A DNA stretch of 64,000 nucleotides, from assembly GCA_016187485.1 (NCBI GenBank), contig JACPJO010000002.1, positions 27,912 through 91,911 of the forward strand, written 5' to 3'. Positions within the stretch are counted from its first letter, which is position 1. Every line of letters begins with the position of its first letter. Source of the DNA: Candidatus Uhrbacteria bacterium. Its GTDB lineage: Bacteria > Patescibacteriota > Patescibacteriia > UBA9934 > UBA10169. Of this stretch, positions 1 to 64,000 are shown one piece after another. The notes beneath the pieces were generated by a model that was not told the origin of the DNA, made no database searches, and worked only from the letters and a program-made list of their open reading frames with translations. The translations under genes were made by a program, and so were the position numbers.

Positions 1-88
1 ATCAAGTGATAGGTATTGAACAGACAGACAAGGAGAAAGAAAAACAGGAAGACTCCAAAGGGAATGAGCACGTACCAGAGAGGGAATG

Positions 89-1129
89 TCATAAGAGGGA
101 GGGGGAAACTGCGGGACAGGGAAGACCGAGATGTTCGTACGCTCGAGGGGTGGCTTTGCGGCCGCGTGCGGAGCGTTCCAGGAATCCAAGCTGGAGTAAA
201 AATGGTTCATGTACGTCTTCAAGTGTGTCCGTTTCTTCTTGAGTGGCGGCAGCGAGAGTGGAAAGACCCACAGGGCCGCCGCCGAACTTCTCCACGAGCG
301 TATGTAAAATGTGCCGGTCTGCGGCGTCCAGGCCAAGTGGATCAATCGCGAGCATCTCGAGCGCTGCAAGCGCGCTCTCTGCCGTGACGGTGCCGCTTCC
401 GCGGACTTCGGCAAAGTCGCGTGCGCGCTTCAGCAGACGATTTGCGACGCGCGGGGTGCGGCGTGCGCGTGATGCAATGACCGATGCCGCCTCGTGTTCC
501 ATAGGGATGCTCATTTTCGCTGCGCTTTGGTGCACGATGCGCTCAAGCTCTGCCGGAGTGTAAAAGTTGAGGTGATAGGTGGCGCCGAAACGATCACGCA
601 TGGGGCTTGAAAGCAAGGAGAGGCGCGTGGTGGCGCCGATAAGCGTGAACGGCTCAAGGTTCAACCGGAGAGTGCGCGCCGTCGGTCCCTTTCCCACCAC
701 GAGATCAAGCACAAAATCTTCCATTGCGGGGTAGAGGACTTCTTCGATCATTTTGTTAAGGCGGTGGATTTCGTCAATGAAAAGGATGTCGCCCGGACCG
801 AGATTGGAAAGGATAGCAGCCAAATCGCCCACGCGCTCAAGCGCTGGCCCGCTTGTAATGCGGATGTTGGCGCCCATTTCTCTCGCAAGGACGTGGGCGA
901 GGGTCGTTTTTCCTAATCCAGGATTGCCGTAGAGAAGCACGTGCTCCAGAGGCTCTTGCCGTGCCTTCGCCGCTTCAAGGAAGATATGCAGATTTTCCTT
1001 CAGCTCTTCTTGTCCAACGAACTCTTCAAGGGTCTCTGGACGCAAACGCATTTCAAACGACCGCTCCTCGTTATTTGTATTTTGTGGAGTGACTGGAGAG
1101 GCGAGTTGTTCTTCTGTCCGCTCGAGCAT
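89..1129 (-). CDS. ruvB: Holliday junction branch-migration ATPase RuvB
   Basis: Walker [12 protein letters not shown], Walker [12 protein letters not shown], and the RuvB-typical C-terminal winged-helix region. Full-length 346 aa ORF. Confidence 0.9.
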
Positions 1130-1178
1130 AGTGTGGCCATTTTCCCAGCTCCTGTGATGTACGTCAATTTCAATACTG

Positions 1179-1263
1179 TGGTGCTACGGGAGGGATTCGA
1201 ACCCTCAATCCTTGCGGCAAGGGAGTTTAAGTCCCTCGTGTATACCAATTCCACCACCGTAGC
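1179..1263 (-). tRNA. tRNA-Leu (anticodon UAA), long variable arm, CCA encoded
   Basis: Reverse complement folds as a cloverleaf. Acceptor GCTACGG pairs with CCGTAGC, anticodon loop is CTTAAAC, and the T-loop is GGGTTCGAATCCC. Confidence 0.85.
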
Positions 1264-1352
1264 ATGTAAAAGGCCACAAAAGCGTACCGTGGAAAAGTTG
1301 AACTGTCCACTCTTGCGAGTCGTGGCCTCGCGTGTTATATTCGTCTCGTTTT

Positions 1353-1427
<75 letters not shown>

Positions 1428-1456
1428 TCTCGTTTTCACATGTTCCTCGATCAAAA

Positions 1457-1481
1457 AGACTCCATGGCTGGAGTCTTTTTG
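1457..1481. terminator. Rho-independent terminator-like hairpin, bidirectional
   Basis: AGACTCCA-tggc-TGGAGTCT stem-loop followed by TTTTT and preceded by an A-run. It sits between tRNA-Gly (+) and the 3' end of the minus-strand LTD-domain gene. Confidence 0.5.
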
Positions 1482-1622
1482 CGTTTCGGGTTTTTTGCGG
1501 ACTATGGCCTGCTGATAGCCTGTAGTTCACTCACGGCTTGCGGTTCAACCTCGAGGGTATTGGCCAGCGATTGGAAAGCGATCGTGATCTCCTTGTACCA
1601 CTTTGCTCCAGAATAGTCTTTC

Positions 1623-3710
1623 TTAGTTTCCATACGATGTTTGGAGAGTAAGGTGTTTTAATCTACGCGAACGGAGAAACCAACCGAGGAGAAGAAGCAT
1701 GCCGAAGGTAAAGACGGCAAAACTCCACAGCCATCGTGGCGGTTCACGCACGGCCAAGACGAGGCCCGAAGCGGCTGGTTCCTCTGCGGGTTGTTCCAGG
1801 ACGATGTCCTCTTGTGTACGTGGCAAGAGCTGGCGTGTCCCGTTTGAGAGGACGAGAATCCCTGTAATGGTGACCTTTTCGCCGGGGCTCAACGAGGTGA
1901 AGTTTATGCCGGTGGGACGTTTCGCCGAGACGATTAGCTCATGTGTTCCTTCTTGCAGACGCACGCGTTCCGAGGCGGCCTCGACAACTTCTCCTTCCGT
2001 TTTAAGAAGCGCGCCCACATGCTTGTCGCCGATCTCACCAAGCGGAAGCACTGTTGCCACGGGGGGCTCTTCGTGTCCGAGAATGGTGATGTGCTCGCGC
2101 GCACTCACCTTGAATCGTTTCTGTCCGTAGGCCTCGCCAAAAGTTCCTTGCATCCGCACACGGTCGCCGAGCGCAAGCTCTGGAAAGTCTGCTTTCTGCA
2201 TGTAGACCTGTGTATCCGGGTTTTGCACATAGAATTGTTGCGTGGAGAATGCCCCGGGCAGAGCGGACACAATCGCTTCGATGATCTCCGTGCGCGATGT
2301 CGAACTTTTCTTTACCTTTACTGAAGATGCGACGGCTATTTCTGGCGTATCGGGAGTGGGGGTGAGAGAGACGGGGGGAATCTCAAGAGGAGGGGGGCTT
2401 GGAGCCTCTCCGGACGGAGCGAGTGCCGCCATTTGCCCTTGCCACCGCCACGTCTCACCCTCTTTGCGGTAGCGGCCACCCTTTGGCGCATCTTTATAGG
2501 TCACGGAGTCAATGGGTATGCCGTTTGGGTGTACAAGAGTGATCGTGTCCGTGTCGTTGTTGAGGGTGATCTTGGTGAGGGGACGCGGAAGCTGCACTTC
2601 TGCATGTGCGGCAACTACGTGTGTACCCTCCGCTTTCCATACTTTGCCTCCTGCGTCTGCAAGCGACCAGCCGTAAAGCTCTGCTGGTGCATCTCCCGTA
2701 TTCACGATGGTGACGTATTCTTCTTCCTCGTCGGCGCCGTGTGGACGGGGATAGAGTTCTCCAAGACGCAGAGTAACGGCGAGGGGCGTCTCGGGGATGC
2801 TGGCTTGTGTAAGGCTAATCTCGGAGGGGGGAGGGGGCGATCCAGTAATTTCTGGAATCACAAGCGCAGGAGTTGAGGCGACCTCTGGTTCGCGCGGGGG
2901 TGGCGGGGGAGGGAATGTATTTGGAAGGCGCGGGCTTGCCGCGCTTGTTTTCTTCCACCCATCGACGCTCCATCCGGCCGTCTCGCCTTTTTGGAATGTG
3001 CCGCTGTACGCAGCGCTATCAATCACATCGCCGTTTGCGGCGTGAAGGACGACGCGGTCGCCAGAATTGTTGAGGATGCTGCCGGGCACCTCGACGAGTG
3101 CATACTGGTCAAAGCCGACCATGACATCGGGAAACTCCACGCGCTTATTACTGGCGTCGGTCAGATACATTCCTCGCGTGAGGATAAGATTGTTGTAAGG
3201 ATTGTAGATCTCCACCCACTCGGTTTCTCCTTCAATAGGGTTGGGAAGAATCTCGTTTATGCGCAGCGACCCCGGAGCGACGAGGAGCGGCGGCTCTTCT
3301 GCGGAAACGGTTGTCTGCATCTCTGTCGAGGCGGGCGCCCCTAGGGGATCAGGTGCGGCGGGAGAGTCATCGCTTCGAGGAAGAGGGTCCGCGACGGGTA
3401 TCTCGACAGCAGATCCGGAGGAGTCCGCAGGAGGTGAAGGATCCATTGGTAACGCCGCAACTGCGGGGAGGGTGATGATCGTGGCATCGGGCGTTTGCGT
3501 GTAGCGTGTGGGGCCATAGAGTTGTTCAATAAGACGAATAAGTGTCGTGGGGTCGAGTGTCCCTTCCGGAATTGTTATTTCCACGCTGGTGGTTTGTCGG
3601 ATGATCACCGGACGTTCTGGTGCGATTTCCGCATGTGCAGGAAAGGCGACAAATGTCGCCGCAGCCGAGAGGGCACACCCAACCAACCGTGCAAAGTGAC
3701 GTAAGAACAT
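1623..3710 (-). CDS. Membrane-anchored secreted protein with two lamin-tail-domain (LTD)-like modules and a Pro-rich linker
   Basis: The probable start is the internal Met MFLRHFARLVGCALSAAATFVAFPAHA, which is signal-peptide-like. The ORF-track start at 3803 is probably too long. Two LTD-like segments are present: INEILPNP..EWVEIYNP and LGELYPRPHG..EYVTIVNTG. There is a PPPPPP linker and a C-terminal hydrophobic helix WLWSFAVFTFGMLLLLGWFL. Confidence 0.5.
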   Translation of the reverse strand: MFLRHFARLVGCALSAAATFVAFPAHAEIAPERPVIIRQTTSVEITIPEGTLDPTTLIRLIEQLYGPTRYTQTPDATIITLPAVAALPMDPSPPADSSGSAVEIPVADPLPRSDDSPAAPDPLGAPASTEMQTTVSAEEPPLLVAPGSLRINEILPNPIEGETEWVEIYNPYNNLILTRGMYLTDASNKRVEFPDVMVGFDQYALVEVPGSILNNSGDRVVLHAANGDVIDSAAYSGTFQKGETAGWSVDGWKKTSAASPRLPNTFPPPPPPREPEVASTPALVIPEITGSPPPPSEISLTQASIPETPLAVTLRLGELYPRPHGADEEEEYVTIVNTGDAPAELYGWSLADAGGKVWKAEGTHVVAAHAEVQLPRPLTKITLNNDTDTITLVHPNGIPIDSVTYKDAPKGGRYRKEGETWRWQGQMAALAPSGEAPSPPPLEIPPVSLTPTPDTPEIAVASSVKVKKSSTSRTEIIEAIVSALPGAFSTQQFYVQNPDTQVYMQKADFPELALGDRVRMQGTFGEAYGQKRFKVSAREHITILGHEEPPVATVLPLGEIGDKHVGALLKTEGEVVEAASERVRLQEGTHELIVSAKRPTGINFTSLSPGEKVTITGILVLSNGTRQLLPRTQEDIVLEQPAEEPAASGLVLAVREPPRWLWSFAVFTFGMLLLLGWFLRSRRLKHLTLQTSYGN

Positions 3711-3837
3711 AGGAATAAGTTTATGGCGCGCCAAACAAAATATCTCCCCAACGAGGGAGATATTTGTTATGATCATTCCACCACAAATTGAGAAAAAAGT
3801 CAATGACTGTTAGGATGCTTTTTGTGCATAACTTTTA

Positions 3838-3922
3838 GCCGAGGTGGCGAAATTGGTAGACGCGCCAGCCTTAGGAGCTGGTGGGGCAACCCGTGGGGGT
3901 TCGAATCCTCTCCTCGGCACCA
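3838..3922 (+). tRNA. tRNA-Leu (anticodon UAG), CCA encoded
   Basis: Acceptor GCCGAGG pairs with CCTCGGC, anticodon loop is CTTAGGA, there is a long variable arm, and the T-loop is GGGGTTCGAATCC. Confidence 0.85.
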
Positions 3923-3955
3923 CAAATCACCTTCGTGATTAAAATTCTTCTCTCT

Positions 3956-4318
3956 ATGCATGAAGGACTACATCGTCCCGTTGAGGTAAAAGTAACCTTA
4001 CCCACAGAACTCGAGCTCACCAACCGGATCGGAGCCGCTGTTTCCGATCTCAATAAGCGTGTGAAAAACCGCGAGCGCATCACGGTACGTGCGCGTCTCT
4101 ACACAGAAGTCCTGCCGGAACTTCAAAGGCTTCTTGAAGAGCAGGAAGCTCCTATGGGGGACCCGGAGTTGGCTGAAAAAATTCGTCCGCTTGTGATGGA
4201 GGCCGGGAAGACACTCACAAAAAGCGTGCGGACCCAAGTTGAAGAGTCCCTGCTTGATGCGTTGCGGGCATTTAGAGTGGAGTTTATTACTCCGCCAAGT
4301 CAAGAAGAGGCAGCGTAG
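3956..4318 (+). CDS. Hypothetical small protein
   Basis: ORF 3881..4318 overlaps the tRNA. The first Met after the tRNA is at 3956 (MHEGLH...). I recognise no family. Confidence 0.3.
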   Translation: MHEGLHRPVEVKVTLPTELELTNRIGAAVSDLNKRVKNRERITVRARLYTEVLPELQRLLEEQEAPMGDPELAEKIRPLVMEAGKTLTKSVRTQVEESLLDALRAFRVEFITPPSQEEAA

Positions 4319-4361
4319 AGTGATTGTCACCACGGGAGCTTCCTGATAGGATCGGGCCATT

Positions 4362-4958
4362 ATGCGCGTCACTCTCGTTCATGGCATGAATGCCACTCCC
4401 GCATCGAATTTTCACCCGTGGCTCAAGCGCGAGCTTGAGGCCCGCGGGTTTAGCGTACGGGTTCCCGAACTTCCTCTGCACTCCGGCGAGCCGCTCGAGA
4501 TCCTTCCGCTCATGGAGATTCTGCACGAGAAGATCGGTATGTTGGACCACGAAGATATTTTGCTTGGGCACTCGCTTGGTGCGGTGCTCGCTCTTCGGTA
4601 CTTGGAATATGTGGAACTGAAAGGTCGGCCGCGCGCGTGCATTCTTGTGGGGGCGCCCTGGCAGGTAAAGACGCCAGAACTTCAAACACTTTTCATGACA
4701 GATCTGGACTTTGACGTCGTGCCGTGGAAGGCCTCGGAATTCTTTGTCGTCCATTCGCCCGATGACAACCTTGTGCCGTTCGATCACGCGAAGAAGTGGG
4801 CAGAGGCATTGAAAGCGCAGCTCGTGGACGCGAACGGTAACGGACACTACATGGACACAGAGTACCCGGTGCTCCTCGATCTTATTTCTGATGTCGCGAA
4901 GCAGGCGCTCGAATTTGCGCCAGGGCAGAGCCTTCCCGACGAACTTGCCGGACTCTAG
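4362..4958 (+). CDS. Alpha/beta-fold serine hydrolase (YdeN/RBBP9-like)
   Basis: GHSLG nucleophile elbow (LLGHSLGAV) with downstream Asp/His candidates (SPDDNLVPFDHAKKW). About 198 aa, the typical length for this small esterase family. Confidence 0.55.
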   Translation: MRVTLVHGMNATPASNFHPWLKRELEARGFSVRVPELPLHSGEPLEILPLMEILHEKIGMLDHEDILLGHSLGAVLALRYLEYVELKGRPRACILVGAPWQVKTPELQTLFMTDLDFDVVPWKASEFFVVHSPDDNLVPFDHAKKWAEALKAQLVDANGNGHYMDTEYPVLLDLISDVAKQALEFAPGQSLPDELAGL

Positions 4959-5052
4959 GCCCGTTTTTTAAGGATTTCCTTCATAAAATGAGCTTGACTT
5001 TCGCATAGACTGGTTGTGGAAAGGTTGAGGATAGAAAGCGGCGAGGAGGCTA

Positions 5053-5081
5053 TTGACAGGGAGAAGGGCCTACGATAAGAT
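5053..5081 (+). promoter_or_regulatory. Candidate sigma70-type promoter for the 23S-5S operon
   Basis: TTGACA, then a 17-nt spacer, then TAAGAT, about 440 nt upstream of the mature 23S 5' end. A second TTGACT lies near 4994. No 16S gene sits between the promoter and the 23S. Confidence 0.3.
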
Positions 5082-7673
5082 ACCTCCGCTTTATACACGG
5101 CTTCTGTGTCCCCGGAACGTGGAGATGAGATGGAGGGACGGAGGGAAGCGCGTGGTGAACCCAACATGAACTACATCGTAGAACAATCGTTGCGGAAACA
5201 TCACACGCCATAAACCCCCTCTTAGGGTGCGTCTGATGTTCCCGCGATTCGCGGGAATTTTGTTTCACTACAGAGCATTGCTCCGGGCATCGAATCAGTG
5301 CTCTGGCGTGAAGGCCAGACGGAACCTTCACAATTTACACACCAATACAAACAATGTCGCACGCAGAAATGCGTGTGGCGATGGCATGGAAAAAGCCTCA
5401 ACTACAAGGCATGGGGAGTCAGCGTCGGAGTCGTACTTTTTGTACGACGACGAGCTGACGGGGCCCCATAACGCCGTAGATGAGGAATTTTTACATGCCA
5501 GATCTATACAGATAGTGGGTGAAGAGCATAAGGGCAGATGGTGGATGGCTCGACCATAGACGCCGATGAAGGACGTAGCAGCCTGCGATAAGCTTCGGGG
5601 AGGTGGCAAGCAACCTTTGATCCGGAGATCTCCGAATGGGGAAACCCGGTCTGAAGAAGTCAGATCATCCAACACTGAATACATAGGTGTTGGGAGGTTA
5701 CCTGGTGAAGTGAAACATCTCAGTAGCCAGAGGAAAAGAAAAAGATAGCTCGTTGTGTATACGAAGGTTCTCCATTGGGAGCTTTCGTATACAACAACGA
5801 GAACATTCCCCTAGTAGTGGCGAGCGAACGGGGAACAGTCTAAACTTCGTGGATGAAGCGTTGAACAAAGTGGGTATCATTGATATTCATCCGTTTGGCG
5901 TGAAAGGCAAGGGCCGTTGTCCACGGAGGGTTGCAAGATGCGCGCGCGTCTTTCCCTTGAAAGGCGACATGATCGTTGTGTTATAGGAGAATCTGCTGGA
6001 ACGCAGAACCAAAGAGGGCGAACGTCCCGTATCCAAAATATCAACACGACGTGTGGTGCGCATTCTTAAGTACCACGAGACACGAGAAATCTTGTGGGAA
6101 CCTAGCGCGACTATGTGCTAAGACTAAATACGTCTATGGATCGATAGTGAACAAGTACCGCGAGGGAAAGCTGAAAAGAACCCCGGAAGGGGAATGAAAT
6201 AGTTTCTGAAACCATCTGCTTACAAGGAATCGGAGTCCCTCCGTAGCCGCAAGGTGAAGAGGGATGACGGTGTTCCTATTGAAGAATGAGCCAACGAGTG
6301 TGCTGCATGTCGCCGGTTAAGTCCTCCGGGATGAAGCCAGAGTGAAAGCAAGCATTAACGTGCGTCTCTAGCAATGTTCAAGGATGAGTTTCTCATTCTT
6401 GAACATGGCTAGAAGGTGGCATGCACACGACCCGAAACCGGGTGACCTAACCATGACCAGGGTGAAGTCCCGCGAAAGCGGGATGGAGGCCCGAACTCAC
6501 GTGCTGTGCAAAACACGGAGACGAGTTGTGGTTAGCGGAGAAATTCCAATCGAACTCGGTAATAGCTGGTTCTCTCCGAGATAGCTTTAGGGCTAGCGTC
6601 GGTTACAGTCTGTTGGGGGTAGAGCACTGAATGGGACAACCGCCTTCGGGTAGGTGTCCTAACCAAACTCCGAATACCAGCAGATGATCCCGGCAGTCAG
6701 ACGATGGGGGCGAAGCTCCATACGTCGAAAGGGAAACAGCCCAGATCTCAAACTAAGGTCCCAAAATCATCGTTAAGTGTAAAAGGTGGTGAGAAGACTT
6801 ATACAGTCAGGAGGTTGGCTTAGAAGCAGCCATCCTTTAAAGAAAGCGTAACAGCTCACTGATCAAGTTTTCTTGCGCCAAAAATGAATCGGGGCTAAAC
6901 GGTGTACCGAAGTTGAGGATGTCCCGCCTTTGGCGGGACGTGGTAGGAGAGCATTCGTGTCAGCGCTGAAGCCATACTGCGAGGTGTGGTGGAGCGGCAC
7001 GAAGAGAGAATGTTGGCATAAGTAGCAAAAAGACGGGTGAGAACCCCGTCCGCCGCAAACCCAAGGTTTCCACAGCTACGCAAATCGTCTGTGGGTGAGT
7101 CGGGAGCTAAGGCGAGCCCGAAAGGGGTAGTCGATGCACAGCTGGTTAATATTCCAGCACTTCGTTTACGTTCTGATGGGGGGACGTTCCGTGTACCTTC
7201 CTGCGTCCTATGGCTATGACGTCAGGAACTCTGGAGTGGCTTGTAGGAAAATCCGCAAGCCGCAAGCTCCGGGGTTGTCGCAATCTCGGGTTACACCGAG
7301 GGAGAGGAGGGGAAGCGGAACCAAGAAAAGCCTCTAGGGTTAACGTAAACGAACCCGTACCGGAAACCGACACAGGTGGGTGGGCATGAATGTGCCAAGG
7401 CGTACGAGAGAATGATCGTTAAGGAACTAGGCAAAAAAGCGGCCGTAACTTCGGGATAAGGCCTGGTTGCTCCCGGGAGGGAGCGACCCGCAGCGAAAGA
7501 CGTCAAGCGACTGTTTACCAAAAACACAGGTCCCTGCAAAACCGTAAGGTGAAGTATAGGGGCTGATGCCTGGCCAGTGTCCGAACGTTAAGGAAGGGGG
7601 TCATGCCCGCAAGGGCGGCAGCCTTCGACTGAAGCGCGGATGAACGCCGGCGATAACTATAATCGTCCTAAGG

Positions 7674-7929
7674 TTTTCCGTATTTTGGCTAAATTTAGCG
7701 AAAGTACGGAGAAGGACTGGGACGATTACGGTGAGTGGGTAAACAAATGAAGTGCTGCCTCACTCTACAGTAATGTAGAGTTGGTCCAAACATGGCTATT
7801 TGCTGGGAACCAGTTGCCAACTGGGATCAGCAGGGAAGTCCTCCGTGGCGGGGACCCCTCAGAGACTAAACGCCGTGCCCCTGGTGCAATCAGGGTGAAG
7901 ATATAGTCCTCCGTCCAAAGGAAACGGAA
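7674..7929 (+). other. Intervening sequence in 23S at an E. coli L1917-equivalent site (probable small group I intron, no ORF)
   Basis: Conserved CCTAAGGT is separated from AGCGAAATTCC by about 256 nt of non-rRNA sequence. Confidence 0.45.
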
Positions 7930-7949
7930 AGCGAAATTCCTTGTCGGGT

Positions 7950-8656
7950 GAACCATGTTCCTCTGTGGTCGGAGAGAACTTGCCCGAGTATCGTGGTAAC
8001 ATGATACAAGCAATCCAGCTCATAACGGGGAATCCTCAATGAGGAAATCCCGTGGGAAGCCCCGCTAAAGGTGGGGCCCCGTAACGACTGACCCGAAAGG
8101 GGAGGTTCCGCAGGTGCGGGACAACACGCTGGCTCTTCCTGATAAGACCAACCTATGGAGATTAATCCATGGTATGTATCTGGATTCGTCGATGGTGAAG
8201 GGAGCTTTCTCGTTTCCTTTTCTGTTCGTCAAAAGATGACGATGGGAATTGAAGCGAGGCCAAGTTTCACCATCAGCCAACACAAGAGAAGTATAAATGT
8301 GCTAGAGCACATCAAGACATACTTCGGGTGTGGCACGATCCGTTACAACATCCATGATGATACATACAAATATGAAGTGAGAAGTCTGGGAGATCTTCTT
8401 TGGAAGATTATTCCGCACTTCGAGCAGTATCCTCTCAGAACGTTGAAGCAGAAAGACTTTGAAACGTTTCGAGATATTTGTTACCTCATGCACACGCAAC
8501 ACCATCGATGTTCGTCTGGTATTAGACAGATCATTGATGTCGCCTATCAAATGAACAATTTTGGGGCGAGGCGTTATACGAAAGAAGATCTCCTAAAGGT
8601 GGTGGGAAGATGAAGGTATAGTCTGAACATCATGGCAACATGATGACTAACATTGG
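7950..8656 (+). mobile_element. Intervening sequence in 23S at an L1931-equivalent site (probable group I intron) carrying a LAGLIDADG homing-endonuclease gene
   Basis: Conserved TTGTCGGGT is separated from AGTTCCGACCTGCACG by about 707 nt. It contains ORF 8155..8613. Confidence 0.55.
8155..8613 (+). CDS. LAGLIDADG-family homing endonuclease (single-motif, I-CreI-like)
   Basis: N-terminal [13 protein letters not shown] motif, about 150 aa. Lies wholly inside 23S intervening sequence B. Local GC is lower than in the flanking rRNA. Confidence 0.75.
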   Translation: MEINPWYVSGFVDGEGSFLVSFSVRQKMTMGIEARPSFTISQHKRSINVLEHIKTYFGCGTIRYNIHDDTYKYEVRSLGDLLWKIIPHFEQYPLRTLKQKDFETFRDICYLMHTQHHRCSSGIRQIIDVAYQMNNFGARRYTKEDLLKVVGR

Positions 8657-8688
<32 letters not shown>

Positions 8689-9169
8689 GACGACTGTCTC
8701 AACGATCAACTCGGCGAAATTGCAAGAGGAGTGAAGATGCTCCTTACTCGTAGTTAGACGAAAAGACCCCGTGAAGCTTTACTACAACTTGGTATTGGTT
8801 TCAGATTTCGCATGTTGAGCGTAGGTGGGAGCTTCGGCGCCAATGAGACACCACCCTTGCGTTATTTGAAGTCTAACTTCGGACCGTGAATCCGGTTCGA
8901 AGGACAGTATCTGGTGGGTAGTTTGACTGGGGCGGTAGCCTCCCAAAAAGTAACGGAGGCGTTTACAAAGGTTGGCTTAGCGCGGATGGAAATCGCGCTG
9001 AAAGGGCAAACCCACAAGCCAGCTTTACTGCAAGACTGACACGTCGCGCAGTCGCGAAAGCGGAAGTTAGTGATCCGACCGTACGACATAGGACGGCGGA
9101 AGCTCAACGGATAAAAGCTACTCCGGGGATAACAGGCTGATCAGGCCCAAGCGTCCACAGCGACGGCCT

Positions 9170-9210
<41 letters not shown>

Positions 9211-9241
9211 AAGAAGCTCCCAAGGGTTTGGCTGTTCGCCA

Positions 9242-9285
<44 letters not shown>

Positions 9286-10021
9286 GGACAAAACCGCGCT
9301 GTCTATAAATTCGACTATATGCTGGAAACCCTGAATGAGTCTCAACAGGAGTAGAGGCTCAAAGAATCTCACACTACGTGCTATGCTTATTAAATATGGC
9401 ACGTGAAAATGTGTTGAGTGCAGGCAATCAGCAGGGAAGATTACATCGTCTTCAACCGTGGTATATCAGTGGTTTTGTGGATGGGGAAGGAAGCTTTCAT
9501 GTGGCGCTCTATAAAGATGCACACATGAAGACGGGATGGAAAATCATCCCAGAATTCCACGTCTCCCAACGTATAAGCAGTCGCCAAGTTCTTGATAGGC
9601 TTGTGGACTTCTTTCGTTGTGGGTATGTAAAACCAAACCATAGAACAAGTTCTTCCGATTTGACGTACGTATATGTTGTACGGGATCGCGGAGATCTTCT
9701 AAAGAAAATCATCCCTTTCTTTCAGCGGCATAACCTCCAGACGGAGAAAGTAAAAGACTTTCAACTGTTTGCGAGAGTTGTACAGCTGATGGAAAAGGGG
9801 GAACACCGGAACACCAACGGAGTAAAAAAGATTTTCGAGATCGCATACCAGATGAATGGTGGCGGTCGGTATCGACGGAAAAAAATACAAGCGATGTAAA
9901 ACCCTCAGAGACTATATGTCGAATTCCGCCATTTGCGGAAAAGATATAGTCCGAACTGCATGGCGACATGCAGAGAACACAAGAAATTGTGTTCCTCCAC
10001 AATTGTGGAAGTAACATATTG
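9286..10021 (+). mobile_element. Intervening sequence in 23S at an L2593-equivalent site (probable group I intron) carrying a LAGLIDADG homing-endonuclease gene
   Basis: Conserved GTCGTGAGACAGT is separated from TCGGTCTCCTATC...CTAGTACGAGAGGACCGG by about 736 nt. It contains ORF 9378..9899. Confidence 0.55.
9378..9899 (+). CDS. LAGLIDADG-family homing endonuclease
   Basis: [16 protein letters not shown] motif. The probable start is the Met at 9396. About 170 aa, inside 23S intervening sequence C. Confidence 0.75.
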
Positions 10022-10151
10022 TCGGTCTCCTATCTACTATGAGCGTTGAAGGTTGAGGGAACCCATTCCTAGTACGAGAGGACCGGAATGGACGAACCTC
10101 TTGTGTACCGGTTGTTCTGCCAAGGGCATTGCCGGGTAGCAACGTTCGGTT

Positions 10152-10184
<33 letters not shown>

Positions 10185-10339
10185 TGATCCCAAGATAAGC
10201 CTTCGTATGAGACCCCTCCGAGACGAGGAGGTTGATAGGCCGCAGGTAGAAGCGTGGTAACACGTGAAGCCGAGCGGTACTAATCGGTCCAGCTCTTCAC
10301 CCACTACCTGTAAAGATCACTTTGTATTGAGCGCATTGT

Positions 10340-10447
10340 TCTGGTGACATTTCCGGCAGGGCCACACCCGTTCCCATCTCGAACACGGCCGTTAAGCCTG
10401 TCCGGGCCGATGGTAGTCACATGGCGAGAGTAGGTCGTCGCCAGAAC
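10340..10447 (+). rRNA. rrf: 5S ribosomal RNA
   Basis: CCACACCCGTTCCCATCTCGAACACGG...GCCGATGGTAGT...GAGAGTAGG matches the bacterial 5S consensus. Lies about 40 nt after the 23S 3' end. Confidence 0.85.
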
Positions 10448-10492
10448 AATGGGCTTGATACAAACACCTCGATGAAAAACCGTCGGGGTGTT

Positions 10493-11218
10493 TTATTTAA
10501 GTATGGTGATGCGCGGGTCCTTACGATCGAGGCCGGGACTGAAGGCAAAAACCTCTCGTACACGCAAACGAGGAACCCCCTCTGGTTCCTCGTAGGTAAG
10601 AGAAACGGCACGATGGCGAACTTTGATAATCCATGTGTGCTCGCCTACCTGCCACCCGCGCATAGGGAATGTCTGAAGTTCACGTTGCTCAAAGACAAAG
10701 GGAGATGGCACGGGGGCAAGCAGAGAGGAGCGTACCCATTCAATGGTATGGTGCTCGATCTCGGAATAAGGATCGTTCCACTGATGTGTGTGCGTAAATG
10801 TGCGGAGCGTTGATGGATCATGTGCCATGGACGCGAAGATTTTTTGAATATGTGCAGGCAGGAGATTCGGTGCCGCGTGCCCCGGTCCCATACTGATCGT
10901 GATGTAGCGTACCACCTCTTCGGGCATCATAAATCCGTGCGACTGTCCGGCACGGATGATGACACTTGCTCCAGGTTCCAGAGTGACGCAAGACTTCTGA
11001 CTAATGACCGTGAGCGTCCCCTTCACCACAAGATAAAAGCGGTCAGCTTGATGGATGTGGAGGGGGATGTACCCCGGCCTCGCGTGCGCATGGAGGAGCA
11101 GCTCGTACGTGTCGGTCTCTCTCCATCGCACAACTCCATGCCCCTGCTCGCCAATCTTTGGCCAGAGTTCTTGCGGCATCATTCCAAGTGGGAGAGTTTG
11201 TTCATCCATACTATCCAT
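10493..11218 (-). CDS. Cupin-domain protein (possibly bicupin)
   Basis: HAHARPGYIPLHIHQADRFYLVVKGTLTV...GASVIIRAGQSHGF is a typical cupin motif pair (G(X)5HXH...G...PxG..H). A second cupin-like half follows in the C-terminal region. Confidence 0.5.
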   Translation of the reverse strand: MDSMDEQTLPLGMMPQELWPKIGEQGHGVVRWRETDTYELLLHAHARPGYIPLHIHQADRFYLVVKGTLTVISQKSCVTLEPGASVIIRAGQSHGFMMPEEVVRYITISMGPGHAAPNLLPAHIQKIFASMAHDPSTLRTFTHTHQWNDPYSEIEHHTIEWVRSSLLAPVPSPFVFEQRELQTFPMRGWQVGEHTWIIKVRHRAVSLTYEEPEGVPRLRVREVFAFSPGLDRKDPRITILK

Positions 11219-11283
11219 CGTAGGGCGTGGGGAGAGTTTGTCAAGGATGGCATTCTTGTCAGATCACTTTTGCTGGGCTACTA

Positions 11284-12065
11284 TGGAGCGGTTTATGGCA
11301 TTTGAAGATACAAAAATTGTTATCTTGGCAGCTGGGAAAGGAAAAAGAATGGGGCTCGAAATACCCAAAGTCCTGGTACCCATTCAAGGCAGACCTATGC
11401 TTGCGTGGCTCTTAGAGGCTGTCGAGAGCGCGGAGGTAGACGGCCCCCCTGTTGTCGTCTATGGACCGGGATTAGAAGAAATTTGTACGTTTGTTGGAGC
11501 ACGAGGCCACTGCACTCTTCAAGCCAAACAACTTGGGACAGCGCACGCTGTTCTCGCAGCAAAGGACGCGCTTGCAGGCGCCAAACGGCTCGTTGTCATG
11601 TACGGGGATGTCCCGTTCATCAGTGCGCGCGCCATTCGCAAAATTGTGGAGTACCACATAAAAAAACCTTGCCCTATCATGGCCGCGGTTGGGGTGGTTG
11701 AGAGTTATACGGGGTGGCAGAGAATTTTCCAGCAACTCGGGCGGATTATGCGTGATGAGGACGGGCTGATTCATGCGATCCGTGAGGCGAAGGACGCAAC
11801 GGAAGAAGAGCTTCGTATACGTGAGATCAATGCGGGCTTCTATGTGTTTGACGCCGAATGGCTATGGAATCATATCGAGAACGTGCAAAATAAAAACGCT
11901 CAGGAAGAGTATTATTTGACAGATGTGATTGCTATGGCGGTTTCGGAGGGACTGCCCGTGCGGACGTACCAGATTCCTATTGAAGAATGCATTGGGATCA
12001 ATAAACTCGAAGAGCGAGACGTGGCAGAAGTTGTTGCCCAACAGCTGGAGAGACGCCTCCCGTGA
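11284..12065 (+). CDS. Sugar-1-phosphate nucleotidyltransferase (GlmU N-terminal-domain-like / MobA-like NTP transferase)
   Basis: KIVILAAGKGKRMG glycine-rich NTP-binding loop and YGDVPFI. The ORF-track start at 11055 overlaps the divergent cupin gene. The Met at 11284 (MERFMAFEDTK) is the more likely start. There is no left-handed-helix acetyltransferase domain. Confidence 0.6.
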
Positions 12066-12084
12066 GCCATAGGCAAAAAATAAA

Positions 12085-12116
12085 AATCTCCGCGAGCATT
12101 TCGTGGAGATTTTTTC
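12085..12116. terminator. Bidirectional Rho-independent terminator
   Basis: AATCTCCGCGA-gcatt-TCGTGGAGATT hairpin (one G-U pair), flanked by AAAAATAAAAA upstream and TTTTTT downstream. It lies between the convergent genes ending at 12065 and 12121. Confidence 0.6.
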
Positions 12117-12120
12117 TTGA

Positions 12121-12201
12121 CTAGGCGCGGCGCTTTGCAGCCTTGCGCTTCTTCGCTGCTGGTTTGCGCTTTGCAACCTTACGTGCTTTCTTTTTTGCCA
12201 T
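12121..12201 (-). CDS. Very small lysine/arginine-rich peptide (26 aa, MAKKKARKVAKRKPAAKKRKAAKRRA)
   Basis: ATG preceded by a strong Shine-Dalgarno GGAGGTGA at about 9-nt spacing, TAG stop, then the terminator. A candidate TACAAT -10 element lies about 65 nt upstream. It is absent from the ORF track only because it is under 60 aa. Confidence 0.4.
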   Translation of the reverse strand: MAKKKARKVAKRKPAAKKRKAAKRRA

Positions 12202-12322
12202 AATGTTTTTGTCACCTCCTTTCTTTTTAGATTTCTCGCAAGATAAATTCTTGCTCGAGTGTATACATTGTAGCGTGTTTGGGAAAAAAAATTATCCAAC
12301 GTGTGGATAACTTAATTTTTTT

Positions 12323-12398
12323 TGGTGGACCACAGCGGATTCGAACCGCTGACCCCCACATTGCAAATGTGGTGCTCTACCAACTGAGCTAGTGGCCC
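12323..12398 (-). tRNA. tRNA-Ala (anticodon UGC), G3:U70 present, CCA encoded
   Basis: Reverse complement GGGCCAC TA GCTC AGTTGGTA GAGC A CCACA TTTGCAA TGTGG ... GTGGTCC A CCA. The G3:U70 alanine identity pair is visible. Confidence 0.85.
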
Positions 12399-12443
12399 CG
12401 AGGAAAGCGGCGGCATCGTATCAATGACGACGTGCGCTGTCAA

Positions 12444-13433
12444 TCACTGCACCAAGTGTGGAATTTTTTTTCCGTGTACGAACGCAAGGATGTTTTTTGC
12501 ACTTTCACGGCTCATGGCTTGGCGTGCTTCCCGCGAGGCGCTGGCTGTGTGAGGAGTAAGCACCACATTCTTCATGCGCCGGAGATCGAGCCGGTCGTGG
12601 GGGTTGCAATCAATAAACGGCTCGCACTCATACACATCAAGCCCTGCCCCCGCGATCTCCTTTTTTGCCAGCGCTTTTGTAAGTGCCAGCTCGTCTACCA
12701 CGGGCCCGCGCGCCGTGTTGATGAGAAACGCCGCCCCCTTCATCATTTTAAGTTCAGGTGTGGAGATAAGATGGCGTGTAGAAGGGAGAAGCGGAACGTG
12801 AAGAGTGACAAAATCAGATTCCTTAAGTAGGCGCGGGAGGGGGCGATACAAAGCCCCGTGCTCTTTTTCAAAACGGCGATCGCGTGTGGGGTTGTGGTAG
12901 AGAATCTTGAGACCGAATCCATCACGTAGCCTCCGTGCCACCATGCCGCCAATACGTCCGGCGCCGATGATCCCTACGGTCTTTCCTATAAGGTCTGTGC
13001 CAAGCAAGAGGTTCGGTCCCCATCCGTGATACTTTCCAGCACGCGTGAACATATCGGATTCAACAATGCGGCGCGCCAGGGCAAACATAAGCGCGATGGT
13101 GTGCTCCGCAACGGATTCAGCGATTTCCTCCGCGGGGGCGTTTGCCACGGACACGCCATGCTTCTTTGCCGATGCAAGGTCAATGTTATCAAACCCGATT
13201 GCGTAGTTTGCGACGAACTTCACCTGTGATCCGGTAACGAAGAACTCATCATCCACGCGATCGGTAAGCATCGTCCATACCATATCGGCTTTTTTGATGG
13301 AGCGAAGGAGCTCAATCCTGGAGATGACACGATCGTGCGGATAGACGGAAAGCGAAATGCGCGGGTCCTTCTTCAACAGACGGATACCTTCGTCGGGGAC
13401 GGGACGTGTGAGAAAAACACGGAGAGGTTTCAT
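12444..13433 (-). CDS. D-isomer-specific 2-hydroxyacid dehydrogenase (glyoxylate/hydroxypyruvate reductase or PGDH-like)
   Basis: GKTVGIIGAGRIGGMVARRL Rossmann motif, a catalytic-domain segment including the conserved Arg/Glu/His positions, and LTPHTASAS near the C-terminus. Confidence 0.8.
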   Translation of the reverse strand: MKPLRVFLTRPVPDEGIRLLKKDPRISLSVYPHDRVISRIELLRSIKKADMVWTMLTDRVDDEFFVTGSQVKFVANYAIGFDNIDLASAKKHGVSVANAPAEEIAESVAEHTIALMFALARRIVESDMFTRAGKYHGWGPNLLLGTDLIGKTVGIIGAGRIGGMVARRLRDGFGLKILYHNPTRDRRFEKEHGALYRPLPRLLKESDFVTLHVPLLPSTRHLISTPELKMMKGAAFLINTARGPVVDELALTKALAKKEIAGAGLDVYECEPFIDCNPHDRLDLRRMKNVVLTPHTASASREARQAMSRESAKNILAFVHGKKIPHLVQ

Positions 13434-14422
13434 AGTGTAGTGACAGGGATGGTAGCCAGCAATTTATTGCTTGGAAACTTTTTCAAAATTCCTTGTTTGG
13501 CACCAAGCGATTGGATCACGCTCTCGGCATTCAAGGTGCCCACCTGCAGAGCCGTGTAGATGCCATGCTCCATCATGAGGCAGGCTACGACGCCACTTCC
13601 AAATGCGTCGCCTGCGCCTGTGCGCGAGATGCTTGGTTTTCCGCTCGTGCCGCTGTGATAGCACGATCCACCGTTGCACAGATAGGCGCCGTTTTCTCCG
13701 TCGGTGATGATGCGCACGCGGTGATTCTCCGGTGAGAGACCTTCAAAAAGCTTCAGAATGTTTTCCCGCGGAGCTCCAGTAAGAGCCGCAGCCTCTTCTC
13801 GATTCACATTGAACACACTCACATCACGCTTTAGAAGCTCGCGAATGTCTTTTGCGCTTTCACGAATTTCCTGTGCTCCAGGATTCCATGCCACATGGAC
13901 CCCTGCCTTCCGGCACGCGTCAATAATACGCTTGCCAAGCGTGATGTTTCCCCCAAGAGAGGTGAGATAGACCCACCGTGTCTTCTTAAAAATATCTCCA
14001 TCTATGTCTTTTGGCGTGAAGGTTTTCGAGGCGCCGCGAAATACAAGGACTGTCCGTTCGCCGTCGTTTGTCGTAAGGAGGGTCGAGTATGCTGTCGGTT
14101 CATTCGCAACGCGGATCAGGTGTTTCGTTTCGATGCCGTAGGCGGCAAGCTCATCCGTCACGTCTCGTCCCACCGTATCTTCCCCCACGCGCGCCACGCA
14201 CGCTGTTTTAAATCCAAGTCGGGAGAACGTCACCGCTGCATTGGTCGCCCCGCCGCCGCTTGAAAGAAAAATTTTTTGTACGTCCACCTTCGAACCGAGC
14301 GCCACGCATTCGCCGAGCCCTGTGGAGAAGCGCTTGCTCTTAAATACTTGAAAGGCGTCTGATACGAGAAATACATCCCGTGTGGCCGCGCCAATGGTAA
14401 CGACATCGTAGATCATAGCCAT
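13430..14422 (-). CDS. PfkB-family carbohydrate kinase (ribokinase-like)
   Basis: N-terminal VVTIGAATRDVFL (GG-like motif) and C-terminal TGAGDAFGSGVVACL anion-hole / catalytic Asp motif. Confidence 0.75.
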   Translation of the reverse strand: MAMIYDVVTIGAATRDVFLVSDAFQVFKSKRFSTGLGECVALGSKVDVQKIFLSSGGGATNAAVTFSRLGFKTACVARVGEDTVGRDVTDELAAYGIETKHLIRVANEPTAYSTLLTTNDGERTVLVFRGASKTFTPKDIDGDIFKKTRWVYLTSLGGNITLGKRIIDACRKAGVHVAWNPGAQEIRESAKDIRELLKRDVSVFNVNREEAAALTGAPRENILKLFEGLSPENHRVRIITDGENGAYLCNGGSCYHSGTSGKPSISRTGAGDAFGSGVVACLMMEHGIYTALQVGTLNAESVIQSLGAKQGILKKFPSNKLLATIPVTTL

Positions 14423-15237
14423 GCAGAAAAAGAGTCAATATATTGCTGGAACGCCCGCGCGATCTTAGTAACAGCTTCTGCACGGGAAATCTTTTTATCA
14501 CGATAGCGCTTCAGGGGAGGGAAGAAAATAGTGCGGCCGACAGCGAAGCCGTTTACCACGCCACTTTTGGCTGCCGTTTTGAGCCATTGTCGGACTTCCG
14601 CGGTACTTCCTGCTCGCCCCAAGACGACGATGTCTGCCGTACCGGTCAGTGCGTGCACGCGGCGCCATTCTTGTGGTGTCCCAAGCCCTTCCACTTTCCA
14701 AAGGTCTACCTGCACGCCCGCCCTCGTGATCTCTCGTAGCGCACGCTGCATTTGAGAAATCCGTGAACCCGTGCCTGTAAGAAGAAGCTCGAAGAGAAAG
14801 GGAATGTGATGTGTTCGGCAAAATGTCGAGAGTCGCTTGAGGCGCGCCAACTGCCGCCCGTTGTCGTCGCGAACATTATAGCGCACAAGAGCTTTCGCGT
14901 AGGCCGGTTTCCAAGAAAGAAGATGTTTGCCAAATGTTTGTCCGTGAGCGAAATCGAATTCTTCTTGCCCGCTTTTTTCGATCGTAAGGGCAAAAGGGAT
15001 GCACCGCCGCTTTGCATCTTTGAGGATCGGCGTGCCGAACTCCTCATCGACGAGAAGGAACAATGATTCTTTGTGTGGAGACGCTTTATAGACGCGAAGA
15101 AACCCCTCATAGACGACACGCTTCATGTGCTGCACGCGTTTTTTCTGTGCGGTATTCTCTGGTGGATAGGGGAATCCAAGAAGTTCGTGGTCGAACCCTG
15201 ACCGATGATCGAACGGGAGAATGAAAATGCGGTTCAT
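14413..15237 (-). CDS. Class-I-aldolase-like TIM-barrel protein (LacD/DUF2090-like), function unknown
   Basis: N-terminal ILPFDHRSGF resembles the LAFDQRGS strand of LacD-type aldolases, and VDLWKVE resembles their VLKVE Schiff-base-lysine strand. This is a memory-based inference. The gene is sandwiched between two PfkB kinases, with 4-nt overlaps on both sides. Confidence 0.35.
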   Translation of the reverse strand: MNRIFILPFDHRSGFDHELLGFPYPPENTAQKKRVQHMKRVVYEGFLRVYKASPHKESLFLLVDEEFGTPILKDAKRRCIPFALTIEKSGQEEFDFAHGQTFGKHLLSWKPAYAKALVRYNVRDDNGRQLARLKRLSTFCRTHHIPFLFELLLTGTGSRISQMQRALREITRAGVQVDLWKVEGLGTPQEWRRVHALTGTADIVVLGRAGSTAEVRQWLKTAAKSGVVNGFAVGRTIFFPPLKRYRDKKISRAEAVTKIARAFQQYIDSFSAWL

Positions 15238-16205
15238 ACGGATGTGGGAGTGTAGGAAGGAGAAGCGGTGATGCGTTTGGACAAGCGGGCCCGTGATAAA
15301 AGCCCTGCCTGCGGACCGACATGTTCCACAACAGAGGCAGAGTTGAAAATGCCATAGGTCATACTCTTTGCAAGTCCAAGACCGCGCAAATAACCAGCCA
15401 AAAACCCGCTTGTGAAGGCGTCGCCCGCCCCCGTTGTCTCCACGCGCTTCGCTCGTGCGGCGGGGGCAAAAAGGATTTCTCCATTTGAGACACCATAAGC
15501 ACCGCGCGCTCCGTCAGTTACCAAAACCGTTCGCGGCCCCAGAGACTGAAGTTTATGGAGAAGAGAGGGCACATGGTCTGTCTCGTGAAGGGCAAGACGT
15601 TGAGCCTCCGCGGCGTTTACGACAAGAACATCAGCAGCGCGGAGGAGTGTATAAAGCGAAGGGTGGAGTTTTTCAAGCTGGACAGCTCCCGGATTCACTC
15701 CGAGACGGAACTCCCCCTTCTTTGCGCGTCTTGCAAGTTCGCGGAAAAGTGGCTCGTAGGAGATTCCAAGCTCGCTTACGAAAACAAAGCGACACCCGAG
15801 GCGCCGCGGAAGAATATAGGTGTGTGGTTCGTGGACGGCAAGGATGGTGCTTTCACCTTCAAAGTTAAGAACAGCGGAGAAGCTGCTTTTTGTTCCGTCC
15901 TCCTTTTTGAGGAACGTTGTCTCTACGCGTTCACGGCGGAGGAGTTCTTTTGCAAGCATTGCGGTTCCGTCGTCTCCCGTTACGCTCATCGCGGCTGTTT
16001 TCAGACCGAGCCGTCGCCCACCGATGGCAACATTGACTGCGCTTCCTGCAACCATGCTTACTGCCGAATCCACGGGGATTTTCTCGCCGAATTTCATGGA
16101 GAGCATGCAGCGCGGGCGGTCAATGTCACAGGCGATGCGTGCCTTCTTCCCCAGATCAATAAACACGTCCATTTTTGTGTCTCCGATGGTGAGAATGTCT
16201 GTCAT
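15234..16205 (-). CDS. PfkB-family carbohydrate kinase (second copy)
   Basis: The probable start is MTDILTIGDTKMDVFIDLG. The ORF-track start at 16346 adds an Arg-rich extension that overlaps the next gene. The C-terminal TGAGDAFTSGFLAGYL motif is present. Confidence 0.7.
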   Translation of the reverse strand: MTDILTIGDTKMDVFIDLGKKARIACDIDRPRCMLSMKFGEKIPVDSAVSMVAGSAVNVAIGGRRLGLKTAAMSVTGDDGTAMLAKELLRRERVETTFLKKEDGTKSSFSAVLNFEGESTILAVHEPHTYILPRRLGCRFVFVSELGISYEPLFRELARRAKKGEFRLGVNPGAVQLEKLHPSLYTLLRAADVLVVNAAEAQRLALHETDHVPSLLHKLQSLGPRTVLVTDGARGAYGVSNGEILFAPAARAKRVETTGAGDAFTSGFLAGYLRGLGLAKSMTYGIFNSASVVEHVGPQAGLLSRARLSKRITASPSYTPTSV

Positions 16206-17188
16206 AGGTGTTTCCGCTGTGCGGCGCGCGAGGCGGCGCGGGCAATATCGCGGGCCGTGAGGCCGAACCGAACAAAGAGTTCTTGCGGTTCTCCTGACTC
16301 CCCATAGCAATCGCGCATCCCGATGCGCTCGATAGGCACGGGACATGTCGCCGTCAGGAGTTCCGCCACTGCGCCGCCGAGACCCCCAGCAATCTGTGCT
16401 TCTTCACAGGTGACAACAGCGCCACACTCTTTTGCGGCCTTCAAGATTGTTTTTTCATCGAGGGGCTTTACGGTGTGGCAGTTGATGACGCGCGCTTCAA
16501 TATTCCTTTTTGCCAGATCCCGCGCAGCCTTTAAGGCCTCATAGAGAATAGGTCCGGCGGCGATGATGGCAATATCGTTCCCCTCTCGGTACACTTCTGC
16601 CCGACCAATATGGAAGGGGGTCTTTTTCGTGGTGAACAGGGGACTTGCGGCGCGGGCGAACCGAAGATACACGGGTCCCGTGTGCGTGGCCGCCGCTACG
16701 GTTGCTTTACGCGCCTCTTCTGCATCACAAGGGACAATCACAACCATGTTTGGCATAACACGCATGGTGGCGATGTCTTCCAGTGCCTGATGCGTGGCGC
16801 CGTCCGGTCCTACCGAGACCCCTGCGTGCGCTCCTGCAATCTTTACATTCGTATTTCCGAGGGCGATCGTCGTGCGGATTTGTTCCCAATTCCGTCCGGG
16901 GGAAAAGGCAGCGTAGCTTGAGATAAACGGTACTTTGCCTGCCAGAGCCATGCCCGCCGCGACTCCTGCCATAGCCTGCTCGCAGATTCCCATTTCCACG
17001 AATCGATCGGGAAACACTCTCTGGAATGCATCACTTTTGGTGGACTCCGTGAGGTCACAGCAGAGCACAACGACACGCTCGTCCATTTGCCCCGCTTCCA
17101 CAAGCCCCTCGCCATATCCAACACGGGTGGCCCTTTCCTCCGGCTTGCCAAAAAGATCCGAAATAAGTTTTGCCGATGGGCGGATCAT
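16202..17188 (-). CDS. Transketolase, C-terminal (pyrimidine-binding) subunit
   Basis: FPDRFVEMGICEQAMAGVAAGMALAGKVPF...THTGPVYLRFARA is the typical Pyr and C-terminal domain of the split transketolase. Confidence 0.85.
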   Translation of the reverse strand: MIRPSAKLISDLFGKPEERATRVGYGEGLVEAGQMDERVVVLCCDLTESTKSDAFQRVFPDRFVEMGICEQAMAGVAAGMALAGKVPFISSYAAFSPGRNWEQIRTTIALGNTNVKIAGAHAGVSVGPDGATHQALEDIATMRVMPNMVVIVPCDAEEARKATVAAATHTGPVYLRFARAASPLFTTKKTPFHIGRAEVYREGNDIAIIAAGPILYEALKAARDLAKRNIEARVINCHTVKPLDEKTILKAAKECGAVVTCEEAQIAGGLGGAVAELLTATCPVPIERIGMRDCYGESGEPQELFVRFGLTARDIARAASRAAQRKHL

Positions 17189-17191
17189 ATG

Positions 17192-18058
17192 CTACTCGTG
17201 CTCGGATGATATTTTCCCTCCAAGCGTGCGCAGTTCTCCAAGAGCTTGGCGCGCCTCGGCCGCATTCGGCGGTTTCCCATGCCACTCGGGCTTCCCCTCC
17301 ATAAAATCTACGCCCTTTCCTGGAATCGTGTGGGCAATAATCACACTCGGCTTTTTGTATACGGACTTTGCCTCGTCACATGCGTCCACGAACTCCTCCA
17401 CATTATGTCCGTCTATTTCCATAACATGAAAATTGAACGCTTCAAATTTGTCCCGTAACGGTTCGAGGCGCGACACGTCCTCTGTGAACCCATCAATCTG
17501 AATGTTGTTGCGGTCCACGATCACTGTGAGGTTAGAGAGGGCGTATTTTCCAATGAAAAGAAACGACTCCCAGCAAATCCCTTCCTCAAGCTCGCCGTCT
17601 CCCATCACGCAGTATGTATGCCAGGAAGCGCCGTCCATGCGGGCCGCGTAGGCCATGCCGGCTGCTTGCGCGATGCCTTCTCCAAGCGGTCCCGAAGTTG
17701 TCTCCGCGCCGGGGAGCCTCTCACGTTCGGGGTGTCCTTGCAGCCGTGTGCCGAGTTGTCGGAGGGTGGCGAGTTCTTTCTTTGGAAAATATCCTGCGTG
17801 GCTCATTGCAACATAGCGGATAGGACAAATATGGCCGTTTGAGAGGATAAGTCGGTCGCGGTCCTTCCATGCAGGTTGCTTGGGGCGGTGGCTTAACACG
17901 TGAAAATACAGCGCCGCGAAAATGTCCGCCATGCCAAGCGGGCCGGCCGAGTGCCCGGACTTTGCGCGCAGAAGCATCTTGATGAGGTCCTGGCGCATGT
18001 CATTGGCGCGGACCTCCAACTCTTTGATTTTGCGGTCGTGCAAAGGAGAGGGCATAGC
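17192..18058 (-). CDS. Transketolase, N-terminal (TPP-binding) subunit
   Basis: SGHSAGPLGMADIFAALY...GHPE...GSLGQG-like...MGDGELEEG. The probable start is MPSPLHDRKIKELEV at 18058. The ORF-track start at 18253 is probably over-extended. Confidence 0.85.
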   Translation of the reverse strand, partial: AMPSPLHDRKIKELEVRANDMRQDLIKMLLRAKSGHSAGPLGMADIFAALYFHVLSHRPKQPAWKDRDRLILSNGHICPIRYVAMSHAGYFPKKELATLRQLGTRLQGHPERERLPGAETTSGPLGEGIAQAAGMAYAARMDGASWHTYCVMGDGELEEGICWESFLFIGKYALSNLTVIVDRNNIQIDGFTEDVSRLEPLRDKFEAFNFHVMEIDGHNVEEFVDACDEAKSVYKKPSVIIAHTIPGKGVDFMEGKPEWHGKPPNAAEARQALGELRTLGGKISSEHE

Positions 18059-18152
18059 ACGGATAGTATAGCAGAAACAACAAAGACGGGGTGCGTGCCC
18101 CGTCTCCGTATCTTCCCACGCAGTAACTTTGCAACGTGGCACTCTGCAACTT

Positions 18153-18950
18153 CTATTGGACAATAATCGTTCCCGTAAATTGCGGATGGTAGCTGTCAAA
18201 GAATGTGTACGTTCCCGGGGTCTTGAATGTCCTTGAGAAGACGATTCCCGCACTCATGGTTCCCGATCCCCAGGAAAGGTCGTCGGATGTCACGGTGTGA
18301 TTGACCGTGTCCAAATTGGTGAAGCGAACGGTCCGGCCTGCCTGGATAGTCGCAAGGATAGGAGTGTAACCGCCTGCACTAATGTTCATGACAACGGGCG
18401 CTTTCAAGTCTTTATCCGTATTGATGTCCGGGACCGACGCCTTTACGCTCGCCGTGTTGTATTGGGAAGAGTCTGTGACATCACTGCTGCGCGTGTAGTT
18501 CGAGAAGAAGCCATCCGGCACGTCATCAATCTGCTTATTCCAGGTGCTTCCAAACAAAGCAATCGCAACGGCTTCGGTAGAGACCCAGTGTAAGGAACCT
18601 CCCCGGCCGATGGCGTAGACTTTCGGGTCCGTATCAATCTTGATCATACGGCTGCCCGGACGGTACGTGACGTTTCCGCCGATCTGAATAGTGCCGAGAT
18701 CGGCATCCGTGAGCCAGTTCACGTCGTTGAAGTTGTTGTACCAGGTAAAGTACGTCTTATCATTTACGAACACGTAACGGAAACCATCTGCCCCGTAGTA
18801 ATAGACGGCAGAACGAGATGTGCCGCGAATGAGCATGCCCGATTGAAGTTGGCTTAGGCTAATCGTAGAAGCGGCGCGCACCGGGACGGCAGGGAGGAGC
18901 AACGAGATACTCGCAAAGAACGCGAATACGCGCACGAGGAGAGATTTCAT
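18153..18950 (-). CDS. Secreted hypothetical protein (cleavable signal peptide)
   Basis: MKSLLVRVFAFFASISLLLPAVPVRA signal peptide. The C-terminal beta-rich region ends ...YTFFDSYHPQFTGTIIVQ, which is weakly cupredoxin-like but has no Cys ligand. Confidence 0.45.
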   Translation of the reverse strand: MKSLLVRVFAFFASISLLLPAVPVRAASTISLSQLQSGMLIRGTSRSAVYYYGADGFRYVFVNDKTYFTWYNNFNDVNWLTDADLGTIQIGGNVTYRPGSRMIKIDTDPKVYAIGRGGSLHWVSTEAVAIALFGSTWNKQIDDVPDGFFSNYTRSSDVTDSSQYNTASVKASVPDINTDKDLKAPVVMNISAGGYTPILATIQAGRTVRFTNLDTVNHTVTSDDLSWGSGTMSAGIVFSRTFKTPGTYTFFDSYHPQFTGTIIVQ

Positions 18951-18978
18951 AGAGATAGTCATAAGTAGGAAAAGTATA

Positions 18979-19647
18979 TCACATTCCAAGCGCCTTTCTC
19001 ATCTCTTCTAGCGCCGTATGTGGATTTCTCCCTGCAAAAATGCTTGAGCTCGCGCAAAAACGGGTGATTCCGGCCTGAAGGAAGCGGAGGATATTTTGGG
19101 CTGTTACCCCCCCGTCGGCGCCAAGCAAGATGTCGGGATAGCGCCGGTGAATTTCCACGACTTTCGCCAAGAGATCATCTTCGTGAATCCCGTGCGCGGG
19201 GTCGCCGATTCCTTGTCCCGAAGCGCCTGGGTGGACGGTCATGAGAAGGAGTTCGTCCAGAAGATGAATGGCGTGGTGCGCTTCCTCGACGGGCGTTTCT
19301 GGATTCAAGGCGAGGCCGGCATCAAGATGCATGCCATGAATCGCTTCGATGATAGGCTCGTGCTGGCGATCGAGTTCGGCGTGGAAGATCACGCGCGAGA
19401 GCCCGGTTACCTCTTCTTTCCATGTGCGTGCGACGGCAAGCGGATTTTCCACCATGAGGTGCAGTTCAAACTGTACAGACGTATCGAGTGATCCTACGGC
19501 GCGCGCGTCGGCCCAACTCATGTGGGGGAAGAGTGTGCCGTCCAACACGTCTACGTGCACCACAGATGCGTAGGCCTCCACGGCACGGAGCTGTGTGACA
19601 AACTGCTCTTTGGATTCGGCAAGAATGGCAGGAAGGATCTCGGTCAT
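18979..19647 (-). CDS. rpe: Ribulose-phosphate 3-epimerase
   Basis: VHVDVLDGTLFPH...HLMVENP...GADGG. The probable start is MTEILPAIL at 19647. Confidence 0.85.
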   Translation of the reverse strand: MTEILPAILAESKEQFVTQLRAVEAYASVVHVDVLDGTLFPHMSWADARAVGSLDTSVQFELHLMVENPLAVARTWKEEVTGLSRVIFHAELDRQHEPIIEAIHGMHLDAGLALNPETPVEEAHHAIHLLDELLLMTVHPGASGQGIGDPAHGIHEDDLLAKVVEIHRRYPDILLGADGGVTAQNILRFLQAGITRFCASSSIFAGRNPHTALEEMRKALGM

Positions 19648-20084
19648 ACCATTTTGGCGATGCGGCGCGCATGTCGCGGGGCGTTGGAGAAGGGAGTTTG
19701 CAAAAACATTGTGACAATGGCGATGGCCTCCTCTTTGGAGAGAACGCGGCCGGCGAGACACAAGACATTCGCGTCGTTGTCTTCACGCATGATCCGTGCC
19801 GCGTCTTTTGTGTAGCCAATGCCAGCGCGCACACCGGCTACTTTATTGGCAGCCATGCATGACCCTTGCCCGCTCCCGCAAATCACGATGCCTTTACTCC
19901 CTGCGTCCGTGGCGGCGCGCAGGGCGGTCGGCCGGGCAAAATCGGGATAATCGTCGTCGGGAACAAGGTGAGCGTTGCCGAGATCCACGACCTCATAATG
20001 CTCCGTCGCAAGGTGTTCTTTTATGGCCTCTTTTAACTCCCAACCCGCATGGTCGGCCCCGAGGTAGATTCGCGTTTGTTCCAT
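19644..20084 (-). CDS. rpiB: Ribose-5-phosphate isomerase B
   Basis: RIYLGADHAGWELKE...GIVICGSGQGSCMAANKVAGVRAG is the RpiB/LacAB signature. The start MEQTRIY is at 20084. Confidence 0.85.
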   Translation of the reverse strand: MEQTRIYLGADHAGWELKEAIKEHLATEHYEVVDLGNAHLVPDDDYPDFARPTALRAATDAGSKGIVICGSGQGSCMAANKVAGVRAGIGYTKDAARIMREDNDANVLCLAGRVLSKEEAIAIVTMFLQTPFSNAPRHARRIAKMV

Positions 20085-20125
20085 AATGACGCCATTATAG
20101 CATTGTGTTAGCATACCCTCATTCT

Positions 20126-23038
20126 ATGGATCAAAAACGGCCATTTCCCGAGATGGAAGAAGAAGTTCTCAAGTTTTGGGAGAAACAAGAAATCTTCAAA
20201 AAGACGCTTGAAAAGAATGCTCCGCACGGGGAGTTTGTCTTTTACGATGGACCGCCATTTGCAACCGGCCTTCCTCACTACGGGCACATTCTCGCCTCGA
20301 CGATCAAAGACGTTATTCCGCGTTACAAAACCATGCAAGGCTATCATGTCCGTCGCGTGTGGGGATGGGATTGCCACGGCCTTCCCATTGAAAATATCGT
20401 TGAGGGGCAGATGGAGATTTCCGGCAAGAAGCAGATCGAAGAAAAAGGCGTGGAGCAATTTAATCGCACATGCCGTGAGTGCGTGTTGAAGTATGCAACC
20501 GAATGGGGGCGCACCGTACGACGAATCGGTCGATGGGTGGATTTCGAGCATGCGTACAAGACCATGGATACTCCCTATATGGAGTCGGTGTGGTGGGGAG
20601 TAAAACAGATTTGGGAGAAAGGGTTGTTGTACGAAGGACGCAAAGTGCTTCTCTATTGTCCGCGTTGCGAAACGCCAATTTCGAATTTTGAAGTTGCGAT
20701 GGATAACAGTTACAAAGATGTTACGGAAGAGTCGGTGTATGTGAAGTTTAAGGTGAAGGACCCGGCGTCACACGGCCTGCCGAAGAATACGTATCTTTTG
20801 GCATGGACGACGACGCCGTGGACGCTGCCTGGAAATGTGGCGCTCGCGGTGGGGAAGGATATTGAATATGCTGTCGCTGTGCAGTCCAGGGAACATCTCA
20901 TTTTTGCAAAAACATTCAGCAATTTGGTGCCAGGTACCGAAATACTCAGTAAAACGGTGCTAGGCACCGATTTGGATGGGGTTGAATACGAGCCGCTTTT
21001 TGAGGTTCCAGCGCTTGCGGCGACGGGGAGGAAATCTCACTACGTGACAACGGCGGATTTTGTGACAACCGACGAGGGTACAGGCATCGTACACACGGCC
21101 GTAGTTTACGGTGAAGACGACTACAAACTTGGACTCGATCGCGACTTGCCCGTTGTGCCGCTATTGGATGCACAGGGACATTTTAATGAAGAAGCGCCGG
21201 AGCTTATTCGTGGGCAGTATTTCAAAAAAGCAGAAAAGGTGATCAAAGATGATCTTGCTGCGCGCGGGCTGCTCTTCAAAAAAGAGCAGAACACACATAG
21301 CTATCCGCACTGCTGGCGTTGCTCTACCCCACTTTTTTACAACGCGATTCCGGCGTGGTTTATCAATATCCAAAAAATCAAACAGCGAATGCTCGAGTTG
21401 AACGAGGACATCCACTGGTATCCTGAACACTTGAAGCATGGGCGGTTTTTGCATGGACTCGAGAACGCGCCGGACTGGAACATCTCACGTAACCGTTATT
21501 GGGCCACGCCGATTCCGATTTGGAAATGTGAAAAGGACGTGTTACATATGACGTGCATCGGTTCGGTTGAGGAACTTCGAACAAAAGCGAAAAACTTCGA
21601 CGCGGTGTATGGATCGGGGGTGAGACTTGAGAATCTTGATCTGCACAAACCTTTCATCGACGAGGTCGTTCTTTCATGCGACTGCGGCGGGGAGATGAGG
21701 CGCATCCCCGAGGTGATTGATTGTTGGGTGGAGTCTGCTTCCATGCCGTTTGCGGAGCTTCACGCGCCGTTTGAGAACAACGAACTGTTCAAACAACGTT
21801 ACCCCGCGCAATTCGTAGCGGAATACATTGCGCAAACGCGCGCGTGGTTCTATGTGTCGTATGTCATGAGCACGATCCTCTTTGACCGTGCGCCGTTTGA
21901 AAATGTCGTGACGACCGGTACGATTCTGAACGAAAAAGGTGAGAAACTCTCAAAGTCCAAAAAGAACTACACCGACCCCGACATCATCTTGGACAAGTTC
22001 GGCGCGGATGCGTTACGGTTTTACCTCATGAGTTCGGTCGTCATGAAAGCGGACAACCTCTTTTTCTCCGATCGCGAAGTGGATGAGGTGGTAAAGAAGG
22101 TTTTGAATCTCTTTTGGAACTGCGCGCAGTTTTATAAGCAGTACCAGGTACAACACTCGGTGTTGTCAAAAACGACACCGAGTGTTGTATATGTGCTTGA
22201 CCGGTGGATTTTGGCGCGGCTTGATGAGCTCGCCGCGGTTCTCACGGTTGCTCTCGATGCCTACGACACGCCTCTTTCGTGCCGGCTCATCCGGGAGTTT
22301 ATCGACGATCTCTCGACCTGGTACGTTCGTCGCTCGCGTGAGCGGTTCAAGAGTGACAACAAAGCCGACAAACAGGCGGCGATGGGGACGCTTCGTCATG
22401 TGCTCCTCGAACTCTCCAAACTCCTGGCACCATTTACCCCGTTCATTGCCGAGAAGCTGTATCGAGATTTGGGTGGGGAGAAGGAGAGCGTGCATTTAGA
22501 GGACTGGCCAACAGTCTCGAGTGATGGCGTATCTCGTGTGGAGGTACTCCAGGGGATGCATCTTGTCCGAAACATTGTCACAATTGCGCTTGAGCGTCGT
22601 GCTGCGGCGAAAATCCCCGTCCGCCAGCCGTTGGCGAAGCTTACTGTAACGTCTGCGGGCGAATTATCAGATGAACTTCTTGAGATCATTGCGGACGAAG
22701 TGAACGTGAAAGAAGTGAAACAGGAACCCGGCAACGGGCAACTGGCAGCCGAGCTCGACACCACTCTCACGCCCGAGCTCATCTCTGAAGGCATAGCGCG
22801 CGAAGTGATCCGGCGGGTGAATGATATGCGCAAACAAAAGGGGCTCACGGTAGCCGAGCAGATCGTTTTGTCTATTTTGCCAGATCCCAACGCCCAGATT
22901 CTTCCGCATGCGTTATCCACGCACAGAGAAATGATCCTCAAGGCCACACACGCAGATGCTCTCGAGGTGCGTGAAGTCGAAGGAATGGAGACCTTTGATG
23001 TTGGGGAGGCACTTCGGATCGGTCTTGAGGTATCATAA
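20126..23038 (+). CDS. ileS: Isoleucyl-tRNA synthetase
   Basis: HIGH-class motif PHYGHILAS, KMSKS-class motif KLSKSKKN, a CP1 editing-domain-length insertion, and an anticodon-binding C-terminus. About 970 aa. Confidence 0.9.
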   Translation: MDQKRPFPEMEEEVLKFWEKQEIFKKTLEKNAPHGEFVFYDGPPFATGLPHYGHILASTIKDVIPRYKTMQGYHVRRVWGWDCHGLPIENIVEGQMEISGKKQIEEKGVEQFNRTCRECVLKYATEWGRTVRRIGRWVDFEHAYKTMDTPYMESVWWGVKQIWEKGLLYEGRKVLLYCPRCETPISNFEVAMDNSYKDVTEESVYVKFKVKDPASHGLPKNTYLLAWTTTPWTLPGNVALAVGKDIEYAVAVQSREHLIFAKTFSNLVPGTEILSKTVLGTDLDGVEYEPLFEVPALAATGRKSHYVTTADFVTTDEGTGIVHTAVVYGEDDYKLGLDRDLPVVPLLDAQGHFNEEAPELIRGQYFKKAEKVIKDDLAARGLLFKKEQNTHSYPHCWRCSTPLFYNAIPAWFINIQKIKQRMLELNEDIHWYPEHLKHGRFLHGLENAPDWNISRNRYWATPIPIWKCEKDVLHMTCIGSVEELRTKAKNFDAVYGSGVRLENLDLHKPFIDEVVLSCDCGGEMRRIPEVIDCWVESASMPFAELHAPFENNELFKQRYPAQFVAEYIAQTRAWFYVSYVMSTILFDRAPFENVVTTGTILNEKGEKLSKSKKNYTDPDIILDKFGADALRFYLMSSVVMKADNLFFSDREVDEVVKKVLNLFWNCAQFYKQYQVQHSVLSKTTPSVVYVLDRWILARLDELAAVLTVALDAYDTPLSCRLIREFIDDLSTWYVRRSRERFKSDNKADKQAAMGTLRHVLLELSKLLAPFTPFIAEKLYRDLGGEKESVHLEDWPTVSSDGVSRVEVLQGMHLVRNIVTIALERRAAAKIPVRQPLAKLTVTSAGELSDELLEIIADEVNVKEVKQEPGNGQLAAELDTTLTPELISEGIAREVIRRVNDMRKQKGLTVAEQIVLSILPDPNAQILPHALSTHREMILKATHADALEVREVEGMETFDVGEALRIGLEVS

Positions 23039-23042
23039 GCAC

Positions 23043-23921
23043 ATGAATCCCGCACGGACACTTCTTATTGTTCCCCCAAACGATGAAGAGGCCTACTTGA
23101 TCGCCGAGATCGGGGAACGACTTGGCATGCAGGTCTATCGTTCGTCTCAACCTCATGGTGCCCGTCTTGAAAAAGAGCCGGGCGTGTGCGCGTTTATCAA
23201 AAAGTCTTCTGCCGATACGGTTGTTGTTGTCGAAATGCCGGGATTGAAGACGGAGGGGGAAATCCGCCGACTCGGCCGCCACCTTGTTATTATTGATCAC
23301 CACAATTACACCGACCTTGATCGTGCGCATGCGCTAGACGGGACGCCGCTCCCAAGCTCGCTTGAGCAATTTCTTCGTTTATTTGACGTGACGGATGAGC
23401 AACTGGACCGTTTTGGATATGTGCCGCGTTTTGTACGCGCGGTCGGTCTATGGGATGCAGGGTACATATGGGCCCTGTTTGACGCAGGATTTTCGCGCGA
23501 AGATATGGAGAAGTTTCTTGTCTTCAAAGATGAGATTGCTTTGCGTGTTGGCGCCGCGGAAGTCGCACCGCACAACAAAGAGATGGCGAAGGGAGCATGG
23601 GAACAGCGGGAGACGTTTGGAGATTTTCTTATTGTGACAAGTCTCGACCCCATCGCGCAGATCCGTTCGAACGTCTCGCGCCTGGCGGCCATGGAATTTT
23701 GGCGCCCAACCCCCATGATCATTTCGGAGCGCGGCGGTAAACGTTTGTACGTGCAAGAAACGGATCATGCGCTTGACCTCTTTCACCACTTTGGCGGGTT
23801 TACGTTTGGGACAGATCGTAATTGGGGGTACGATAACGATACCGAGAAAGTGTCCTGCACGCTCTCGGACGTGAAAACATTTTTGTATGACACGCGAAAA
23901 ACCCATGATGCGGGGATTTGA
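23043..23921 (+). CDS. Hypothetical protein (weak DHH-phosphoesterase-like motif)
   Basis: The start MNPARTLLIV is at 23043. The upstream ORF extension overlaps the ileS 3' end. It contains VIIDHHNY and GGFTFG, which are reminiscent of DHH motif III/IV but not convincing. Confidence 0.3.
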   Translation: MNPARTLLIVPPNDEEAYLIAEIGERLGMQVYRSSQPHGARLEKEPGVCAFIKKSSADTVVVVEMPGLKTEGEIRRLGRHLVIIDHHNYTDLDRAHALDGTPLPSSLEQFLRLFDVTDEQLDRFGYVPRFVRAVGLWDAGYIWALFDAGFSREDMEKFLVFKDEIALRVGAAEVAPHNKEMAKGAWEQRETFGDFLIVTSLDPIAQIRSNVSRLAAMEFWRPTPMIISERGGKRLYVQETDHALDLFHHFGGFTFGTDRNWGYDNDTEKVSCTLSDVKTFLYDTRKTHDAGI

Positions 23922-24534
23922 AGCGGAGTGGGCCGAAATCGACGAGGTGCGCACGGCCTATGCGGAGCTATTGGAAAAAGTCCGCGCCGCGGCAACTCTT
24001 GGCCAGCCGACGCGCAAACACGTGCTCTCCCATCCTGACACAAAGGGAATGGATCCGCTGGTGGTGGACTTGGTGTGTCTGCTTGATGACGCAGAGCGGC
24101 TCTTCGATCAGCGACGGGATGCGGTGGCCTATGAGCGCATTGAACACGTCGTTGCCACACACAGACACCCTGTTCTCTCCACCATGCGGATTTTGGAGGC
24201 GCTTGTGTGGGAACTCTCTCCGGCACATGTTATTGAACACATGCTGTACGCGGAGAACGAGGCGCACCCAGAGTATCGAGATGCGGCACAAAAGAGACGC
24301 GTGGCGGTACTCGCGCGCCGGTGGCAGGACGCGTTTCACGCTCACGGGCTTGATGGGGTGGCTCTTGGCCGGCTGCTTGCCATAAAACCAGGCCCGGGTC
24401 TTGGGCAACAGCTGAAAGAAATCCAGGCTTTTGCCAAAGGGGAGAGGGCAGAGCTTCCGGATGTTCCTCTTCCCGCTCGCGAAACACTCCTTCGCGCCGT
24501 GGATGGGGCTCGTGCTATGATGGCCGCCGTATGA
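23887..24534 (+). CDS. Hypothetical protein
   Basis: 215-aa ORF with a 35-nt overlap onto the upstream gene and a 4-nt overlap with ruvA (ATGA). I recognise no motif. Confidence 0.3.
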   Translation: MTREKPMMRGFEAEWAEIDEVRTAYAELLEKVRAAATLGQPTRKHVLSHPDTKGMDPLVVDLVCLLDDAERLFDQRRDAVAYERIEHVVATHRHPVLSTMRILEALVWELSPAHVIEHMLYAENEAHPEYRDAAQKRRVAVLARRWQDAFHAHGLDGVALGRLLAIKPGPGLGQQLKEIQAFAKGERAELPDVPLPARETLLRAVDGARAMMAAV

Positions 24535-25076
24535 TCGGACGTCTGCGGGGAACCGTTGTGCATCGAGGAGGGGATTATGTGTTGTTTGAGGTTGGCGCGG
24601 TAGCGTATCGGTTGGAAATACCTGCGGTTTCCGTGGCGCAGTTTGGCGGAGAGATGACCCTCTACACGCACGAAGTCGTGCGCGATGATGCGCATGAACT
24701 TTTTGCGTTTCTGACGCTTGAGGCTCTCGAGCTTTTTTGGAAGTTGATCGGCATCAGTGGAGTGGGGCCGAGGAGCGCGCAAAAGATCGTTTTTGCTGAC
24801 CATGTGGGCGTGGTGCGTGCGCATATTATGAAAGGCAACATTGCGTTCCTCACCCACATTCATGGTGTCGGCACAAAGACAGCGCAGAAAATCATCTTGG
24901 AGTTGAAGGGGGTGCTTATGGACGCGCCTGCGGGGCCGGTGGTAGATGTGGACGCACTCGATGCTTTACTTGGACTTGGGTACAAGCGTGCAGATGCGGT
25001 ACGGGCGCTCGAGGGGCTTTCCGGTTCGGCCGAGGAACAGGTACGCGCAGCGCTCAAACAGCTTGCGCGTCAGTAA
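24531..25076 (+). CDS. ruvA: Holliday junction DNA helicase RuvA
   Basis: MIGRLRGTV...GDYVLFEVGGVGY-like N-terminal OB fold, HhH region IHGVGTKTAQKIILELKG, and a C-terminal RuvB-interaction domain. Confidence 0.85.
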   Translation: MIGRLRGTVVHRGGDYVLFEVGAVAYRLEIPAVSVAQFGGEMTLYTHEVVRDDAHELFAFLTLEALELFWKLIGISGVGPRSAQKIVFADHVGVVRAHIMKGNIAFLTHIHGVGTKTAQKIILELKGVLMDAPAGPVVDVDALDALLGLGYKRADAVRALEGLSGSAEEQVRAALKQLARQ

Positions 25077-25077
25077 T

Positions 25078-25992
25078 ATGCGTGTCCGTCCTGTTTCAGA
25101 TGCCGGTCAGTGGGAAACCTTTGTTCTGGCGCACGCCCCCACAAGCGGTGCGTTTTTCTACGAGAGAGAAAATCGCGTTGAGTTCCTTGACGGAGAACGG
25201 CTCGTGGGAGTTGCCGTTGTCGAGAAACAACATACGCCGATGGGTTCCTATCTTTTTGTGCCGCGAGGCCCTCTTCTTGCCGATGGCGTTTCGTATCAAG
25301 AAGCGCTTCTTGCTCTTTGGGAGTTTTTTCCGGAGGCTCTCTTTATTCGTTTTGAACCGACGAAGGATGGAGACTACTCGTGGGCAACACGAACCGTGGA
25401 TGTGAACCCAAAGGAGACGCTCGTTCTTGATCTTACAAAATCGGAAGACGATCTTCTTGCCGCCATGCACCCAAAGACGCGCTACAACATCCGGCTTGCA
25501 CAGCGCAAGGGTGCCGTTGTGCGCGCTCTCGTGTCTTCGGAGTTTGACGTGGCGTGGAAAGTTTTTGAAGAAACAGCTCGACGCGATCATTTCCGCCTTC
25601 ACGCAAAGGCACATTACCAACATTTTCTGGAAACACTTTCTGCAAAGCTGATCGGGGTCTTCTCTGAGGGCCAACTATTGGCGGCGCACCTCATGGTGGA
25701 CGCGTATGGTACGCGCACATATCTTCACGGTGCCTCTTCTTCTCTCCATCGCGAGGTAATGGCGCCGTATCTTTTGCATTGGCAAGAGATCAAAGAGGCG
25801 AAAGACGCTGGATTAACCTGCTACGATTTTTGGGGCGTCTCAAACACAAAACCCGCCTGGGCGGGCATCACACGTTTCAAGCGCGGCTTTTCTGGTAAAG
25901 AAATTTCGTATCCGGGGACGTTTGATTATTACAGGTCCCCTTGGTCCTATAAGGCGTATACTTTTTTGCGTGCACTGCGCCGTTTTTTATAA
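25078..25992 (+). CDS. FemAB-family peptidyl/aminoacyl-transferase (peptidoglycan interpeptide-bridge-like)
   Basis: N-terminal ...FLQS..W-type region (WETFVLAHAPTSGAFFYERENR), YLFVPRGPL, KTRYNIRLAQRKG and LHGASSS...YLLHWQEIKEAKDAG match the FemX/FemAB pattern. The start MRVRPVSD is at 25078. Confidence 0.6.
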   Translation: MRVRPVSDAGQWETFVLAHAPTSGAFFYERENRVEFLDGERLVGVAVVEKQHTPMGSYLFVPRGPLLADGVSYQEALLALWEFFPEALFIRFEPTKDGDYSWATRTVDVNPKETLVLDLTKSEDDLLAAMHPKTRYNIRLAQRKGAVVRALVSSEFDVAWKVFEETARRDHFRLHAKAHYQHFLETLSAKLIGVFSEGQLLAAHLMVDAYGTRTYLHGASSSLHREVMAPYLLHWQEIKEAKDAGLTCYDFWGVSNTKPAWAGITRFKRGFSGKEISYPGTFDYYRSPWSYKAYTFLRALRRFL

Positions 25993-25996
25993 TCCC

Positions 25997-26073
25997 TGGT
26001 GCGCCCGACACGATTCGAACGTGTGACCTCTTCCTTCGGAGGGAAGCGCTCTATCCAGCTGAGCTACGGGCGC
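25997..26073 (-). tRNA. tRNA-Arg (anticodon CCG), CCA encoded
   Basis: Reverse complement GCGCCCG TA GCTC AGCTGGATA GAGC G CTTCC CTCCGAA GGAAG ... CGGGCGC A CCA. The acceptor stem is perfect. Confidence 0.85.
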
Positions 26074-26120
26074 ATGCGGCCGTATGGTATGCTAGGAGCA
26101 ATTAATCAGTCAATCACCCT

Positions 26121-26480
26121 ATGGCGCGCGAATCTTTTCCTTCCCCGGAGGCTGCACGGGCAGACGTCGTGGTCCCTCTCGGGGAATCTGTAGAGGCGGT
26201 AAATAACTCGTACGACAAACTATTAGGAGACCTCGGCCGCGTGAAAGCGGCGCTCGATGGTGCAAAGGAAGCCTATGAAGAGGCGCGGACAAGGGGGGAT
26301 CGCGCAGGCAAAGAGCGCCATGCCCACATGGAAATCGAACTCGGGCGCTACTACCTTAAACTTCTTGGTCAATTAAAGGAGACGCAACGGGCGCTCGACG
26401 GACTCATGGAAGGGTGGAAACTTGCACGTGAAGATGCGCAAAAACGTTATGGCGTTGAGTTTCCAAAAGTGACCGAATAA
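26121..26480 (+). CDS. Hypothetical small coiled-coil protein
   Basis: 119-aa ORF, charged and heptad-like (LLGDLGRVKAALDGAKEAYEEAR). No obvious SD sequence. Confidence 0.35.
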   Translation: MARESFPSPEAARADVVVPLGESVEAVNNSYDKLLGDLGRVKAALDGAKEAYEEARTRGDRAGKERHAHMEIELGRYYLKLLGQLKETQRALDGLMEGWKLAREDAQKRYGVEFPKVTE

Positions 26481-26491
26481 CACACAGGCAA

Positions 26492-28330
26492 CTAGAGGGT
26501 TACTTTTCCGTCATCGGTGGCGAAAGAGTCGTCATCCAAGCGAGTCGTCAGTCCGGCGGCCTCTGCACGCAACGTAGTGCCGTCGGTGTTTTTTGCTGTC
26601 ACGGTGGCCTGTTCGGAAAGCGGAAGAATAGATCCAGCTTGATTCTCTGTTGGCGTCACTTCCACAAAGAATCGTGTCTGCGCGCTGTCCGTGAGTGAAG
26701 GAATACTCCACCGAACCTCGCGTGAAGCCGTGTCGAACGTCACAGCGCCCAGAGAGGCATCCCCCCCGTTCACGAACGTCACGCCCGCAGGAAGCACCGT
26801 CTTTCCCACGATCTCTGTGAGCGATTCCGTTGGTTTTTCTAAAGCCCAATCAATGGCATAGCGTGTTGTTTGGCCCACGGTCGGTGGAAGAGGGCCTGTG
26901 CCAAGTGGGCCGCCGTCCGCATCGTAGTAGCGCGCAGAGGCAAGAAGGGAGAGAGGACCGAAGAAGCGGATCGTAAGGGGGGCGACTTGTAGGGTGAGCG
27001 GCTTGCTCTCGACGATTCCCGACAGGGACACCATTATGTGGAGCACCTCTGAAAATCGTGCCGGGTTGAGTTCTTCGGGGGTGGCGAGGACGAGGTCAAT
27101 CACTCCCTCGGCGCCGGGCGCCACAAGGTCGAATGCCTCGCGCTCATTCTGCCCCCAACGCACAACATTGCTCTCACGTACGCCGTCAGCCAAGTTGGTG
27201 TCCTCTGACGACCACAGGACGGGAACTGTCCGTGTCCCCGACAGCGTAAGAGCGACGGCAAAATTCTTTATGGGTTTGCTTCCTGTGTGTTTCCAGGGCA
27301 GAGAGACACGGAGCGCTGTGCCTGCAGGTAGACTCTGGTCTTTTGCAGAGCCGTTTACAATAATATTTCCGTAGGCGGCGCCGGCATCAACAGCAATCGA
27401 GGAACGCTCTCGCGAGAGATTTACGTAGGTTCCGTCCTCTGCCTTCTTTGAAAGCTCGCTCCCAATTTCTTCTTCGCTTTTGGCGTTGCTGGCAAAACTT
27501 CCCTGCACGCGAAAGGTCGCTTTGCTGTGTGCTTCCGAACGCCCAATATCCCACATGCCTCCTTTAAGGGGCGGCTCGCTGCTTTGCACGACGAAACTAC
27601 CGGGGAGGAGCGGCTGTACACACAGATCTTCGGTCGCCGTGTCAGACGCGTTCAGTAAATTATAAGAAAGGGTGATGGTTTCTCCGGCTGATGCACGCTC
27701 CACGTCCTCCCTGGCAAGAGAGAGGGCGCTCTCCTGGAGCTCCACGTTGAAATTTTTAATGAGATCGAATTCGGCATTGAAGTTTGCGGGGCGATAGGAT
27801 GCGACGATCTGGATGCGCTCGGTGCTTGGTACAGATGTGAAGAATGTCCCGAAGAGTTCAACAGCGCCGTCCGAACCGCGGGAGAGCGATCCCAGCGGGA
27901 ACAGTCCTGTCTCATCTTGTTCGGGAGATGCGTGATCGAGAAAAAACGTCTTTGGCAGATGCACGCGGACGGAGAGCGAGGCGAGCGACACATCGCCCGT
28001 GTTTTGGTAGGTGAGGACTAAACGCGTGGGAACACCAACCGTCACGGGGGGTTCACTATTCAAGGCAAAAACCACCGGTTCGCCAGCGGATTCTTGGGAA
28101 AGAGCACCAAACAACATGAGTCCTCCCCACGTGACTGCGGCAAGCAGGAAGACGATGCCCGAAACCGCCCAGGCACGACTTCGCCACGAACGTGTCGGTT
28201 CGCGCAGCCTCTGAAAATCTGGCAACTCTCCATCCTCACGATAAATTCGATCGAGATCGCGGGTCACCGCTTCCTGCCGGCGTCGCAAACGCAGTCGCCC
28301 GTGCATGGGGTGGCGTGGAGGGAGTTTCAT
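26492..28330 (-). CDS. Large membrane-anchored extracytoplasmic protein, unknown function
   Basis: N-terminal basic cytoplasmic tail, one TM helix (WAVSGIVFLLAAVTWGGLMLFGAL), then about 530 aa of Thr/Ser/Val-rich beta-type sequence. Confidence 0.5.
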   Translation of the reverse strand: MKLPPRHPMHGRLRLRRRQEAVTRDLDRIYREDGELPDFQRLREPTRSWRSRAWAVSGIVFLLAAVTWGGLMLFGALSQESAGEPVVFALNSEPPVTVGVPTRLVLTYQNTGDVSLASLSVRVHLPKTFFLDHASPEQDETGLFPLGSLSRGSDGAVELFGTFFTSVPSTERIQIVASYRPANFNAEFDLIKNFNVELQESALSLAREDVERASAGETITLSYNLLNASDTATEDLCVQPLLPGSFVVQSSEPPLKGGMWDIGRSEAHSKATFRVQGSFASNAKSEEEIGSELSKKAEDGTYVNLSRERSSIAVDAGAAYGNIIVNGSAKDQSLPAGTALRVSLPWKHTGSKPIKNFAVALTLSGTRTVPVLWSSEDTNLADGVRESNVVRWGQNEREAFDLVAPGAEGVIDLVLATPEELNPARFSEVLHIMVSLSGIVESKPLTLQVAPLTIRFFGPLSLLASARYYDADGGPLGTGPLPPTVGQTTRYAIDWALEKPTESLTEIVGKTVLPAGVTFVNGGDASLGAVTFDTASREVRWSIPSLTDSAQTRFFVEVTPTENQAGSILPLSEQATVTAKNTDGTTLRAEAAGLTTRLDDDSFATDDGKVTL

Positions 28331-28333
28331 AGG

Positions 28334-30814
28334 CTACTCAAAAAGGACGCCGACAAACCCAGGGGACCGGTTTTCTATGTCTGCCTTGATCACGCCATCG
28401 GTAAGCGGGTGGGAACTCCAGAGAGTGGGGAGGTTGGCAGGGGGAGTAAGACGTACGCGTGTGGTGCGTCCGACCGTACCCGATTGCGTATCAACCGTGA
28501 GAGTATGCGCTGTCGGTTTCTCAAACCCCAGACGATCAAGAACAGCCGTGAAGGCTCCTGTGGGACGAGTGAGGGGAACGCGCCAGGGAAGCTCGTAGGT
28601 GAAGGAGATTTGCGATGTTGTTCCCGGCCGTGTTTGGATCCAGTCTCCAAAAACCGTCTTTCCGAACTCCTCACTTACCCATGTGCCTGTGCGCGGGTCT
28701 CTGGCGCTGGTTTCCTCGGTGAAGGCGAGATCGGCATCGGTGGCAAGGGGGAGATCAGCAATCTCGAACGCGCTCTCTTTGGGGGGCGTTGCGCCATCGG
28801 TGTCAATAAGCGTGGCACCGCGCGGGACGTACAGGCGCACGAACGTCACGTTATTGGCTCCGGTGAAACGCGCGCCGGGAATTCCGTGGTGTGTGCGCAC
28901 AACGGTGACGGTATTGCGCACAACCCCTGCAGGAGAGATCGTGGAATCTACCTCTACTGTCTCGTCTATCACGGCATCGGTTTTTTCTCCTCCAATGTTT
29001 GCCTCTGCCACAAGAAGGTAGTCGCCGTTTGTGCGGCGCAACTCTCCTGTCACGCCAAACGCGCGTGCGGCTTCTTGCTCCGCAGGGTCAGTGAAATACA
29101 TCTGGACATCCTTCTGCGCTACCCCTGTTTGTAAGAGAGTGAGTGCGTCAAGGAACGTTGGTCCATCCAATGTTTGCAGACGCGCAAGAAGGAGCGGGGC
29201 CAGGTCTGCCAAGAACTGTTTGGGATTTCCGCTTGCACGCGCGGCGTCATTTTCTACGAGCATTTGCGTCTCCGTAATGAAGTTCTCTGCCGACAAGATC
29301 TTTCCATAAGCAGGAATGGAAATGGGCCCGAGTATTTCCAAAAGGTCGGCAACGAAAGAGGCGTTTATGGCAAGGACGCCATCCTTTGTCGCTCCACCAG
29401 AGTTGGCATCGAACCAGAGAAGTTTTTTCGCTGATGCGGGAAAATCAGGGAACCAGTTCGCATCTTGGAATTCCCAACGCGCGTTCACCAGTTGCAGAGG
29501 AGGGGGAGCGGCGACATACTCGGTGAGGACACCCTGGAGAGCATAGGATCCGCCGCCGGGGATGGAGAGCGCCGTGATTTCTCCAGCGGAGACTTCCATG
29601 TCTGCAAACGACCCAATAAACCCGCCCGTGGGGCGCAGCTCTGTCTGATTTTGGAAAACGACCAGGTATCGTTTGGCAGTGTGCGTGCCAAGTACTTCAT
29701 GCAAAATCTCCGTGGTATCCAGGAAAGTCCGGAGTGTTTTTTGAATACGAGGTAAGGACTCCCGGAGCGCCAAGAATTGCTCTTGCCGGTCTTGTGGGAT
29801 AGCCTCGTGCTCCACGCGTGTGCTTGCCTCCACGGCATCTTCGAGGAATGGCATGGCCGAGGAGATATAGCGTTCCAAGAGAGAAATTTTTGTGGAAAGA
29901 TTTTGATCTACCGACGTTGAGCTTGTTTCTACCCCCTCGCTTAAAAGGGCAGCGGCTTTCGTGAGAGCTTTGCCCATCGCAAGCACCGCCTCGGCGCTTC
30001 GCAGTCGCGCACCCTCTCGTGGCAGAAAAACGGCGAGTGCGCGCACACCGCTCCCCAAATGCTCGAGTGTATCCCACGCTTCCCCAAGCGATACGCTGGC
30101 TTTTGTAAATGTTTCTTTGGCTGCGGAAAAATCCACGCGTGAGGTTTCCTTTGCCGCGCTTTCAAGAAGGGCAAGCGCTTCGGCGCCCTCCGTCAGCATA
30201 TTTTTTCGCGAGGTAGAGACAGACGAAATGGTGCTCGTGGCCTGAAGAGGGAGAACAAAAGCAAACGAGAGGATAACAAAGCTTGCTACCCCGCGTGCGA
30301 GCGGGGAAGAGCTACTCCACGCCCTCTGGGCGCTTTGTGGAACGGGATTCCGCCAGGCGATGTGCGGCAGGGCGGGGAGAGAGAACGTAGGCCATGAGCG
30401 CGCGGACTTCTTTCCCAGGTTTACGTCATCTTCGGCCAACTGCGCCGCCACATCTTCCTCCTTCACGGGGAAGAGAATCGGGAGTTCCTCTTCTTCCTTC
30501 ATGGAGACCGAAAGCGAAGCGACAAATTCTTCAAAAGTGGGAAGGATCTCTTCCGGAGCCGATGCGCGCTCTGTTGTGGGGAGATGGGTGAACTCCTCGG
30601 TGGGCCGCAGATTGAGGACGTGCAAAGAGGGAGCGGGGGAAGCGGTTTGTGCAAGGGGGAGAGTATGAGAGACGGGTGAAGATGTCGTGGGGGAAAGACT
30701 TTCTGTGCGTAAAGATAGAGGAAGTGCTTGATCAAACACAAACGCCGCTTGTTGTTTCCGCGATTGTGCGGATAAGCGCCGGCGGGGTTGAGTTTTTTTA
30801 GAGGCTTTCTTCAT
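28334..30814 (-). CDS. Very large (826 aa) membrane-anchored extracytoplasmic protein, unknown function (possibly DUF4012-like)
   Basis: Lys/Arg-rich N-terminus, an internal hydrophobic helix (VASFVILSFAFVLPLQA), and a long extracellular region. A 4-nt gap separates it from the preceding large protein, and it overlaps the GT4 gene upstream. Confidence 0.45.
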   Translation of the reverse strand: MKKASKKTQPRRRLSAQSRKQQAAFVFDQALPLSLRTESLSPTTSSPVSHTLPLAQTASPAPSLHVLNLRPTEEFTHLPTTERASAPEEILPTFEEFVASLSVSMKEEEELPILFPVKEEDVAAQLAEDDVNLGKKSARSWPTFSLPALPHIAWRNPVPQSAQRAWSSSSPLARGVASFVILSFAFVLPLQATSTISSVSTSRKNMLTEGAEALALLESAAKETSRVDFSAAKETFTKASVSLGEAWDTLEHLGSGVRALAVFLPREGARLRSAEAVLAMGKALTKAAALLSEGVETSSTSVDQNLSTKISLLERYISSAMPFLEDAVEASTRVEHEAIPQDRQEQFLALRESLPRIQKTLRTFLDTTEILHEVLGTHTAKRYLVVFQNQTELRPTGGFIGSFADMEVSAGEITALSIPGGGSYALQGVLTEYVAAPPPLQLVNARWEFQDANWFPDFPASAKKLLWFDANSGGATKDGVLAINASFVADLLEILGPISIPAYGKILSAENFITETQMLVENDAARASGNPKQFLADLAPLLLARLQTLDGPTFLDALTLLQTGVAQKDVQMYFTDPAEQEAARAFGVTGELRRTNGDYLLVAEANIGGEKTDAVIDETVEVDSTISPAGVVRNTVTVVRTHHGIPGARFTGANNVTFVRLYVPRGATLIDTDGATPPKESAFEIADLPLATDADLAFTEETSARDPRTGTWVSEEFGKTVFGDWIQTRPGTTSQISFTYELPWRVPLTRPTGAFTAVLDRLGFEKPTAHTLTVDTQSGTVGRTTRVRLTPPANLPTLWSSHPLTDGVIKADIENRSPGFVGVLFE

Positions 30815-31919
30815 ACAAGCGCCGTGTGCGCTCTGCCATCGTATCCCACGAATAATGTTTCTTTTGTTGGCGACCCTTTTGAATGAGTTCCTGCCGAAGC
30901 GCCTGATCTTGCAGGAGTTTTTCCATGATGCGCACCATTGCCTCTAGGTCATCTGGGTCAAAGAAGAGGGCGGCGTCGCCGAGAATCTCCGGGAAGGCGC
31001 TCGTGGAGGAAGCGGCCACCGGTGTGCCGTGCGACATGGCTTCAAGTGGCGGGAGACCGAACCCCTCGTGACGGGAAGGGAAGAGGCAAGCTGTGGCAAA
31101 ACGGTAAAGGTCGGCGAGGTCTTCATCGGAGACGAATCCTGTAAAGACGACAGAGGAAGAGGGAATGGCAATTTCTTCCAACTCTTTGCGCAGCCTTTCG
31201 TAAAACACATTGGTTTTTCCTGCCAGGACAAGCTTCACTTCGGGGTGGGCTTTCACAAAGAAGGAGAAAGCGTGCAGGAGAGACTCCAGATTCTTGTGCG
31301 GATAGGCATTGCCTACGTAGAGGAAGTACGGGCCGGCTACGCGGCGGTTTCCCGCTCCTCCTGTTGCCTCCCCGGGTGCTCCTTCGTGGATAACGGAGAT
31401 CTTTTCCGGCGGGAGTTTAGGGAAATGCGCCATGATGCGCGCGCGAGTGAAGTCGGATACCGCGATCACGCGCCGGCTTTTCCAAAGAGCGTGGTGAAGG
31501 ACGGCGCGATACCCCATTCGTTTTACTTCAAAGAGTCCGGGCGGCAAGAGACTCGCGGCGCGCGCCGAGCGACGCTCTTCCATCAAGATAAGGTCGTGGA
31601 TGGTGACGACGAACGGCGTCCGGAGACAGAGTGGAACATTCCAATGAGGAATATGCACGAGGTCGCAACACTCCCGGTCTATGATGGCGGGCATGCGGAT
31701 CTGTTCAGCAAATGTGTACCAACGCACGGGCACCACCCGTTTGTGCATGTGGCGCCCCTTTGGTTTAAACAGGCGAAAACCCTCTTCGTTGAGAAAGACC
31801 ACGAAGGTGTGAGGAGCCTTTTGGGCATCCAAACGATCGAGAAGCTCGGCAACGTAACGTCCAAGCCCCCCACCCCCCACATTTGGCCCGTAAAACCGAG
31901 CATCAATCCCGATCTTCAT
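30798..31919 (-). CDS. Glycosyltransferase family 4 (GT-B, retaining)
   Basis: C-terminal E-x7-E region ...PSRHEGFGLPPLEAMSHGTPVAAS... and an N-terminal GGGG glycine loop. Confidence 0.75.
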   Translation of the reverse strand: MKIGIDARFYGPNVGGGGLGRYVAELLDRLDAQKAPHTFVVFLNEEGFRLFKPKGRHMHKRVVPVRWYTFAEQIRMPAIIDRECCDLVHIPHWNVPLCLRTPFVVTIHDLILMEERRSARAASLLPPGLFEVKRMGYRAVLHHALWKSRRVIAVSDFTRARIMAHFPKLPPEKISVIHEGAPGEATGGAGNRRVAGPYFLYVGNAYPHKNLESLLHAFSFFVKAHPEVKLVLAGKTNVFYERLRKELEEIAIPSSSVVFTGFVSDEDLADLYRFATACLFPSRHEGFGLPPLEAMSHGTPVAASSTSAFPEILGDAALFFDPDDLEAMVRIMEKLLQDQALRQELIQKGRQQKKHYSWDTMAERTRRLYEESL

Positions 31920-31963
31920 AGCGACATTTTACACCGAATTTGGTGGATAACATGGGGATAAGA

Positions 31964-32716
31964 TTATCGGTCAACGGGGGGCAGGACACGCGTGGTCTGC
32001 CAGAGCACGTCAAAAAGGTTTTTCTGCAGCTCAAAGAGCCGATGGGACTCAACAATCATCCCGAAGGGCTCCTCCGTGGTTCCCATGTAGGCGACCTTGT
32101 TGTCGTAGAGGTACATAGTGAGGTGGAACGTCATTTTCCCTGGCGCAATATGCACCTCGCGGTTCTCCTTAATGCTTGAAGGGTACTTGGCGCCGACTTC
32201 CGTTGCCTCAGAACGGATGACATGGAGGCGTTTCCCAGAAGTAATACGTCGAGTGGTGTAGTCTGCGAACCAATCTTGGCCAGCGAGAAGATCGATATCA
32301 GCGACGGAGAGAATAGCGCAGAGTTGCCGGCTCGTGTTGTTGAGCGTGTCCTCAAAGACGGTCTTTACTCCAGCGGCCCCTTCGTAGAGCCGTATGCGTG
32401 GTTGGTCGGAGGTCGTACGGAATAGGGAGAGAAGTTCCGGAAGAGCGCGCGCGGCTTTCTCTTGTTTCTCTCGAAGCATGGCTTCTAAACGTGTGGGCTT
32501 TTCTGCGCGATAGGTTCGGCGGCGCCCGATTGTGCTGTAACTTGCTAGACCCATGACAACCAGTTGTTGGAGAACTTCATGGGCGGTTGTCCGGGGGAGG
32601 CCTACTTCGCGACCGATGCGCTCTGCTGTCCCTGCGCCAACACGAAGCAAAGCGAGATAAATTTCCCCTTTTGTCTTTGGCAAACCAATTTCTCCGAGGG
32701 TTTCTTTGAGTGACAT
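31964..32716 (-). CDS. TrmB-family-like transcriptional regulator (wHTH plus sensor domain)
   Basis: N-terminal LGEIGLPKTKGEIYLALLRVGAGTAERIGREVGLPRTTAHEVLQQLVVMGL matches the TrmB-type winged helix. About 250 aa. Confidence 0.5.
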   Translation of the reverse strand: MSLKETLGEIGLPKTKGEIYLALLRVGAGTAERIGREVGLPRTTAHEVLQQLVVMGLASYSTIGRRRTYRAEKPTRLEAMLREKQEKAARALPELLSLFRTTSDQPRIRLYEGAAGVKTVFEDTLNNTSRQLCAILSVADIDLLAGQDWFADYTTRRITSGKRLHVIRSEATEVGAKYPSSIKENREVHIAPGKMTFHLTMYLYDNKVAYMGTTEEPFGMIVESHRLFELQKNLFDVLWQTTRVLPPVDR

Positions 32717-32875
32717 GAGTGGAACAAACGAGACTTACACACTTTCGTCGGAACTTTCCGACGACCATTATTGCATGGAAGTACTTATAAATGCAATTTT
32801 CCTACATATAGGAACTTACATATGTCGGAAATATACTTCCACTTTTGCCTCACCTAAGGTACGATCGGCACTTGT

Positions 32876-34609
32876 ATGAAGTCCAAAACACCAAACTTTG
32901 ATGAGAGGATTGAGGAACTGTTAAAAAAATTGGTGCCAGGCACCAGAGTGTGTAAGAAAACAGGAGAGACTTGGGAGCTTACCCAGGAAGAAATTGAATG
33001 GTGCCGGCATTTTCGTGTACCGCCGTCGGATGTAAGCCCACTCGCACGTCTGCGTATGCTCACGGCCTTTTTTGTGGGCTACCAGTGGTGGAACAATAAA
33101 AGCGCGAAAGATGGGAGGACGCTTGTGAGCTCCACGCATCCGGCGAGTGGTGTGAAGATTCTCCCAGACGAGGAGTGGCTTCAGCAGGACTTTTCTTCTC
33201 TTCGACGACCTATTCATTCGGACACCTCTGTTTTTCGTGTGCTCCAAGAGCTGTCCCGAGAGATCCCCTTTATGGCGTTTCGCAATGCGGTACCGCCAGA
33301 AAACTCCATCTCTACAATCTCCATGGGGGACCAAAACAGTTATTTCATGAACGCTTGTCGATCGAAGAATTCCTTTTTTGGGATGAATGCGCTCGACACG
33401 GAAGATTCTGCAGAAGTTTATCAGTCAGGAAAGATTGTCGGCTCCTACAATGTGGTACACGCCGAGCGTCTTTACCAATGTCGGTTTGTGCAAGAGTCGC
33501 GTGATTGTATGAGCAGCGCATTTCTTTTTGATTGTCGAGACTGCGAGCATTGTTTTATGGCGACGAACAAACGACGGGCAAAATATGTTTGGAAGAATGA
33601 GCAGCTTTCGCGGCAGGAGTATGAAAAACGTATAGCCGAAGTGGACCTGTCTTCCCGCGTGCGGCTTGAGGCGTACAAAACAGAGTTTCTGGAGTTGATA
33701 CGGACACAAGGAATCTGGCCCGAGAACTTCAACGAGAAAGCGGAACAAAGCTCTGGAGAGTATTTACAGGAAGTCACCAACTGCCATTTTTGCTATAACA
33801 ACAATTATGGGTGCCGTGACCAGCTTTGGTGCGCGTACATGTTTCATGAAACATTCCAAAATGCATTCGACGTCGGGCTTTTCTACGGAACGAACAACTG
33901 CTGGGGTTGTTCAACGGGGTCGCGAAGCGCGAACTGTCTCTTCAGTTATCTTGTCGTAAATTGCCAACGCGTGGAATACTCCATGCATTGTTACGATTGC
34001 GAGAACTGTTTTGGATGCGTGGGGCTTAACCGCAAGAAGTTTCACATCTTCAATACGCCATGTACGGAAGAGGAGTATTATCGGTTGCTCGATGAGATAA
34101 AGTGCGGGATGCTTGAGCGACGCGAATACGGGGAATTTCTTCCCGCCACTCTTTCGCCTACGCGCTTTTTGGATTCCGGCGCTGCGCTCTTTCTTTTGGC
34201 AGATGAGGTAGCGGGGCGGCAACTTGGTGCATTAGAGTATGCGCCTGAATCTGCAGGGGCAAGTGGAGACCCCTCGATTGTCCTTTTACCGGTGGGTGAT
34301 ATTCCCGACAGCATTTCCGATCCCTCGGTGGAGGCGCTTTCCGGCAAGCTCTTTTTTGACGAGTCTCTCGATCGACGTTTTACTTTCCTTAAACCAGAGG
34401 TGGAGTTTTATCGCGCGATGAAGATCGGTCCGCCTCGTGATCACTTTATTGCTCGTGTGCGCGATCTTAGCTTTCGCGCAAATTCAGGTGTATTTGAGGA
34501 CACCATCTGCGCCAAATGCTCACGGAATATTCTCGTCACGAAGAATAAAACATTTCCTTCACGCACTATATATTGCCGCGCATGTTACCAAGACACTCTT
34601 TCCGCGTAA
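32876..34609 (+). CDS. Cysteine-rich cytoplasmic protein with repeated CxxC/CxC modules, unknown function
   Basis: 577 aa with no signal peptide. Recurring units include ...CRFVQESRDCMSSAFLFDCRDCEHCF..., NCHFCYNNNYGCRDQLWCAYMF, NCWGCSTGSRSANCLFSYLVVNCQRVEYSMHCYDCENCFGCVGL and C-terminal CAKCSRN...YCRACYQ. Confidence 0.5.
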   Translation: MKSKTPNFDERIEELLKKLVPGTRVCKKTGETWELTQEEIEWCRHFRVPPSDVSPLARLRMLTAFFVGYQWWNNKSAKDGRTLVSSTHPASGVKILPDEEWLQQDFSSLRRPIHSDTSVFRVLQELSREIPFMAFRNAVPPENSISTISMGDQNSYFMNACRSKNSFFGMNALDTEDSAEVYQSGKIVGSYNVVHAERLYQCRFVQESRDCMSSAFLFDCRDCEHCFMATNKRRAKYVWKNEQLSRQEYEKRIAEVDLSSRVRLEAYKTEFLELIRTQGIWPENFNEKAEQSSGEYLQEVTNCHFCYNNNYGCRDQLWCAYMFHETFQNAFDVGLFYGTNNCWGCSTGSRSANCLFSYLVVNCQRVEYSMHCYDCENCFGCVGLNRKKFHIFNTPCTEEEYYRLLDEIKCGMLERREYGEFLPATLSPTRFLDSGAALFLLADEVAGRQLGALEYAPESAGASGDPSIVLLPVGDIPDSISDPSVEALSGKLFFDESLDRRFTFLKPEVEFYRAMKIGPPRDHFIARVRDLSFRANSGVFEDTICAKCSRNILVTKNKTFPSRTIYCRACYQDTLSA

Positions 34610-34657
34610 CAGTTCTCCCATTGGCGCGTCTCCTTATGCATGGGGTAGTCCCAAAAT

Positions 34658-35860
34658 ATGACGCGCAAAATGCAAAGCACCTGTGGGGTCTGTGTCGCTG
34701 TTGTCCTCGTTGTCGCTTCCGCGGGGCATGCTTCCTCTGTGATAAAGGGGAGAGAGAAGCGAGCAATGGAGCGCGCAGAGGCGTTTGTTTCTCAGCGTCG
34801 CGAGGCGTGGGGGAAGGAGGAAAACCCTTTTGAAGACCGCCCGGTTCTCCGCGTTCTCTTGCTTGGCCTTGACGCGCGAGTAGACCAGACGGTGGGACAC
34901 TGCGACGTCATCCAATTCATCGAAATTGATTCTACCAACGCCACGATAGATATTACTGCCGTCCCGCGCGGCACATATTCGCCTCTTCCGTCCGGCACCT
35001 ATGCCGCCACGGATTATTATCTGTCGAACGCCTGTGCTATCGGCGGCGTCGAGTACGGGATTTCACAAATTGAAAAACTTCTTGGCCGCACGGCAGACTA
35101 TGTCGTGCTTGTAAACTTTTCCGGCGCGCTGCACATTTTCCGCACGCTTGGGCTTCCTGCCTCGGACACGCTCGCGTGGTTGCGCCACCGCCAGAGTTTT
35201 CCGGTGGGGGAGCCGCAACGTGCGCACAACCACTCCGTTTTTCTTAAGGACTCCCTTGCTCGTTTTGAAAAGTTGTTGGATGACAAGGCCGCTACCCCGC
35301 TTCAGTATCTTCTCTATCGTACGGTAAAAACGGACATGACGTTTGCACAGGCGCGCGTGTTGGCAGAAACCGTTGGGCGCATGGACACGGCGCAACACGA
35401 GGACCGTGTACGTCTGTACATGATACCCGCGTACCCTGTGGCCGATATCCCATTTGATCCGGCGCGCGCAGAGGCAGAACTTGCCCAGTGGATGGAGCCG
35501 ATCCGCCCACTTCTGCACGGGGCCACATTCACCGGAGCGACAAGCGAGGAGGTGCAAGAGAAGGTCGTCTCCTTTTTGCGGAGTCACATACATGATCCAG
35601 CGTTTGTGCGCCGCGCCCTCGCCGAGCATCTCTGGCTTAGCATAGACGACGAAGCTCTCCGCGACGAACTTCATGCCGAGTTTTTGCGCGCGTATCTTCC
35701 GCTTGTGGGAGACGAAGAGCGTCTTGATGTGCTGGCGGACTATCTGCTGGAAATGGAAGAGGAAGGGAAAGAGTATCGTGTGGAATATGCAAAAGAAGAA
35801 CTTACGCGTCTCCTTGCGGCGACCACTCCTTATGCAGAGGCGTCTGCGAGTGCGCCGTAA
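34658..35860 (+). CDS. LytR-CpsA-Psr (LCP) family cell-wall glycopolymer transferase
   Basis: N-terminal TM (VCVAVVLVVASAGHA). LLLGLDARVDQ...HCDVIQFIEID...ITAVPRGTY...YYLSNACAIGGVEYGISQIEKLLGRTADYVVLVNFSG matches the LCP core motifs. Confidence 0.65.
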   Translation: MTRKMQSTCGVCVAVVLVVASAGHASSVIKGREKRAMERAEAFVSQRREAWGKEENPFEDRPVLRVLLLGLDARVDQTVGHCDVIQFIEIDSTNATIDITAVPRGTYSPLPSGTYAATDYYLSNACAIGGVEYGISQIEKLLGRTADYVVLVNFSGALHIFRTLGLPASDTLAWLRHRQSFPVGEPQRAHNHSVFLKDSLARFEKLLDDKAATPLQYLLYRTVKTDMTFAQARVLAETVGRMDTAQHEDRVRLYMIPAYPVADIPFDPARAEAELAQWMEPIRPLLHGATFTGATSEEVQEKVVSFLRSHIHDPAFVRRALAEHLWLSIDDEALRDELHAEFLRAYLPLVGDEERLDVLADYLLEMEEEGKEYRVEYAKEELTRLLAATTPYAEASASAP

Positions 35861-36945
35861 AGAGTCGCTGCCGCTTTCTCCCACGCGAATAAAGAAACGC
35901 GCGCATACCCGGCAGAGACAAGCTGACTCCCAAGCGCCTCGTCGCGCAAGAGTTCCCGTACGGCCGCCGCGATATGGTCTGCGCGTTTCGGATCCACAAG
36001 AAGCGCTGCGTGTCCTGCCACCTCGCGGGTCGCGGAGACGGCGCTTGTGACAACTGGGACACCATAGGCAAAGGCCTCAAGGATGGGTAGGCCAAAGCCT
36101 TCGTAAAAGGAGGGGAACACGAGAGCCGCGGCGTTTCGGTAGAGAGCCGGCAGGTCATCTTCTGGCACGTATCCGAGGATATGCACACGTGACCGGAGAC
36201 TTTCAGGAACCATGTGCCGCGCGGCCTTTGATCCGACAGAAACAAGGTGAACATGGGGGAGCAGAGAAAGCGCGGCGAGAAGCCCCGGAATATTTTTTCG
36301 CACCTCCCATGTGCCCACATGAAGGACGTATAGGATAGGGAGGTGATACTTAGAACGGATACCAGAATCTCTTGGAGATTTTTCGCTTGTAAACCGAGCA
36401 TCTATGCCGTGAAGGGCTACACGAGTATGTCCCTCGGTCTTTGGAACCAGGGCCGCTACGTCGTGTGCTGTTGTTCTACTTGGGACGATGACGACACGGG
36501 CCTGCCGCATCAGACGACATGGGCCGACCAGCGTGTGCCACAGGCGGTCTTTTTTTGAAAACCACGGGGCGTGAAGCAGAAACGACACGTCGTGAACGCT
36601 CAACACGTAGGGGCGTTTAGTGGAAAAAAAGTGCAGATTGGGAAGCCAGATGACGTCAGGTGGTGATTGGCAAAGGGACTCAAAAAGAGGGCGACGACCA
36701 AGAAGGATGCCTGCGTGCAGAAGTCTGTTGGGGATGAGGCGGTGCGTGTGGATGACGGGGCGGGGGAGTTGTTTGATGACTTGTGCGGCCGCGGCACGCG
36801 TGTGCGCGGATCCGGTGGTCACGATCTCAATTTCGTCACCCTCTTTTGCTACAAGACAAAGCTCTGTAAGAAGGGAGAGCGTGGCTCGACACACTCCCGT
36901 CGGGTTTTTCTCTGCCAGGTGTCGTCCGTCCACGGCGATTTTCAT
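35830..36945 (-). CDS. Glycosyltransferase family 4
   Basis: ...FPSFYEGFGLPILEAFAYGVPVVTSAVSATREVAGHAALLVDP... is the EX7E motif region. Confidence 0.75.
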   Translation of the reverse strand: MKIAVDGRHLAEKNPTGVCRATLSLLTELCLVAKEGDEIEIVTTGSAHTRAAAAQVIKQLPRPVIHTHRLIPNRLLHAGILLGRRPLFESLCQSPPDVIWLPNLHFFSTKRPYVLSVHDVSFLLHAPWFSKKDRLWHTLVGPCRLMRQARVVIVPSRTTAHDVAALVPKTEGHTRVALHGIDARFTSEKSPRDSGIRSKYHLPILYVLHVGTWEVRKNIPGLLAALSLLPHVHLVSVGSKAARHMVPESLRSRVHILGYVPEDDLPALYRNAAALVFPSFYEGFGLPILEAFAYGVPVVTSAVSATREVAGHAALLVDPKRADHIAAAVRELLRDEALGSQLVSAGYARVSLFAWEKAAATLYGALADASA

Positions 36946-38045
36946 AGTGTGCGTGCGTGCCGTTGGTGTGCCTCTTCCACAAGCGCGCGAAACTCGCGTT
37001 CGAATGTTTCTTTAGAGTATTGCAGAGCGTGCGCACGAACCGTCTCTGGGTCAAAGACATCTTCGTGGAATTCAATGATAGTGCTTGCAAGCCGCTCCCA
37101 CGTTTGCTCGTCGAAAAATGTCCCCGTCACTCCCTCGCGTATCGTCTCGACAGCTCCGCCCCGCCGAAATGCAATGACGGGACAGCCAGAGGCCATCGCT
37201 TCTACGGGCGTGATACCGAAGTCTTCTTCTTGCGGATGGATGAATGCGCGCGCTCCCTGGTACAGCCGTGCCTGCTCCTCGTTGCTTACGCGCCCGAGGA
37301 ACTCCACGGACGGTCCGGCTCGGCGTCGGAGCTCTGCCTCTACAGGGCCGGTGCCGAAGACTTTGAGTGGAAATCCTGTGCGCGTACATGCGTCCACAAC
37401 GACATCGAAACGTTTGTATGCCACAAGCCGTCCGCCAGTGAGGAAGTAGTCCTTCTCACCCTTTGAAACAGAAAATCGGGAAACATCTACGGGGGGGTGT
37501 ATGACAGTGCTCTCGCGCCCGTAGTATTTTTTAATGCGGCCCGCCACTGTTTGTGAATTTGCTACAAAAATATCTACGCGCTCCGCCGCCGCTCGGTCCC
37601 ACAGGCGCAGAAGGGAAAGGAGGGGTGGCAAGCACCACTTGATGACAAATGGCACACGCAGTTCAGATACATACTCTCGGCTATCGCTCCATAGATAGCG
37701 AGTGGGTGTGTGGCAATAACAGATATGTAGTGTGTGCGGTTTTGTGATGATGCCTTTGGCAAAGGCGCTGGAACTGGAAACAACGACATCAAAATTTGCG
37801 AGCGGGTAATGTTCCGTGGCTGCGGGCATGAGGGGGAGATACCATTGGAAGAGTCGATGGGCAAAGGGCAGATGTGATAGAAAGGACAGGCGCACGTCGG
37901 CATGGTCGAACCACCCGCCCATCTTTTTTCTATCAAAGATCAGCACAAAAAGAGGGGCCGCGGGCCACATCTTATGCAAGACATGTAAGACCTCTTCGGC
38001 TCCTCCCAGCTGGTTGAGGTGATCGTGGACAAGCGCGAGGCGCAT
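36942..38045 (-). CDS. Glycosyltransferase family 4
   Basis: ...HPQEEDFGITPVEAMASGCPVIAFRRGGAVETI... and an N-terminal GGAEE loop. 4-nt overlap with the downstream GT4. Confidence 0.75.
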   Translation of the reverse strand: MRLALVHDHLNQLGGAEEVLHVLHKMWPAAPLFVLIFDRKKMGGWFDHADVRLSFLSHLPFAHRLFQWYLPLMPAATEHYPLANFDVVVSSSSAFAKGIITKPHTLHICYCHTPTRYLWSDSREYVSELRVPFVIKWCLPPLLSLLRLWDRAAAERVDIFVANSQTVAGRIKKYYGRESTVIHPPVDVSRFSVSKGEKDYFLTGGRLVAYKRFDVVVDACTRTGFPLKVFGTGPVEAELRRRAGPSVEFLGRVSNEEQARLYQGARAFIHPQEEDFGITPVEAMASGCPVIAFRRGGAVETIREGVTGTFFDEQTWERLASTIIEFHEDVFDPETVRAHALQYSKETFEREFRALVEEAHQRHARTL

Positions 38046-38051
38046 GTGAAA

Positions 38052-39506
38052 TTAGTAGGCTCCCTTGCGAAAGATGACGACGAAGGGAGTTTTCATGAGA
38101 ATTTTGAGGTCAAGCCACGGGGACCAATGCTCCATGTAGAACGTATCTAAGCGCATTTCTTCTTCGAAATCAAGATCGGAGCGACCACTGATTTGCGCCA
38201 GCCCCGTCATTCCCGGACGGATGGTGTGGACCTTGCGGTGATGCGGAAGGTACTTGTCCACCTCGCGTGGCTGGTGTGGCCGCGGCCCCACCAGGCTCAT
38301 GGAGCCGGAGAGTATGTTGAACAGTTGTGGCAGTTCATCCAAAGAGTATTTGCGGATCTTTTGTCCAAAAGGGGTGACGCGTGGATCGTTGGCGATTTTA
38401 TAGACGGGCCCATGCTTCATGTTTTGTTTGCGGATAAGTTCCTCCTCCATCTTCTCGGCACGCGCTTGATTGCCGAGGCCTTTCTGCGATCCGATGCTGT
38501 ACTCGGCTCGCATGGAGCGAAATTTGAAGGTGAGGAACCGCCGCCCACCTTCTCCCACGCGCTCGTTTTTGAAGAGGATGGGCCGCCCACTTTCAAAAAG
38601 AATGCAGATCGTGATGAACAGCAGGGTGGGAGAGAAAAGGATGACGAGCACGAGAGCCAGCAGGATATCGAACCCGCGTTTGTAAATAGCCCCCCATCCA
38701 TCCAGAGGCGTTTTCTTCACGGTCATAAGAGGGACACCCGCAATGGTGGATGCGTCCACACGGAGCGAGCCTACGGTGAACAAGTCAGCGGAGTAGCGGA
38801 GGTCGAGATGTTCTACGTCGGAAAAACTCCGCAGGCGGGACAGCGTCTCGCGGCTTGCGTTGGGGTCCGTCAAAATAATCTCGTCGATGGCGCTACGGCG
38901 GGCCAACTGCATCAGCGTTTTCTCCGTTTCGTCTCCAAATGCGTCAAACGTTCCTACAACACGGATACCATAGCGGCGCCGTGTCTCAAATGTCTGACGA
39001 AGCACTTCGCCCGTCTCTCCGTTACCGATGAGAACGGCGCGCCGCATGCCGATCCCCAAAAAGAGAAGGGAATTTTGTATGCCACGGATCAGCAGGCGCT
39101 CCGTCCACACGAGGGTGACGGCTAAGCCCCAGCCGACCAAAATAATGAATCGGGATTCAAATGCCTCGAGGGTAAAAAAGAGAAGGGCGAAGATGACGGC
39201 CATTGCAGAGGCGCTCGCAAACAGAGTTGTTTGTACATCTTCCGCAAGACGTCGGCGAGAGGTGCGGTAAGCTCCAGCGAAGGCAAAAATAATAACCCAC
39301 AGCACTACAGCGGGGAGTGCAAGCTGGCTGTAGCGTTCGAGGGTAAGGTCGAAAATGACTGGTCGCCACTCGGTAAAGAAGGGGAGAAGGCGTACATGAT
39401 AAGCCGCGAGCGCGCCGGCAAAAATAGCCAGGGCATCCATGGGCACGAGGAGAGCCGTAAAAAACAAATCCGGGCGTTTCATATGATGGTGCTTATGATA
39501 CCGCAA
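38052..39506 (-). CDS. Polyprenyl-phosphate hexose-1-phosphate transferase (WbaP / bacterial sugar transferase family), initiating glycan synthesis
   Basis: Five N-terminal TM helices, then the C-terminal catalytic domain with GPVYKIANDPRVTPFGQKIRKYSLDELPQLFNILSGSMSLVGPRP. Confidence 0.8.
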   Translation of the reverse strand: MRYHKHHHMKRPDLFFTALLVPMDALAIFAGALAAYHVRLLPFFTEWRPVIFDLTLERYSQLALPAVVLWVIIFAFAGAYRTSRRRLAEDVQTTLFASASAMAVIFALLFFTLEAFESRFIILVGWGLAVTLVWTERLLIRGIQNSLLFLGIGMRRAVLIGNGETGEVLRQTFETRRRYGIRVVGTFDAFGDETEKTLMQLARRSAIDEIILTDPNASRETLSRLRSFSDVEHLDLRYSADLFTVGSLRVDASTIAGVPLMTVKKTPLDGWGAIYKRGFDILLALVLVILFSPTLLFITICILFESGRPILFKNERVGEGGRRFLTFKFRSMRAEYSIGSQKGLGNQARAEKMEEELIRKQNMKHGPVYKIANDPRVTPFGQKIRKYSLDELPQLFNILSGSMSLVGPRPHQPREVDKYLPHHRKVHTIRPGMTGLAQISGRSDLDFEEEMRLDTFYMEHWSPWLDLKILMKTPFVVIFRKGAY

Positions 39507-39534
39507 GGCCCCGCATGAAGCGAGGCCTGGGGCC

Positions 39535-40013
39535 GGGAAACGTATAAGCCGAATTCTGTTCTCCCATCACTCTTTGCAGAGCGTTAGGAGAGGTGACTAT
39601 CTATCTTGACTGCTCATTGCTGAACAGCTCCGCATGATCCTTGCGAACCATGCACGCGAGCGACCAAATTTGCTCTTGCACCGAAAAGGGTTTACCACAC
39701 CTCTGCGTCACCGCAGGGCGAATCGCGTAGCCCCGAAGGACATCGCGAAACTTTTCACGTTTCCCCCTACATAGCTCCGTGAGGAGCGACGTGGGGTAGT
39801 ATTGTCTCTGTGACACTTTCCCTAGAGTTCTCTCTGAGCCCGAAGAGCAATCTCTCCGGCAAAGCCGGATCCGGCTTTGCCGGACAGCTCCTCGATTCCA
39901 GATTTCCTCTGGCCGCCGTTAGCGGCTTTTCTTGTCTTCCTCTCTTGCGAAAGGGTAGGGTGTTCGGACTTTCCTCTCCCGCTTTTAACAGGAGCAGTCA
40001 CCGCGTTTCCTGG
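39535..40013 (-). ncRNA. rnpB: RNase P RNA (bacterial type, with insertions)
   Basis: Minus strand carries GGAAACG (P1 5') ...GAGAGGAAAGTCCGAAC (P4 5' strand, universal GGAAAGTCCG)... and ...GAGAACAGAATTCGGCTTATACGTTTCC (P4 3' strand ACAGAA-CGGCTTA plus P1 3'). It fills a 550-bp gap with no ORF between wbaP and trpS. Confidence 0.65.
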
Positions 40014-40062
40014 CGTGGCAGAAGATACTACACTTTAGAGACTTTGTCCATACCTCACAAGA

Positions 40063-41043
40063 TTACAATCGGATGCCGAGCACTTCACGCACCGCTCCCA
40101 TCTTTTTTTCTGCCAGTTCCTTTGCGCGGGCGGAGCCGTCGCGGAGCACGCCCACCAGATGCGCGGGGTCAGCCCGCAGAGCAAGATATTTTTCGCGAAT
40201 GGGTTGCAGGAATTCCACGAGCGTATCGGCCAGAGTCCCTTTGAATTCTTTATACCCTTTGCCGTCAAACGACTGCACAACCTCTTTTGGCGTCATGCCG
40301 GTAATTTCGGCCATGATGGTAACCAGGTTGCTTACTCCGGGCCGCTTTGCCGGCGCGAAGTCGATGGTCCCTTCCGAGTCTGTGACGGCGGCGGCGATCT
40401 TTTTGCGCACAGTGCCTTCATCGTCTGTGAGGGCGATGTAGTTTTTTGGACTCCCTGCGGATTTGGACATTTTCGTGGTTGGGTCATCAAGCCCCATAAT
40501 CCGCGCGCCGGTTTTTTTGATGAGCGGAGTGGGCATGGCGAATGTTTCTCCGAACATTTTGTTGAACCGTTCCGCCAGGTCGCGCGCAAGCTCCACGTGC
40601 TGTTTTTGGTCCTCGCCCACGGGCACATAGTCGGTATCGTAGAGGAGAATGTCGGCCGCCATAAGCATAGGGTAGGAAAGGAGGCCGACGGACGCGGAAG
40701 TGTTCTTCCCCTTATCTTTAAACTGTGTCATGCGCTCCGCCTCGCCCAGTCTGGTGAGGCACATCAAAATCCATCCCAGCTCTGTGTGCTCGTGCACTTG
40801 GGACTGCTGGAAGATGGTGGCTTTCTTGGGATCGAGACCTGCAGCCAGATAGATGGCCGTGGCATTCAGTAAGTGGTCGTGGAGTTCACGCGGCTCAAAT
40901 GGAACCGTCATGGCATGGTAGTCCACCAAAAAATAGAAAGCTTCCGTCTCGTGCTGAAGCTTCACGAATTGCGAAATCGCGCCAATATAATTCCCGATAT
41001 GCACGATACCGGTGGGCTGGATGGCCGAAAGAGAGCGTGGCAT
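40063..41043 (-). CDS. trpS: Tryptophanyl-tRNA synthetase
   Basis: HIGH-type GIVHIGNYIGAI and KMSKS (TTKMSKSAGS). About 330 aa, class Ic. The start MPRSLSAIQPTG is at 41043. Confidence 0.85.
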   Translation of the reverse strand: MPRSLSAIQPTGIVHIGNYIGAISQFVKLQHETEAFYFLVDYHAMTVPFEPRELHDHLLNATAIYLAAGLDPKKATIFQQSQVHEHTELGWILMCLTRLGEAERMTQFKDKGKNTSASVGLLSYPMLMAADILLYDTDYVPVGEDQKQHVELARDLAERFNKMFGETFAMPTPLIKKTGARIMGLDDPTTKMSKSAGSPKNYIALTDDEGTVRKKIAAAVTDSEGTIDFAPAKRPGVSNLVTIMAEITGMTPKEVVQSFDGKGYKEFKGTLADTLVEFLQPIREKYLALRADPAHLVGVLRDGSARAKELAEKKMGAVREVLGIRL

Positions 41044-41097
41044 ACGAACAGGAGTATAACACAAAGCGAGGTTTCAAACCTCGCTTTTGTTTCCCTT

Positions 41098-42924
41098 TTA
41101 TACCTCAATGATCACGGGCAAAATCATGGGCCGGCGTTCGGTATGCTGGAAGATGAACGTGCCCAAATCATTACGCAGGGTATTCTTCACATGCTCGAAG
41201 TCTGCAGCATTCGGTGCGGCATGGTTGTTCACGATGGTGCGCACTTTATCACGCAGATCATCCACAAATCGTTTCTGATCCTTCATGAAGATAAACCCAC
41301 GGCTGATGATGTCCGGCGATCCTACAAGCTTGCCGGTCTTTGAAGCAATCTGCGTGATCACAATGACCATGCCGTCTTCGGCAAGCACTTGTCGGTCGCG
41401 GAGCACCACCTGCGAAACGTCGCCCACGCCAAGCCCGTCTACAAAGACGTAGTCGGCAGGCAGACGTTCTTCCGTGAGCCGTCCTTCTCCAAGCTCGCCC
41501 GGTTTCTGTGATTTCTGGAATTCGGCTACTTGGCCGTTGTCCACCACAAAGACTCGTTCCTCGGGCCAGCCAAGCGAGTACGCCACTTCGGCGTTCTCGC
41601 GGAGCAAGAAGTGGTTCCCCTCAATCGGAATATAGTATTTCGGTTTGAAGAGAGAGAGCATGAGCTTGATGTCTTCTTTGTGTGCATGACCGCCAGCGTG
41701 CACATCCATCATGGCGTAGTGCACAACACGTGCTCGCTTACGATAGAGAACATCTTTGAGACGCTGAACCGAGCGCTCATTTCCCGGAATGACGGACGAA
41801 GAGAAGACCACCGTATCGCCCGGAATGATGCGTACACTCCGATGCTCATCGTTGGCGATGCGCATAAGGGCGGCATTGCGCTCTCCCTGCGCGCCGGTAC
41901 ACACCACAACGATTTTTTCTTTGGGGTAGTCATCTACCTGTTCAATAGGGATGAAGGTCTTCATGGATGCTTTGATGTAGCCCAACTCTTTAGCGATCTC
42001 CACGTTTGTTTTCATGGAGTAGCCGTCGAGCGCCACTTTCTTACCCTGCTTTTCCGCGATCTCGATGATTTGTTTCACACGCGAGAGAAGCGAGGCAAAC
42101 GTCCCGATGATGAGCCGCCCCGGCGCCTTTTCAATGAGGTGCTCCAGGGTAGCGCCGATTTCCCGCTCGCTCACTTGGTGTCCCGGTACGGACGCGTTTG
42201 TGGAGTCTCCCATCAGACAAAGCACGCCTGCCTTGCCGATTTCGGCAATGCGCTGAAAGTCGGCGGGCGCGGTCCCCACGGGGTGGAAATCAAATGTCCA
42301 GTCGCCGGTGTGGCACACGTTGCCGGCCGGGGTTTCCAAGAGCACGCCGGCAGAGTCAGGGATGTTGTGGTTGATGTGGAAGAGCGACACGCGGATAGCC
42401 CCAAGCTGGATGGGCTCTCCGATCTTGATTTGGTGAAGTTTCAAGGGCGGCGTCTTAAAATCAAGCTGGCGTTTTTTGATAATGCCAAGTGTGATGGGTA
42501 GTCCGTAGATAGGAGGATTTCCTACGCCAGGGATTGTGTGCGGAATAGCGCCGATGTGGTCGTAGTGGCCATGCGTGATGATGACGCCACGGATGTTTTT
42601 TTCCTTCCCTTTGAGGTAGGACATGTTGGGAATGATATAGTCCACGCCCGGCATGTCTTCCTCGGGGAATTGAAGGCCCATGTCTACCAGAACGATGTCG
42701 TTTCCGTACTCGAACATGGTGCAGTTACGGCCGACCTCCTCGCATCCGCCGAGTACGGCGATGCGCAGACGGTCAGTGGGTGCCTTGGTTTGAGGCACGG
42801 ACGGCGCCGATCGCGGGGCCTCGATGAACGTACGGCCGCCCCGGCGCGGCTTGAATGAAGGCCGTCCCTGCGGTCGCCCTCGACGGTTGTGTGAAGATGG
42901 ATGAGATGAATGCGGTTGCATCAT
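41098..42924 (-). CDS. rnj: Ribonuclease J (beta-CASP metallo-beta-lactamase) with Arg-rich N-terminal extension
   Basis: HxHxDH motif ITHGHYDHIGA, a beta-CASP region, and a C-terminal domain. The N-terminal approximately 60 aa are Arg/Pro-rich (RRGRPQGRPSFKPRRGGR). Confidence 0.8.
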   Translation of the reverse strand: MMQPHSSHPSSHNRRGRPQGRPSFKPRRGGRTFIEAPRSAPSVPQTKAPTDRLRIAVLGGCEEVGRNCTMFEYGNDIVLVDMGLQFPEEDMPGVDYIIPNMSYLKGKEKNIRGVIITHGHYDHIGAIPHTIPGVGNPPIYGLPITLGIIKKRQLDFKTPPLKLHQIKIGEPIQLGAIRVSLFHINHNIPDSAGVLLETPAGNVCHTGDWTFDFHPVGTAPADFQRIAEIGKAGVLCLMGDSTNASVPGHQVSEREIGATLEHLIEKAPGRLIIGTFASLLSRVKQIIEIAEKQGKKVALDGYSMKTNVEIAKELGYIKASMKTFIPIEQVDDYPKEKIVVVCTGAQGERNAALMRIANDEHRSVRIIPGDTVVFSSSVIPGNERSVQRLKDVLYRKRARVVHYAMMDVHAGGHAHKEDIKLMLSLFKPKYYIPIEGNHFLLRENAEVAYSLGWPEERVFVVDNGQVAEFQKSQKPGELGEGRLTEERLPADYVFVDGLGVGDVSQVVLRDRQVLAEDGMVIVITQIASKTGKLVGSPDIISRGFIFMKDQKRFVDDLRDKVRTIVNNHAAPNAADFEHVKNTLRNDLGTFIFQHTERRPMILPVIIEV

Positions 42925-43117
42925 AAAAGAATAGACTCAAGTTTCATGAAACTCACGAATGACTTTTGTCTGCGCTTGTGACGGACACAAGAGAAAGCAA
43001 AAGGTATCTTGAAGCGCCCGGACCAGCTTAGCTGGTCTCCCCTCGCTTAGCTTTGCGCTTGTTGGTTTAAGCAAAGCTGAGCTTTGCTCTGACGGGGACC
43101 AACCGAGCTAAGCTCGG

Positions 43118-43204
43118 TGGTGCGGATGGAGAGACTCGAACTCTCAAGCCATTGCTGGCACGGGCTTCTGAGGCCCGCGCGTATACCAATTCCGCCACAT
43201 CCGC
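43118..43204 (-). tRNA. tRNA-Leu (anticodon CAG), long variable arm, CCA encoded
   Basis: Reverse complement GCGGATG TG GCGG AATTGGTAT ACGC G CGGGC CTCAGAA GCCCG ... CATCCGC A CCA. Confidence 0.85.
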
Positions 43205-43367
43205 TCATTACGAAAGCTCTTAAAATAGCGATCTGTCGGCGCGCGCCGAGACATCTCATCTATTTTAAAAGCTTTCGTATCCTCTTTTTATTTCGGCGTA
43301 CGTCCTCCTCGTGCATTTTTCTCTCCACAAAGGGTGCTCGTGAGAGCATCAACAAGACTATGGTACG

Positions 43368-45248
43368 TTAAAAGCCGTTTTTTGTCAATAAACCTGGTCT
43401 GAACACGCGTTTTGTTCGCACGAACCATCCTTCGACGCGATTAAAGCGGTCGGCCGGAGTCGTGATGCGCGGGAGGTCATTTCCTTTGATCTTTGCCGCA
43501 GTAGCGTAGAGGTAGTCCGGTTGTACCAAAAACAAGGCCGGCAGGTCTTCTTTGATGGATGTTTCCACAATGGTGTAGGCTTCGGTGCGTTTTTGGGCAT
43601 CCGAACTTGCTCGGGCTGTTTCAAGCGCATCGTCCACCTTGCGATTCGCGTAGCCGGGTAGGTTCACTCCTGGGTCAGCGGCTTGCGAGGAATGCCAGAA
43701 GGGGAATGGGTCGGGATCCACGCCGTAGAGGATACCCGTCAAAAGCATCTGGTAGGCGCGTGGTTTAATGACGGCGCTCCCAAGTTCTGCCGGTTGGACG
43801 GCGCGTATGGTTACACGCACGCCGATCTCTTGCCATAGGTCTTTGAGGAGGGCGGCAAGTGTTGCGAAATCCGCGGTGTCCGGATACACAAGCTCGATTT
43901 CCAGCAACTCGGCTTCTGCGTCTTCATCTATATTTTTTGCACGCACGCCAGTCGTTTCATCAACCGCCCACTTTGCCGTGTCCAACTTTGTTCGTGCCTC
44001 TTCGAGATTTTGCTCTGTGGGAGTGCTTGCGGGGAGAAACGTGTCGGCAACGATGGGGCCGCTGAGCGCCTTCGCGAATCCTCCGTACACATTCTCTACG
44101 ATTGCCTTGCGGTTCACGGCAAGATCAAGAGCTTGTCGAACAGCGAGTTCTTTGAGCGCGGGTTGTGTTGTTTGGTTGAAGAAGATATTAATCTGCTGGG
44201 GGATGGTAGGGCGGAGAAGGCGAATAGCGCGTCCGTCAAGTTTCCGCGCGCTTTCTTGCGGAAGAAATGCGGCACCCTCGACCTGCCGGCCTTCAAGCGC
44301 GCTGACGAGCGCATTCAGGTTGTCGTAAAATTTAAAGGTGATGCGTTCAAGGGACGGACGATTTCCGTAGAACGCCGGAAAACGCTGGAGCGTATAACTG
44401 CGGATGGACCCGTTCTGATCCTTTGTAAATTTCTCAAACCGATACGGTCCATTCCCGACCGGTTGGGTGTTCAAATTCACGAGGCTTGCGCGGCGCGGCA
44501 GTATTCCCTCCCAAATGTGCGCAGGCAAGATTCCTACGGTAAGCGTGCTCAAAAAAGGAGCGAACGGTTCGGAGAGGGTGAACCGAACGGTGAGGTCGTC
44601 TACCGCCTCTACTTTTACGCTTCGAAATGTAACAGAGAGGGGGCTCAAGTATTCCGGGTTTGCTATGGCCTGGAATGTGAAGACAACATCTTGCGCGTTC
44701 AGGGCCTCTCCGTCGTGCCAGAGAGTATTCTCGCGTAAATTAACCACGTAGGCCTTACCGTCTTCTTCCACCGTGTAACTTTTTGCGAGGTCACCAATGA
44801 GGCCCGAGGCAGAATCGAAAATGAACAGGCCGCGGAATAACAAGCGCGTGAGGTCCGCGTCCACGGCGCTTGCCGAAGCGTAGAGGGGATTTAAAAACTG
44901 CGGCTCGCCTACAAGTCCTTCTGTATAGTCGCCGCCAACGGCGGGAAGAGAGACTTGGTGGGTGAGAATGTATACGCCAATGAGCAACAAGAAGGAAAAG
45001 ATGGCACCCGCACTTGCGAGCCGCACCAAAAACCGCTCGCCTGGCGAGAGGAGGCGTGGAAGTTGTCGCCACTGGGAAAGGGAAGGCACCGTTCCTTTGC
45101 GCGCAACGCGATAGACGTGCTCCGCCGTGAGATCCGGCGTCTTTCTGTCACGAGGAAACAACGGAGGGAAGTTCACACGTGAGGGGCACGCTTTATGAGA
45201 GGAGAATCTGTGCCAGAGCAACACCGAAAAACAGGATAGCAAGAGCAA
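43368..45248 (-). CDS. Membrane-anchored solute-binding protein, family 5 (OppA/DppA-like), orphan
   Basis: N-terminal TM (AIFSFLLLIGVYIL), then about 540 aa with the SBP_bac_5 architecture. The start is uncertain because the ORF 5' end overlaps secG by about 56 nt. No permease or ATPase genes are adjacent. Confidence 0.55.
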   Translation of the reverse strand: MLLLSCFSVLLWHRFSSHKACPSRVNFPPLFPRDRKTPDLTAEHVYRVARKGTVPSLSQWRQLPRLLSPGERFLVRLASAGAIFSFLLLIGVYILTHQVSLPAVGGDYTEGLVGEPQFLNPLYASASAVDADLTRLLFRGLFIFDSASGLIGDLAKSYTVEEDGKAYVVNLRENTLWHDGEALNAQDVVFTFQAIANPEYLSPLSVTFRSVKVEAVDDLTVRFTLSEPFAPFLSTLTVGILPAHIWEGILPRRASLVNLNTQPVGNGPYRFEKFTKDQNGSIRSYTLQRFPAFYGNRPSLERITFKFYDNLNALVSALEGRQVEGAAFLPQESARKLDGRAIRLLRPTIPQQINIFFNQTTQPALKELAVRQALDLAVNRKAIVENVYGGFAKALSGPIVADTFLPASTPTEQNLEEARTKLDTAKWAVDETTGVRAKNIDEDAEAELLEIELVYPDTADFATLAALLKDLWQEIGVRVTIRAVQPAELGSAVIKPRAYQMLLTGILYGVDPDPFPFWHSSQAADPGVNLPGYANRKVDDALETARASSDAQKRTEAYTIVETSIKEDLPALFLVQPDYLYATAAKIKGNDLPRITTPADRFNRVEGWFVRTKRVFRPGLLTKNGF

Positions 45249-45414
45249 TGGTTATTTGGTGTAAGCGCTTTTCTGCGCCGCGACGCTCATGCGCCACGAC
45301 ATCTTCACCGCCAAAGGCGGCGCCCAGGCCCGCGCTCTTGGGCTGAAGCAAGACGGCGGCAACGAGCAAGACGGCGAGAATCGCTTGGGAAATCCACAGG
45401 ATAGTCGAAATCAT
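45193..45414 (-). CDS. secG: Preprotein translocase subunit SecG
   Basis: 73 aa with two TM helices and the conserved LLQ.K.AGLGAAFGG loop. Confidence 0.6.
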   Translation of the reverse strand: MISTILWISQAILAVLLVAAVLLQPKSAGLGAAFGGEDVVAHERRGAEKRLHQITIALAILFFGVALAQILLS

Positions 45415-45544
45415 AGTGGCTCCATGCTAATGCAAACAGAGCTTTACGTCAACGCGCTGTTGCAGTTTTACGTCCGGCAAAACGTTTCATGCCGCGGCCA
45501 GACACGCGCATGCGCGGGGTGCGTTTCGTGTCGCGGCGCTTGGT

Positions 45545-46318
45545 GTGTTCTTCCATGCGTCGTGTCGCGCGATCCTCCATATGATACCATGGTACCACAT
45601 GGAGGATTCCAAGCGCTGGCTCCCGATTGTCGTGACGGGCATCTTGCTTTTGCTTGCGGGATTGTTTGTGCTTCGCGTCGTCGTTTTTTACAGCCAGATT
45701 CGCAAAGGCGACGACCAACAGCGTTCTTTCGGCGCGTCCGCCGAGCTCACACGCTCGCCCGCGCTGGCGGCAGCGATCCGTTCCACTCCCGCAGATGAAG
45801 TGTATAGCGTGGAGGACGACGATGACCCCATGCTTGGGGGCAAGGACGCACGGCTCACTATTGTGGAGTTTGCCGACTTTGGCTGCCCGTACTCGCGCAA
45901 GGCCTCGTCATCCATGCGCGCCCTTGCACTTACCTACGGCGAGAACATCCGCTATATCTATCGCGATTTTCCGATCACCGAGATTCATCCCGACGCGTTT
46001 TTAGCGGCGCAGGCAGGACAATGTGCCAACGAGCAGGATAAGTTCTGGGTCTATCACGACGCACTCTACCAACACCAAGAGGACCTTTCTCGCGCGGCGC
46101 TCCGTTCGTATGCACAGGCGGTAGGGATGGATGTCGGAGCATTTGATCGTTGTCTTGCCAGTGGGCGCTACCGCCAGGAAGTGGAAAAAGATTACGCGGA
46201 AGGTGTGGCGGCGGGCGTCGTGGGAACACCCACATTCTTTTTCAATGGGCGCCGTGTGGAAGGAGCCATCCCCCTCGAGATTCTTCGTTCGCTCATAGAC
46301 ACTTTTCTTAAGGTATGA
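45545..46318 (+). CDS. DsbA-family thiol:disulfide oxidoreductase (membrane-anchored)
   Basis: N-terminal TM, then thioredoxin fold with CPYS active site (EFADFGCPYSRKA) and ...GTPTFFFNGRRVEG. The stop overlaps the start of the next gene (ATGA). Confidence 0.6.
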   Translation: MFFHASCRAILHMIPWYHMEDSKRWLPIVVTGILLLLAGLFVLRVVVFYSQIRKGDDQQRSFGASAELTRSPALAAAIRSTPADEVYSVEDDDDPMLGGKDARLTIVEFADFGCPYSRKASSSMRALALTYGENIRYIYRDFPITEIHPDAFLAAQAGQCANEQDKFWVYHDALYQHQEDLSRAALRSYAQAVGMDVGAFDRCLASGRYRQEVEKDYAEGVAAGVVGTPTFFFNGRRVEGAIPLEILRSLIDTFLKV

Positions 46319-47646
46319 GAGCGCTCATCTCTCTGCTTTTCTTTCTCTCCTTCGCCCTGCCCGTGCAGGCGGCGGATCCGGCAGGGACTTGCCGGTGTTG
46401 GTGCGGGTCGACCGCGGGCGCTATTGAGTATGGCGTGTATCGTCCGGATGAAACGGAGTGTTTGAACCTCTGCAAGAGCATCAACCAGAGGTACTTGGGT
46501 TGTGTTGCGGAGGAAGACATTTCTCCTTTGGAGAACCTACGCTGTTGGTCTGCGCAAGAGTGCACACAAACCAATGCGGCGACGGGGAATCCGTCGGGAA
46601 TTTTTGATGATACACAGCCAACCGAATGCATGCCCGGATTCCGTTACTGTTTTCCCTATCCCGAACCGATTCCTCTTAGCGTGCATTTTGGGGACAAGAC
46701 GTTTGTTTATGGGATTGGCGGGTACACCGCGACCGTGTATCGCTGGCTTATAGGCGCTGCAGCTGTCTTTGCTGTCATCATGCTCATGGCAGGCGGCATA
46801 CAATATATGCTGGCGGGCGGGAGCGGGAACGTAAAAGAAGCGAAGGATCGCATGAAAAACGCCATCATCGGTTTTGTCATTCTTCTTTCAAGCTATCTCT
46901 TATTGCTCACGGTAAATCCGCAAACGTTATCCTTGCGCTTACCGTCTTTGCCGAAAATCCGCCCGCTCATCGTCGCAGACGGGAACCAGTCATGCGAGGC
47001 GTACCAGAATGCCAAATACCACGTGGAGGTAAACGGGAGCCAATTTTTCAGCGGGCTGTCTTGTGGCAGAAAAGGATCGGTAACGAAAGGACCCGACGGC
47101 GCGCAGCTTTCAGAGGAGACATCGTGTTTTTTCCGCGCGTGTACGCAAGCATCCATGACGGCAGCGGGGGAGACCTGTGCGATCGATACGACCGAAGAGA
47201 CCGGCTCGTGCATGACATGCGCGGATATTACGGCTGGCCAGACGGCAACACCGGGAGTGCTTGCCTCTCCCTCGTTGTGCAGCGGTTTATCGCAACTCGC
47301 CGGAGGATCGGGAAGCCGAGAACTTTGCCTCTATGTCCCCGCCGCTCCCGAGGAGAAGTTTCCGGACGGGTATTGCGGAAGTTTGACGCTCGACTGCAAC
47401 GCCATTGAAGACTGCGAAGATTACGGAGACCTCGTCCCGTACAATTCTGTGGTAGAACAGGTGGTGTCTACGCATACAGCCGTTACTATTGCCGCTGACC
47501 TTGAGGGCCTTTCAGAAAAAACGGGGCGCGAGGGAGAACCGCTTGCCGGTGTGTGCACAGACGATCCGTGCAACCTTGCGGCGGAAGGAAAACGCTGTGG
47601 CGTGCGCGTGACAGGGAATGATGTTTCGTGCGTCACAAATCCCTGA
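46315..47646 (+). CDS. Secreted Cys-rich protein with central two-TM hairpin (TrbC/VirB2-pilin-like core)
   Basis: Signal peptide MRALISLLFFLSFALPVQA. The Cys-rich N-domain has about 12 Cys. Two hydrophobic helices are separated by a short basic loop (WLIGAAAVFAVIMLMAGGIQYMLAGGSGNVKEAKDRMKNAIIGFVILLSSYLLLLTV). The Cys-rich C-domain has about 16 Cys. Confidence 0.45.
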   Translation: MRALISLLFFLSFALPVQAADPAGTCRCWCGSTAGAIEYGVYRPDETECLNLCKSINQRYLGCVAEEDISPLENLRCWSAQECTQTNAATGNPSGIFDDTQPTECMPGFRYCFPYPEPIPLSVHFGDKTFVYGIGGYTATVYRWLIGAAAVFAVIMLMAGGIQYMLAGGSGNVKEAKDRMKNAIIGFVILLSSYLLLLTVNPQTLSLRLPSLPKIRPLIVADGNQSCEAYQNAKYHVEVNGSQFFSGLSCGRKGSVTKGPDGAQLSEETSCFFRACTQASMTAAGETCAIDTTEETGSCMTCADITAGQTATPGVLASPSLCSGLSQLAGGSGSRELCLYVPAAPEEKFPDGYCGSLTLDCNAIEDCEDYGDLVPYNSVVEQVVSTHTAVTIAADLEGLSEKTGREGEPLAGVCTDDPCNLAAEGKRCGVRVTGNDVSCVTNP

Positions 47647-47727
47647 GAGGGACCGGCTCTTGCCAGAAAGAAAATTGTTTGTTATCGTTGCGGGCGATTT
47701 TCGTTTGCCTTTTGTTTTCCTTGTTAC

Positions 47728-50592
47728 ATGGCCCAAGAGTATCTGCGCGTCCGTGGCGCGCGTGTGCACAATCTCAAAAATGTTTCCGTGGATATTCCCA
47801 AAAAGACGCTTACGGTTCTTACGGGCTTGTCGGGGTCGGGGAAGTCATCTCTTGCGTTTGATACGATCCACGCGGAGGGCCAGCGCCGCTATATGGAGTC
47901 GCTCTCCAGCTATGCGCGCCAGTTTTTAGAAATGCAGGATCGGCCGGACGTAGACGAGATCACGGGTCTTTCGCCCACGGTAGCGATTGACCAGAAGTCA
48001 TCTTCGCACAACCCGCGTTCCACGGTGGGGACCGTGACCGAGATCTATGATTATTTGCGCGTGCTCTTTGCGCGTGCAGGCGAATCGTTCTGTCCTGTCT
48101 GCCGTGTACCGGTGGAAGAGCAGACTCTTGCGGCCATGGCGGTGCGTACGCAGTCCTTGCTTGGCACGCACGAGGTTCTCGTGCTGGCTCCACTCGTGCG
48201 CTCGATGCCCGGCGAACACAAACAGGTGCTTGTGGCGGCGCAAGCGGCAGGATTTGCACAAGCGCGCTATGACGGGTTTTTGACGGATCTCGATGAACTT
48301 GTTGCCATTCGTAAAGACAAAAAGAAGCCGCACACCATCGAAGCTGTTGTCGCCGTGTTTTCTCCGGAAGACGTCCCTGCGCCGGAGCGTGTTCGCGATG
48401 TTCTGAAGCGCGCTCTGGAGTACGGCAATGGCCTTGTTCTTCTTGTTGATAACGAAACGGGGGATGAAACTCTCTTATCGCAAGCGCTTGCCTGCCCTTC
48501 GTGTGGACTCAATCTCCCGAAACCCGAGCCGCGTCTTTTCAGTTTTAATTCGCCCTCTGGTGCATGCGCCTCGTGCATGGGGCTTGGTATTAAGTTAGTT
48601 CTTGAGGAAGATCTTGTTATTCCCAACCGTCGTCTTACCTTTGCCGAAGGGGCGATCAAACCCTGGACACGCATTGCGGGAAATCAAACGAGCCATGTGC
48701 GTTTATTGGAACAGGTCGGGGAGCGGCACGGGTTTTCTACGCACATGCCGGTCGTGAAAATTCCTCGCAAGACGATGGAGCTTGTCTGGAGAGGGACCGG
48801 AGAGGAAACCTATAATTTGGACGGAGCGTCGGTCACCTTTCCCGGTATTTTAGTGCAGCTTGAAGAAAAGTATCGGACCACCGAATCAGATTATGTGCGC
48901 CACGAGCTTGAAAGTTACATGCGCACGATGATCTGTGGCGCCTGTGACGGCAAGCGCTTGAAGCCCGAAATGCTTGCCGTGCGTGTACTTGGGTATTCTA
49001 TCGGGGACCTTGTTGGACTCCCTCTAGAGGACCTCAAGCTGTTTTTTGAAAAGCCGTCTGCTCTGGCGGGAGCTTCCCCTTCAGCAAAAGTTTTTTCGAA
49101 AGACCAAAAGCAGATTTTTGAAACTGTGCAGAAAGATGTACTCGAACGTTTGCGCCACATGAACCAAGTGGGTCTGGGCTATCTTACGCTCGATCGTTCG
49201 GCGATTTCCCTTTCGGGCGGAGAGTCTCAACGCATGCGGCTAGCGACCCAGCTCTCGGCGTCGCTTTCCGGGATCATTTATATTTTGGACGAGCCGTCTA
49301 TCGGGCTCCACCCTCGTGATAACGATGCGCTCATAGAGACGATGAAGACGCTACGCGATGCAGGGAACACTGTTCTGGTCGTGGAGCATGATGCGGCCAT
49401 GATGCGTGCGGCAGATCATATTATTGATGTGGGTCCCGGTGCCGGAGAATACGGCGGCGAGATTGTCGCGAAAGGAACGTCGGCAGAGATTAAACGCAAG
49501 AAAGAATCGCTGACCGGCCAATATCTTGCGGGAAAAAAGACCGTCGGATTCCCCAAGCGCTATCGAGCAGGAAATCGTAAAAAAATTACCATCGAAGGCG
49601 CCACGGCGCACAACCTTCAAAATATTACCGTTTCGATTCCGCTTGGCACGCTCACGTGCGTCACGGGGGTTTCCGGTTCCGGAAAGTCCACGCTTATTTT
49701 AGATATTCTCGGCAACGCTCTTTCGCAGAAGTTCTATCGAGCAAAGGAAGAACCGGGAGAGCATAAGGCGCTTCGCGGCGTTGAACACATTGATAAGGTT
49801 GTTATGGTAGATCAATCTCCCATTGGACGCACGCCGCGCTCGAATCCCGCAACGTATACGACCGTGTTTACCGCGATTCGTGACTTGTTCACGGAAGTGC
49901 CGGAAGCAAAAATCCGCAATTTTGATGCAGGGAAGTTCAGTTTTAACGTGAAAGGAGGCGGGCGGTGCGAGGCCTGCGGAGGAGACGGCATGCGCCGCAT
50001 CGAAATGCAATTCATGCCGGACGTCTATGTGGAGTGTACAGAGTGTCACGGGCGCCGATATAACGAAGAGGCGCTTGAGATTCACTACAAGCAGAAAAAT
50101 ATTGCAGACGTTCTGGACATGACGGTGGAGGAGGCGCGGCGATTCTTTGCCGACAAAGAGGCCATTTTTGAAAAACTTGATGTGCTGCACCGTGTGGGAC
50201 TTGGGTACTTGAAGCTGGGACAACCGGCTACGACCCTATCGGGCGGGGAGGCGCAGCGCGTTAAGCTCTCTACGGAACTTTCCCGCCGGGCCACGGGGCG
50301 CACGCTCTATATTTTAGACGAGCCGACGACAGGACTGCACTTCGAGGACATCAAACGTCTGCTGGGCATCCTTCACATGCTGGTGGAGAAGGGGAACACC
50401 GTGCTTCTTATTGAACACAACTTGGACGTGATCGCTTCTTCTGACTGGGTGGTCGATATGGGGCCCGAAGGGGGGGCAAAAGGGGGGGAAATTATTGCTA
50501 CCGGAACACCGAGAGACGTGGCGAAGATGCGGGAGAGCAAGACGGGACAATATCTCAAAGAGCTTTTCTCAAAGAAGCGGAAAAATAGCTAA
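47728..50592 (+). CDS. uvrA: Excinuclease ABC subunit A
   Basis: Two ABC modules ([12 protein letters not shown] and [11 protein letters not shown] Walker A, LSGGE signatures) and zinc-finger CxxC pairs. 954 aa. Confidence 0.95.
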
Positions 50593-50648
50593 GGATAGCT
50601 ATTTTTTCTTTAGGCTTCTATAGTAGCCATTGACAAAAAGCCCTAATT

Positions 50649-52382
50649 TTGCTATTTTCCCCTCTTATGAAAAAGACATTTCTCGCCGTTATTCTTGTGG
50701 CCATCTTGCTGCCCGCGGGCATTGGTCGTGCAGATAACCCCACTTGGCAGGTTTTAACTGCCACGGATGTATGGGATCGTGGAACACACCGCGTGGAGCG
50801 TTTGGATCTCCCGCGCATTGTGGAAGGTCCCCTCAACTTGGGTGACAATGTGGTTGTACAGACTGTTGCTTCCAGTTGTGTGAGTGCTGCCTGCGATGAA
50901 CGCGATGCCTATATTCTTCGCAACGGCTCGGCCATCCGCGTGCCTAACGTGCCCAAGAGCGCGCTTTCGCTTGCAGAGTTTAATGCGAACGGCGGGCGTG
51001 TTGTGTGGGCGGTGCCGGTGCCTTCGGACACGGGTCGTTGGGATGTGATTGAACTGGATCTTGCCAGCGGACAAAAAGTAAAAATCGCCGGGAACTTTTT
51101 CCTCGGCAATGTGGAAACCATGAAAGTTCGTGTGGCGGACGGAGAGATTTTCCTGAATCCTACGTTCATTTCTGGCGGAAATACCTTCAAGAACGCTGGG
51201 GTGTTCCGCTATGATCGTGCGCGCGGCGATGTGGTGAATGTTACACAGCGCTTCAACGCTCAGCACGAGGAACTTCTCGACGTGGATCTTGCCAACAACC
51301 GTATTCTCACGAAGATGTCGTTTGCCTCTGGGGAGAAACAACTTTGGCTTACCAAAATCACCTCGGAATATTTGAATGGCGAAGCCAACCGTATCATCGG
51401 CACATGGACGCCGGCGCATGAGGACCTTGTAGGCGGACACTTCCGTCCAGATGGTTCGGTCGAATACTTCCGCATGTACACGCGCAGCCTTTCTTCGACG
51501 AACGGGGTCGTGGATACATTCCAGACAACGGCGCTTGGCGAGCAGATGTCGTGGTACCGTCCGGCAAGCGATGCCGTCACTATTTCTGGTGACAACATGG
51601 TGTGGATCAACAATGATAATGAGCTTACCGTTTCCAATGAACAGTTCGGCACGATCCGTGTGGGCACTATTGGTCCGCGCGCGCCGCGTGTCGTTGGGAC
51701 AGATGTGTACTTTGCCACGCCCGAGGGCATGGGAATGGTCTATCGTCTCAAAGATGGAGTGAGCACGCTTCTTGATTACATGCCGACGGATCGCTTCAAA
51801 GTGGCGATGGTGGGTGTGGACGAGGCGGGAACAGTTCGTTTTGGCTCTACAAAGAACCCCGACGAGTCCATTTCGATGGGCGTGGGAACGGATGCGGCCC
51901 TTTCTGATGAGCGCCATGTCTATTGGCGCGGCGTGGACGGAGCGATCTACGAAGCAACGCTCTCGACAGATCCAGGCGTAAGCACAACGGGAAAGATGGA
52001 GGCCGTGAAAGTGGAGAACAATCCGACGGTGTTTCTGACCGATGGCGTGAATCGCTGGACCTTCACGAATGAGGATGTCTATCGTACGTGGTTTGACTCT
52101 ATGGACACGGTAAAGACGATCTCTGCGACACGACTTGCATACTTGCGTGATCGCGGCACGGCACAATTTGCGCCGGGCACAAAAGTAAAAGCAAAAGATG
52201 ACGCGCGTCTGTATGTGGTCGGCCGGGACAATAAGGCCCACTGGATCGTGAACGAGACGGTTGCCGATGCCGTGTTTGGATCCTCGTGGAACAAGGACGT
52301 CAAAGAAATTGATACCGCGGCGATGGTTTCCTACCAACAGGGCCGCACCATTGATGACGCTCTCGATATTGACCTGATCTAA
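50649..52382 (+). CDS. Secreted hypothetical protein (577 aa)
   Basis: Signal peptide MKKTFLAVILVAILLPAGIGRA. Beta-rich with no recognised motif. A candidate promoter TTGACA-17-TATTTT sits at about 50631..50659. Confidence 0.45.
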   Translation: MLFSPLMKKTFLAVILVAILLPAGIGRADNPTWQVLTATDVWDRGTHRVERLDLPRIVEGPLNLGDNVVVQTVASSCVSAACDERDAYILRNGSAIRVPNVPKSALSLAEFNANGGRVVWAVPVPSDTGRWDVIELDLASGQKVKIAGNFFLGNVETMKVRVADGEIFLNPTFISGGNTFKNAGVFRYDRARGDVVNVTQRFNAQHEELLDVDLANNRILTKMSFASGEKQLWLTKITSEYLNGEANRIIGTWTPAHEDLVGGHFRPDGSVEYFRMYTRSLSSTNGVVDTFQTTALGEQMSWYRPASDAVTISGDNMVWINNDNELTVSNEQFGTIRVGTIGPRAPRVVGTDVYFATPEGMGMVYRLKDGVSTLLDYMPTDRFKVAMVGVDEAGTVRFGSTKNPDESISMGVGTDAALSDERHVYWRGVDGAIYEATLSTDPGVSTTGKMEAVKVENNPTVFLTDGVNRWTFTNEDVYRTWFDSMDTVKTISATRLAYLRDRGTAQFAPGTKVKAKDDARLYVVGRDNKAHWIVNETVADAVFGSSWNKDVKEIDTAAMVSYQQGRTIDDALDIDLI

Positions 52383-52405
52383 AAACGGAAAAAGAAAAAA
52401 GGGCC

Positions 52406-52873
52406 TTAGAGGCTCTTTTTTCGTTCACGCAAGGCGCGCTTGAGACGAGAAGTCGGGCGTCCTTCCTTAAGGCGCGGACGCAGGAAGGAAAGTTTTGCGC
52501 GCCGGACCTTCATGGTTTTGAGTATCTCGACTTTTTCTATTGTAGGAACCGCAAGGGGGTAAATTTTCTCCACCCCATACCCTTTGCTGACTTTACGCAC
52601 TGTCATGGTGCGACCGATACCGGATCCGCCAAGTGCGACGACGGTCCCTTCAAACACCTGGACACGGACACGCTCTTCGCCGGAGGGAGTGACGTCTTTG
52701 ATTTTTTCGTGCACGCGGATAATCATGCCGGGGCGCAGATCGCGGTGCAAACGATCACGCTTCACTTCTTCCACGACTACGGGCTCGGCCGGTGTCTCTT
52801 CCTCTTGGGCTTCCGTCGGCGCCTGAACGGGGGTCTCAACCTCCGTCTGTGGGTCTTGTCCTTCGTCTGTCAT
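52406..52873 (-). CDS. rplS: 50S ribosomal protein L19 with acidic N-terminal extension
   Basis: RVQVFEGTVVALGGSGIGRTMTVRKVSKGYGVEKIYPLAVPTIEKVEI...VRRAKLSFLR matches the bL19 core. Confidence 0.8.
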   Translation of the reverse strand: MTDEGQDPQTEVETPVQAPTEAQEEETPAEPVVVEEVKRDRLHRDLRPGMIIRVHEKIKDVTPSGEERVRVQVFEGTVVALGGSGIGRTMTVRKVSKGYGVEKIYPLAVPTIEKVEILKTMKVRRAKLSFLRPRLKEGRPTSRLKRALRERKKSL

Positions 52874-52958
52874 AGACAGAAAATTTACGAGAGGATCACG
52901 TTCCGTTCCTGCGGCGGATCAGTGATCGTCGGTTATAAAGTGCGAGGAGTGTAAGAAA

Positions 52959-53348
52959 TCAGCCGCGAATTGTCAACCAGCCGCGCCAATTTTTCGGCCA
53001 ACCCTGCAAGAGGGTAAGGGCGAGAGGCGCGCCCCAATTTGCCCACCGTTCCACGAAATCCCACACCGGCTCGCCCACGATGGGGCGCAAAAGCGCCGTC
53101 CAGAATCCCCAGGCGGCTGCCCAGAGGAGGGCCAGACGGATGGGATAGAAGAGAACCAGGATGGCAATAAGGACGTCCAGAGCGCCCACATAGGTGACGA
53201 TCTGTGCTGACGTCTCGATACTCGTACCGAGGATTTGAGACACCCAGCCGTTCCATGCCTCTTTACCCAGAAGGCCGAACATGCCATGACCCAGGAATTC
53301 TCCCGCCACGGCGACACGCAGAATCCACTCAAGGAGAGATGGTTTCAT
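52959..53348 (-). CDS. Small integral membrane protein (DoxX-like, four TM)
   Basis: 129 aa with four hydrophobic segments. No catalytic motif. Confidence 0.4.
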   Translation of the reverse strand: MKPSLLEWILRVAVAGEFLGHGMFGLLGKEAWNGWVSQILGTSIETSAQIVTYVGALDVLIAILVLFYPIRLALLWAAAWGFWTALLRPIVGEPVWDFVERWANWGAPLALTLLQGWPKNWRGWLTIRG

Positions 53349-53384
53349 AAAAAAATTGGATATACTATAGTACGACTCATTCGC

Positions 53385-53459
53385 AGGCCCGTAGCTCAGC
53401 GGTAGAGCATCGAGCTTATACCTCGACGGTCGCTGGTTCGATCCCAGCCGGGCCTACCA
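53385..53459 (+). tRNA. tRNA-Ile with genomically encoded UAU anticodon (AUA-decoding), CCA encoded
   Basis: AGGCCCG TA GCTC AGCGGTA GAGC A TCGAG CTTATAC CTCGA CGGTC GCTGG TTCGATC CCAGC CGGGCCT A CCA. Acceptor stem perfect, U8/A9 present, anticodon positions 34-36 read TAT. Confidence 0.75.
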
Positions 53460-53482
53460 AGATGCCCTGAAATCTACTCTGC

Positions 53483-54202
53483 ATGAACAGAAAAATCAAT
53501 CTCCAGATTCTGTATGAAGATGCCGATATTGTTGTCGTGAACAAGCCGGCCGGTCTTTTAGTCCACCGCATACACGAGGATGACACAATGCCAAACGTTG
53601 CGGATCTGCTAGCGGAGAAGTTTCCTTCCCTGCGTACGGTGGGGGACCGGCCGGATCTCCGTCCGGGTATTGTGCACCGACTTGATAAAGAGGCCTCCGG
53701 GATTCTTGTCGTTGCAAAAACACAAGCGGCCTTCACGCATCTCAAAGAGCAATTTAAAACACGAACGGTGGAAAAATTTTACAACGTGCTGGTGTATGGG
53801 AAGGTTTCCAAAGATGTAGGAGATATTCATTTCCGCCTGTCGCGATCCAAAAAGACGGGACGCATGGCAGCTCTTCCCAAAGATGCTTCTCTGGGGCGCG
53901 AAGCGCATACGGAGTATGAGGTCATGGCACGGTATGCCACGGCAACACTTCTACGCATCCAGATTCATACAGGCCGCACGCATCAAATTCGCTCGCACAT
54001 GCTGGCTCTTGGACACCCGGTTGTGGGCGACAAACTGTACCGACGCGGACATATGCGGCATATTCGCCCCATAGAAACAGACCATCTTTTTCTCCATGCA
54101 GAAGAACTCTCCATCGACCTTCCCTCTGGTTTGCGCAAAACATTCCATGCGGAACTCCCCAAAGAACTTGAGGCCATTTTGCAATCTCTCCACAAAGTAT
54201 GA
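53483..54202 (+). CDS. RluA-family pseudouridine synthase (no S4 domain)
   Basis: Catalytic motif HRLDKEASGILVVAKT and the downstream QIRSHM/HQIR motif. Confidence 0.8.
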   Translation: MNRKINLQILYEDADIVVVNKPAGLLVHRIHEDDTMPNVADLLAEKFPSLRTVGDRPDLRPGIVHRLDKEASGILVVAKTQAAFTHLKEQFKTRTVEKFYNVLVYGKVSKDVGDIHFRLSRSKKTGRMAALPKDASLGREAHTEYEVMARYATATLLRIQIHTGRTHQIRSHMLALGHPVVGDKLYRRGHMRHIRPIETDHLFLHAEELSIDLPSGLRKTFHAELPKELEAILQSLHKV

Positions 54203-54762
54203 AAGGCACCCTCTTTGTGTTGACAGGACCATCTGGAGTGGGGAAAACGAGCGTGGCTCGCGAGCTTTTGGCTCGCGAAGAGCGTCTGCGCCGAGTGATT
54301 ACATACACGACGCGCAGCTCTCGCCCGGGAGAAGTGGACGGGAGGGACTATCACTTTGTTTCACGATCTGAATTTGAGCGTATGGTTGCAGTGGGCGAGA
54401 TGCTTGAATGGGCGGACGTCTATGGGCATTTATACGGGCAAACGATTGCCGACGTGGAGCGAACATTAGGAGAAGGTCATGACGTGCTGTTGGTGCTTGA
54501 TCCGCAAGGAGCGAAGACGATTATGGAGAGCGGGCGGGGAGCCGTGTCATTTTTTCTTGATGCGCCAGATGAAGAAATCTTGGGGCGACTCAAGGGACGA
54601 GAGACGGATACCGAAGAGGTAATCGAGCGGCGTGCGCGCGCTCTGGCGTTTGATCGCTCCCACGCATCGTTTTGCTCGCATCGCATCCAAAACACGGAGG
54701 GCAAGATGGCAGAAGCGGTCGAAGCCATCTCTGGAATCATGTATAATGACCGTGCGTTATGA
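54199..54762 (+). CDS. gmk: Guanylate kinase
   Basis: P-loop LTGPSGVGKTS and TTRSSRPGEVDGRDYHFV. 187 aa. Confidence 0.8.
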   Translation: MKGTLFVLTGPSGVGKTSVARELLAREERLRRVITYTTRSSRPGEVDGRDYHFVSRSEFERMVAVGEMLEWADVYGHLYGQTIADVERTLGEGHDVLLVLDPQGAKTIMESGRGAVSFFLDAPDEEILGRLKGRETDTEEVIERRARALAFDRSHASFCSHRIQNTEGKMAEAVEAISGIMYNDRAL

Positions 54763-54926
54763 TCTACATGTCCATCGGTGTCGCCATTACGATATTTGCC
54801 ACGATCTTTTTAGTCTATGGCGTGAAGCATCATGATCGGGAAGTGTTGATGGGTTCCATTCCTGTTCTTGCCGTTGGGATTTTCGTGGTCATTCTCTCCT
54901 ACGTGGTGTTCCGGTCACAGCTATGA
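54759..54926 (+). CDS. Small two-TM membrane peptide (55 aa)
   Basis: MIYMSIGVAITIFATIFLVYGVKHHDREVLMGSIPVLAVGIFVVILSYVVFRSQL. Start overlaps the gmk stop (ATGA) and the stop overlaps the next ORF start. Below the ORF-track length cutoff. Confidence 0.3.
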   Translation: MIYMSIGVAITIFATIFLVYGVKHHDREVLMGSIPVLAVGIFVVILSYVVFRSQL

Positions 54927-55318
54927 CAAGTGACCTTTCGTATCTTCTCATCCTTGCCGTGCTGTGGTTTTTGTTCTATTGGGTGCTTGGCGGGGCGTTT
55001 TTTGCCGTCATGTCCGTCTTTCGGCTTGGACGTTTAAAGAAGGCGCGGTTCTCGTGCCTCTTTACGCTTTTTACTGCAGCCTCGGCATTCGGCGCCGCGT
55101 ATTTCGGTCTCCGATGGGCCAACGAATCCTCGCGTGAATGCATTTCCCTCGCTCAATCAAACCTCGAAGGATTTGTGGGATTCTTCGGGTGCAGTCTTGT
55201 CTCACTTACCATGAGTTTTCTGGCTGGTGCGCTTGCCGTCATCGTACTTGGGTGGCTTGCCATGGGACTTTCGTCACTCAAGATTCTTTTGCCAGGAGTT
55301 GATGAAGAGAAGGAATAG
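54923..55318 (+). CDS. Hypothetical integral membrane protein (131 aa, four TM)
   Basis: Highly hydrophobic with no motif. Confidence 0.4.
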   Translation: MTSDLSYLLILAVLWFLFYWVLGGAFFAVMSVFRLGRLKKARFSCLFTLFTAASAFGAAYFGLRWANESSRECISLAQSNLEGFVGFFGCSLVSLTMSFLAGALAVIVLGWLAMGLSSLKILLPGVDEEKE

Positions 55319-56504
55319 GTCTCCCATCAAGCTCCGCACTTCGCACCGTATCGAGCAGACGGCGGAATTCCGGGCCGGGGGAAAACCCTTGTGCCAGGAG
55401 ATCATCACCTGTGAGGATAGGAGGCAGAGCAGAAGCGCGGAAAACAGAAAGGAGCCGCTCGGCCGCGCGAGCGTTTTTTGTTTCTTGAAGAAAGGGGACG
55501 AGGAGGGCGCGATGGGGGAGGAATGTGCGTTCGATCTCGGCGGAAGAAAATTTCTGCAGGCCGTGTTGATGGACAAGAAGAGCGACACGAATCGCTTTTC
55601 GGTTGACGGCGAGGCGCCAGTGTTTCAACCACGCGTCATAGCGGGGAGGATCGGTGTCCTTTCCGCAGAGGGCAAAGATGAGCGTAGGGTCCGTGACAGA
55701 GGTTTTAGGTACTGCCAGAGGAAGGCCGTCCCAGAGGACTTTATTCACGTGAGCGAAGGTTAGTAGTTCGTAGGCGCGCGGAGGGTCTGCGACAAACATC
55801 CGGAGCAATTCTTGCCCGACCATCTGGTGCGCGACAAGGGGACGGCCGTGGGAGTCGGTGTGGGCCAAGCGTGGAGCGAGCGTCTCGATAGCGTGCCACG
55901 TTTTGGGTTCGATGGTTGCAGAAAGCGCGCAAGCAAAGCGGATGGCGCGCAGGATACGCGTGGAATCTTCCTTGAGTCGTGCGAGGGGGTCGCCTACGGC
56001 ACGAATGATGCGTGCCTTGAGGTCTTGTTCCCCGCCGCACGGGTCAATCAATGTCTCGGTACGCCATTCCCATGCCATCGCGTTGACGGTAAAGTCACGT
56101 CTACGCAGATCTTCCTCAATGGGAAGGAACGGATCGCTTTGCACGGAAAAATTTTTGTAGCCGCCGTCTTGTTGTGTGGAGATTTCTGTGCGCGGCAGGG
56201 CGATTTCTATTTTCGGATTACGCGGGTTGGCGTAGGGAATGAACCCGAACACGCCAAAACGGGAGCCCTCTAACTTTACGATGCCGTGCGATTGGAGCCA
56301 CTCCGCGAGATCCTTCATCAAAACGCCGGTGACGACAAGATCGAGGTCGTGAAGGGGGACGCCCCGCAAGGCATCACGTACCGCACCACCTACGACATAC
56401 ACGTTCGCAGAGGGGTAATGTTTGAGAAGCTCATCAACCCACACGAGCGCCGTGAGGTGCTTGAAAGGGAACAGACAGTGATTATTGGGATGTTGTAGGG
56501 GCAC
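55278..56504 (-). CDS. cca: tRNA nucleotidyltransferase / CCA-adding enzyme (class II polymerase-beta-type head)
   Basis: VYVVGGAVRDALRG...DLDLVV head-domain motifs, ...RDFTVNAMA... and the body domain. 408 aa. Confidence 0.65.
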   Translation of the reverse strand: MPLQHPNNHCLFPFKHLTALVWVDELLKHYPSANVYVVGGAVRDALRGVPLHDLDLVVTGVLMKDLAEWLQSHGIVKLEGSRFGVFGFIPYANPRNPKIEIALPRTEISTQQDGGYKNFSVQSDPFLPIEEDLRRRDFTVNAMAWEWRTETLIDPCGGEQDLKARIIRAVGDPLARLKEDSTRILRAIRFACALSATIEPKTWHAIETLAPRLAHTDSHGRPLVAHQMVGQELLRMFVADPPRAYELLTFAHVNKVLWDGLPLAVPKTSVTDPTLIFALCGKDTDPPRYDAWLKHWRLAVNRKAIRVALLVHQHGLQKFSSAEIERTFLPHRALLVPFLQETKNARAAERLLSVFRASALPPILTGDDLLAQGFSPGPEFRRLLDTVRSAELDGRPIPSLHQLLAKES

Positions 56505-56686
56505 AATTTTCGAAACGCACTTACCTATTTATGGGAAAAGATTTACGTGCACACTCCTGGGGCTATCATCATTATTTCCATTGGTTTATCACTAGTATCC
56601 TCGTTCGGTTATCATTATTATTCCCCATTGGTAGATTTTCATGATTACCTCACACAAGTGCCGATCGGCCCTTGCATGAAGTTTTG

Positions 56687-57220
56687 CTAACAGTGTTCTT
56701 CTACGGTAAATACTCGGATCCACCGTGCGTGACGGGATTTTCGAAAGAGGTCTGTGATGGGTTCTGCGGCGTCAAAAGGGGAAATCCACACGCTTCTTTG
56801 TATTGGCATGAATCCGGCAGATTCAAGGAAACCACGCAGAAGCTTTCGGAGAGATCGGTGCGACTCTGGAATATCAAATACCACCATACACATTTTTTCT
56901 TCCGGGAGGAGGTCGGCATCGAAGACGCGGAGCCGGAAAATTTCTTGCCACCCCTTTTCTGTAATGGCCACCTCATATTTTTTAGCGGCACGCCGTGTTT
57001 TGATAAATCGTAATCGGCGAAGCCGGTCTAATGCTTGCTGTCGAGCCTTTCTTTTTGCCCGGGCATGGGCAATATGTAGTCCGTCGTAACCGTAGTAGTT
57101 GAGTGTGCGCCGCCCTTGTCGGCTCATCAACAAAAAGTAAGCTTCTCCCAAGTGAGAGAGTTCAGAAAGTATTCGTGCGGTCTCCGACCGATCTTTCAGG
57201 TGATAGAGCCGTGAGAGCAT
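56687..57220 (-). CDS. PaaX-like / Cas2-fold-like small regulator (wHTH plus VFDIPE motif domain)
   Basis: The probable start is MLSRLYHL. The ORF-track start at 57286 would read through the 44-bp palindrome. The N-terminal region is winged-helix-like. The central MVVFDIPESHRSLRKLLRGFLESAGFMPIQRSVWISP resembles the PaaX middle domain and the Cas2/VapD beta-alpha-beta core. Confidence 0.4.
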   Translation of the reverse strand: MLSRLYHLKDRSETARILSELSHLGEAYFLLMSRQGRRTLNYYGYDGLHIAHARAKRKARQQALDRLRRLRFIKTRRAAKKYEVAITEKGWQEIFRLRVFDADLLPEEKMCMVVFDIPESHRSLRKLLRGFLESAGFMPIQRSVWISPFDAAEPITDLFRKSRHARWIRVFTVEEHC

Positions 57221-57236
57221 ATTTGCGTAGATTCGA

Positions 57237-57280
57237 TCGAACCTCACACAAGGGCCGATCGGCCCTTGTGTGAGGTTCGA
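57237..57280. repeat. Perfect 44-bp palindrome TCGAACCTCACACAAGGGCCGA|TCGGCCCTTGTGTGAGGTTCGA
   Basis: Read directly from the sequence. An imperfect copy of the core (CCTCACACAAGTGCCGATCGGCCCTTGCATGAAG) lies at 56647..56680, immediately after the stop of the same gene. Confidence 0.9.
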
Positions 57281-57310
57281 ATACAATTGAAGAAACTATA
57301 TCAGGTATTC

Positions 57311-57397
57311 CTTCACGTGTTGAGCAGAGACCGAAACATCTTCACGTGTTGAGCAGAGACCAAAACATCTTTACGTGTTGAGCAGAAACACAAAATC
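57311..57397. repeat. Three tandem, spacer-less 29-bp direct repeats (CTTCACGTGTTGAGCAGAGACCGAAACAT, then x2 variants)
   Basis: Copies at 57311-57339, 57340-57368 and 57369-57397. The third is the most diverged. Each contains the CACGTG palindrome. An A-rich tract follows. Confidence 0.85.
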
Positions 57398-57594
57398 CTG
57401 CTTGAGCAAAAATAAAAAACACCCCGCTTGGACGGAGAATCCTTTACCTCTCGACTTCATGCACTCGACAAACGTACAGACTTTACTCAATCTATTCGAC
57501 GAGCTTTGCTTCTCGCGGTCGAAGAACATGACCCATCGACGAGCTCAGGGTCATACTGAGTTTATCGAAGCATGAGCGAGCAAAGCGAGTCGAA

Positions 57595-57671
57595 TGGTGG
57601 GCGGCACAAGAGTCGAACTTGTGACCTTCACAATGTCAATGTGACGCTCTAACCAACTGAGCTAGCCGCCC
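57595..57671 (-). tRNA. tRNA-Val (anticodon GAC), CCA encoded
   Basis: Reverse complement GGGCGGC TA GCTC AGTTGGTTA GAGC G TCACA TTGACAT TGTGA ... GCCGCCC A CCA. Confidence 0.85.
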
Positions 57672-57789
57672 CTTTATATTTTTCAAACGAACGCGCCGAT
57701 CGTACCAGCACGATTGACGATTGTAAAGATTTCCCCTAAAGTCGCAAAACCGGCCTTTCACAACTACTTCGGTCCTTGCGACCGAACAG

Positions 57790-60225
<2,436 letters not shown>

Positions 60226-60254
60226 CTCGCATCTGCGTGATCGTTCTTCTCTAC

Positions 60255-60803
60255 TCAACCGGCTTCCCCGGTTGTTTCGTTTTCTATCTCAATAATGGTC
60301 ACGGGAACATCATTCCAGTTGAATTGGGCTTTGAATGTTGCGTTTTCGTTACCCCCCACCCACACACGCCAATTCATAGTCGGAAGCAATCTGGCACATT
60401 CATCTGATTTCCCTGGCGTTGTATCGAAGAAAAGGAGGATTTCATTCTTATCTTCACTTACTTTTGATGTCACATGTCGATCAATGCACGTGCCATCGAT
60501 AGGGATAGAACCTTCCAGATAATGTTGCTTCTTATCAGCTTGCCACAAATGCTTCAATATAATCTCACTTGGGTGGTACAACGACTGGTAGTTCTCTGGG
60601 GCCGGGGGAGGGAAGGGGGCCTTTTGGGCTGGTTTCGGTTCGGGCTTCCAGATAGTGAAGTTGAATATGATGATCAAAACAGCAAGACAAATAAGGATGA
60701 GGCGGAAAATTACTTGGGGCGTTGGTCGTGTCATATTGAGAAAGAGTGTATTACAGGAAGACACATGTGGCAAAACAAAAACCTGTTTTCCACAGATTTC
60801 CAC
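60255..60803 (-). CDS. Hypothetical membrane-anchored protein
   Basis: An alternative start at the internal Met (MTRPTPQVIFRLILICLAVLIIIF, TM anchor). Pro-rich linker, then a small globular region. The gene is lower in GC than its surroundings. Confidence 0.4.
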   Translation of the reverse strand: MEICGKQVFVLPHVSSCNTLFLNMTRPTPQVIFRLILICLAVLIIIFNFTIWKPEPKPAQKAPFPPPAPENYQSLYHPSEIILKHLWQADKKQHYLEGSIPIDGTCIDRHVTSKVSEDKNEILLFFDTTPGKSDECARLLPTMNWRVWVGGNENATFKAQFNWNDVPVTIIEIENETTGEAG

Positions 60804-60993
60804 AGTCGAAACTCACGTGTTTTTTAGGGTCGTGCTATACTCCCTCCATACAACATAGGTACCTATGCATCTAACGAATGCAGTCTATTCAGTGTATTTT
60901 ACGTCGTAAGTCGATACGGCGGCCTTTTGTTAAGTAATTTTAAAATCGAAGTCGCTCATATACGCGTATAGCGAGTTCGAGAACATGTGAATT

Positions 60994-63900
60994 ATGAGTC
61001 AATACGTTAAATCAGTACTTTACGGGAAGGGAGGATGGCTGGCGCTTACGACGGTTACGGCCGTCGTGCTTGCCGCCACGGTGTCCCTTGTGACCCAGAC
61101 GACGCTGTTTTCAAGAGCGGCGATCTCTGGCCTCACGGTGGATCCGCTTATTACGACAGCGAACCGCGGTATCGTGGCAAGTTCACTGCAAGTTCCGGTG
61201 GTCGGGATTGATGTAGTTGGAAGCGCGGGAGAGTCTATTGATTACGTAGATGTCTCTGTTGATGATGCAGGCGGTGGCGAGTTTACCTACGCTACTGATC
61301 TTGCTGCTCTGGCTTCTGGTGTGAATGAGGCCTCAGGTGTTGCGCTCTATGTTGACGACGGAAGCTCATCTGGCCAGTTTGATTCCACAGATAGCATTGT
61401 GAGTTCATCTGCACTGGAAGACAACGGCGCTGGTGAAGTGCGTGTAAACGTCACCGCATCGCTCCCCGCGAATGACACGGGGGCAAACAGCGGCGATGAC
61501 TTTTATATTGTCATTCGATCTGGTGCCGATGACGCTGACACGGATGCCGGGGATGACTTTGATGTCAAAGTAGACAACGGTGACCTCGTGTTTAGCGACG
61601 CAAGCACGAATGGTGCAGAGGTTGCAGACACAACGAACCTTATCTTTGACCCGACGGCTCCGACTGTCTCAAGCCGAACGACTGTTGATGCCGATGATGA
61701 TGGATTTATCGATGCGGTGGATGTCGTGTTTACAGATGCGCAGTCGAGCGGGTTGAATGATGATTTCTCCGGTTTGACGATTGACGTTGCTGGTTACTCC
61801 GGCGAGTCAGTCGGGACGGGGAGTACGTCGGGTGACCTTACTATTCGTGTAACAGTGACAGAGCAAACATCCCCAAACTTCGATACGGATGCGATCCCGA
61901 CTGTACAAGTGACGGCAAACACGACACTTTCAGATCTCACTGTTGGCCGCGTCCGTGAAACGACATCAAGTAGCATTACTACATCAAACGGAAACTTACA
62001 CGCGACAGGCGCCGCAGTAGCTTCAACAGATGGGGCTGCGCCTGCCATTGTGGGTGTCGCGACAGATGATACGGATGGCAACGGCACGGTGGATCGGGTG
62101 ACGCTAACATTCTCCGAGCCCATTGATACCGTTGACTCTGGTGGTGCTGTAGACGGGTTTAATGCGTTGGAGGGTCTGGAAAATAGTTGTGCGATTGCCA
62201 ACCAAGATCTTAGCGCTAGCGACGATACAGAGTCCATGGATATTACAGTGTCTAGCTGTACTGCGGGCGATACAGCCATCACCACAACGATTAACTATGA
62301 ACAGGATGGCGCTTCGACGATCTTTGATAATGCTGCAAGTCCAATTGAAATGGAGGATGAAGAGACGACAACGAATGAACGTGATAACGCTCCGCCGGCC
62401 ATCCTTAGTTCAACCACGGACGATACGGATGGCGATGGTACCGTAAATCGCGTCACGCTCGCCTTCTCCGAGACCGTTGATATTGCTGATGGGAACGCGG
62501 GAGACGGCTTTAATGGTCTTGAGGGACTCGAGAATAGCTGTACGATTGCCAACCAAGACTTGGCTTCCAACAGTGTATCCTCCATCGCCATTACCGTTTC
62601 CGGCTGTACAGCTAGCGATACCTCTATTACCACAACGATCAATTACGAACAGGATGGTACGAACACTATTCTTGATGAGTCTGCGTCTGCAAACGAGATG
62701 GATGATGAGGAAGCATCTGGTTCAGAGGTTGACGGTGCCCCGCCTGCGATTCTTTCTATCACGACCGATGACACCTCCGGAGACGGTACAGTGGATCAAC
62801 TGACCGTGGCCTACTCGGAACAGGTGGATATTGTGGACACCAACGCTGGTGCAGACGGTTTCCCTGGTTTTGACGGCGTTACGGACTCCTGTGCCATCAG
62901 CAACCAAGATGAAACGGCAAGCAATGTTACGTCTTCAGTACTTACGGTAGGAAGCTGTACGGCGAGCGATACGTCCATATTAGTAGAACTTTCGTACAAC
63001 TCCGGCGACGCCAACACAAGCATTATTGATAATGCCTCCGTTGAGATGGATGATAACGAAACGGTAGCGACCGGTACCGATGGTGCTCCCCCAGCCATTC
63101 TTTCCATCACCACAGATGACACCTCCGGAGACGGTACAGTGGATCAACTTACCGTGGCCTACTCCGAACAAGTTGATATTGTGGATACAGGAACAGGCAC
63201 AGACGGCTTTGGCGGCTTCGATGGCCTCACGGACTCCTGTGCCATCAGCAACCAAGATGAGACGGCGAGTAATACGACATCTTCGGTTCTCACTGTTGCA
63301 AGCTGTACGGCGAGCGACACGTCCATCCTCGTAGAGCTTGCCTACAATGCAGGCGATGCAACAACAAGCATTATCGACAATGCTTCCGTGCAGATGGATG
63401 ATGATGAGACGATCGCTACAGGTATTGATGGGGCTCCGCCGGCGATTCTCTCGTCGACCTCTGATGACACGAATGGGAACGGCAACGTGGACCAGATTAT
63501 TCTGGTGTACTCCGAGCAAGTAGACATCACAGATGGTGCCGCCGGGGATGCGTTTCCAGGTGTCACGTTCTCGGACAGCTGTGTTGCGGCCAATGCAGAT
63601 TATGCGGCAAATAACGCCACAAGCAGCACGATTACTGTTTCCAGCTGTACATCAAACGACACATCTATCACGGTTGATCCCACCTATGCGGCCGCCTCTG
63701 GGCAGATCCAAGACAACGCAGCAACTCCGGTGGAGATGGACAACGGAGAGACAGTGACAGGTATAGATAACGCTCCGCCCGCCTTTATCTCGTCGACCTC
63801 CGATGACACGGATGGAAACGGCAACGTGGACCAGATCACCATCGTTTACTCCGAAGCTGTAGACATCACGGATGGTTCTGGTGCCGATGCTTTCCCAGGC

Positions 63901-64000
63901 GTGACGTTCTCGGACAGCTGTGTGGCGGCTAATGCGGACTATGCGGCGAACAATGCCACAAGTTCGACAATCACTGTTGCAAGCTGTACCTCAAATGATA
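60994..64000 (+). CDS. Giant cell-surface repeat protein (5' partial; over 1000 aa in window) with tandem about 105-aa repeats carrying DxDGDGTVD calcium-binding-like loops and paired Cys
   Basis: An ATG at 60994 follows an in-frame TGA. The N-terminal TM/signal is WLALTTVTAVVLAATVSLV. I hand-translated the frame with no stop through the window end; it is missing from the ORF track, presumably because it has no stop in the window. At least seven repeats of the form DGAPPAILS.TTDDT.GDGTVD..T..YSE.VDI.D....DGF.G..G...SC.I.NQD..A....SS....SCTASDTSI......Y....D..T.I.DNAS.EMDD.ET. Confidence 0.6.
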   Translation, partial: MSQYVKSVLYGKGGWLALTTVTAVVLAATVSLVTQTTLFSRAAISGLTVDPLITTANRGIVASSLQVPVVGIDVVGSAGESIDYVDVSVDDAGGGEFTYATDLAALASGVNEASGVALYVDDGSSSGQFDSTDSIVSSSALEDNGAGEVRVNVTASLPANDTGANSGDDFYIVIRSGADDADTDAGDDFDVKVDNGDLVFSDASTNGAEVADTTNLIFDPTAPTVSSRTTVDADDDGFIDAVDVVFTDAQSSGLNDDFSGLTIDVAGYSGESVGTGSTSGDLTIRVTVTEQTSPNFDTDAIPTVQVTANTTLSDLTVGRVRETTSSSITTSNGNLHATGAAVASTDGAAPAIVGVATDDTDGNGTVDRVTLTFSEPIDTVDSGGAVDGFNALEGLENSCAIANQDLSASDDTESMDITVSSCTAGDTAITTTINYEQDGASTIFDNAASPIEMEDEETTTNERDNAPPAILSSTTDDTDGDGTVNRVTLAFSETVDIADGNAGDGFNGLEGLENSCTIANQDLASNSVSSIAITVSGCTASDTSITTTINYEQDGTNTILDESASANEMDDEEASGSEVDGAPPAILSITTDDTSGDGTVDQLTVAYSEQVDIVDTNAGADGFPGFDGVTDSCAISNQDETASNVTSSVLTVGSCTASDTSILVELSYNSGDANTSIIDNASVEMDDNETVATGTDGAPPAILSITTDDTSGDGTVDQLTVAYSEQVDIVDTGTGTDGFGGFDGLTDSCAISNQDETASNTTSSVLTVASCTASDTSILVELAYNAGDATTSIIDNASVQMDDDETIATGIDGAPPAILSSTSDDTNGNGNVDQIILVYSEQVDITDGAAGDAFPGVTFSDSCVAANADYAANNATSSTITVSSCTSNDTSITVDPTYAAASGQIQDNAATPVEMDNGETVTGIDNAPPAFISSTSDDTDGNGNVDQITIVYSEAVDITDGSGADAFPGVTFSDSCVAANADYAANNATSSTITVASCTSND

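Follow-up and report, generated by a model that had tools for sequence, protein, structure and literature searches.

Within the window, the 64-kb stretch of DNA that was analysed in full, a complete ORF encodes a Cys-rich protein of 577 amino acids (aa) and is transcribed divergently from a gene for a TrmB-family regulator. The features of the locus are the following.

31964–32716, minus strand: divergent gene for a TrmB-family HTH regulator of 250 aa (Pfam TrmB, 1.5e-9)
32717–32875, unstranded: divergent intergenic region of 159 bp, 40% GC against ~54% for the window
32745–32764, intergenic: perfect 9+9 palindrome, TCGTCGGAA-CT-TTCCGACGA
32798–32809 and 32820–32831, intergenic: arms of an inverted repeat
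32824–32831, intergenic: further half-site, GTCGGAAA
32876–34609, plus strand: complete ORF of 577 aa with an ATG start; the coordinates take in the stop codon

The ORF is a real gene, as the sequence-only reading of this DNA had it: its product is identical to the Ca. Uhrbacteria protein HYW18_00770 (P0001), and the alignment to homologues starts at residue 2. The protein is cytoplasmic; a signal peptide had been said to be lacking, and indeed the N-terminus is not hydrophobic and the protein has no transmembrane (TM) segment (maximum 19-residue Kyte–Doolittle mean, 0.99). All the Cys motifs quoted in the earlier reading occur in the protein. It contains 26 Cys residues, a share of 4.5%, where the window's 32 other ORFs of at least 200 aa have 1.07%. 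Nine CxxC motifs are present where 1.1 are expected (0 of 20,000 shuffles), and 30 of 36 close Cys pairs are spaced at multiples of three residues (shuffle mean, 6.6). No paralogue was found when the protein was compared with the 64-kb window by tblastn; a second ORF of 577 aa (50649–52382) is unrelated.

The intergenic region had been described as about 160 bp long, AT-rich and dense in palindromes, and shared with a TrmB-like regulator, all of which agrees with what we found: besides the 9+9 palindrome, it contains more inverted repeats. The 20-bp palindrome and the pairing with TrmB are kept in the closest orthologous loci (L013, L169 and L171), and TrmB paralogues adjoin members of the protein's family in L013, L043, L075 (twice), L169 and L171. 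The divergent TrmB-like protein is probably a local regulator, judging from this conserved arrangement. No sigma-70 promoter was predicted between the two genes (0 sites), which says little in the case of CPR bacteria. The placement inside a glycan-synthesis locus holds for the window, where genes for GT4, DUF4012, LCP and Bac_transf proteins flank the ORF; likewise, the gene of relative P0034 has GT2 genes on one side and Wzy on the other, and that of P0002 adjoins two GT4 genes. The 122 immediate neighbours of family members show no excess of glycan genes, and we rejected glycan or LCP co-occurrence as a general feature of the family, as these genes are not recurrent partners over 80 loci. 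The co-occurrence with TrmB and LCP genes for which a check had been suggested thus stands for TrmB in the closest orthologues and falls for LCP over the 80 loci.

Searches with the window protein against Pfam and NCBIfam profiles gave nothing at E ≤ 1 beyond chance level (AAC(6′) only, E = 0.06). PADLOC yielded 0 families at E ≤ 1 and PHROGs no real match (phrog_780 at E = 0.29, chance level), a PDB sequence-profile search found no sequence relative for the core, and the viral contigs scanned carry no relatives. Literature searches on PF13451, DUF8128, Cys-rich tandem paralogues in CPR bacteria and zinc ribbons or beta-helices in Patescibacteria found no description of the family. To date, its members are annotated only as “hypothetical” or “zinc-ribbon domain containing”. 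P0018 bears the UniRef name “CaiB/BaiF family protein”, which no profile match supports and which was taken as an annotation artefact.

The Cys residues had been thought to recur in units of 25–30 aa. This was not borne out: a table of hexads gives a hexapeptide as the true period, within two modules of ~85–100 aa. The protein is organised as follows.

32876–33295, plus strand: conserved N-terminal domain, aa 1–140, with low column entropy and pLDDT 93–98
33302–33571, plus strand: beta-solenoid module A, aa ~143–232, built of hexapeptide units that are hydrophobic at their third residue and S, A or C at their sixth
33506–33553, plus strand: Cys cluster A, C211-x8-C220-x2-C223-x2-C226, then F-G/M, closing module A
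33611–33709, plus strand: helical linker between the modules, aa 246–278, in the AF2 models
33758–34054, plus strand: beta-solenoid module B, aa ~295–393, homologous to module A by hhalign
33776–33955, plus strand: hypervariable body of module B, aa 301–360, with column entropy 2.3–2.6 bits and pLDDT 65–74
33989–34045, plus strand: Cys cluster B, C372-x2-C375-x2-C378-F-G-C381 ... H390, closing module B
34067–34480, plus strand: C-terminal helical domain, aa 398–535, with the N-terminal motif repeated at aa ~492–535
34493–34603, plus strand: C-terminal zinc ribbon/treble-clef finger, C545-x2-C548-x18-C567-x2-C570, by Cys conservation and finger homology

The hexad register, hydrophobic at position 3 and small (S, A or C) at position 6, accounts for the Cys spacings of 3, 6 and 9. 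Modules A and B are homologous to each other (hhalign 97.8%, E = 1e-12), and the C-terminal domain contains the N-terminal motif once more (hhalign 94%, E = 1.2e-7). The body of module B (aa 301–360) is the segment with the highest entropy and the one that diverges most among paralogues. Two AF2 models of the window protein (pLDDT 88.0 and pTM 0.90; pLDDT 90.3 and pTM 0.92) contain, by DSSP, strands every six residues at aa 185–218 and 340–391, the latter emerging with the deeper alignment. The predicted fold is that of two short hexapeptide beta-solenoids with Cys clusters at their ends.

A Foldseek search of the AF2 model against PDB and BFVD returned nothing at E < 0.09. The best matches are all LbH acyltransferases or gamma-carbonic anhydrases (GlmU, PglD, DapD, LpxA/D) and are non-significant (E ≥ 0.097, TM ≤ 0.25), so this check, which had been proposed for a predicted model, gave LbH-like top matches below significance. 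The window protein shares with LbH proteins (the GlmU C-terminal domain, PglD, LpxA and gamma-carbonic anhydrase; PF00132) the six-residue period, the short strands and the inward ladders of hydrophobic and small residues. However, the canonical LbH register is [LIV]-[GAED]-x2-[STAV]-x, with an aliphatic residue at i and a small one at i+4, whereas that of the window protein is i/i+3; the Hexapep profile PF00132 matches neither the window protein at E ≤ 1 nor 10 distant relatives, and the two short solenoids are each closed by a Cys cluster and flanked by zinc-finger and helical domains. In principle, the protein could transfer acyl or acetyl groups to a sugar or glycan intermediate, as a hexapeptide-repeat (LbH) enzyme like PglD, WbbJ or the GlmU C-terminal domain that was recruited to the glycan locus. 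The top Foldseek matches, the period of six and the position of the window gene, P0034 and P0002 among or beside glycan genes would suit such an enzyme, as could the GNAT fusions, the fusion to a CysQ/IMPase-type inositol monophosphatase and the NUDIX neighbours found among relatives, if they indicate CoA or nucleotide chemistry. We consider it quite improbable, given the non-significance of those matches, the missing Hexapep match, the deviant register and the lack of any enrichment of glycan genes among the neighbours at large; arrays of eight to nine paralogues beside ATPases (see below) are hard to square with a single sugar-modifying enzyme. The very constant length, the few indels and the many invariant polar residues of the family (D98, D219, N231, R233, Q243, E367, N393, D406, R500 and E508) would also suit an enzyme. 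Cys-rich beta-helices are also known from antifreeze proteins (Tenebrio molitor TmAFP, 1EZG; spruce budworm CfAFP, 1M8N), but these are small secreted proteins that are held by disulfide bonds and bind ice through TxT faces, whereas the window protein has 577 aa, is cytoplasmic without a signal peptide, and has its conserved Cys at the solenoid ends, those of the ladder being replaceable by Ser or Val.

Conservation divides the 26 Cys into two groups. About 15 are conserved among homologues, and the other ~11 interchange with Ser, Val or Ala, as ladder or packing residues. Those at 211, 220, 223, 226, 372, 375, 378, 381, 545, 548 and 567 are conserved to 97–100%, with 100% at 545, 548 and 567, and C26 is also strongly conserved; the cluster A Cys are kept at 88–100% across all three clades of the superfamily. 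In the body of module B, by contrast, Cys 303, 306, 313, 319, 342, 345 and 354 are not conserved (Cys frequency, 20–52%). At position 390, 80% of homologues have Cys and 20% have His, like the window protein (H390); position 570 is C, D or H. Where the window protein has D495 and H523, other clades have Cys (C/D in 93% at 495; C/H in 90% at 523). The sets {29, 54, 57} and {545, 548, 567, 570} are gained or lost jointly. In sister clades, the solenoid ladder is filled with Cys, up to 49 per protein.

Since a subset of the Cys is conserved in ligand-like sets, a multi-metal scaffold is plausible. We propose cluster A as a metal (Zn) site and infer that the conserved sets would be structural Zn(II) sites capping each solenoid, with the remaining Cys in the core ladder. 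The earlier suggestion of a multi-zinc or iron–sulfur scaffold of an undescribed family is therefore sustained as regards the family, which has no profile, PDB or literature match, and plausible as regards several metals, while the view of all Cys as CxxC modules must be given up for ~11 of the 26; the proposed check of Cys conservation has the same divided outcome.

The ligands could instead hold iron–sulfur clusters, C211 with C220/C223/C226 and C372/C375/C378/C381 each ligating a [4Fe-4S] or [2Fe-2S] cluster in a protein that transfers electrons or senses redox state or oxygen. Most often, [4Fe-4S] clusters are ligated by CxxCxxC and one Cys further away; such a pattern is present here, with the four cluster A Cys conserved superfamily-wide, the ladder of sister clades is rich in Cys, and the hosts are anaerobic fermenters. 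Nevertheless, as had been noted, the sequence contains neither the ferredoxin pattern CxxCxxCxxxCP nor the radical-SAM pattern CxxxCxxC; there is no match to Fer4, Radical_SAM or other Fe–S Pfam families at E ≤ 1. His or Asp is tolerated at 390, 570, 495 and 523, as is commoner at Zn sites, many Cys exchange freely for Ser, Val or Ala, the fingers at both ends have homologues among treble-clef and zinc-ribbon families, and the narrow solenoid core would suit a single ion better than a cubane. Iron–sulfur ligation appears unlikely to us for these reasons.

The zinc-finger relationships can be followed at both termini. At the N-terminus (aa ~20–63) lies a degenerate treble-clef-like motif in which C26 alone is left of CxxC...CxxC: the sister-clade Cys positions 29, 54 and 57 are T29, S54 and A57 in the window protein and non-Cys throughout its clade. 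Full-length homologues at 21–26% identity carry PF13451 (zf_Tbcl) at the aligned N-terminus, so that the window protein has positional homology to this domain without its four-Cys CxxC ... CxxC arrangement. Members of the sister clade are named “zinc-ribbon domain containing protein”. The C-terminus of the family is homologous to the finger of a neighbouring long ATPase (ATPase-long, see below; hhalign 92.4%, E = 5e-7), and this ATPase finger matches TIGR04272 (47.6 bits against a cut-off of 36) and PF23477 (45–50 bits against 27). These fingers have two CxxC pairs ~17 residues apart, much like the window C-terminus with its x18 spacing, although the window protein does not match the curated TIGR04272 or PF23477 profiles at E ≤ 1; its relative P0190 scores 17.9 bits with PF23477, below the gathering cut-off of 27. 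Against PDB profiles, the C-terminus gives weak matches to S27e, zinc-ribbon and LIM structures (E > 0.3). TIGR04272, PF23477 and PF13451 cover the terminal fingers of ~35–50 aa alone and have no assigned function, whereas the core of ~480 aa is matched by no model.

In all, the family comprises 3,408 clusters at 50% identity (E ≤ 1e-3) and its loci in genomes number at least 563; all the records that are informative name a CPR/Patescibacteria lineage. The MAG labels “Gammaproteobacteria”, “Saccharibacteria” and “Bdellovibrionales” were left out of the taxonomy as unreliable, because the contigs so labelled carry Uhrbacteria-type genes. The family is near-ubiquitous across CPR classes and not patchy. 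In 57 of 80 loci, it forms tandem arrays of two to nine same-strand copies, whose identity averages 37–43% within an array, from which the paralogues are judged to be old and diverged; the window copy is a singleton. Relatives include GNAT fusions and the inositol-monophosphatase fusion mentioned above, and NUDIX genes occur among the neighbours, as do genes for NYN nucleases (5), Bro-N (3), PaaX_M/Cas2-like (3) and Y1 transposase-like proteins. From a single protein, the sequence-only reading could not bring out the two strongest features of the family, namely, the tandem arrays and the link to soluble VirD4/TrwB-like ATPases.

These ATPases, of the FtsK–HerA superfamily, are the dominant neighbours (31 of 80 family loci). 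They match TrwB_AAD_bind with 36–53 bits (gathering cut-off, 20.5) as well as T4SS-DNA_transf/TraG-D_C, yet differ from the type IV coupling proteins (T4CPs) VirD4, TrwB and TraD in being soluble, with no TM segment (maximum Kyte–Doolittle mean below 1.3), and in coming as a long and a short protein; no named T4CP model of NCBIfam is matched above its cut-off. ATPase-long bears the same type of zinc finger as the family, and a cassette of ATPase-long, family member and ATPase-short recurs in several lineages. In locus L083, for example, ATPase-long is at 7660–9954, the family member at about 9953–11740 and ATPase-short at 11808–13322. In a reverse scan, a family member was present in 62 of 80 ATPase-short loci and in 40 of 41 loci of at least 12 kb, although the latter figure is not independent evidence across CPR, since the scan covers one lineage (ATPases 74–94% identical). 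The usual order in the reverse-scan loci is dnaK, ATPase-long, family, ATPase-short and dnaJ, the family genes being embedded in grpE–dnaK–dnaJ operons in one large lineage. In about 60% of family loci, an ATPase is absent within 10 kb, though many contigs end early, and the window copy has no T4CP-like ATPase within the 64 kb. Adjacency of genes is no proof that their products interact physically.

The operon setting is shared with the DnaJ CR domain (PF00684), as is a CxxC-F-G knuckle, which is found in both solenoid caps (C223-E-H-C226-F; C375-E-N-C378-F-G). PF00684 itself does not match, and in contrast to the four CxxCxGxG repeats of the V-shaped DnaJ finger, the family has CxxCxG once per module, at the solenoid end.

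The family has tight gene linkage to T4CP-type ATPases, seen in both directions (31/80 forward, 40/41 reverse). Family members might be cargo, recognised by the VirD4-like ATPases and exported into or onto a host cell via a Patescibacterial type IV secretion system (T4SS) or another route, with the arrays as an effector repertoire for epibiotic life. In Uhrbacteria, the genes for SecDF and for a DUF8128-type protein with a membrane anchor lie directly upstream, the window encodes a VirB2-like T4SS pilin-domain protein, and the diverged tandem paralogues resemble the effector or VirB2 arrays described in Patescibacteria (PMC12102498). Against export speak the solubility of the ATPases and their context: no relaxase or T4SS channel genes adjoin them, and they are not beside virB4. 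Most Patescibacterial T4CP homologues are likewise away from virB4 (148 of 5,713 VirD4-type homologues in one survey are near it, their role being left open), and that of Ca. Southlakia epibionticum is not essential for epibiotic growth (PMC12102498). ATPase-short, strongly conserved across samples (74–94% identity) and located within the dnaK–dnaJ operon, looks housekeeping rather than host-specific. Moreover, the family proteins end in a folded zinc ribbon and not in a charged or disordered tail, their solenoids, if stapled by metal, would be hard to unfold for export by a T4SS, and length and architecture are rigidly conserved, unlike in typical effectors. We give the export of family members as cargo a low probability.

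A role in defence against phages or mobile elements, with the variable paralogues as sensors and the HerA/FtsK-like ATPases as motor or effector, seems very unlikely. It is suggested by the PADLOC hits of the ATPases, to mad8 with E values of 1e-11 to 1e-18 and only weakly to HerA models, by the NYN, Bro-N, PaaX_M/Cas2-like and Y1 transposase-like neighbours, and by the frequency of diversified tandem paralogues in conflict systems. However, only the ATPases match PADLOC, the family itself matching neither PADLOC nor PHROGs, and other MADS components were not seen; the extreme conservation of ATPase-short, the cassette in the dnaK operon, the age of the paralogues, which are not rapidly turning over, the near-ubiquity over CPR classes and the lack of members on the viral contigs scanned all argue against it.

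The reading that we prefer, with a probability of roughly 45%, is that of a metal-stabilised cytoplasmic scaffold belonging to an ATPase-linked repertoire, of which the window copy is under TrmB control. A family member would then be an adaptor or client of the ATPase pair. The N-terminal domain, the solenoid caps and the C-terminal finger would form the constant part, bound or handled by the ATPases, while the hypervariable body of module B would offer a different surface for protein or nucleic-acid ligands in each paralogue, and an array would represent a repertoire of alternative adaptors or clients for one motor. The window copy stands alone, and its transcription would be controlled by the TrmB-like regulator via the conserved 20-bp palindrome.

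More speculatively, and with the odds against it, the family and the long and short soluble ATPases could constitute an unrecognised, CPR-specific cellular machine, in which the motor acts on or through zinc-capped solenoid adaptors for proteins or nucleic acids, perhaps in delivery to or uptake from a host. Such a machine may be co-transcribed with grpE–dnaK–dnaJ in one large lineage. It would explain the thousands of orphan T4CP homologues away from T4SS genes in Patescibacteria. With the family as a specific and almost constant partner in the genome, and with dnaK/dnaJ as a conserved operon setting, the role of these orphan coupling proteins becomes testable. CPR bacteria represent a large share of bacterial diversity, with genomes of ~1 Mb and a mostly unexplored biology, and the family can fill more than 10 genes per genome, roughly 2% of the coding capacity. 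A cytoplasmic beta-solenoid capped by Cys clusters, whose ladder is fully Cys in some clades, would also be an unusual metal-binding design. The GNAT and inositol-monophosphatase fusions and the NUDIX neighbours, for their part, hint at small-molecule chemistry instead.

The cysteine-rich ORF of the window begins with an ATG, its homologues align from residue 2, and its product is identical in sequence to HYW18_00770 of a Candidatus Uhrbacteria (Patescibacteria/CPR) genome, from which the window stems:

32876..34609, + strand: target ORF, 577 aa

The protein contains 26 cysteines (4.5%, against a mean of 1.07% in the other 32 window ORFs of at least 200 aa) and nine CxxC motifs where 1.1 are expected, while 30 of the 36 Cys pairs no more than 18 residues apart are spaced by a multiple of three (shuffle mean 6.6). 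None of 20,000 shuffles reached either value; the arrangement is far from random. Neither a signal peptide nor a TM segment was found in the target, where the highest 19-residue Kyte-Doolittle mean is 0.99. The sequence-only reading, which had described a Cys-rich, signal-peptide-free ORF at this place, was largely right, and only its repeat unit of 25-30 aa was wrong: the actual repeat is a hexapeptide, in register from residue 143.

In this register, hexad position 3 is hydrophobic (F157, V181, I187, V193, L199, V205, C211, L217, C223) and position 6 is small (A160, S166, A172, S178, S184, S190, A196, C202, S208, S214, C220, C226), and the same register is found at aa 295-390; the Cys spacings of 3, 6 and 9 therefore reflect the two ladders of a hexapeptide beta-solenoid. 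AF2 models from alignments of 60 sequences (pLDDT 88.0, pTM 0.90) and 126 sequences (pLDDT 90.3, pTM 0.92) have strands of four residues, one per six residues, at aa 185-218 and, with the deeper alignment, also at aa 340-391; aa 290-340 is the only low-confidence stretch (pLDDT 65-74). The architecture is as follows:

aa 1-140: N-terminal domain
aa 143-232: solenoid A
aa 246-278: helices between the solenoids
aa 295-393: solenoid B
aa 398-535: helical domain
aa 540-576: zinc ribbon, C545xxC-x18-C567xxC

The homology of aa 162-245 with aa 312-397 (profile-profile comparison 97.8%, E=1e-12) indicates an internal duplication, both copies of which terminate in [FY]-x-C-x2-C-E-x-C-F-G...R-K-K-[FY]-x-[IW]-F-N. 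Likewise, the N-terminal motif E-I-x-W-Y-K-K-F-x-V-P-P...R is found again at aa ~492-535 (94%, E=1.2e-7).

No family in Pfam or NCBIfam matched the target at E<=1, and PADLOC gave no match; PHROGs returned a single chance-level match (E=0.29), BFVD nothing below E=0.1, and a PDB profile search only zinc-ribbon or LIM matches at the C-terminus, all at E>0.3. A Foldseek comparison with the PDB (best E 0.097) retrieved exclusively enzymes with a left-handed beta-helix (GlmU, PglD, DapD, LpxA/D and gamma-carbonic anhydrase), and the sole fold recognisable by database comparison is a generic solenoid. By hhalign (92.4%, E=5e-7), the family's C-terminal finger is a homologue of the TIGR04272 "CxxC-x17-CxxC"/PF23477 finger. 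Members of a sister clade have an N-terminal PF13451 domain and bear the name "zinc-ribbon domain containing protein".

Amongst 60 clade members, conservation is highest at C26 (98%), at C211, C220, C223 and C226 and at C372, C375, C378 and C381 (97-100%), and at C545, C548 and C567 (100%). At position 390 the members have Cys (80%) or His (20%) and at position 570 mostly Cys (77%), otherwise Asp (18%) or His (3%), and C410 is conserved in 80%, while Cys 161, 202, 303, 306, 313, 319, 342, 345, 354 and 363 (20-75%) swap with Ser, Val, Ala or Gly. In the superfamily (576 members) the Cys present universally are 26, 211, 220, 223, 226, 381, 390 (C/H 95%), 545, 548, 567 and 570, and the number of Cys per protein ranges from 19 to 49. 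In other clades the N-terminal CxxC...CxxC is complete (C26, C29, C54, C57; co-occurrence of 29/54/57, phi 0.7-0.85), most ladder positions of solenoid A are Cys, and positions 495 and 523, D and H in the target, are Cys and Cys/His, respectively (C or D in 93% and C or H in 90% of the superfamily). These alignments suggest a small number of separate ligand-like Cys sets and, besides them, a core ladder whose Cys can be replaced. Three features lead us to infer that the conserved sets are structural Zn sites, which would cap the solenoids: His or Asp is accepted at the predicted ligand positions, both terminal fingers have homologues among zinc-ribbon families, and a CxxC-F-G knuckle is present in the caps. 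An Fe-S protein, in which the same Cys sets would hold clusters, draws some support from their conservation; we consider it less probable, the tolerance of His and Asp and the finger homology speaking for zinc.

A word-indexed search with the target gave 296 matches. The best 120 measure 573-594 aa, a few truncated sequences excepted, show 40-61% identity and, wherever named, come from Uhrbacteria/Patescibacteria or an unclassified "bacterium". An exhaustive profile search retrieved 3,408 clusters (50% identity) at E<=1e-3, of which 1,307 reach E<=1e-30, and a scan of species-representative genomes at least 563 family loci, the lineages listed, all within CPR/Patescibacteria, being Uhr-, Falkow-, Nomura-, Lipton-, Staskawicz-, Gribaldo-, Peregrini- and Peribacteria, Paceibacterota and Minisyncoccia; no relative was found in IMG/VR viral contigs. 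The database records of some contigs with Uhrbacteria/CPR-type gene content, arrays of the family included, read "uncultured Gammaproteobacteria bacterium", and those of others "Saccharibacteria" or "Bdellovibrionales" (loci L013, L020, L021, L026-L028, L030, L040, L059); these look like automated mislabels.

We surveyed 80 non-redundant family loci, each extended by 10 kb in both directions. Tandem same-strand arrays of 2-9 copies occur in 57 (eight copies in L004; nine in L011, L015, L026, L031 and L075) and single copies in 23, including the window, whose MAG has at least two further copies elsewhere (protein P0041 and its neighbour). Paralogues of one array are old, sharing 37-43% identity on average (maximum 54%). 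Variable regions (aa 301-360, the body of module B, and 106-135, 181-195, 256-270, 436-480 and 526-555) contrast with strongly conserved ones (1-60, 91-105, 211-240, 376-420). In rare fusions the family protein is joined to a GNAT acetyltransferase at its N-terminus (9 clusters, 725-734 aa; P0261, L009 8001-10196) or to an inositol-monophosphatase/CysQ/HisN-like domain (P0288, 832 aa). In some arrays a member is divided between two neighbouring ORFs (L015 2623-4436, L019 6127-8021, L026 578-2317, L049 9692-11378), which may reflect frameshifts, pseudogenes or assembly errors. NUDIX genes (174-177 aa) lie within or beside arrays (L004 11875-12399, L007 3874-4407), and Y1 (IS200/IS605-type) transposase-like genes (~181 aa) adjoin family members (L169 8535-9083, L170 11033-11578, L004 5857-6405), among them two of the closest relatives of the target.

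When the two nearest genes on each side of the family in these 80 loci were clustered, the top cluster (44 proteins from 28 loci) consisted of P-loop ATPases. They match TrwB_AAD_bind at 36-53 bits (gathering cut-off 20.5), and also T4SS-DNA_transf, TraG-D_C and DUF87/HerA; their nearest NCBIfam models are TraD, VirD4-like and CedD, with scores far under the cut-offs. No TM segments were found in them. Two forms exist, ATPase-long (600-900 aa), in which the TIGR04272/PF23477 finger follows C-terminal to the ATPase domain (45-50 bits), and ATPase-short (~470-505 aa). By an HMM of the cluster, 31 of the 80 loci include an ATPase (25/57 arrays, 6/23 singletons); a rough estimate of chance adjacency, assuming about two T4CP homologues in a genome of ~1,000 genes, is on the order of 1% per locus. 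There is none in the 64 kb of the window. Patescibacteria have 5,713 T4CP homologues in 2,918 genomes, about two per genome, only 148 of which are near virB4 (PMC12102498). Exported T4SS cargo, as which family members would be handed to a coupling protein, has some support in the linkage to these T4CP-like ATPases; the pair is soluble, and we hold this the less probable reading.

In Uhrbacteria, the gene order is SecDF, a membrane-anchored DUF8128-type protein, ATPase-long, ATPase-short and then the array; in other lineages it is ATPase-long, family member(s), ATPase-short. The Uhrbacteria protein that always precedes the two soluble ATPases has 520-640 aa and an N-terminal hydrophobic segment, and is without a Walker A motif:

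L004 372-2117: precomputed as DUF8128
L018 4495-6414
L014 4894-6450

SecD and SecF are encoded just upstream of it, and the SecD of L014 (1599-3617) has an inserted PPIC rotamase domain.

Reciprocally, scanning metagenome contigs with ATPase-short returned 80 loci, all of one lineage with ATPases 74-94% identical, so that the samples are not independent. Within this one lineage, the family is present in 62 of the 80 loci and in 40 of the 41 of at least 12 kb; the genes typically run dnaK, ATPase-long, 0-4 family genes, ATPase-short, dnaJ, with DnaJ directly 3' of ATPase-short in 47/80 and DnaK directly ahead of ATPase-long in 20/80. The grpE-dnaK-dnaJ operon is interrupted in one large CPR lineage (L083 5746-14477; L089-L168, e.g., L101, L105, L119): family genes and a PaaX_M/Cas2-like gene stand between grpE and dnaK, and ATPase-long, 0-4 family genes and ATPase-short, in this order, between dnaK and dnaJ. 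There, ATPase-short is 74-94% identical across many metagenomes, as against 25-45% for the family. A defence system gains some support from the mad8 and HerA models that PADLOC matched to the ATPases; ATPase-short, however, is extremely conserved and sits in the dnaK operon, which points to a machine with a housekeeping role and away from a mobile or defence module, and we rate defence lower.

The building blocks are of known kinds, a beta-solenoid and treble-clef/zinc-ribbon fingers. Their combination, in which domains derived from zinc fingers enclose two hexapeptide solenoids with Cys caps, in tandem arrays found across the CPR and coupled to soluble VirD4-like ATPases, was not found in the curated models and literature searched; the searchable literature mentioned neither PF13451 nor DUF8128 and yielded no paper describing such a family. 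The family and its ATPases may constitute a new CPR-specific system, to which we give a probability of roughly three in ten. In our main reading, the constant parts of the family proteins would interface with the ATPase pair and the hypervariable body of module B would provide paralogue-specific recognition, by which the arrays would be adaptor or client repertoires. An undescribed family with plausible metal binding had been proposed from the first inspection and stands, as does, locally, its link to a TrmB-like gene; that the protein is a solenoid, that its genes form arrays and that ATPases are its partners had been missed.

That link concerns a 159-bp spacer (40% GC vs ~54% in the window) with a palindrome and further inverted repeats:

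31964..32716, - strand: TrmB-family HTH gene, divergent, upstream of the target (Pfam 1.5e-9)
32745-32764: perfect 9+9 palindrome TCGTCGGAA-CT-TTCCGACGA in the TrmB-target spacer

All three of the closest relatives, P0002 (61%, L171), P0003 (56%, L013) and P0007 (53%, L169), have beside them a TrmB-like gene in divergent orientation (hmmsearch E 1e-87 to 1e-107), and P0005 (53%) has none; the pairing holds in the target's own orthogroup. The TrmB-proximal end of the spacer carries a palindrome in all four loci:

window: TCGTCGGAACTTTCCGACGA
L013: TCGTCGGTACTTCCCGACGA
L171: CCGTCGAAACTTTCCGACGA
L169: TCGTCGACAAATTCTGACGA

A second GTCGGAA half-site is closer to the family gene in the window and L013. 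The TrmB-like neighbour would control transcription of the window copy. Two TrmB-like genes occur inside the nine-copy array of L075. In L014 the array starts, past the ATPases, with P0009, which is 50% identical to the target; the singletons linked to TrmB therefore do not form a deeply separate lineage.

The target is further flanked by genes for GT4 glycosyltransferases, a DUF4012 protein, an LCP protein and a Bac_transf phosphoglycosyl transferase, which, with the Foldseek matches, lend some support to an LbH-type acyltransferase tied to the glycan locus. The glycan setting noted at first does not extend to the family as a general partner: neither glycan-synthesis genes nor LCP are enriched among the 122 immediate non-ATPase neighbours, where the commonest Pfam domains are GrpE (6), TrmB (5), NYN (5), PaaX_M (3) and Bro-N (3), and we find such an enzyme less probable than the ATPase-linked system.

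Elsewhere in the window, a second ORF of exactly 577 aa (50649-52382, + strand), overlapped by a long antisense ORF (50754-52337), has no Pfam match and no similarity to the target by tblastn. The sole window ORF richer in Cys than the target (46315-47646, + strand; 443 aa, 26 Cys, 5.9%) shows no sequence relationship to it, and has a signal-peptide-like N-terminus, a T4SS_pilin/VirB2-like domain (PF18895, aa 137-193; 40.6 bits vs a gathering cut-off of 26.6) and, after it, a long Cys-rich C-terminal region. Bacteria normally decode AUA by a lysidine-modified CAU tRNA; the window encodes a tRNA-Ile with the anticodon UAU (tat; 53385-53459, + strand), unusual in bacteria.

Follow-up and report, generated by a model that had tools for sequence, protein, structure and literature searches.

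An overlapping gene pair in Candidatus Uhrbacteria encodes a CPYS DsbA-like protein and a 26-cysteine protein with a pilin-type hairpin

Why a gene for a disulfide-handling protein should lie directly ahead of a gene for a cysteine-laden, pilin-like protein is the question raised by a short locus of an uncultivated, ultra-small Candidatus Uhrbacteria bacterium. The window, the whole 64,000-nucleotide stretch of DNA analyzed here, contains two open reading frames on the + strand, at 45545–46318 and 46315–47646, in which the tetranucleotide ATGA provides both the stop of the first and the start of the second (Table 1). A sequence-only reading of the locus had described this overlap between a dsbA-like gene and a gene for a 443-aa protein, and it is confirmed. 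In homologous pairs the intergenic distance is mostly −4 to +7 nt, and the best reading is that the two genes form a translationally coupled, two-gene folding unit.

Table 1. Features of the gene pair, in window coordinates
Feature	Coordinates	Strand	Basis
DsbA/MdbA-like thioredoxin-fold gene, 239 aa (longest ORF from GTG 45545)	45599..46318	+	Pfam; gene calls elsewhere
Predicted N-terminal membrane anchor of the DsbA-like protein, WLPIVVTGILLLLAGLFVLRVVVFYS	45617..45694	+	Hydropathy; coordinates
Active-site motif CPYS (TGC CCG TAC TCG), monothiol CxxS instead of CxxC	45884..45895	+	Sequence, alignment
GTPTF loop, presumed cis-proline substrate-binding loop	46223..46237	+	Homologue alignment
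ATGA overlap of dsbA-like stop and hairpin-protein start	46315..46318	+	Sequence; ORF list
Gene for the 443-aa, 26-Cys protein with T4SS_pilin domain (HYW18_00830, MBI2484682.1)	46315..47646	+	
Predicted Sec-type signal peptide, residues 1–19, MRALISLLFFLSFALPVQA followed by AD, cleavage after VQA	46315..46371	+	Hydropathy, AxA-type site
N-terminal ectodomain, residues 20–132, 10 conserved Cys, CxCxC strand and CxxxC helix	46372..46710	+	
VirB2-type helical hairpin, residues 133–202: TM1, loop GSGNVKEAKDRMK, TM2, TVNP motif	46711..46920	+	
C-terminal ectodomain, residues 203–443, 16 conserved Cys	46921..47643	+	
Terminator-like stem-loop, then T-run, between the hairpin-protein gene and uvrA	47690..47718	+	Consensus scan only

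The first gene most likely starts at ATG 45599 rather than at GTG 45545, as this is the start used by independent gene calls on five other assemblies, and it then encodes 239 aa. Its product matches PF13462 (Thioredoxin_4, 2.3e-29) and PF01323 (DSBA, 3.2e-23), and its closest solved relatives are 3gyk and Corynebacterium diphtheriae MdbA (4pwp/4pwo, E about 6e-13); BdbD is a further PDB relative. The Pfam matches and PDB relatives together identify a thioredoxin fold with the helical insertion of DsbA. Like exported DsbA and MdbA proteins, it has an N-terminal transmembrane segment, and this anchor would put the catalytic domain outside the cell, with the upstream Lys and Arg residues fitting the positive-inside rule. 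When 60 homologues were aligned, all of the commonest variants of the GTPTF loop retained a TPT core; from knowledge of the thioredoxin fold, we take this loop to be the one that carries the cis-proline.

The active site departs from the CxxC catalytic motif of DsbA and MdbA. Cys96 is invariant (60/60 aligned homologues), and the resolving position is occupied by serine, which places the protein in the monothiol class. The designation "DsbA-like oxidoreductase" in the sequence-only reading holds for the DsbA-family fold, as seen in the Thioredoxin_4 and DSBA matches, but not for the chemistry, because a protein with CPYS is no classical oxidase or ordinary disulfide donor. To our knowledge, natural CxxS motifs are rare among bacterial DsbA proteins, and CxxS is otherwise seen in engineered trapping mutants such as 7uno, which has CPFS. 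Some CxxS proteins with a thioredoxin fold keep isomerase or holdase activity, including CxxS mutants of protein disulfide isomerase (PDI), Eug1p, and ERp44. The monothiol DsbA could instead act as a covalent partner, a reductant, or a sensor. Among the roughly 40 window ORFs scanned against Pfam, no VKOR, DsbB, or second DsbA was found.

The second gene encodes, as had been proposed, a 443-aa protein with a signal peptide detectable by hydropathy, which is probably cleaved after VQA. About 28 cysteines in two extracytoplasmic domains had been reported for this protein; the two Cys-rich domains are borne out, but the count is 26, of which 10 precede the hairpin and 16 follow it. At 5.9% of residues, compared with a median of 1.0% in the window, the cysteine content of the protein is far beyond chance. 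An exhaustive representative search collected at least 265 representatives at E ≤ 1e-30, mostly as full-length matches, whereas word-indexed homologue searches gave just 6 and 4 proteins; a metagenome scan was run with 10 sequences. In 150 family representatives clustered at 50% identity, each of the 26 positions is Cys in 81–99%, and 16 of the cysteines are invariant across 114 sequences.

The two ectodomains differ in how well they can be modeled. Cysteines of the N-terminal ectodomain are conserved at 83–97%, and AlphaFold2 predicts strands at residues 26–42 and a helix at 46–55, with pLDDT mostly above 85. Its CxC and CxxxC core is also found in paralogues beside secretion clusters. The C-terminal ectodomain has no Pfam match and no structural neighbor, and its AlphaFold2 model reaches a pLDDT of only 78, so that the apparent absence of a known fold could in part reflect model error. 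Few residues besides the cysteines are conserved in this domain and no catalytic constellation is apparent; a binding role is more likely than a catalytic one. A diverged VanY/M23 hydrolase was considered for this domain and set aside, as it shows neither a Pfam signal nor a conserved His/Asp/Glu constellation, and an AcrA-like adaptor fold was a Foldseek artefact (probability <0.15). Neither sequence nor profile searches with the hairpin protein turned up a pilin or any other relative in the PDB.

Between the ectodomains lie two hydrophobic helices, at about residues 141–168 and 182–202, separated by a loop rich in Lys and Arg. AlphaFold2 models the helices at 133–170 and 173–200 with pLDDT above 90, and the string GGIQYML...FVILL, on which a likeness to the TrbC/VirB2 core had been based, sits at residues 160–191. 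The whole protein matches PF18895 (T4SS_pilin) at residues 137–193 with an E-value of 2.7e-10 (40.6 bits against a cut-off of 26.6), and the isolated hairpin does so at 1.1e-11 (45.1 bits). For PF04956 (TrbC/VirB2), the full-length protein gave no match at E ≤ 1, and the isolated window hairpin scored below threshold (E 0.089, 13.4 bits against a cut-off of 27.9). Nevertheless, PF04956 is the second-best family for isolated hairpins in 13 of 17 family members, the best at 2.3e-5, and a relative scored 0.0036 in another scan; the NCBIfam Mbov_0395 pilin-like family was matched at 3.7e-6, under its own cut-off. The proposed resemblance therefore survives as a pilin-type hairpin, with PF18895 above threshold, while TrbC itself stays below it. 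The signal peptide, the Cys-rich flanks, and the positive-inside rule suggest that both ends of the hairpin lie outside and the basic loop in the cytoplasm. A signal peptide followed by two transmembrane helices with a short basic loop is the architecture of PF18895 pilins, but the window protein is no small mature pilin, having 443 aa and a hairpin of only ~70 aa; small members (104–151 aa) occur in L013.

How firmly the two genes belong together was assessed across relatives, as the sequence-only reading had suggested, and their co-conservation is strong. Of the 61 assessable Cys-rich relatives, 51 have a DsbA-like gene immediately ahead of the hairpin-protein gene, as compared with 4 of 11 Cys-poor ones; L006 and L008–L012 show this arrangement. 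The pair occupies two unrelated neighborhoods, SBP5-SecG-dsbA-hairpin protein-UvrA and ClpB-...-dsbA-hairpin protein-RadA-RecG. Cys-poor hairpin proteins in VirB4 clusters come without a DsbA gene. In the window itself the neighbors are all housekeeping genes (SecG, a solute-binding protein, UvrA, ribosomal protein L19, and RluD), and relatives share synteny over the whole stretch from RNase J to RluD. The stem-loop downstream of the pair is weak evidence that the two genes may form their own transcription unit.

The active-site type follows the same division. CxxS is found in 29 distinct DsbA/hairpin-protein pairs, in the UvrA context, and CxxC in 23 pairs, in the RadA context; the median number of cysteines in the partner is 26.5 with CxxS and 16 with CxxC. 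The CxxS genes fall into a single deep clade, across which the serine at the resolving position is always encoded by TCN, with TCG, TCT, TCC, and TCA all in use. One member of this clade, L008, has CPYC, so a resolving cysteine is not incompatible with a substrate of this kind. The catalyst of the most Cys-rich subfamily, now a natural CxxS protein, is a test case for isomerase versus oxidase function.

Further insight comes from hairpin proteins encoded beside secretion genes. The PF18895 family is widespread and often near virB4 (Patescibacteria pilin literature), and in class ABY1 the secretion loci sit with recG, radA, and comF (PMC12102498). Both modules are present on the 1.0-Mb chromosome OZ246408.1, where the second lies ~6 kb from genes for VirB4, PrgI, and a TraC-like protein, and the same layout, a CxxC DsbA and hairpin module beside a VirB4 cluster, occurs in a Uhrbacteria genome. 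In the 43 kb of OZ246408.1 examined, the sole hairpin proteins are the large DsbA-linked ones. The Y..Y, GG.QYM, and T.NP motifs of the hairpin are common to the window protein and to those encoded beside VirB4. Furthermore, hairpin proteins beside secretion clusters bear M23, VanY/M15, M15_4, NlpC/P60, SLT plus GDSL, or Amidase_2 domains, which points to a hairpin-anchored carrier of ectodomains rather than a simple pilin. As membrane-anchored hydrolases beside virB4, these paralogues resemble the VirB1- and PrgK-type cell-wall hydrolases known from single-membrane type IV secretion systems, and in particular those anchored in the membrane in Gram-positive conjugation systems, but their anchor is a VirB2-like hairpin, and the window protein has no recognizable hydrolase domain. 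The search for VirB4, VirB6, and other type IV secretion genes that the sequence-only reading had called for, made with VirB4 and accessory profiles and with Pfam on the ORFs, found none within the 64-kb window. MBI2475530, the nearest Uhrbacteria VirB4, was rejected as the VirB4 of this genome; its accession lies ~9,000 numbers from MBI2484682 and belongs to another genome.

The explanation that we favor, with somewhat better than even confidence, is that a dedicated thiol-disulfide isomerase or holdase folds a hairpin-anchored, disulfide-knotted surface protein, probably an accessory of a secretion system or a host-contact factor. The product of the first gene would be a membrane-anchored, outward-facing member of the DsbA/MdbA family that has kept the nucleophilic cysteine alone. 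The product of the second would be exported, have its signal peptide cleaved, and sit in the cytoplasmic membrane through the PF18895 hairpin, its two ectodomains held by up to 13 disulfides. As the ectodomains leave the Sec translocon, Cys96 would attack substrate disulfides to form transient mixed disulfides, and bonds would be shuffled (isomerase) or the substrate held (holdase) until the native pattern is reached. The CPYS protein would donate no disulfide in this scheme; oxidizing equivalents would come from elsewhere, e.g., a CxxC DsbA paralogue or oxygen. By analogy with the paralogues in secretion clusters, the mature protein would be a surface module, most likely with a cell-envelope role as a secretion-system accessory or host-contact factor. 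A role in attachment, the idea with which the locus was first flagged, is only a reasonable guess.

Two known types of folding catalyst bear on this proposal. C. diphtheriae MdbA (PDB 4PWO), which folds pilins such as FimA, shares with the window DsbA a membrane-anchored, outward-facing DsbA fold and the idea of a disulfide catalyst serving a surface-fiber protein. However, MdbA has CxxC and is reoxidized by VKOR, in contrast to the CPYS of the window protein. An MdbA-like family is enriched in this radiation and has been guessed to fold pilins; CxxC is present in 92% of it, VKOR is the most frequent neighbor, and type IV pilus pilins were the proposed substrates (Meheust et al., bioRxiv 10.1101/335083). 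The partner of the window DsbA, by contrast, belongs to the VirB2-like hairpin proteins. The window DsbA also shares a single nucleophilic active-site cysteine with yeast Eug1p, ERp44, and CxxS mutants of PDI. These support disulfide isomerization or the thiol-mediated retention and assembly of Cys-rich clients. They are eukaryotic proteins of the endoplasmic reticulum with PDI-type domains and not the DsbA fold, so that the analogy is mechanistic only.

Of the other readings, one keeps the dedicated DsbA but gives the hairpin a humbler part, as a mere anchor of pilin ancestry for a receptor, adhesin, or envelope protein that acts independently of type IV secretion. The purely housekeeping neighborhood, syntenic across relatives, would suit such a protein, as would the absence of secretion genes within 64 kb and of an apparent catalytic constellation in the C-terminal domain. 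We nevertheless consider it unlikely, since the hairpin is as conserved in its Y..Y, GG.QYM, and T.NP motifs as those beside VirB4, beyond what a plain anchor would need, and the closest paralogous module lies within a secretion neighborhood.

More doubtful is the view, which corresponds to the pilus-like structural protein of the sequence-only reading, that the protein is a true polymerizing pilin, drawn out of the membrane by type IV secretion machinery encoded at another site to form a VirB2-type filament decorated with two disulfide-rich domains. The hairpin does pass the PF18895 threshold with TrbC/VirB2 as its second match, the predicted topology (both ends outside, basic loop inside) is VirB2-like, no small pilin was seen near VirB4 in the 43 kb of OZ246408.1, and the literature holds pili to be plausible in Patescibacteria. 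Moreover, PF18895 pilins, such as the essential pilin array of Ca. Southlakia epibionticum, share with the window protein the hairpin domain, the signal peptide, and the phylum. Those pilins are small and often occur in arrays, however, whereas the window protein carries ~110 aa ahead of the hairpin and 240 aa behind it, holds 26 conserved cysteines, has no secretion gene near it in the 64-kb window, and is coupled to a DsbA-like gene. The literature on Patescibacterial PF18895 pilins makes no mention of DsbA, thioredoxin, or ectodomain fusions, and so far reports no demonstrated pilus for any Patescibacterial type IV secretion system. TrbC/VirB2 pilins of Gram-negative type IV secretion (PF04956) likewise have two hydrophobic helices, a short basic loop, and termini outside. 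The window protein is much larger than these (~424 aa when mature, against roughly 70–130 aa for known VirB2 pilins), is sub-threshold for the family, shows nothing to suggest cyclization or acetylation, comes from a single-membraned host, and matches no solved pilin sequence in profile searches. Judging from published pilus structures, ectodomains of ~110 and 240 aa per subunit would fit a VirB2 lattice poorly. Peptidoglycan hydrolases on the same scaffold also suit an anchor better than a fiber subunit, and the gene lies outside any secretion cluster.

A bolder variant, which we hold to be improbable, is that the VirB2-like component of type IV secretion in ABY1 is no small pilin but consists of large, cargo-bearing hairpin proteins that the secretion system would assemble into a decorated filament for piercing or binding a host. 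The cargo would be cell-wall hydrolases in one paralogue and the 13-disulfide module in the window protein, and the monothiol DsbA would be a subunit-specific chaperone, comparable to ERp44 or to chaperone-usher chaperones, that holds the subunit by a mixed disulfide until handover, possibly to a disulfide-linked polymer.

Two further readings were rejected. That the Cys-rich protein is a redox partner of the DsbA-like protein, replacing DsbB or VKOR by relaying electrons through its cysteines, could be argued from the lack of VKOR and DsbB in the window, from the adjacency of the genes (51 of 61 Cys-rich relatives), and from the fact that Patescibacteria mostly lack quinones and respiratory chains. 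It is very improbable, as a CxxS DsbA has no disulfide in need of regeneration, the 26 cysteines lie in two globular ectodomains with scaffold-like conservation and not in short loops near the membrane, paralogues swap the C-terminal domain for hydrolases, and there are just two transmembrane helices with no sign of a cofactor site. Least credible, and already disfavored, is inherited gene order without functional coupling, for which the syntenic RNase J–RluD block might speak, because the dsbA-then-hairpin order recurs in a second, unrelated neighborhood, the genes overlap or are 1–7 nt apart, the DsbA active-site type co-varies with the Cys load of the hairpin protein, and Cys-poor hairpin proteins in VirB4 clusters do without a DsbA gene.

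The single genetically tractable Patescibacterium cannot do without its type IV secretion genes and their "pilins". In this large lineage, the pilin hairpin serves as a scaffold for big extracellular domains, either peptidoglycan hydrolases or a conserved 26-Cys module, and the hairpin proteins are accompanied by a DsbA-family catalyst of their own. Being small and self-contained, the pair lends itself to heterologous expression, which makes the proposed folding role directly testable. The annotation of such genes, now labeled "pilin" or "hypothetical protein", can also be refined; close relatives of the window protein carry the NCBI label "pilin".

The stop codon of the DsbA-like gene and the start codon of the hairpin-protein gene overlap in the sequence ATGA, as the sequence-only reading had claimed. 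The pair exists as two ORFs, but the first gene more likely begins at ATG 45599 than at the claimed 45545; this ATG is the start chosen by independent gene calls in five further assemblies of the organism, which give a 239-aa DsbA-like protein. This protein has a TM segment at its N-terminus and matches Thioredoxin_4 (2.3e-29) and DSBA (3.2e-23). The hairpin protein features a signal peptide, 10 Cys within residues 26-112, hydrophobic helices at about 141-168 and 182-202 with the loop GSGNVKEAKDRMK between them, and 16 Cys within residues 227-439. Cys-rich domains do lie on either side of the hairpin, although they total 26 Cys and not about 28 (5.9% of residues versus a window median of 1.0%). 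Both ORFs, the overlap, the Cys domains and the hairpin are present. This bears out the earlier observation, apart from slight changes to the Cys count and the likely first-gene start, and the anatomy of the locus is firm. Between the hairpin-protein gene and uvrA, a consensus scan finds a terminator-like hairpin and a promoter-like site, a hint that the two genes may form a two-gene transcription unit.

Features of the window and their coordinates
Feature	Position	Strand	Remarks
23S rRNA	5518-9317		group I intron within, Rfam match 7731-7928
LAGLIDADG-type ORFs	8155-8613 and 9378-9899		
5S rRNA	10340-10446		
Paralogue of 577-aa secreted protein	18153-18989	-	shorter; C-terminal Cupredoxin_1 domain
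577-aa ORF	32876-34609	+	26 Cys (4.5%); without Pfam match or obvious signal peptide
RNase P RNA	39529-40013	-	just upstream of syntenic block
tRNA-Leu(CAG)	43118-43204	-	just upstream of syntenic block
DsbA-like ORF, longest form	45545-46318	+	ORF call
Hairpin-protein ORF	46315-47646	+	ORF call; NCBI HYW18_00830, metagenome-assembled Candidatus Uhrbacteria genome
Promoter-like site	47660-47688		
Terminator-like hairpin	47690-47708		
577-aa secreted protein	50649-52382	+	without Pfam or NCBIfam match
Region with 840-aa ORF	57736-63519		ORF without Pfam match

The likeness of the hairpin to TrbC/VirB2 pilins holds in part. Residues 137-193 match T4SS_pilin (PF18895) over the curated Pfam threshold (E 2.7e-10). 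All 17 isolated hairpins of the family match PF18895, and TrbC/VirB2 (PF04956) is the next family for 13 of these 17 (best 2.3e-5); the window hairpin alone stays under threshold against TrbC/VirB2 (0.089). The NCBIfam Mbov_0395 pilin-like conjugal transfer family gives a sub-threshold match, and no relative of the hairpin protein came up when the PDB was searched by sequence and by profile. The motifs Y..Y, GG.QYM, AK.R and T.NP are common to the window hairpin and VirB4-adjoining hairpin proteins of other Patescibacteria. Together with the PF18895 match, these show that the hairpin truly belongs to the VirB2-like family of Patescibacteria (PMC12102498; PMC12857230), a firm assignment, as is that of its DsbA-like neighbor.

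An exhaustive profile search recovered 28,728 representatives at E<=1e-3, the majority via the hairpin, of which 265 reach E<=1e-30; most of the top 150 match over the whole length (430-600 aa). Cys is kept at each of 26 positions in 81-99% of 150 representatives, and 16 Cys stay invariant across a 114-sequence alignment in which columns average only 14% identity.

A homologue at 43% identity is preceded at a distance of 1 nt by the same DsbA-like gene, and genome and metagenome scans yielded 86 further loci. The count took in distinct family members that open their run and have 800 bp or more of sequence before them. Among these, a DsbA-like gene lies immediately upstream in 51 of the 61 with at least 10 Cys (absent in 10), and in 4 of those with fewer than 10 Cys (absent in 7); the intergenic gap is mostly -4 to +7 nt. 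Co-conservation of the pair, a check raised by the sequence-only reading, is thus firm and spans two neighborhoods. In context A, which includes the window, the order is a solute-binding protein and SecG (both minus strand), dsbA, hairpin protein and uvrA. Context B runs from clpB through a 408-aa protein, dsbA and one to three hairpin proteins to radA and recG (minus strand). Because the dsbA-hairpin protein order recurs in these unrelated surroundings, mere synteny is disfavored as the explanation of the adjacency. Context C has a VirB4 cluster, Cys-poor hairpin proteins and no dsbA. The 577-aa secreted protein is conserved 3' of uvrA in context A, and is found near context B loci too.

The active site of the window DsbA is CPYS, whereas its closest solved relatives, including C. 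diphtheriae MdbA, are CxxC enzymes; 7uno, the only one of them with CPFS, is presumably the 7unn protein engineered as a trapping mutant. The split between the two types is firm: 29 distinct CxxS pairs have a median of 26.5 Cys in the hairpin protein and, where visible, uvrA downstream, while 23 CxxC pairs have a median of 16 Cys and, where visible, radA downstream in 13 and uvrA in one (L008, a homologous locus). In a neighbor-joining tree, CxxS genes form one deep clade, with the single CPYC member (L008) nested within. All four TCN codons encode the active-site Ser of this clade, so the Ser is ancient and under selection; the same codon usage rules out an assembly error. The homologues conserve Cys96, Cys142, Cys185 and the TPT cis-Pro loop, and Cys142 and Cys185 probably form a structural disulfide. 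Meheust et al. (bioRxiv 10.1101/335083) described a family resembling MdbA and enriched in this radiation, in which 92% of members have CxxC and VKOR is the most common neighbor; their guess was that it folds type IV pilus pilins. Neither the CxxS clade nor its VirB2-like partner is described in the literature searched.

The VirB4 search proposed earlier found none in the 64-kb window, nor homologues of PrgI, TraC-like, RadA, RecG or ClpB proteins there. The complete 1.0-Mb chromosome OZ246408.1 has the context A locus L008 at 178-200 kb and, at 242-264 kb, a secretion cluster (M23 peptidase, two large proteins, PrgI, TraC-like, VirB4, ComF-like, RecG, RadA) followed by a VanY-domain hairpin protein, a CSAC DsbA and the 408-aa protein. 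In the 43 kb examined, its only hairpin proteins are the two DsbA-linked ones. This arrangement fits class ABY1 secretion loci, which sit with comF, recG and radA (PMC12102498). The secretion cluster of OZ246408.1 recurs in a Uhrbacteria genome of the same study batch, here with a hairpin-Amidase_2 protein and DsbA; other context B hairpin proteins carry M23, VanY/M15, M15_4, NlpC/P60 or SLT+GDSL domains, and some in context C carry VanY. With hairpin modules near secretion clusters in relatives, the window protein is therefore firmly a paralogue of secretion-linked hairpin proteins. The C-terminal domain is the variable cargo in these proteins, and the 16-Cys domain is the cargo in the window protein. 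Between contexts A and B, the N-terminal domains share no more than a CxC strand and a CxxxC helix.

Fusions of the T4SS_pilin hairpin to these peptidoglycan-hydrolase domains, Amidase_2 included, usually lie beside or near VirB4 (homologous loci L009-L012, L054, L056, L063, L077, L084, L094:18227-19549, L097:18058-19581), with no mention in the literature searched. OZ246408.1 (L008/L094) bears the title 'uncultured Gammaproteobacteria'. In gene order, however, the chromosome agrees with the Uhrbacteria window, and its VirB4 shares 83% identity with the one on the L062 contig, filed by NCBI under Patescibacteria group; the label is probably wrong.

The locus reads as a dedicated redox-folding pair, for which we infer chemistry, oxidant source, topology and biological role. 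By forming mixed disulfides, the monothiol DsbA would serve as isomerase or holdase, its client being a hairpin protein with as many as 13 disulfides. The result would be a surface module anchored by the hairpin, probably working together with the secretion system or on the surface that contacts the host. A true decorated pilus built from the hairpin protein is disfavored, given the protein's size and the enzymes carried by its paralogues. Both building blocks of the redox-folding pair are already known. New relative to the literature searched are the conserved architecture, in which a VirB2-like hairpin joins an N-terminal Cys domain to the 16-Cys domain, its obligatory partnering with a DsbA gene, and the conserved natural CxxS site. 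The last contrasts with CxxC paralogues beside secretion clusters, whose partners are hydrolase-carrying hairpin proteins.

Some distant hairpin proteins (L080:5660-8539, L086:9740-11704 and L085:9599-11209 in other homologous loci) contain 30-72 Cys, and one of them is 959 aa long; they show weak Dickkopf_N and DUF7107 matches, two conserved Cys-containing flanking genes and a CxxC DsbA three to four genes upstream. The window itself has eight tRNA genes and no 16S rRNA. GC reaches 0.615 at 58-60 kb versus about 0.54 elsewhere in the window, and the 840-aa ORF is followed by three small minus-strand ORFs, two clearly paralogous and one with 13 Cys in 179 aa.

Follow-up and report, generated by a model that had tools for sequence, protein, structure and literature searches.

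PaaX is the phenylacetyl-CoA-responsive repressor of the paa operon in E. coli and Pseudomonas (PDB 8a39, 3l09), and its C-terminal domain, PaaX_C, is reported to bind the inducer phenylacetyl-CoA. Relatives of Cas2 and VapD have RNase activity. The controller (C) proteins of restriction-modification systems and the type II antitoxins are small dimeric binders with a dyad operator near their own start; these operators diverge fast, are 20–35 bp in length and are located upstream only. PaaX autorepresses the Px promoter via a 39-bp-wide dyad, TGATTC-N27-GAATCA (PMC9493321). A full-text literature search yielded no description of a palindrome-flanked Cas2-fold architecture such as the one presented here.

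The locus belongs to a genome of Candidatus Uhrbacteria (CPR) and was analysed in a window of 64 kb, i.e. the whole stretch of DNA under study. The original prediction had listed palindromes, repeats, a gene, an A-tract and inverted repeats in a 1.1-kb block next to a tRNA, and all of them were found again at the positions given there. The block has a GC content of 0.44–0.50, which is below that of its flanks. It is made up, together with its neighbours and one distant site, of the following features:

55278–56504, minus strand: cca, a nucleotidyltransferase of the CCA-adding/poly(A) polymerase family (PF01743, 78.5 bits)
56564–56642, minus strand: direct repeats of about 23 nt and the predicted cca promoter (consensus match)
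56647–56683, no strand: 3' palindrome, a degenerate copy, 89% identical to the 5' copy, dyad 14/18
56687–57220, minus strand: the 177-aa 'mini-PaaX' gene, an ORF with the VFDIPE...QRSVW motif
57237–57280, no strand: 5' palindrome, a perfect 44-bp dyad centred on CCGATCGG, the proposed main operator
57295–57323, minus strand: predicted sigma-70-like promoter of the mini-PaaX gene (consensus match only: TCAACA, 17 nt, TATAGT, with an upstream TG)
57311–57419, no strand: 29-bp tandem repeat of three units, each with a CACGTG core, and a partial fourth
57410–57437, minus strand: terminator-like hairpin (57437–57422) and T-tract, the latter being the A-tract of the original prediction
57438–57594, minus strand: structured, TCGA-rich tRNA-Val trailer of 157 nt (MFE −66.7 kcal/mol, z = −3.5)
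57595–57671, minus strand: tRNA-Val(GAC), intact
32847–32882, plus strand: third palindrome copy, decayed, 28/36 identical

The product of the ORF is 100% identical to HYW18_00885 of Candidatus Uhrbacteria. This copy and all named close homologues are annotated as "hypothetical protein" only, while the family comprises 3,293 clusters (50% identity, E ≤ 1e-10). The homologue alignment favours the ATG at 57220 as start codon; an alternative in-frame TTG is located upstream at 57286, and translation from it would cross the palindrome.

The protein is a two-domain 'mini-PaaX', consisting of a winged helix and a PaaX_M/Cas2-like domain without the C-terminal domain of PaaX. N-terminal helices are followed by the winged helix (residues ~50–101) and a C-terminal PaaX_M/Cas2-like ferredoxin domain (109–174), directly past which the chain stops, PaaX_C (PF08223) being absent. 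PaaX_M (Pfam PF20803) matches residues 111–174 with 58.4 bits (cut-off 24, E = 8e-16) and is present in 20/20 close homologues. No Pfam match was obtained for PF07848, the N-terminal winged-helix domain of PaaX; the AlphaFold model (pLDDT 82) features a helix, two strands and a helix at residues 50–101. The full-length PaaX equivalog model TIGR02277 scores 14.4 bits, far from its cut-off of 264.55.

Foldseek ranks E. coli PaaX (8a39) first, then Rv0674 (3kfw) and then Cas2 structures, in line with the PaaX/Cas2-fold resemblance first proposed from the motif. The alignment to 8a39 covers 177/177 columns with a query-normalised TM-score of 0.38, while target-normalised TM-scores to Cas2 are 0.5–0.6. 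Matches of Cas2 models are confined to residues 110–151, with TIGR01573 scoring 24.5 bits, equal to its cut-off, and Pfam PF09827 scoring 18.3 bits, under its cut-off of 23.8. With scores this close to the Cas2 thresholds, mini-PaaX could be mis-called as Cas2. A PADLOC search returned weak Cas2 matches and nothing else; a PHROGs search returned no match. Invariant columns in the homologue alignment are G90, V113, F115, D116, P118, E119, R125, R129, L132, F137, Q141, S143 and V144. These include the Cas2-type motif, i.e. the Asp closing strand 1 (D116), plus E119. Neither His nor Tyr is found among them, hence no HUH or catalytic-Tyr signature was seen.

The 5' palindrome consists of 22 + 22 nt that are 100% complementary with zero loop. 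It ends 17 nt ahead of the ATG and downstream of the predicted promoter, so that a wide dyad is present, as a site, at the gene's own predicted promoter. As single-stranded DNA it folds with −25.8 kcal/mol (z = −10.6). The 3' palindrome begins 4 nt past the stop codon, touches the −35 box of the predicted cca promoter and forms a weak hairpin (−9.3 kcal/mol, z = −3.1). The sequence CCGATCGG occurs twice in the 64 kb, precisely at these two palindromes, and CGATCG is neither avoided nor enriched in the window (26 observed, about 30 expected). In the terminator scan neither copy was called and no T-run follows either of them; a role as plain intrinsic terminators is therefore not supported. Rfam searches over the block (E ≤ 10) returned the tRNA and spurious miRNA-hairpin matches on the palindrome, nothing more.

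A Cys-rich ORF of 577 aa begins in the right arm of the third copy, its ATG (32876) being located 11 nt past the palindrome centre; no hairpin fold is left at 32847–32882. The palindrome is missing at the orthologous starts in related loci L076 and L077, and orthologues of the ORF (61% and 56% identity) share the same TrmB-divergent context without it. As far as these comparisons go, the third copy is lineage-specific. Another 577-aa ORF of the window, located beside uvrA (50649–52382), was considered as a paralogue of this ORF and turned out to be unrelated on comparison. The palindrome is also missing from a 9.5-kb paralogue locus in the same genome.

The three 29-bp units are arranged head-to-tail at 57311–57397 (100/97/76% identity, TRF score 140), followed by a partial TTGAGC unit at 57402–57419. 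With three mismatches allowed, 3 copies were found against 0.06 expected. The −35 box of the predicted mini-PaaX promoter falls inside the promoter-proximal unit. The units show no hairpin signal (z = 0.55) and have no spacers. In 70 related loci no counterpart of the repeat was found upstream of the gene. The 29-bp repeat is a putative lineage-specific upstream promoter element that overlaps the predicted promoter. On its far side, the terminator-like site at 57437–57422 is predicted to close the tRNA-Val transcript before the regulator's promoter. The 157-nt trailer contains imperfect inverted repeats (57494–57510/57579–57595), has no Rfam match and probably lies outside the regulator unit. 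On the cca side, the direct repeats at 56564–56586 and 56610–56632 (0.05 expected) each carry an AATAAT −10-like box, and the predicted cca promoter reads ATGAAA, 17 nt, AATAAT (56642–56614).

Across relatives, the gene is located between two copies of a lineage-specific palindrome in 50 of 68 testable homologous loci (38 distinct pairs), based on one strict criterion under which both flanks share a CG-NN-CG-centred repeat at an identity of at least 20/30. By the same criterion, 0/241 other ORFs from these loci are bracketed. Looser inspection of the first set revealed bracketing palindromes in 18/20 loci. The palindromes are 24–46 bp in length with a CG-NN-CG centre, mostly CGATCG, and perfect arms reach 18–23 bp; across lineages, conservation is limited to the centre. 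A one-off local operator, the possibility that the original prediction had set against its own readings, does not fit palindromes that are conserved as a class and bracket the gene in many different contexts.

One copy is placed before or over the start codon and the other at the stop codon. In the 38 non-redundant loci, 3' copies are found at −14 to +57 relative to the stop codon, while 9/38 5' copies have the start codon inside the right arm, with the centre 10–11 nt upstream of it. The 3' copies are more perfect than the 5' copies, which are often 60–80% complementary per position. The spacing between the two copies shows no helical phasing (Rayleigh p > 0.1). When promoters were searched inside and upstream of 5' copies, terminator, palindrome and ATG were found to abut in some loci, with no space for a separate promoter. 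Two paralogues in one MAG (L002 and L007) each have a separate palindrome. At L049 the 5' and 3' copies carry two different arm types. At L006, one palindrome sequence is found ahead of uvrA, the regulator gene and uvrC. Assemblies can break at these palindromes, as contig L071 terminates within one.

The arms evolve in a compensatory manner, being 85.4% paired compared to 47% in shuffles, with a covariation of 0.907 compared to 0.21. Compensatory change was seen at 17/18 arm pairs and persists even among near-identical proteins. Even in a clade whose winged-helix segment hardly varies, the arms differ by paired substitutions that restore complementarity; at many arm positions the sequence as such is thus not what is recognised. 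G:T versus A:C mismatches amount to 26 versus 41 in 5' copies and to 21 versus 18 in 3' copies. Because the sense strand shows no G:U excess over A:C in the palindromes, we conclude that the symmetry acts on DNA. The dyads are uninterrupted through the centre, without a loop. They are longer and more symmetric than protein recognition needs, and the arms far exceed a winged-helix site. Perfect arm symmetry may result from cruciform or hairpin formation or from homogenisation by quasi-palindrome template switching, a process that can create symmetry mutationally.

One mini-PaaX-family gene is present per locus and per 64-kb window, the extent to which copies were counted. In related genomes with 80–92% nucleotide identity the unit occupies a single, syntenic position; neither inverted cassettes nor empty sites were found among them. 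Third palindrome copies are rare in the 20-kb flanks of other loci, with sporadic extra copies at 32847 in the window, in L006 and in L013. Since these extra sites are rare and unconserved at orthologous genes, no real regulon is visible. The MITE-like, multi-copy distribution envisaged earlier is not borne out either, given rare extra palindromes and one gene per locus.

Within ~3 kb on each side, the called neighbours in the window are cca, Gmk, small membrane ORFs and a MopE-repeat protein; neither an integrase nor cas1 is among them. No paa (phenylacetate) catabolic genes were found near the gene. Genomic contexts among relatives are highly varied and include uvrA, uvrC, uvrD, recG, recJ, polA and UDG genes, as well as NUDIX genes downstream in some loci. 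Genes of repair families occupy 19/97 adjacent positions compared to 4/302 elsewhere, a comparison that is biased because the neighbours had served to choose these families. In ~9/21 loci the gene downstream is convergent, and in these the 3' copy is therefore no promoter operator.

Taken together, the arrangement recurs in most relatives examined, often beside DNA-repair genes, and we therefore regard it as a probable self-regulating switch rather than an insertion. Our preferred reading, to which we assign a probability of roughly 50%, is an autorepressor with a pair of operators, PaaX-like in the manner of PaaX with its 39-bp dyad. Of the autoregulated repressor with iterated operators suggested in the original prediction, the repressor is retained as the best-supported reading, while the likely operators are the palindromes and not the 29-bp repeats, which chiefly overlap the predicted promoter's −35 region. 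We see about an even chance that the block is the regular locus of a CPR-wide family of small proteins with two domains, passed on by vertical inheritance. Points that weigh against the repressor are the excess length and symmetry of the dyads, arm positions that change without loss of pairing, convergent downstream genes, the lack of helical phasing, the scarcity of extra sites, loci without space for a separate promoter and the missing PF07848 match.

Both palindromes would be putative binding sites of the encoded protein itself. A dimer formed on the Cas2-like core could hold two winged helices widely apart, as PaaX does on TGATTC-N27-GAATCA. By occupying the 36–44-bp dyad between the promoter (57323–57295) and the ATG, it would block its own transcription. 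The palindrome at the stop codon would serve as a second operator, for cooperation across about 575 bp, for insulation or for control of the downstream gene. The latter would be cca in the window, which is co-directional and downstream and may be another target of the 3' palindrome, and uvrC, uvrD or NUDIX genes elsewhere. The sequences themselves establish the domain content and fold, the family-wide layout, the compensatory dyad symmetry of the DNA, the single copy, the synteny and the frequent repair neighbours; binding, repression, any cooperation between the two sites and any link to DNA damage are inferred.

The alternative that competes most directly with such a repressor, in our view a rather doubtful one, is that the palindromes are extruded cruciforms or single-strand hairpins, which the Cas2-fold protein recognises, and perhaps nicks, by shape and by the CG-NN-CG tip. 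Instead of a classical operator pair, the unit would then sense or act on DNA topology, replication or damage and be coupled to repair genes. Compensation at 17/18 arm pairs, even with the DNA-binding segment unchanged, speaks for it, and so do perfect arms of 18–23 bp, the hairpin of −25.8 kcal/mol, a centre that alone is conserved across lineages, the invariant D116/E119 motif and the adjacency of repair genes. However, the symmetry may arise mutationally by template switching, the repair enrichment is biased by the choice of families, 5' copies are often imperfect at 60–80% complementarity, and in the window the hairpin of the 3' copy is weak, while the third copy forms no hairpin at all. 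Moreover, PaaX-family proteins are known as repressors acting on double-stranded DNA (PMC9493321). Still more doubtful is the formulation in which cruciform or hairpin elements read by shape constitute either a repair-coupled topology/damage module or a domesticated Cas2-fold counterpart of RAYT/REP. The palindromes could instead act as RNA hairpins, the 5' copy as a leader stem hiding the start region and the 3' copy as a terminator or stabiliser, which the protein might bind or cleave. Base-pair covariation, a 3' copy that in most loci is only a few nucleotides away from the stop codon, start codons within the right arm in 9/38 5' copies and the more perfect 3' copies all speak for this. Nevertheless, we consider it improbable: an RNA hairpin needs no centre paired without a loop, G:U is not in excess over A:C, a T-tract is lacking and neither copy was called as a terminator. 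A leader stem and a terminator also need no common sequence, yet the copies match within each locus, and a perfect 22-bp stem over the start codon would abolish translation.

Mobility has to be weighed on the same evidence. With a hairpin, a gene of about 175 aa and a second hairpin in a total of about 640 bp, the unit has the size and layout of an IS200-type element. It could be a selfish hairpin-bounded cassette resembling IS200/IS605 or REP/RAYT, or a domesticated remnant of one, whose protein would act on the palindromes at the ends of the unit; these would now and then give rise to additional copies. Ends that diversify fast between lineages and are paralogue-specific within one MAG would agree with this, as would the varied contexts, the sporadic extra copies (window 32847, L006, L013) and the absence of the window's extra copy from orthologous sites. 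We nonetheless give it only a slim chance, because the gene is single-copy per locus and 64-kb window, extra palindromes are rare, the syntenic site is stable at 80–92% identity without empty or inverted sites, target-site duplications are not definable, and the invariant residues contain no HUH motif or catalytic Tyr, with PHROGs empty and PADLOC returning weak Cas2 matches only. The remaining proposals, a remnant element integrated at tRNA-Val or a minimal CRISPR-like, nucleic-acid-targeting module, have become hardly credible. They draw on the position of the block beside tRNA-Val, its lower GC content (0.44–0.50) and the weak Cas2 similarity. On the other hand, the unit occurs in dozens of relatives that keep one syntenic site, and a tRNA is present in the flanks of just 3/26 sequences (the first 25 related loci and the window). 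The called neighbours are not integrases, and the sole tRNA-end direct repeat, 12/15 nt between the 3' part of the tRNA and 56500–56514, is at chance level; tRNA-Val is a neighbour and not an integration scar. A targeting module is further opposed by marginal Cas2 models, the lack of a repeat-spacer array in the 64-kb window and of cas1 among the called neighbours, and the spacer-less tandem units.

CPR/Patescibacteria have small genomes with largely uncharted regulation, and the mini-PaaX family is large. The palindrome-gene-palindrome signature offers a direct experimental handle, as it involves a single small protein and a DNA of 40 bp. It raises the questions of what preserves the perfect symmetry of 20-bp arms during sequence drift and why uvrA, uvrC, uvrD, recG, recJ, polA and UDG genes are frequently adjacent. 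The association of a protein of the Cas2 fold with palindromic repeats on both sides of its gene, in a non-CRISPR setting, also bears on the uses of this fold.

With C proteins and type II antitoxins, mini-PaaX would share a small dimeric binder, a dyad close to its own start and fast divergence of the operators between lineages; however, the mini-PaaX locus shows neither a partner toxin gene nor a restriction-modification gene. With IS200/IS605 and REP/RAYT the unit shares a lone small gene, similar hairpin-forming palindromes on both sides and stems that co-vary between lineages; it differs in that mini-PaaX is not a HUH/Y1 enzyme and the unit is single-copy, syntenic and stable. Cas2 and VapD share with mini-PaaX the ferredoxin-like fold and the beta1-alpha1 motif, in which a hydrophobic-x-D closes strand 1 and Q-x-S-V-W/F follows. 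In mini-PaaX, however, this domain is fused to a winged helix, and the locus has no cas1 among its called neighbours, no array in the window and no sign of spacer acquisition. PaaX itself differs in length (305 aa for the 8a39 chain, compared to 177 aa without PaaX_C), and the mini-PaaX dyad is palindromic throughout, with a conserved CG-NN-CG centre, compensated arm evolution, a second copy at the stop codon and no paa genes nearby. PaaX is at the same time the best structural match (8a39), with a homologous central Cas2-like domain (PF20803) after a winged-helix region, and it represses its own promoter, through a dyad whose width of 39 bp is comparable to the 36–46-bp dyads found here.

The window derives from a Candidatus Uhrbacteria (CPR/Patescibacteria) genome, and the 177-aa protein encoded between tRNA-Val and cca is 100% identical to HYW18_00885. 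Pfam assigned residues 111–174 to PaaX_M ('PaaX central Cas2-like domain') with 58.4 bits (cut-off 24); for Cas2 models, scores over these residues merely equal or fall short of the threshold. The AlphaFold model obtained with 20 homologues (pLDDT 82, pTM 0.73) features N-terminal helices, a winged-helix-like unit and a beta-alpha-beta-beta-alpha-beta domain. When compared to the PDB with Foldseek, E. coli PaaX (8a39) ranked first, followed by Rv0674 (3kfw) and several Cas2 structures, which supports the originally predicted resemblance to PaaX and the Cas2 fold. In contrast to PaaX, the protein ends where the C-terminal domain would start, and it failed the PaaX equivalog model (14 bits vs. 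265). On the basis of these matches, the lacking C-terminal domain and the failed equivalog model, we call it mini-PaaX: it would be the counterpart of the DNA-binding and dimerisation half of PaaX and not a PaaX orthologue. The family comprises 3,293 clusters at 50% identity (E <= 1e-10), of which the best 150 are all 105–239 aa in length. Invariant residues in the homologue alignment form a Cas2-type motif (V113, F115, D116, P118, E119 ... Q141, S143, V144), with neither His nor Tyr among them.

All features listed in the original prediction were found in the sequence. From position 57671 down to 55278, the block comprises:

57671–57595, minus strand: tRNA-Val(GAC)
57438–57594, minus strand: TCGA-rich trailer of 157 nt between tRNA-Val and terminator, folding at -66.7 kcal/mol (z = -3.5 vs. 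shuffles)
57437–57410, minus strand: terminator-like hairpin with T-tract
57419–57311: 29-bp tandem units, three full and one partial
57323–57295, minus strand: predicted promoter-like site TCAACA-17-TATAGT
57280–57237: perfect 44-bp palindrome (5' copy), DNA hairpin of -25.8 kcal/mol (z = -10.6)
57220–56687, minus strand: mini-PaaX ORF of 177 aa, ATG at 57220
56683–56647: degenerate palindrome (3' copy), 89% identical to the 5' copy, four bases past the ORF
Between the 3' copy and the nucleotidyltransferase gene: two 23-nt direct repeats with -10-like boxes
56504–55278, minus strand: CCA-adding-type nucleotidyltransferase gene (cca)

The previously noted A-tract is present on the plus strand, as the T-tract of the minus-strand terminator-like hairpin. 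Within the trailer, TCGACGAGCT occurs twice as a direct repeat and inverted repeats are also present; Rfam yielded no match. The trailer may represent a small RNA transcribed together with the tRNA, or else a repeat that has decayed. The 29-bp repeat is lineage-specific compared to related loci and gave no hairpin signal on folding. The most fitting description is an iterated promoter element in upstream position, the proximal unit of which provides the -35 of the predicted promoter. The 5' dyad is located directly downstream of this promoter, and the 3' dyad borders on the -35 of the promoter predicted for cca. Within the 64 kb, CCGATCGG has just two occurrences, one at the centre of each palindrome. 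The sole other tandem-like repeats near the block are 132-bp coding repeats of an 811-aa secreted protein (57790–60225) with 11 MopE-type Cys/Asp-rich metal-binding repeats.

Elsewhere in the window, the 23S rRNA (5518–9317) is 3,800 nt long compared to a 2,925-nt model and harbours a group I intron at 7731–7928. The RNase P RNA (39529–40013) is likewise oversized (485 nt vs. a 367-nt model) and has a palindromic insertion at 39852–39887. No 16S rRNA match was reported within the window.

Homologous loci, numbered with the prefix L, were sampled from species-representative genomes (25), metagenomes (45) and, for a few, exact-protein look-ups. A dyad search without constraint on the centre revealed long zero-loop palindromes adjoining the gene in the majority of the first 20 loci, and likewise in the majority of all 70. 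Nearly all centres are CG-NN-CG, mostly CGATCG, but also CGGCCG, CGTACG, CGGTCG and CGAACG; one small clade has CTATAG. The 5' and 3' copies of any one locus are direct repeats of each other. Pairs with at least 20/30 identity around a common CG-NN-CG were present in 50 of 68 testable loci (38 distinct pairs) and in 0 of 241 other ORFs of the same sequences. Several of the remaining loci still show the pair by looser inspection, by which 18/20 loci of the first set have one. The centre of the 5' copy mostly lies 3–53 nt before the start codon; a distance of 10–11 nt, found for 9 of the 38 pairs, places the ATG inside the right arm. The 3' copy is found at -14 to +57 from the stop codon, often including it. 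Homologues with as little as 27% protein identity (Paceibacterota, Harrisonbacteria and others) still have this layout.

The right arm often reads cTTATG, with the ATG beginning 11 nt past the dyad centre (56676–56690, plus strand, in the window, and many 5' copies). This ATG serves as the actual start codon in 9 of 38 loci, as well as at the additional, third palindromes of the window and L013; in other cases it lies out of frame or begins an ORF of just 4 codons. The mirrored left arm, CATAAg, resembles a -10 box. Contig L071 (locus 3647–4198) stops exactly at the centre of its own 3' palindrome, and the ends of L001 and L005 are similar cases. The palindromes probably break short-read assemblies, in which case family members would often be located at contig ends and the 3' copy would be under-counted.

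Arm pairing was analysed for 37 distinct 3' copies, picked by 5'/3' similarity and not by symmetry. Paired cells amounted to 85.4%, compared to 47% in shuffles and 36–41% with slid partners. Changes on both sides were observed in 17 of 18 arm pairs, and the covariation score was 0.907 vs. 0.21. The centre columns of these aligned copies are fixed by the selection rule; conservation of the centre is shown independently by the centre-unconstrained searches. Copies of one locus may differ by compensated changes, each still being a perfect palindrome (L069, L053, L045, L072), and in L049 the arm types of the 5' and 3' copies differ. Compensated substitutions also distinguish the arms in a clade with very similar proteins and an almost invariant winged-helix segment, indicating that the sequence as such is not read at many arm positions, yet symmetry is still kept. 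In contrast, the operator-like 20-bp dyad TCGTCGGAACTTTCCGACGA (32745–32764) is kept as sequence in the upstream regions of orthologous loci (L076, L077). It sits between a TrmB-like regulator gene (31964–32716, minus strand) and a divergent ORF for a 577-aa Cys-rich protein, and is probably the TrmB-type operator.

No second gene copy was found in any locus or in the 64-kb window. In eight related genomes (80–92% nucleotide identity) the unit occupies one syntenic place, with no case of inversion or absence. Third copies of a locus's own palindrome are rare. In the L006 group, uvrA and uvrC flank the gene, and each of the three genes is preceded by a copy of the palindrome; in this Uhrbacteria lineage (L006/L026/L027; 245–276, 2963–2994 and 3511–3542 in L006), the palindrome preceding uvrA is 32 bp long and perfect, its differences from the other copies being such that full symmetry is restored. 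The third copy of L013 is located at the start of a WecG-like ORF. That of the window (32847–32882) is decayed (28/36), lies 24 kb from the block over the ATG of the 577-aa ORF and is absent at the orthologous starts in two relatives and at a same-genome paralogue locus. Single gene copy, synteny and rare third copies thus speak against both a multi-copy repeat and the mark of a conserved regulon. The palindrome element belongs to the mini-PaaX gene.

The 577-aa protein (32876–34609) is without Pfam domain and belongs to a large Uhrbacteria family of near-constant length (about 575–583 aa) with several paralogues per genome (296 matches at E <= 1e-10, including HYW18_00770 and HYW18_03940 of the window's genome). 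A 36-bp near-perfect palindrome, ATCCTCCATATGATACCATGGTACCACATGGAGGAT (16/18; 45572–45607), at the start of a DsbA/thioredoxin-like gene (45545–46318), is unrelated to the mini-PaaX palindromes.

Across the loci, the mini-PaaX gene adjoins uvrA and/or uvrC (L001, L005, L006/L026, L031, L033, L035), uvrD (L002, L053), radA and recG (L010), recJ (L041), polA (L017) or genes for UDG (L054), NUDIX (L003), a ComM-like protein (L052) and a Xer-like recombinase (L069). The translated flank upstream of the L020 gene looks like a putative ogt (MGMT). These listed families fill 19 of 97 adjacent compared to 4 of 302 more distant positions (Fisher p = 2e-9). This within-data count is biased, as the query families were chosen from among the observed neighbours and some of the loci are related to one another; despite this bias, about ten distinct repair contexts are left. 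The uvrA gene of the window lies about 6 kb from the block, and no palindrome of the mini-PaaX family was found near it. About 9 of 21 loci have a convergent gene downstream, which means that not every 3' copy can act as a promoter operator.

The most economical model, to which we assign a probability of about 0.5, is the autoregulated repressor of the original prediction, with mini-PaaX acting on a private operator pair. The 5' dyad, between predicted promoter and ATG, would serve as operator of its own gene, and the 3' dyad next to the predicted cca promoter as a second putative operator. Because of the excess symmetry, the compensated arm drift and the frequent repair neighbours, alternatives have to be considered, among them a structure-dependent role in which a cruciform or hairpin is recognised by the Cas2-fold domain; we regard this as possible, but rather unlikely.

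An RNA hairpin is improbable, since G:T mismatches on the sense strand are about as frequent as A:C mismatches (26 vs. 41 in 5' copies, 21 vs. 18 in 3' copies) and the palindromes are continuous through the centre. Together with the compensated arms, these observations indicate that the constraint or homogenising mechanism acts on DNA and not on a hairpin in the sense-strand RNA. The single gene copy per locus and the syntenic site, never inverted or absent in the eight related genomes, make a hairpin-bounded cassette, domesticated or selfish, very improbable. The tRNA-integrated remnant and the CRISPR-like module, also proposed originally, are effectively excluded by repeat, tRNA-linkage and array tests.

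No description of a palindrome-bracketed mini-PaaX architecture was found in the accessible full-text literature. The kind of protein is already known, namely a PaaX-like repressor with a Cas2 fold; what appears to be new is the truncated CPR-wide subfamily with its conserved self-bracketing, symmetrically evolving palindromes and frequent DNA-repair neighbours. As regards the autorepressor model, PaaX is a repressor of its own promoter, with a dyad 39 bp wide as binding site, and the dyads found here are similar in width.
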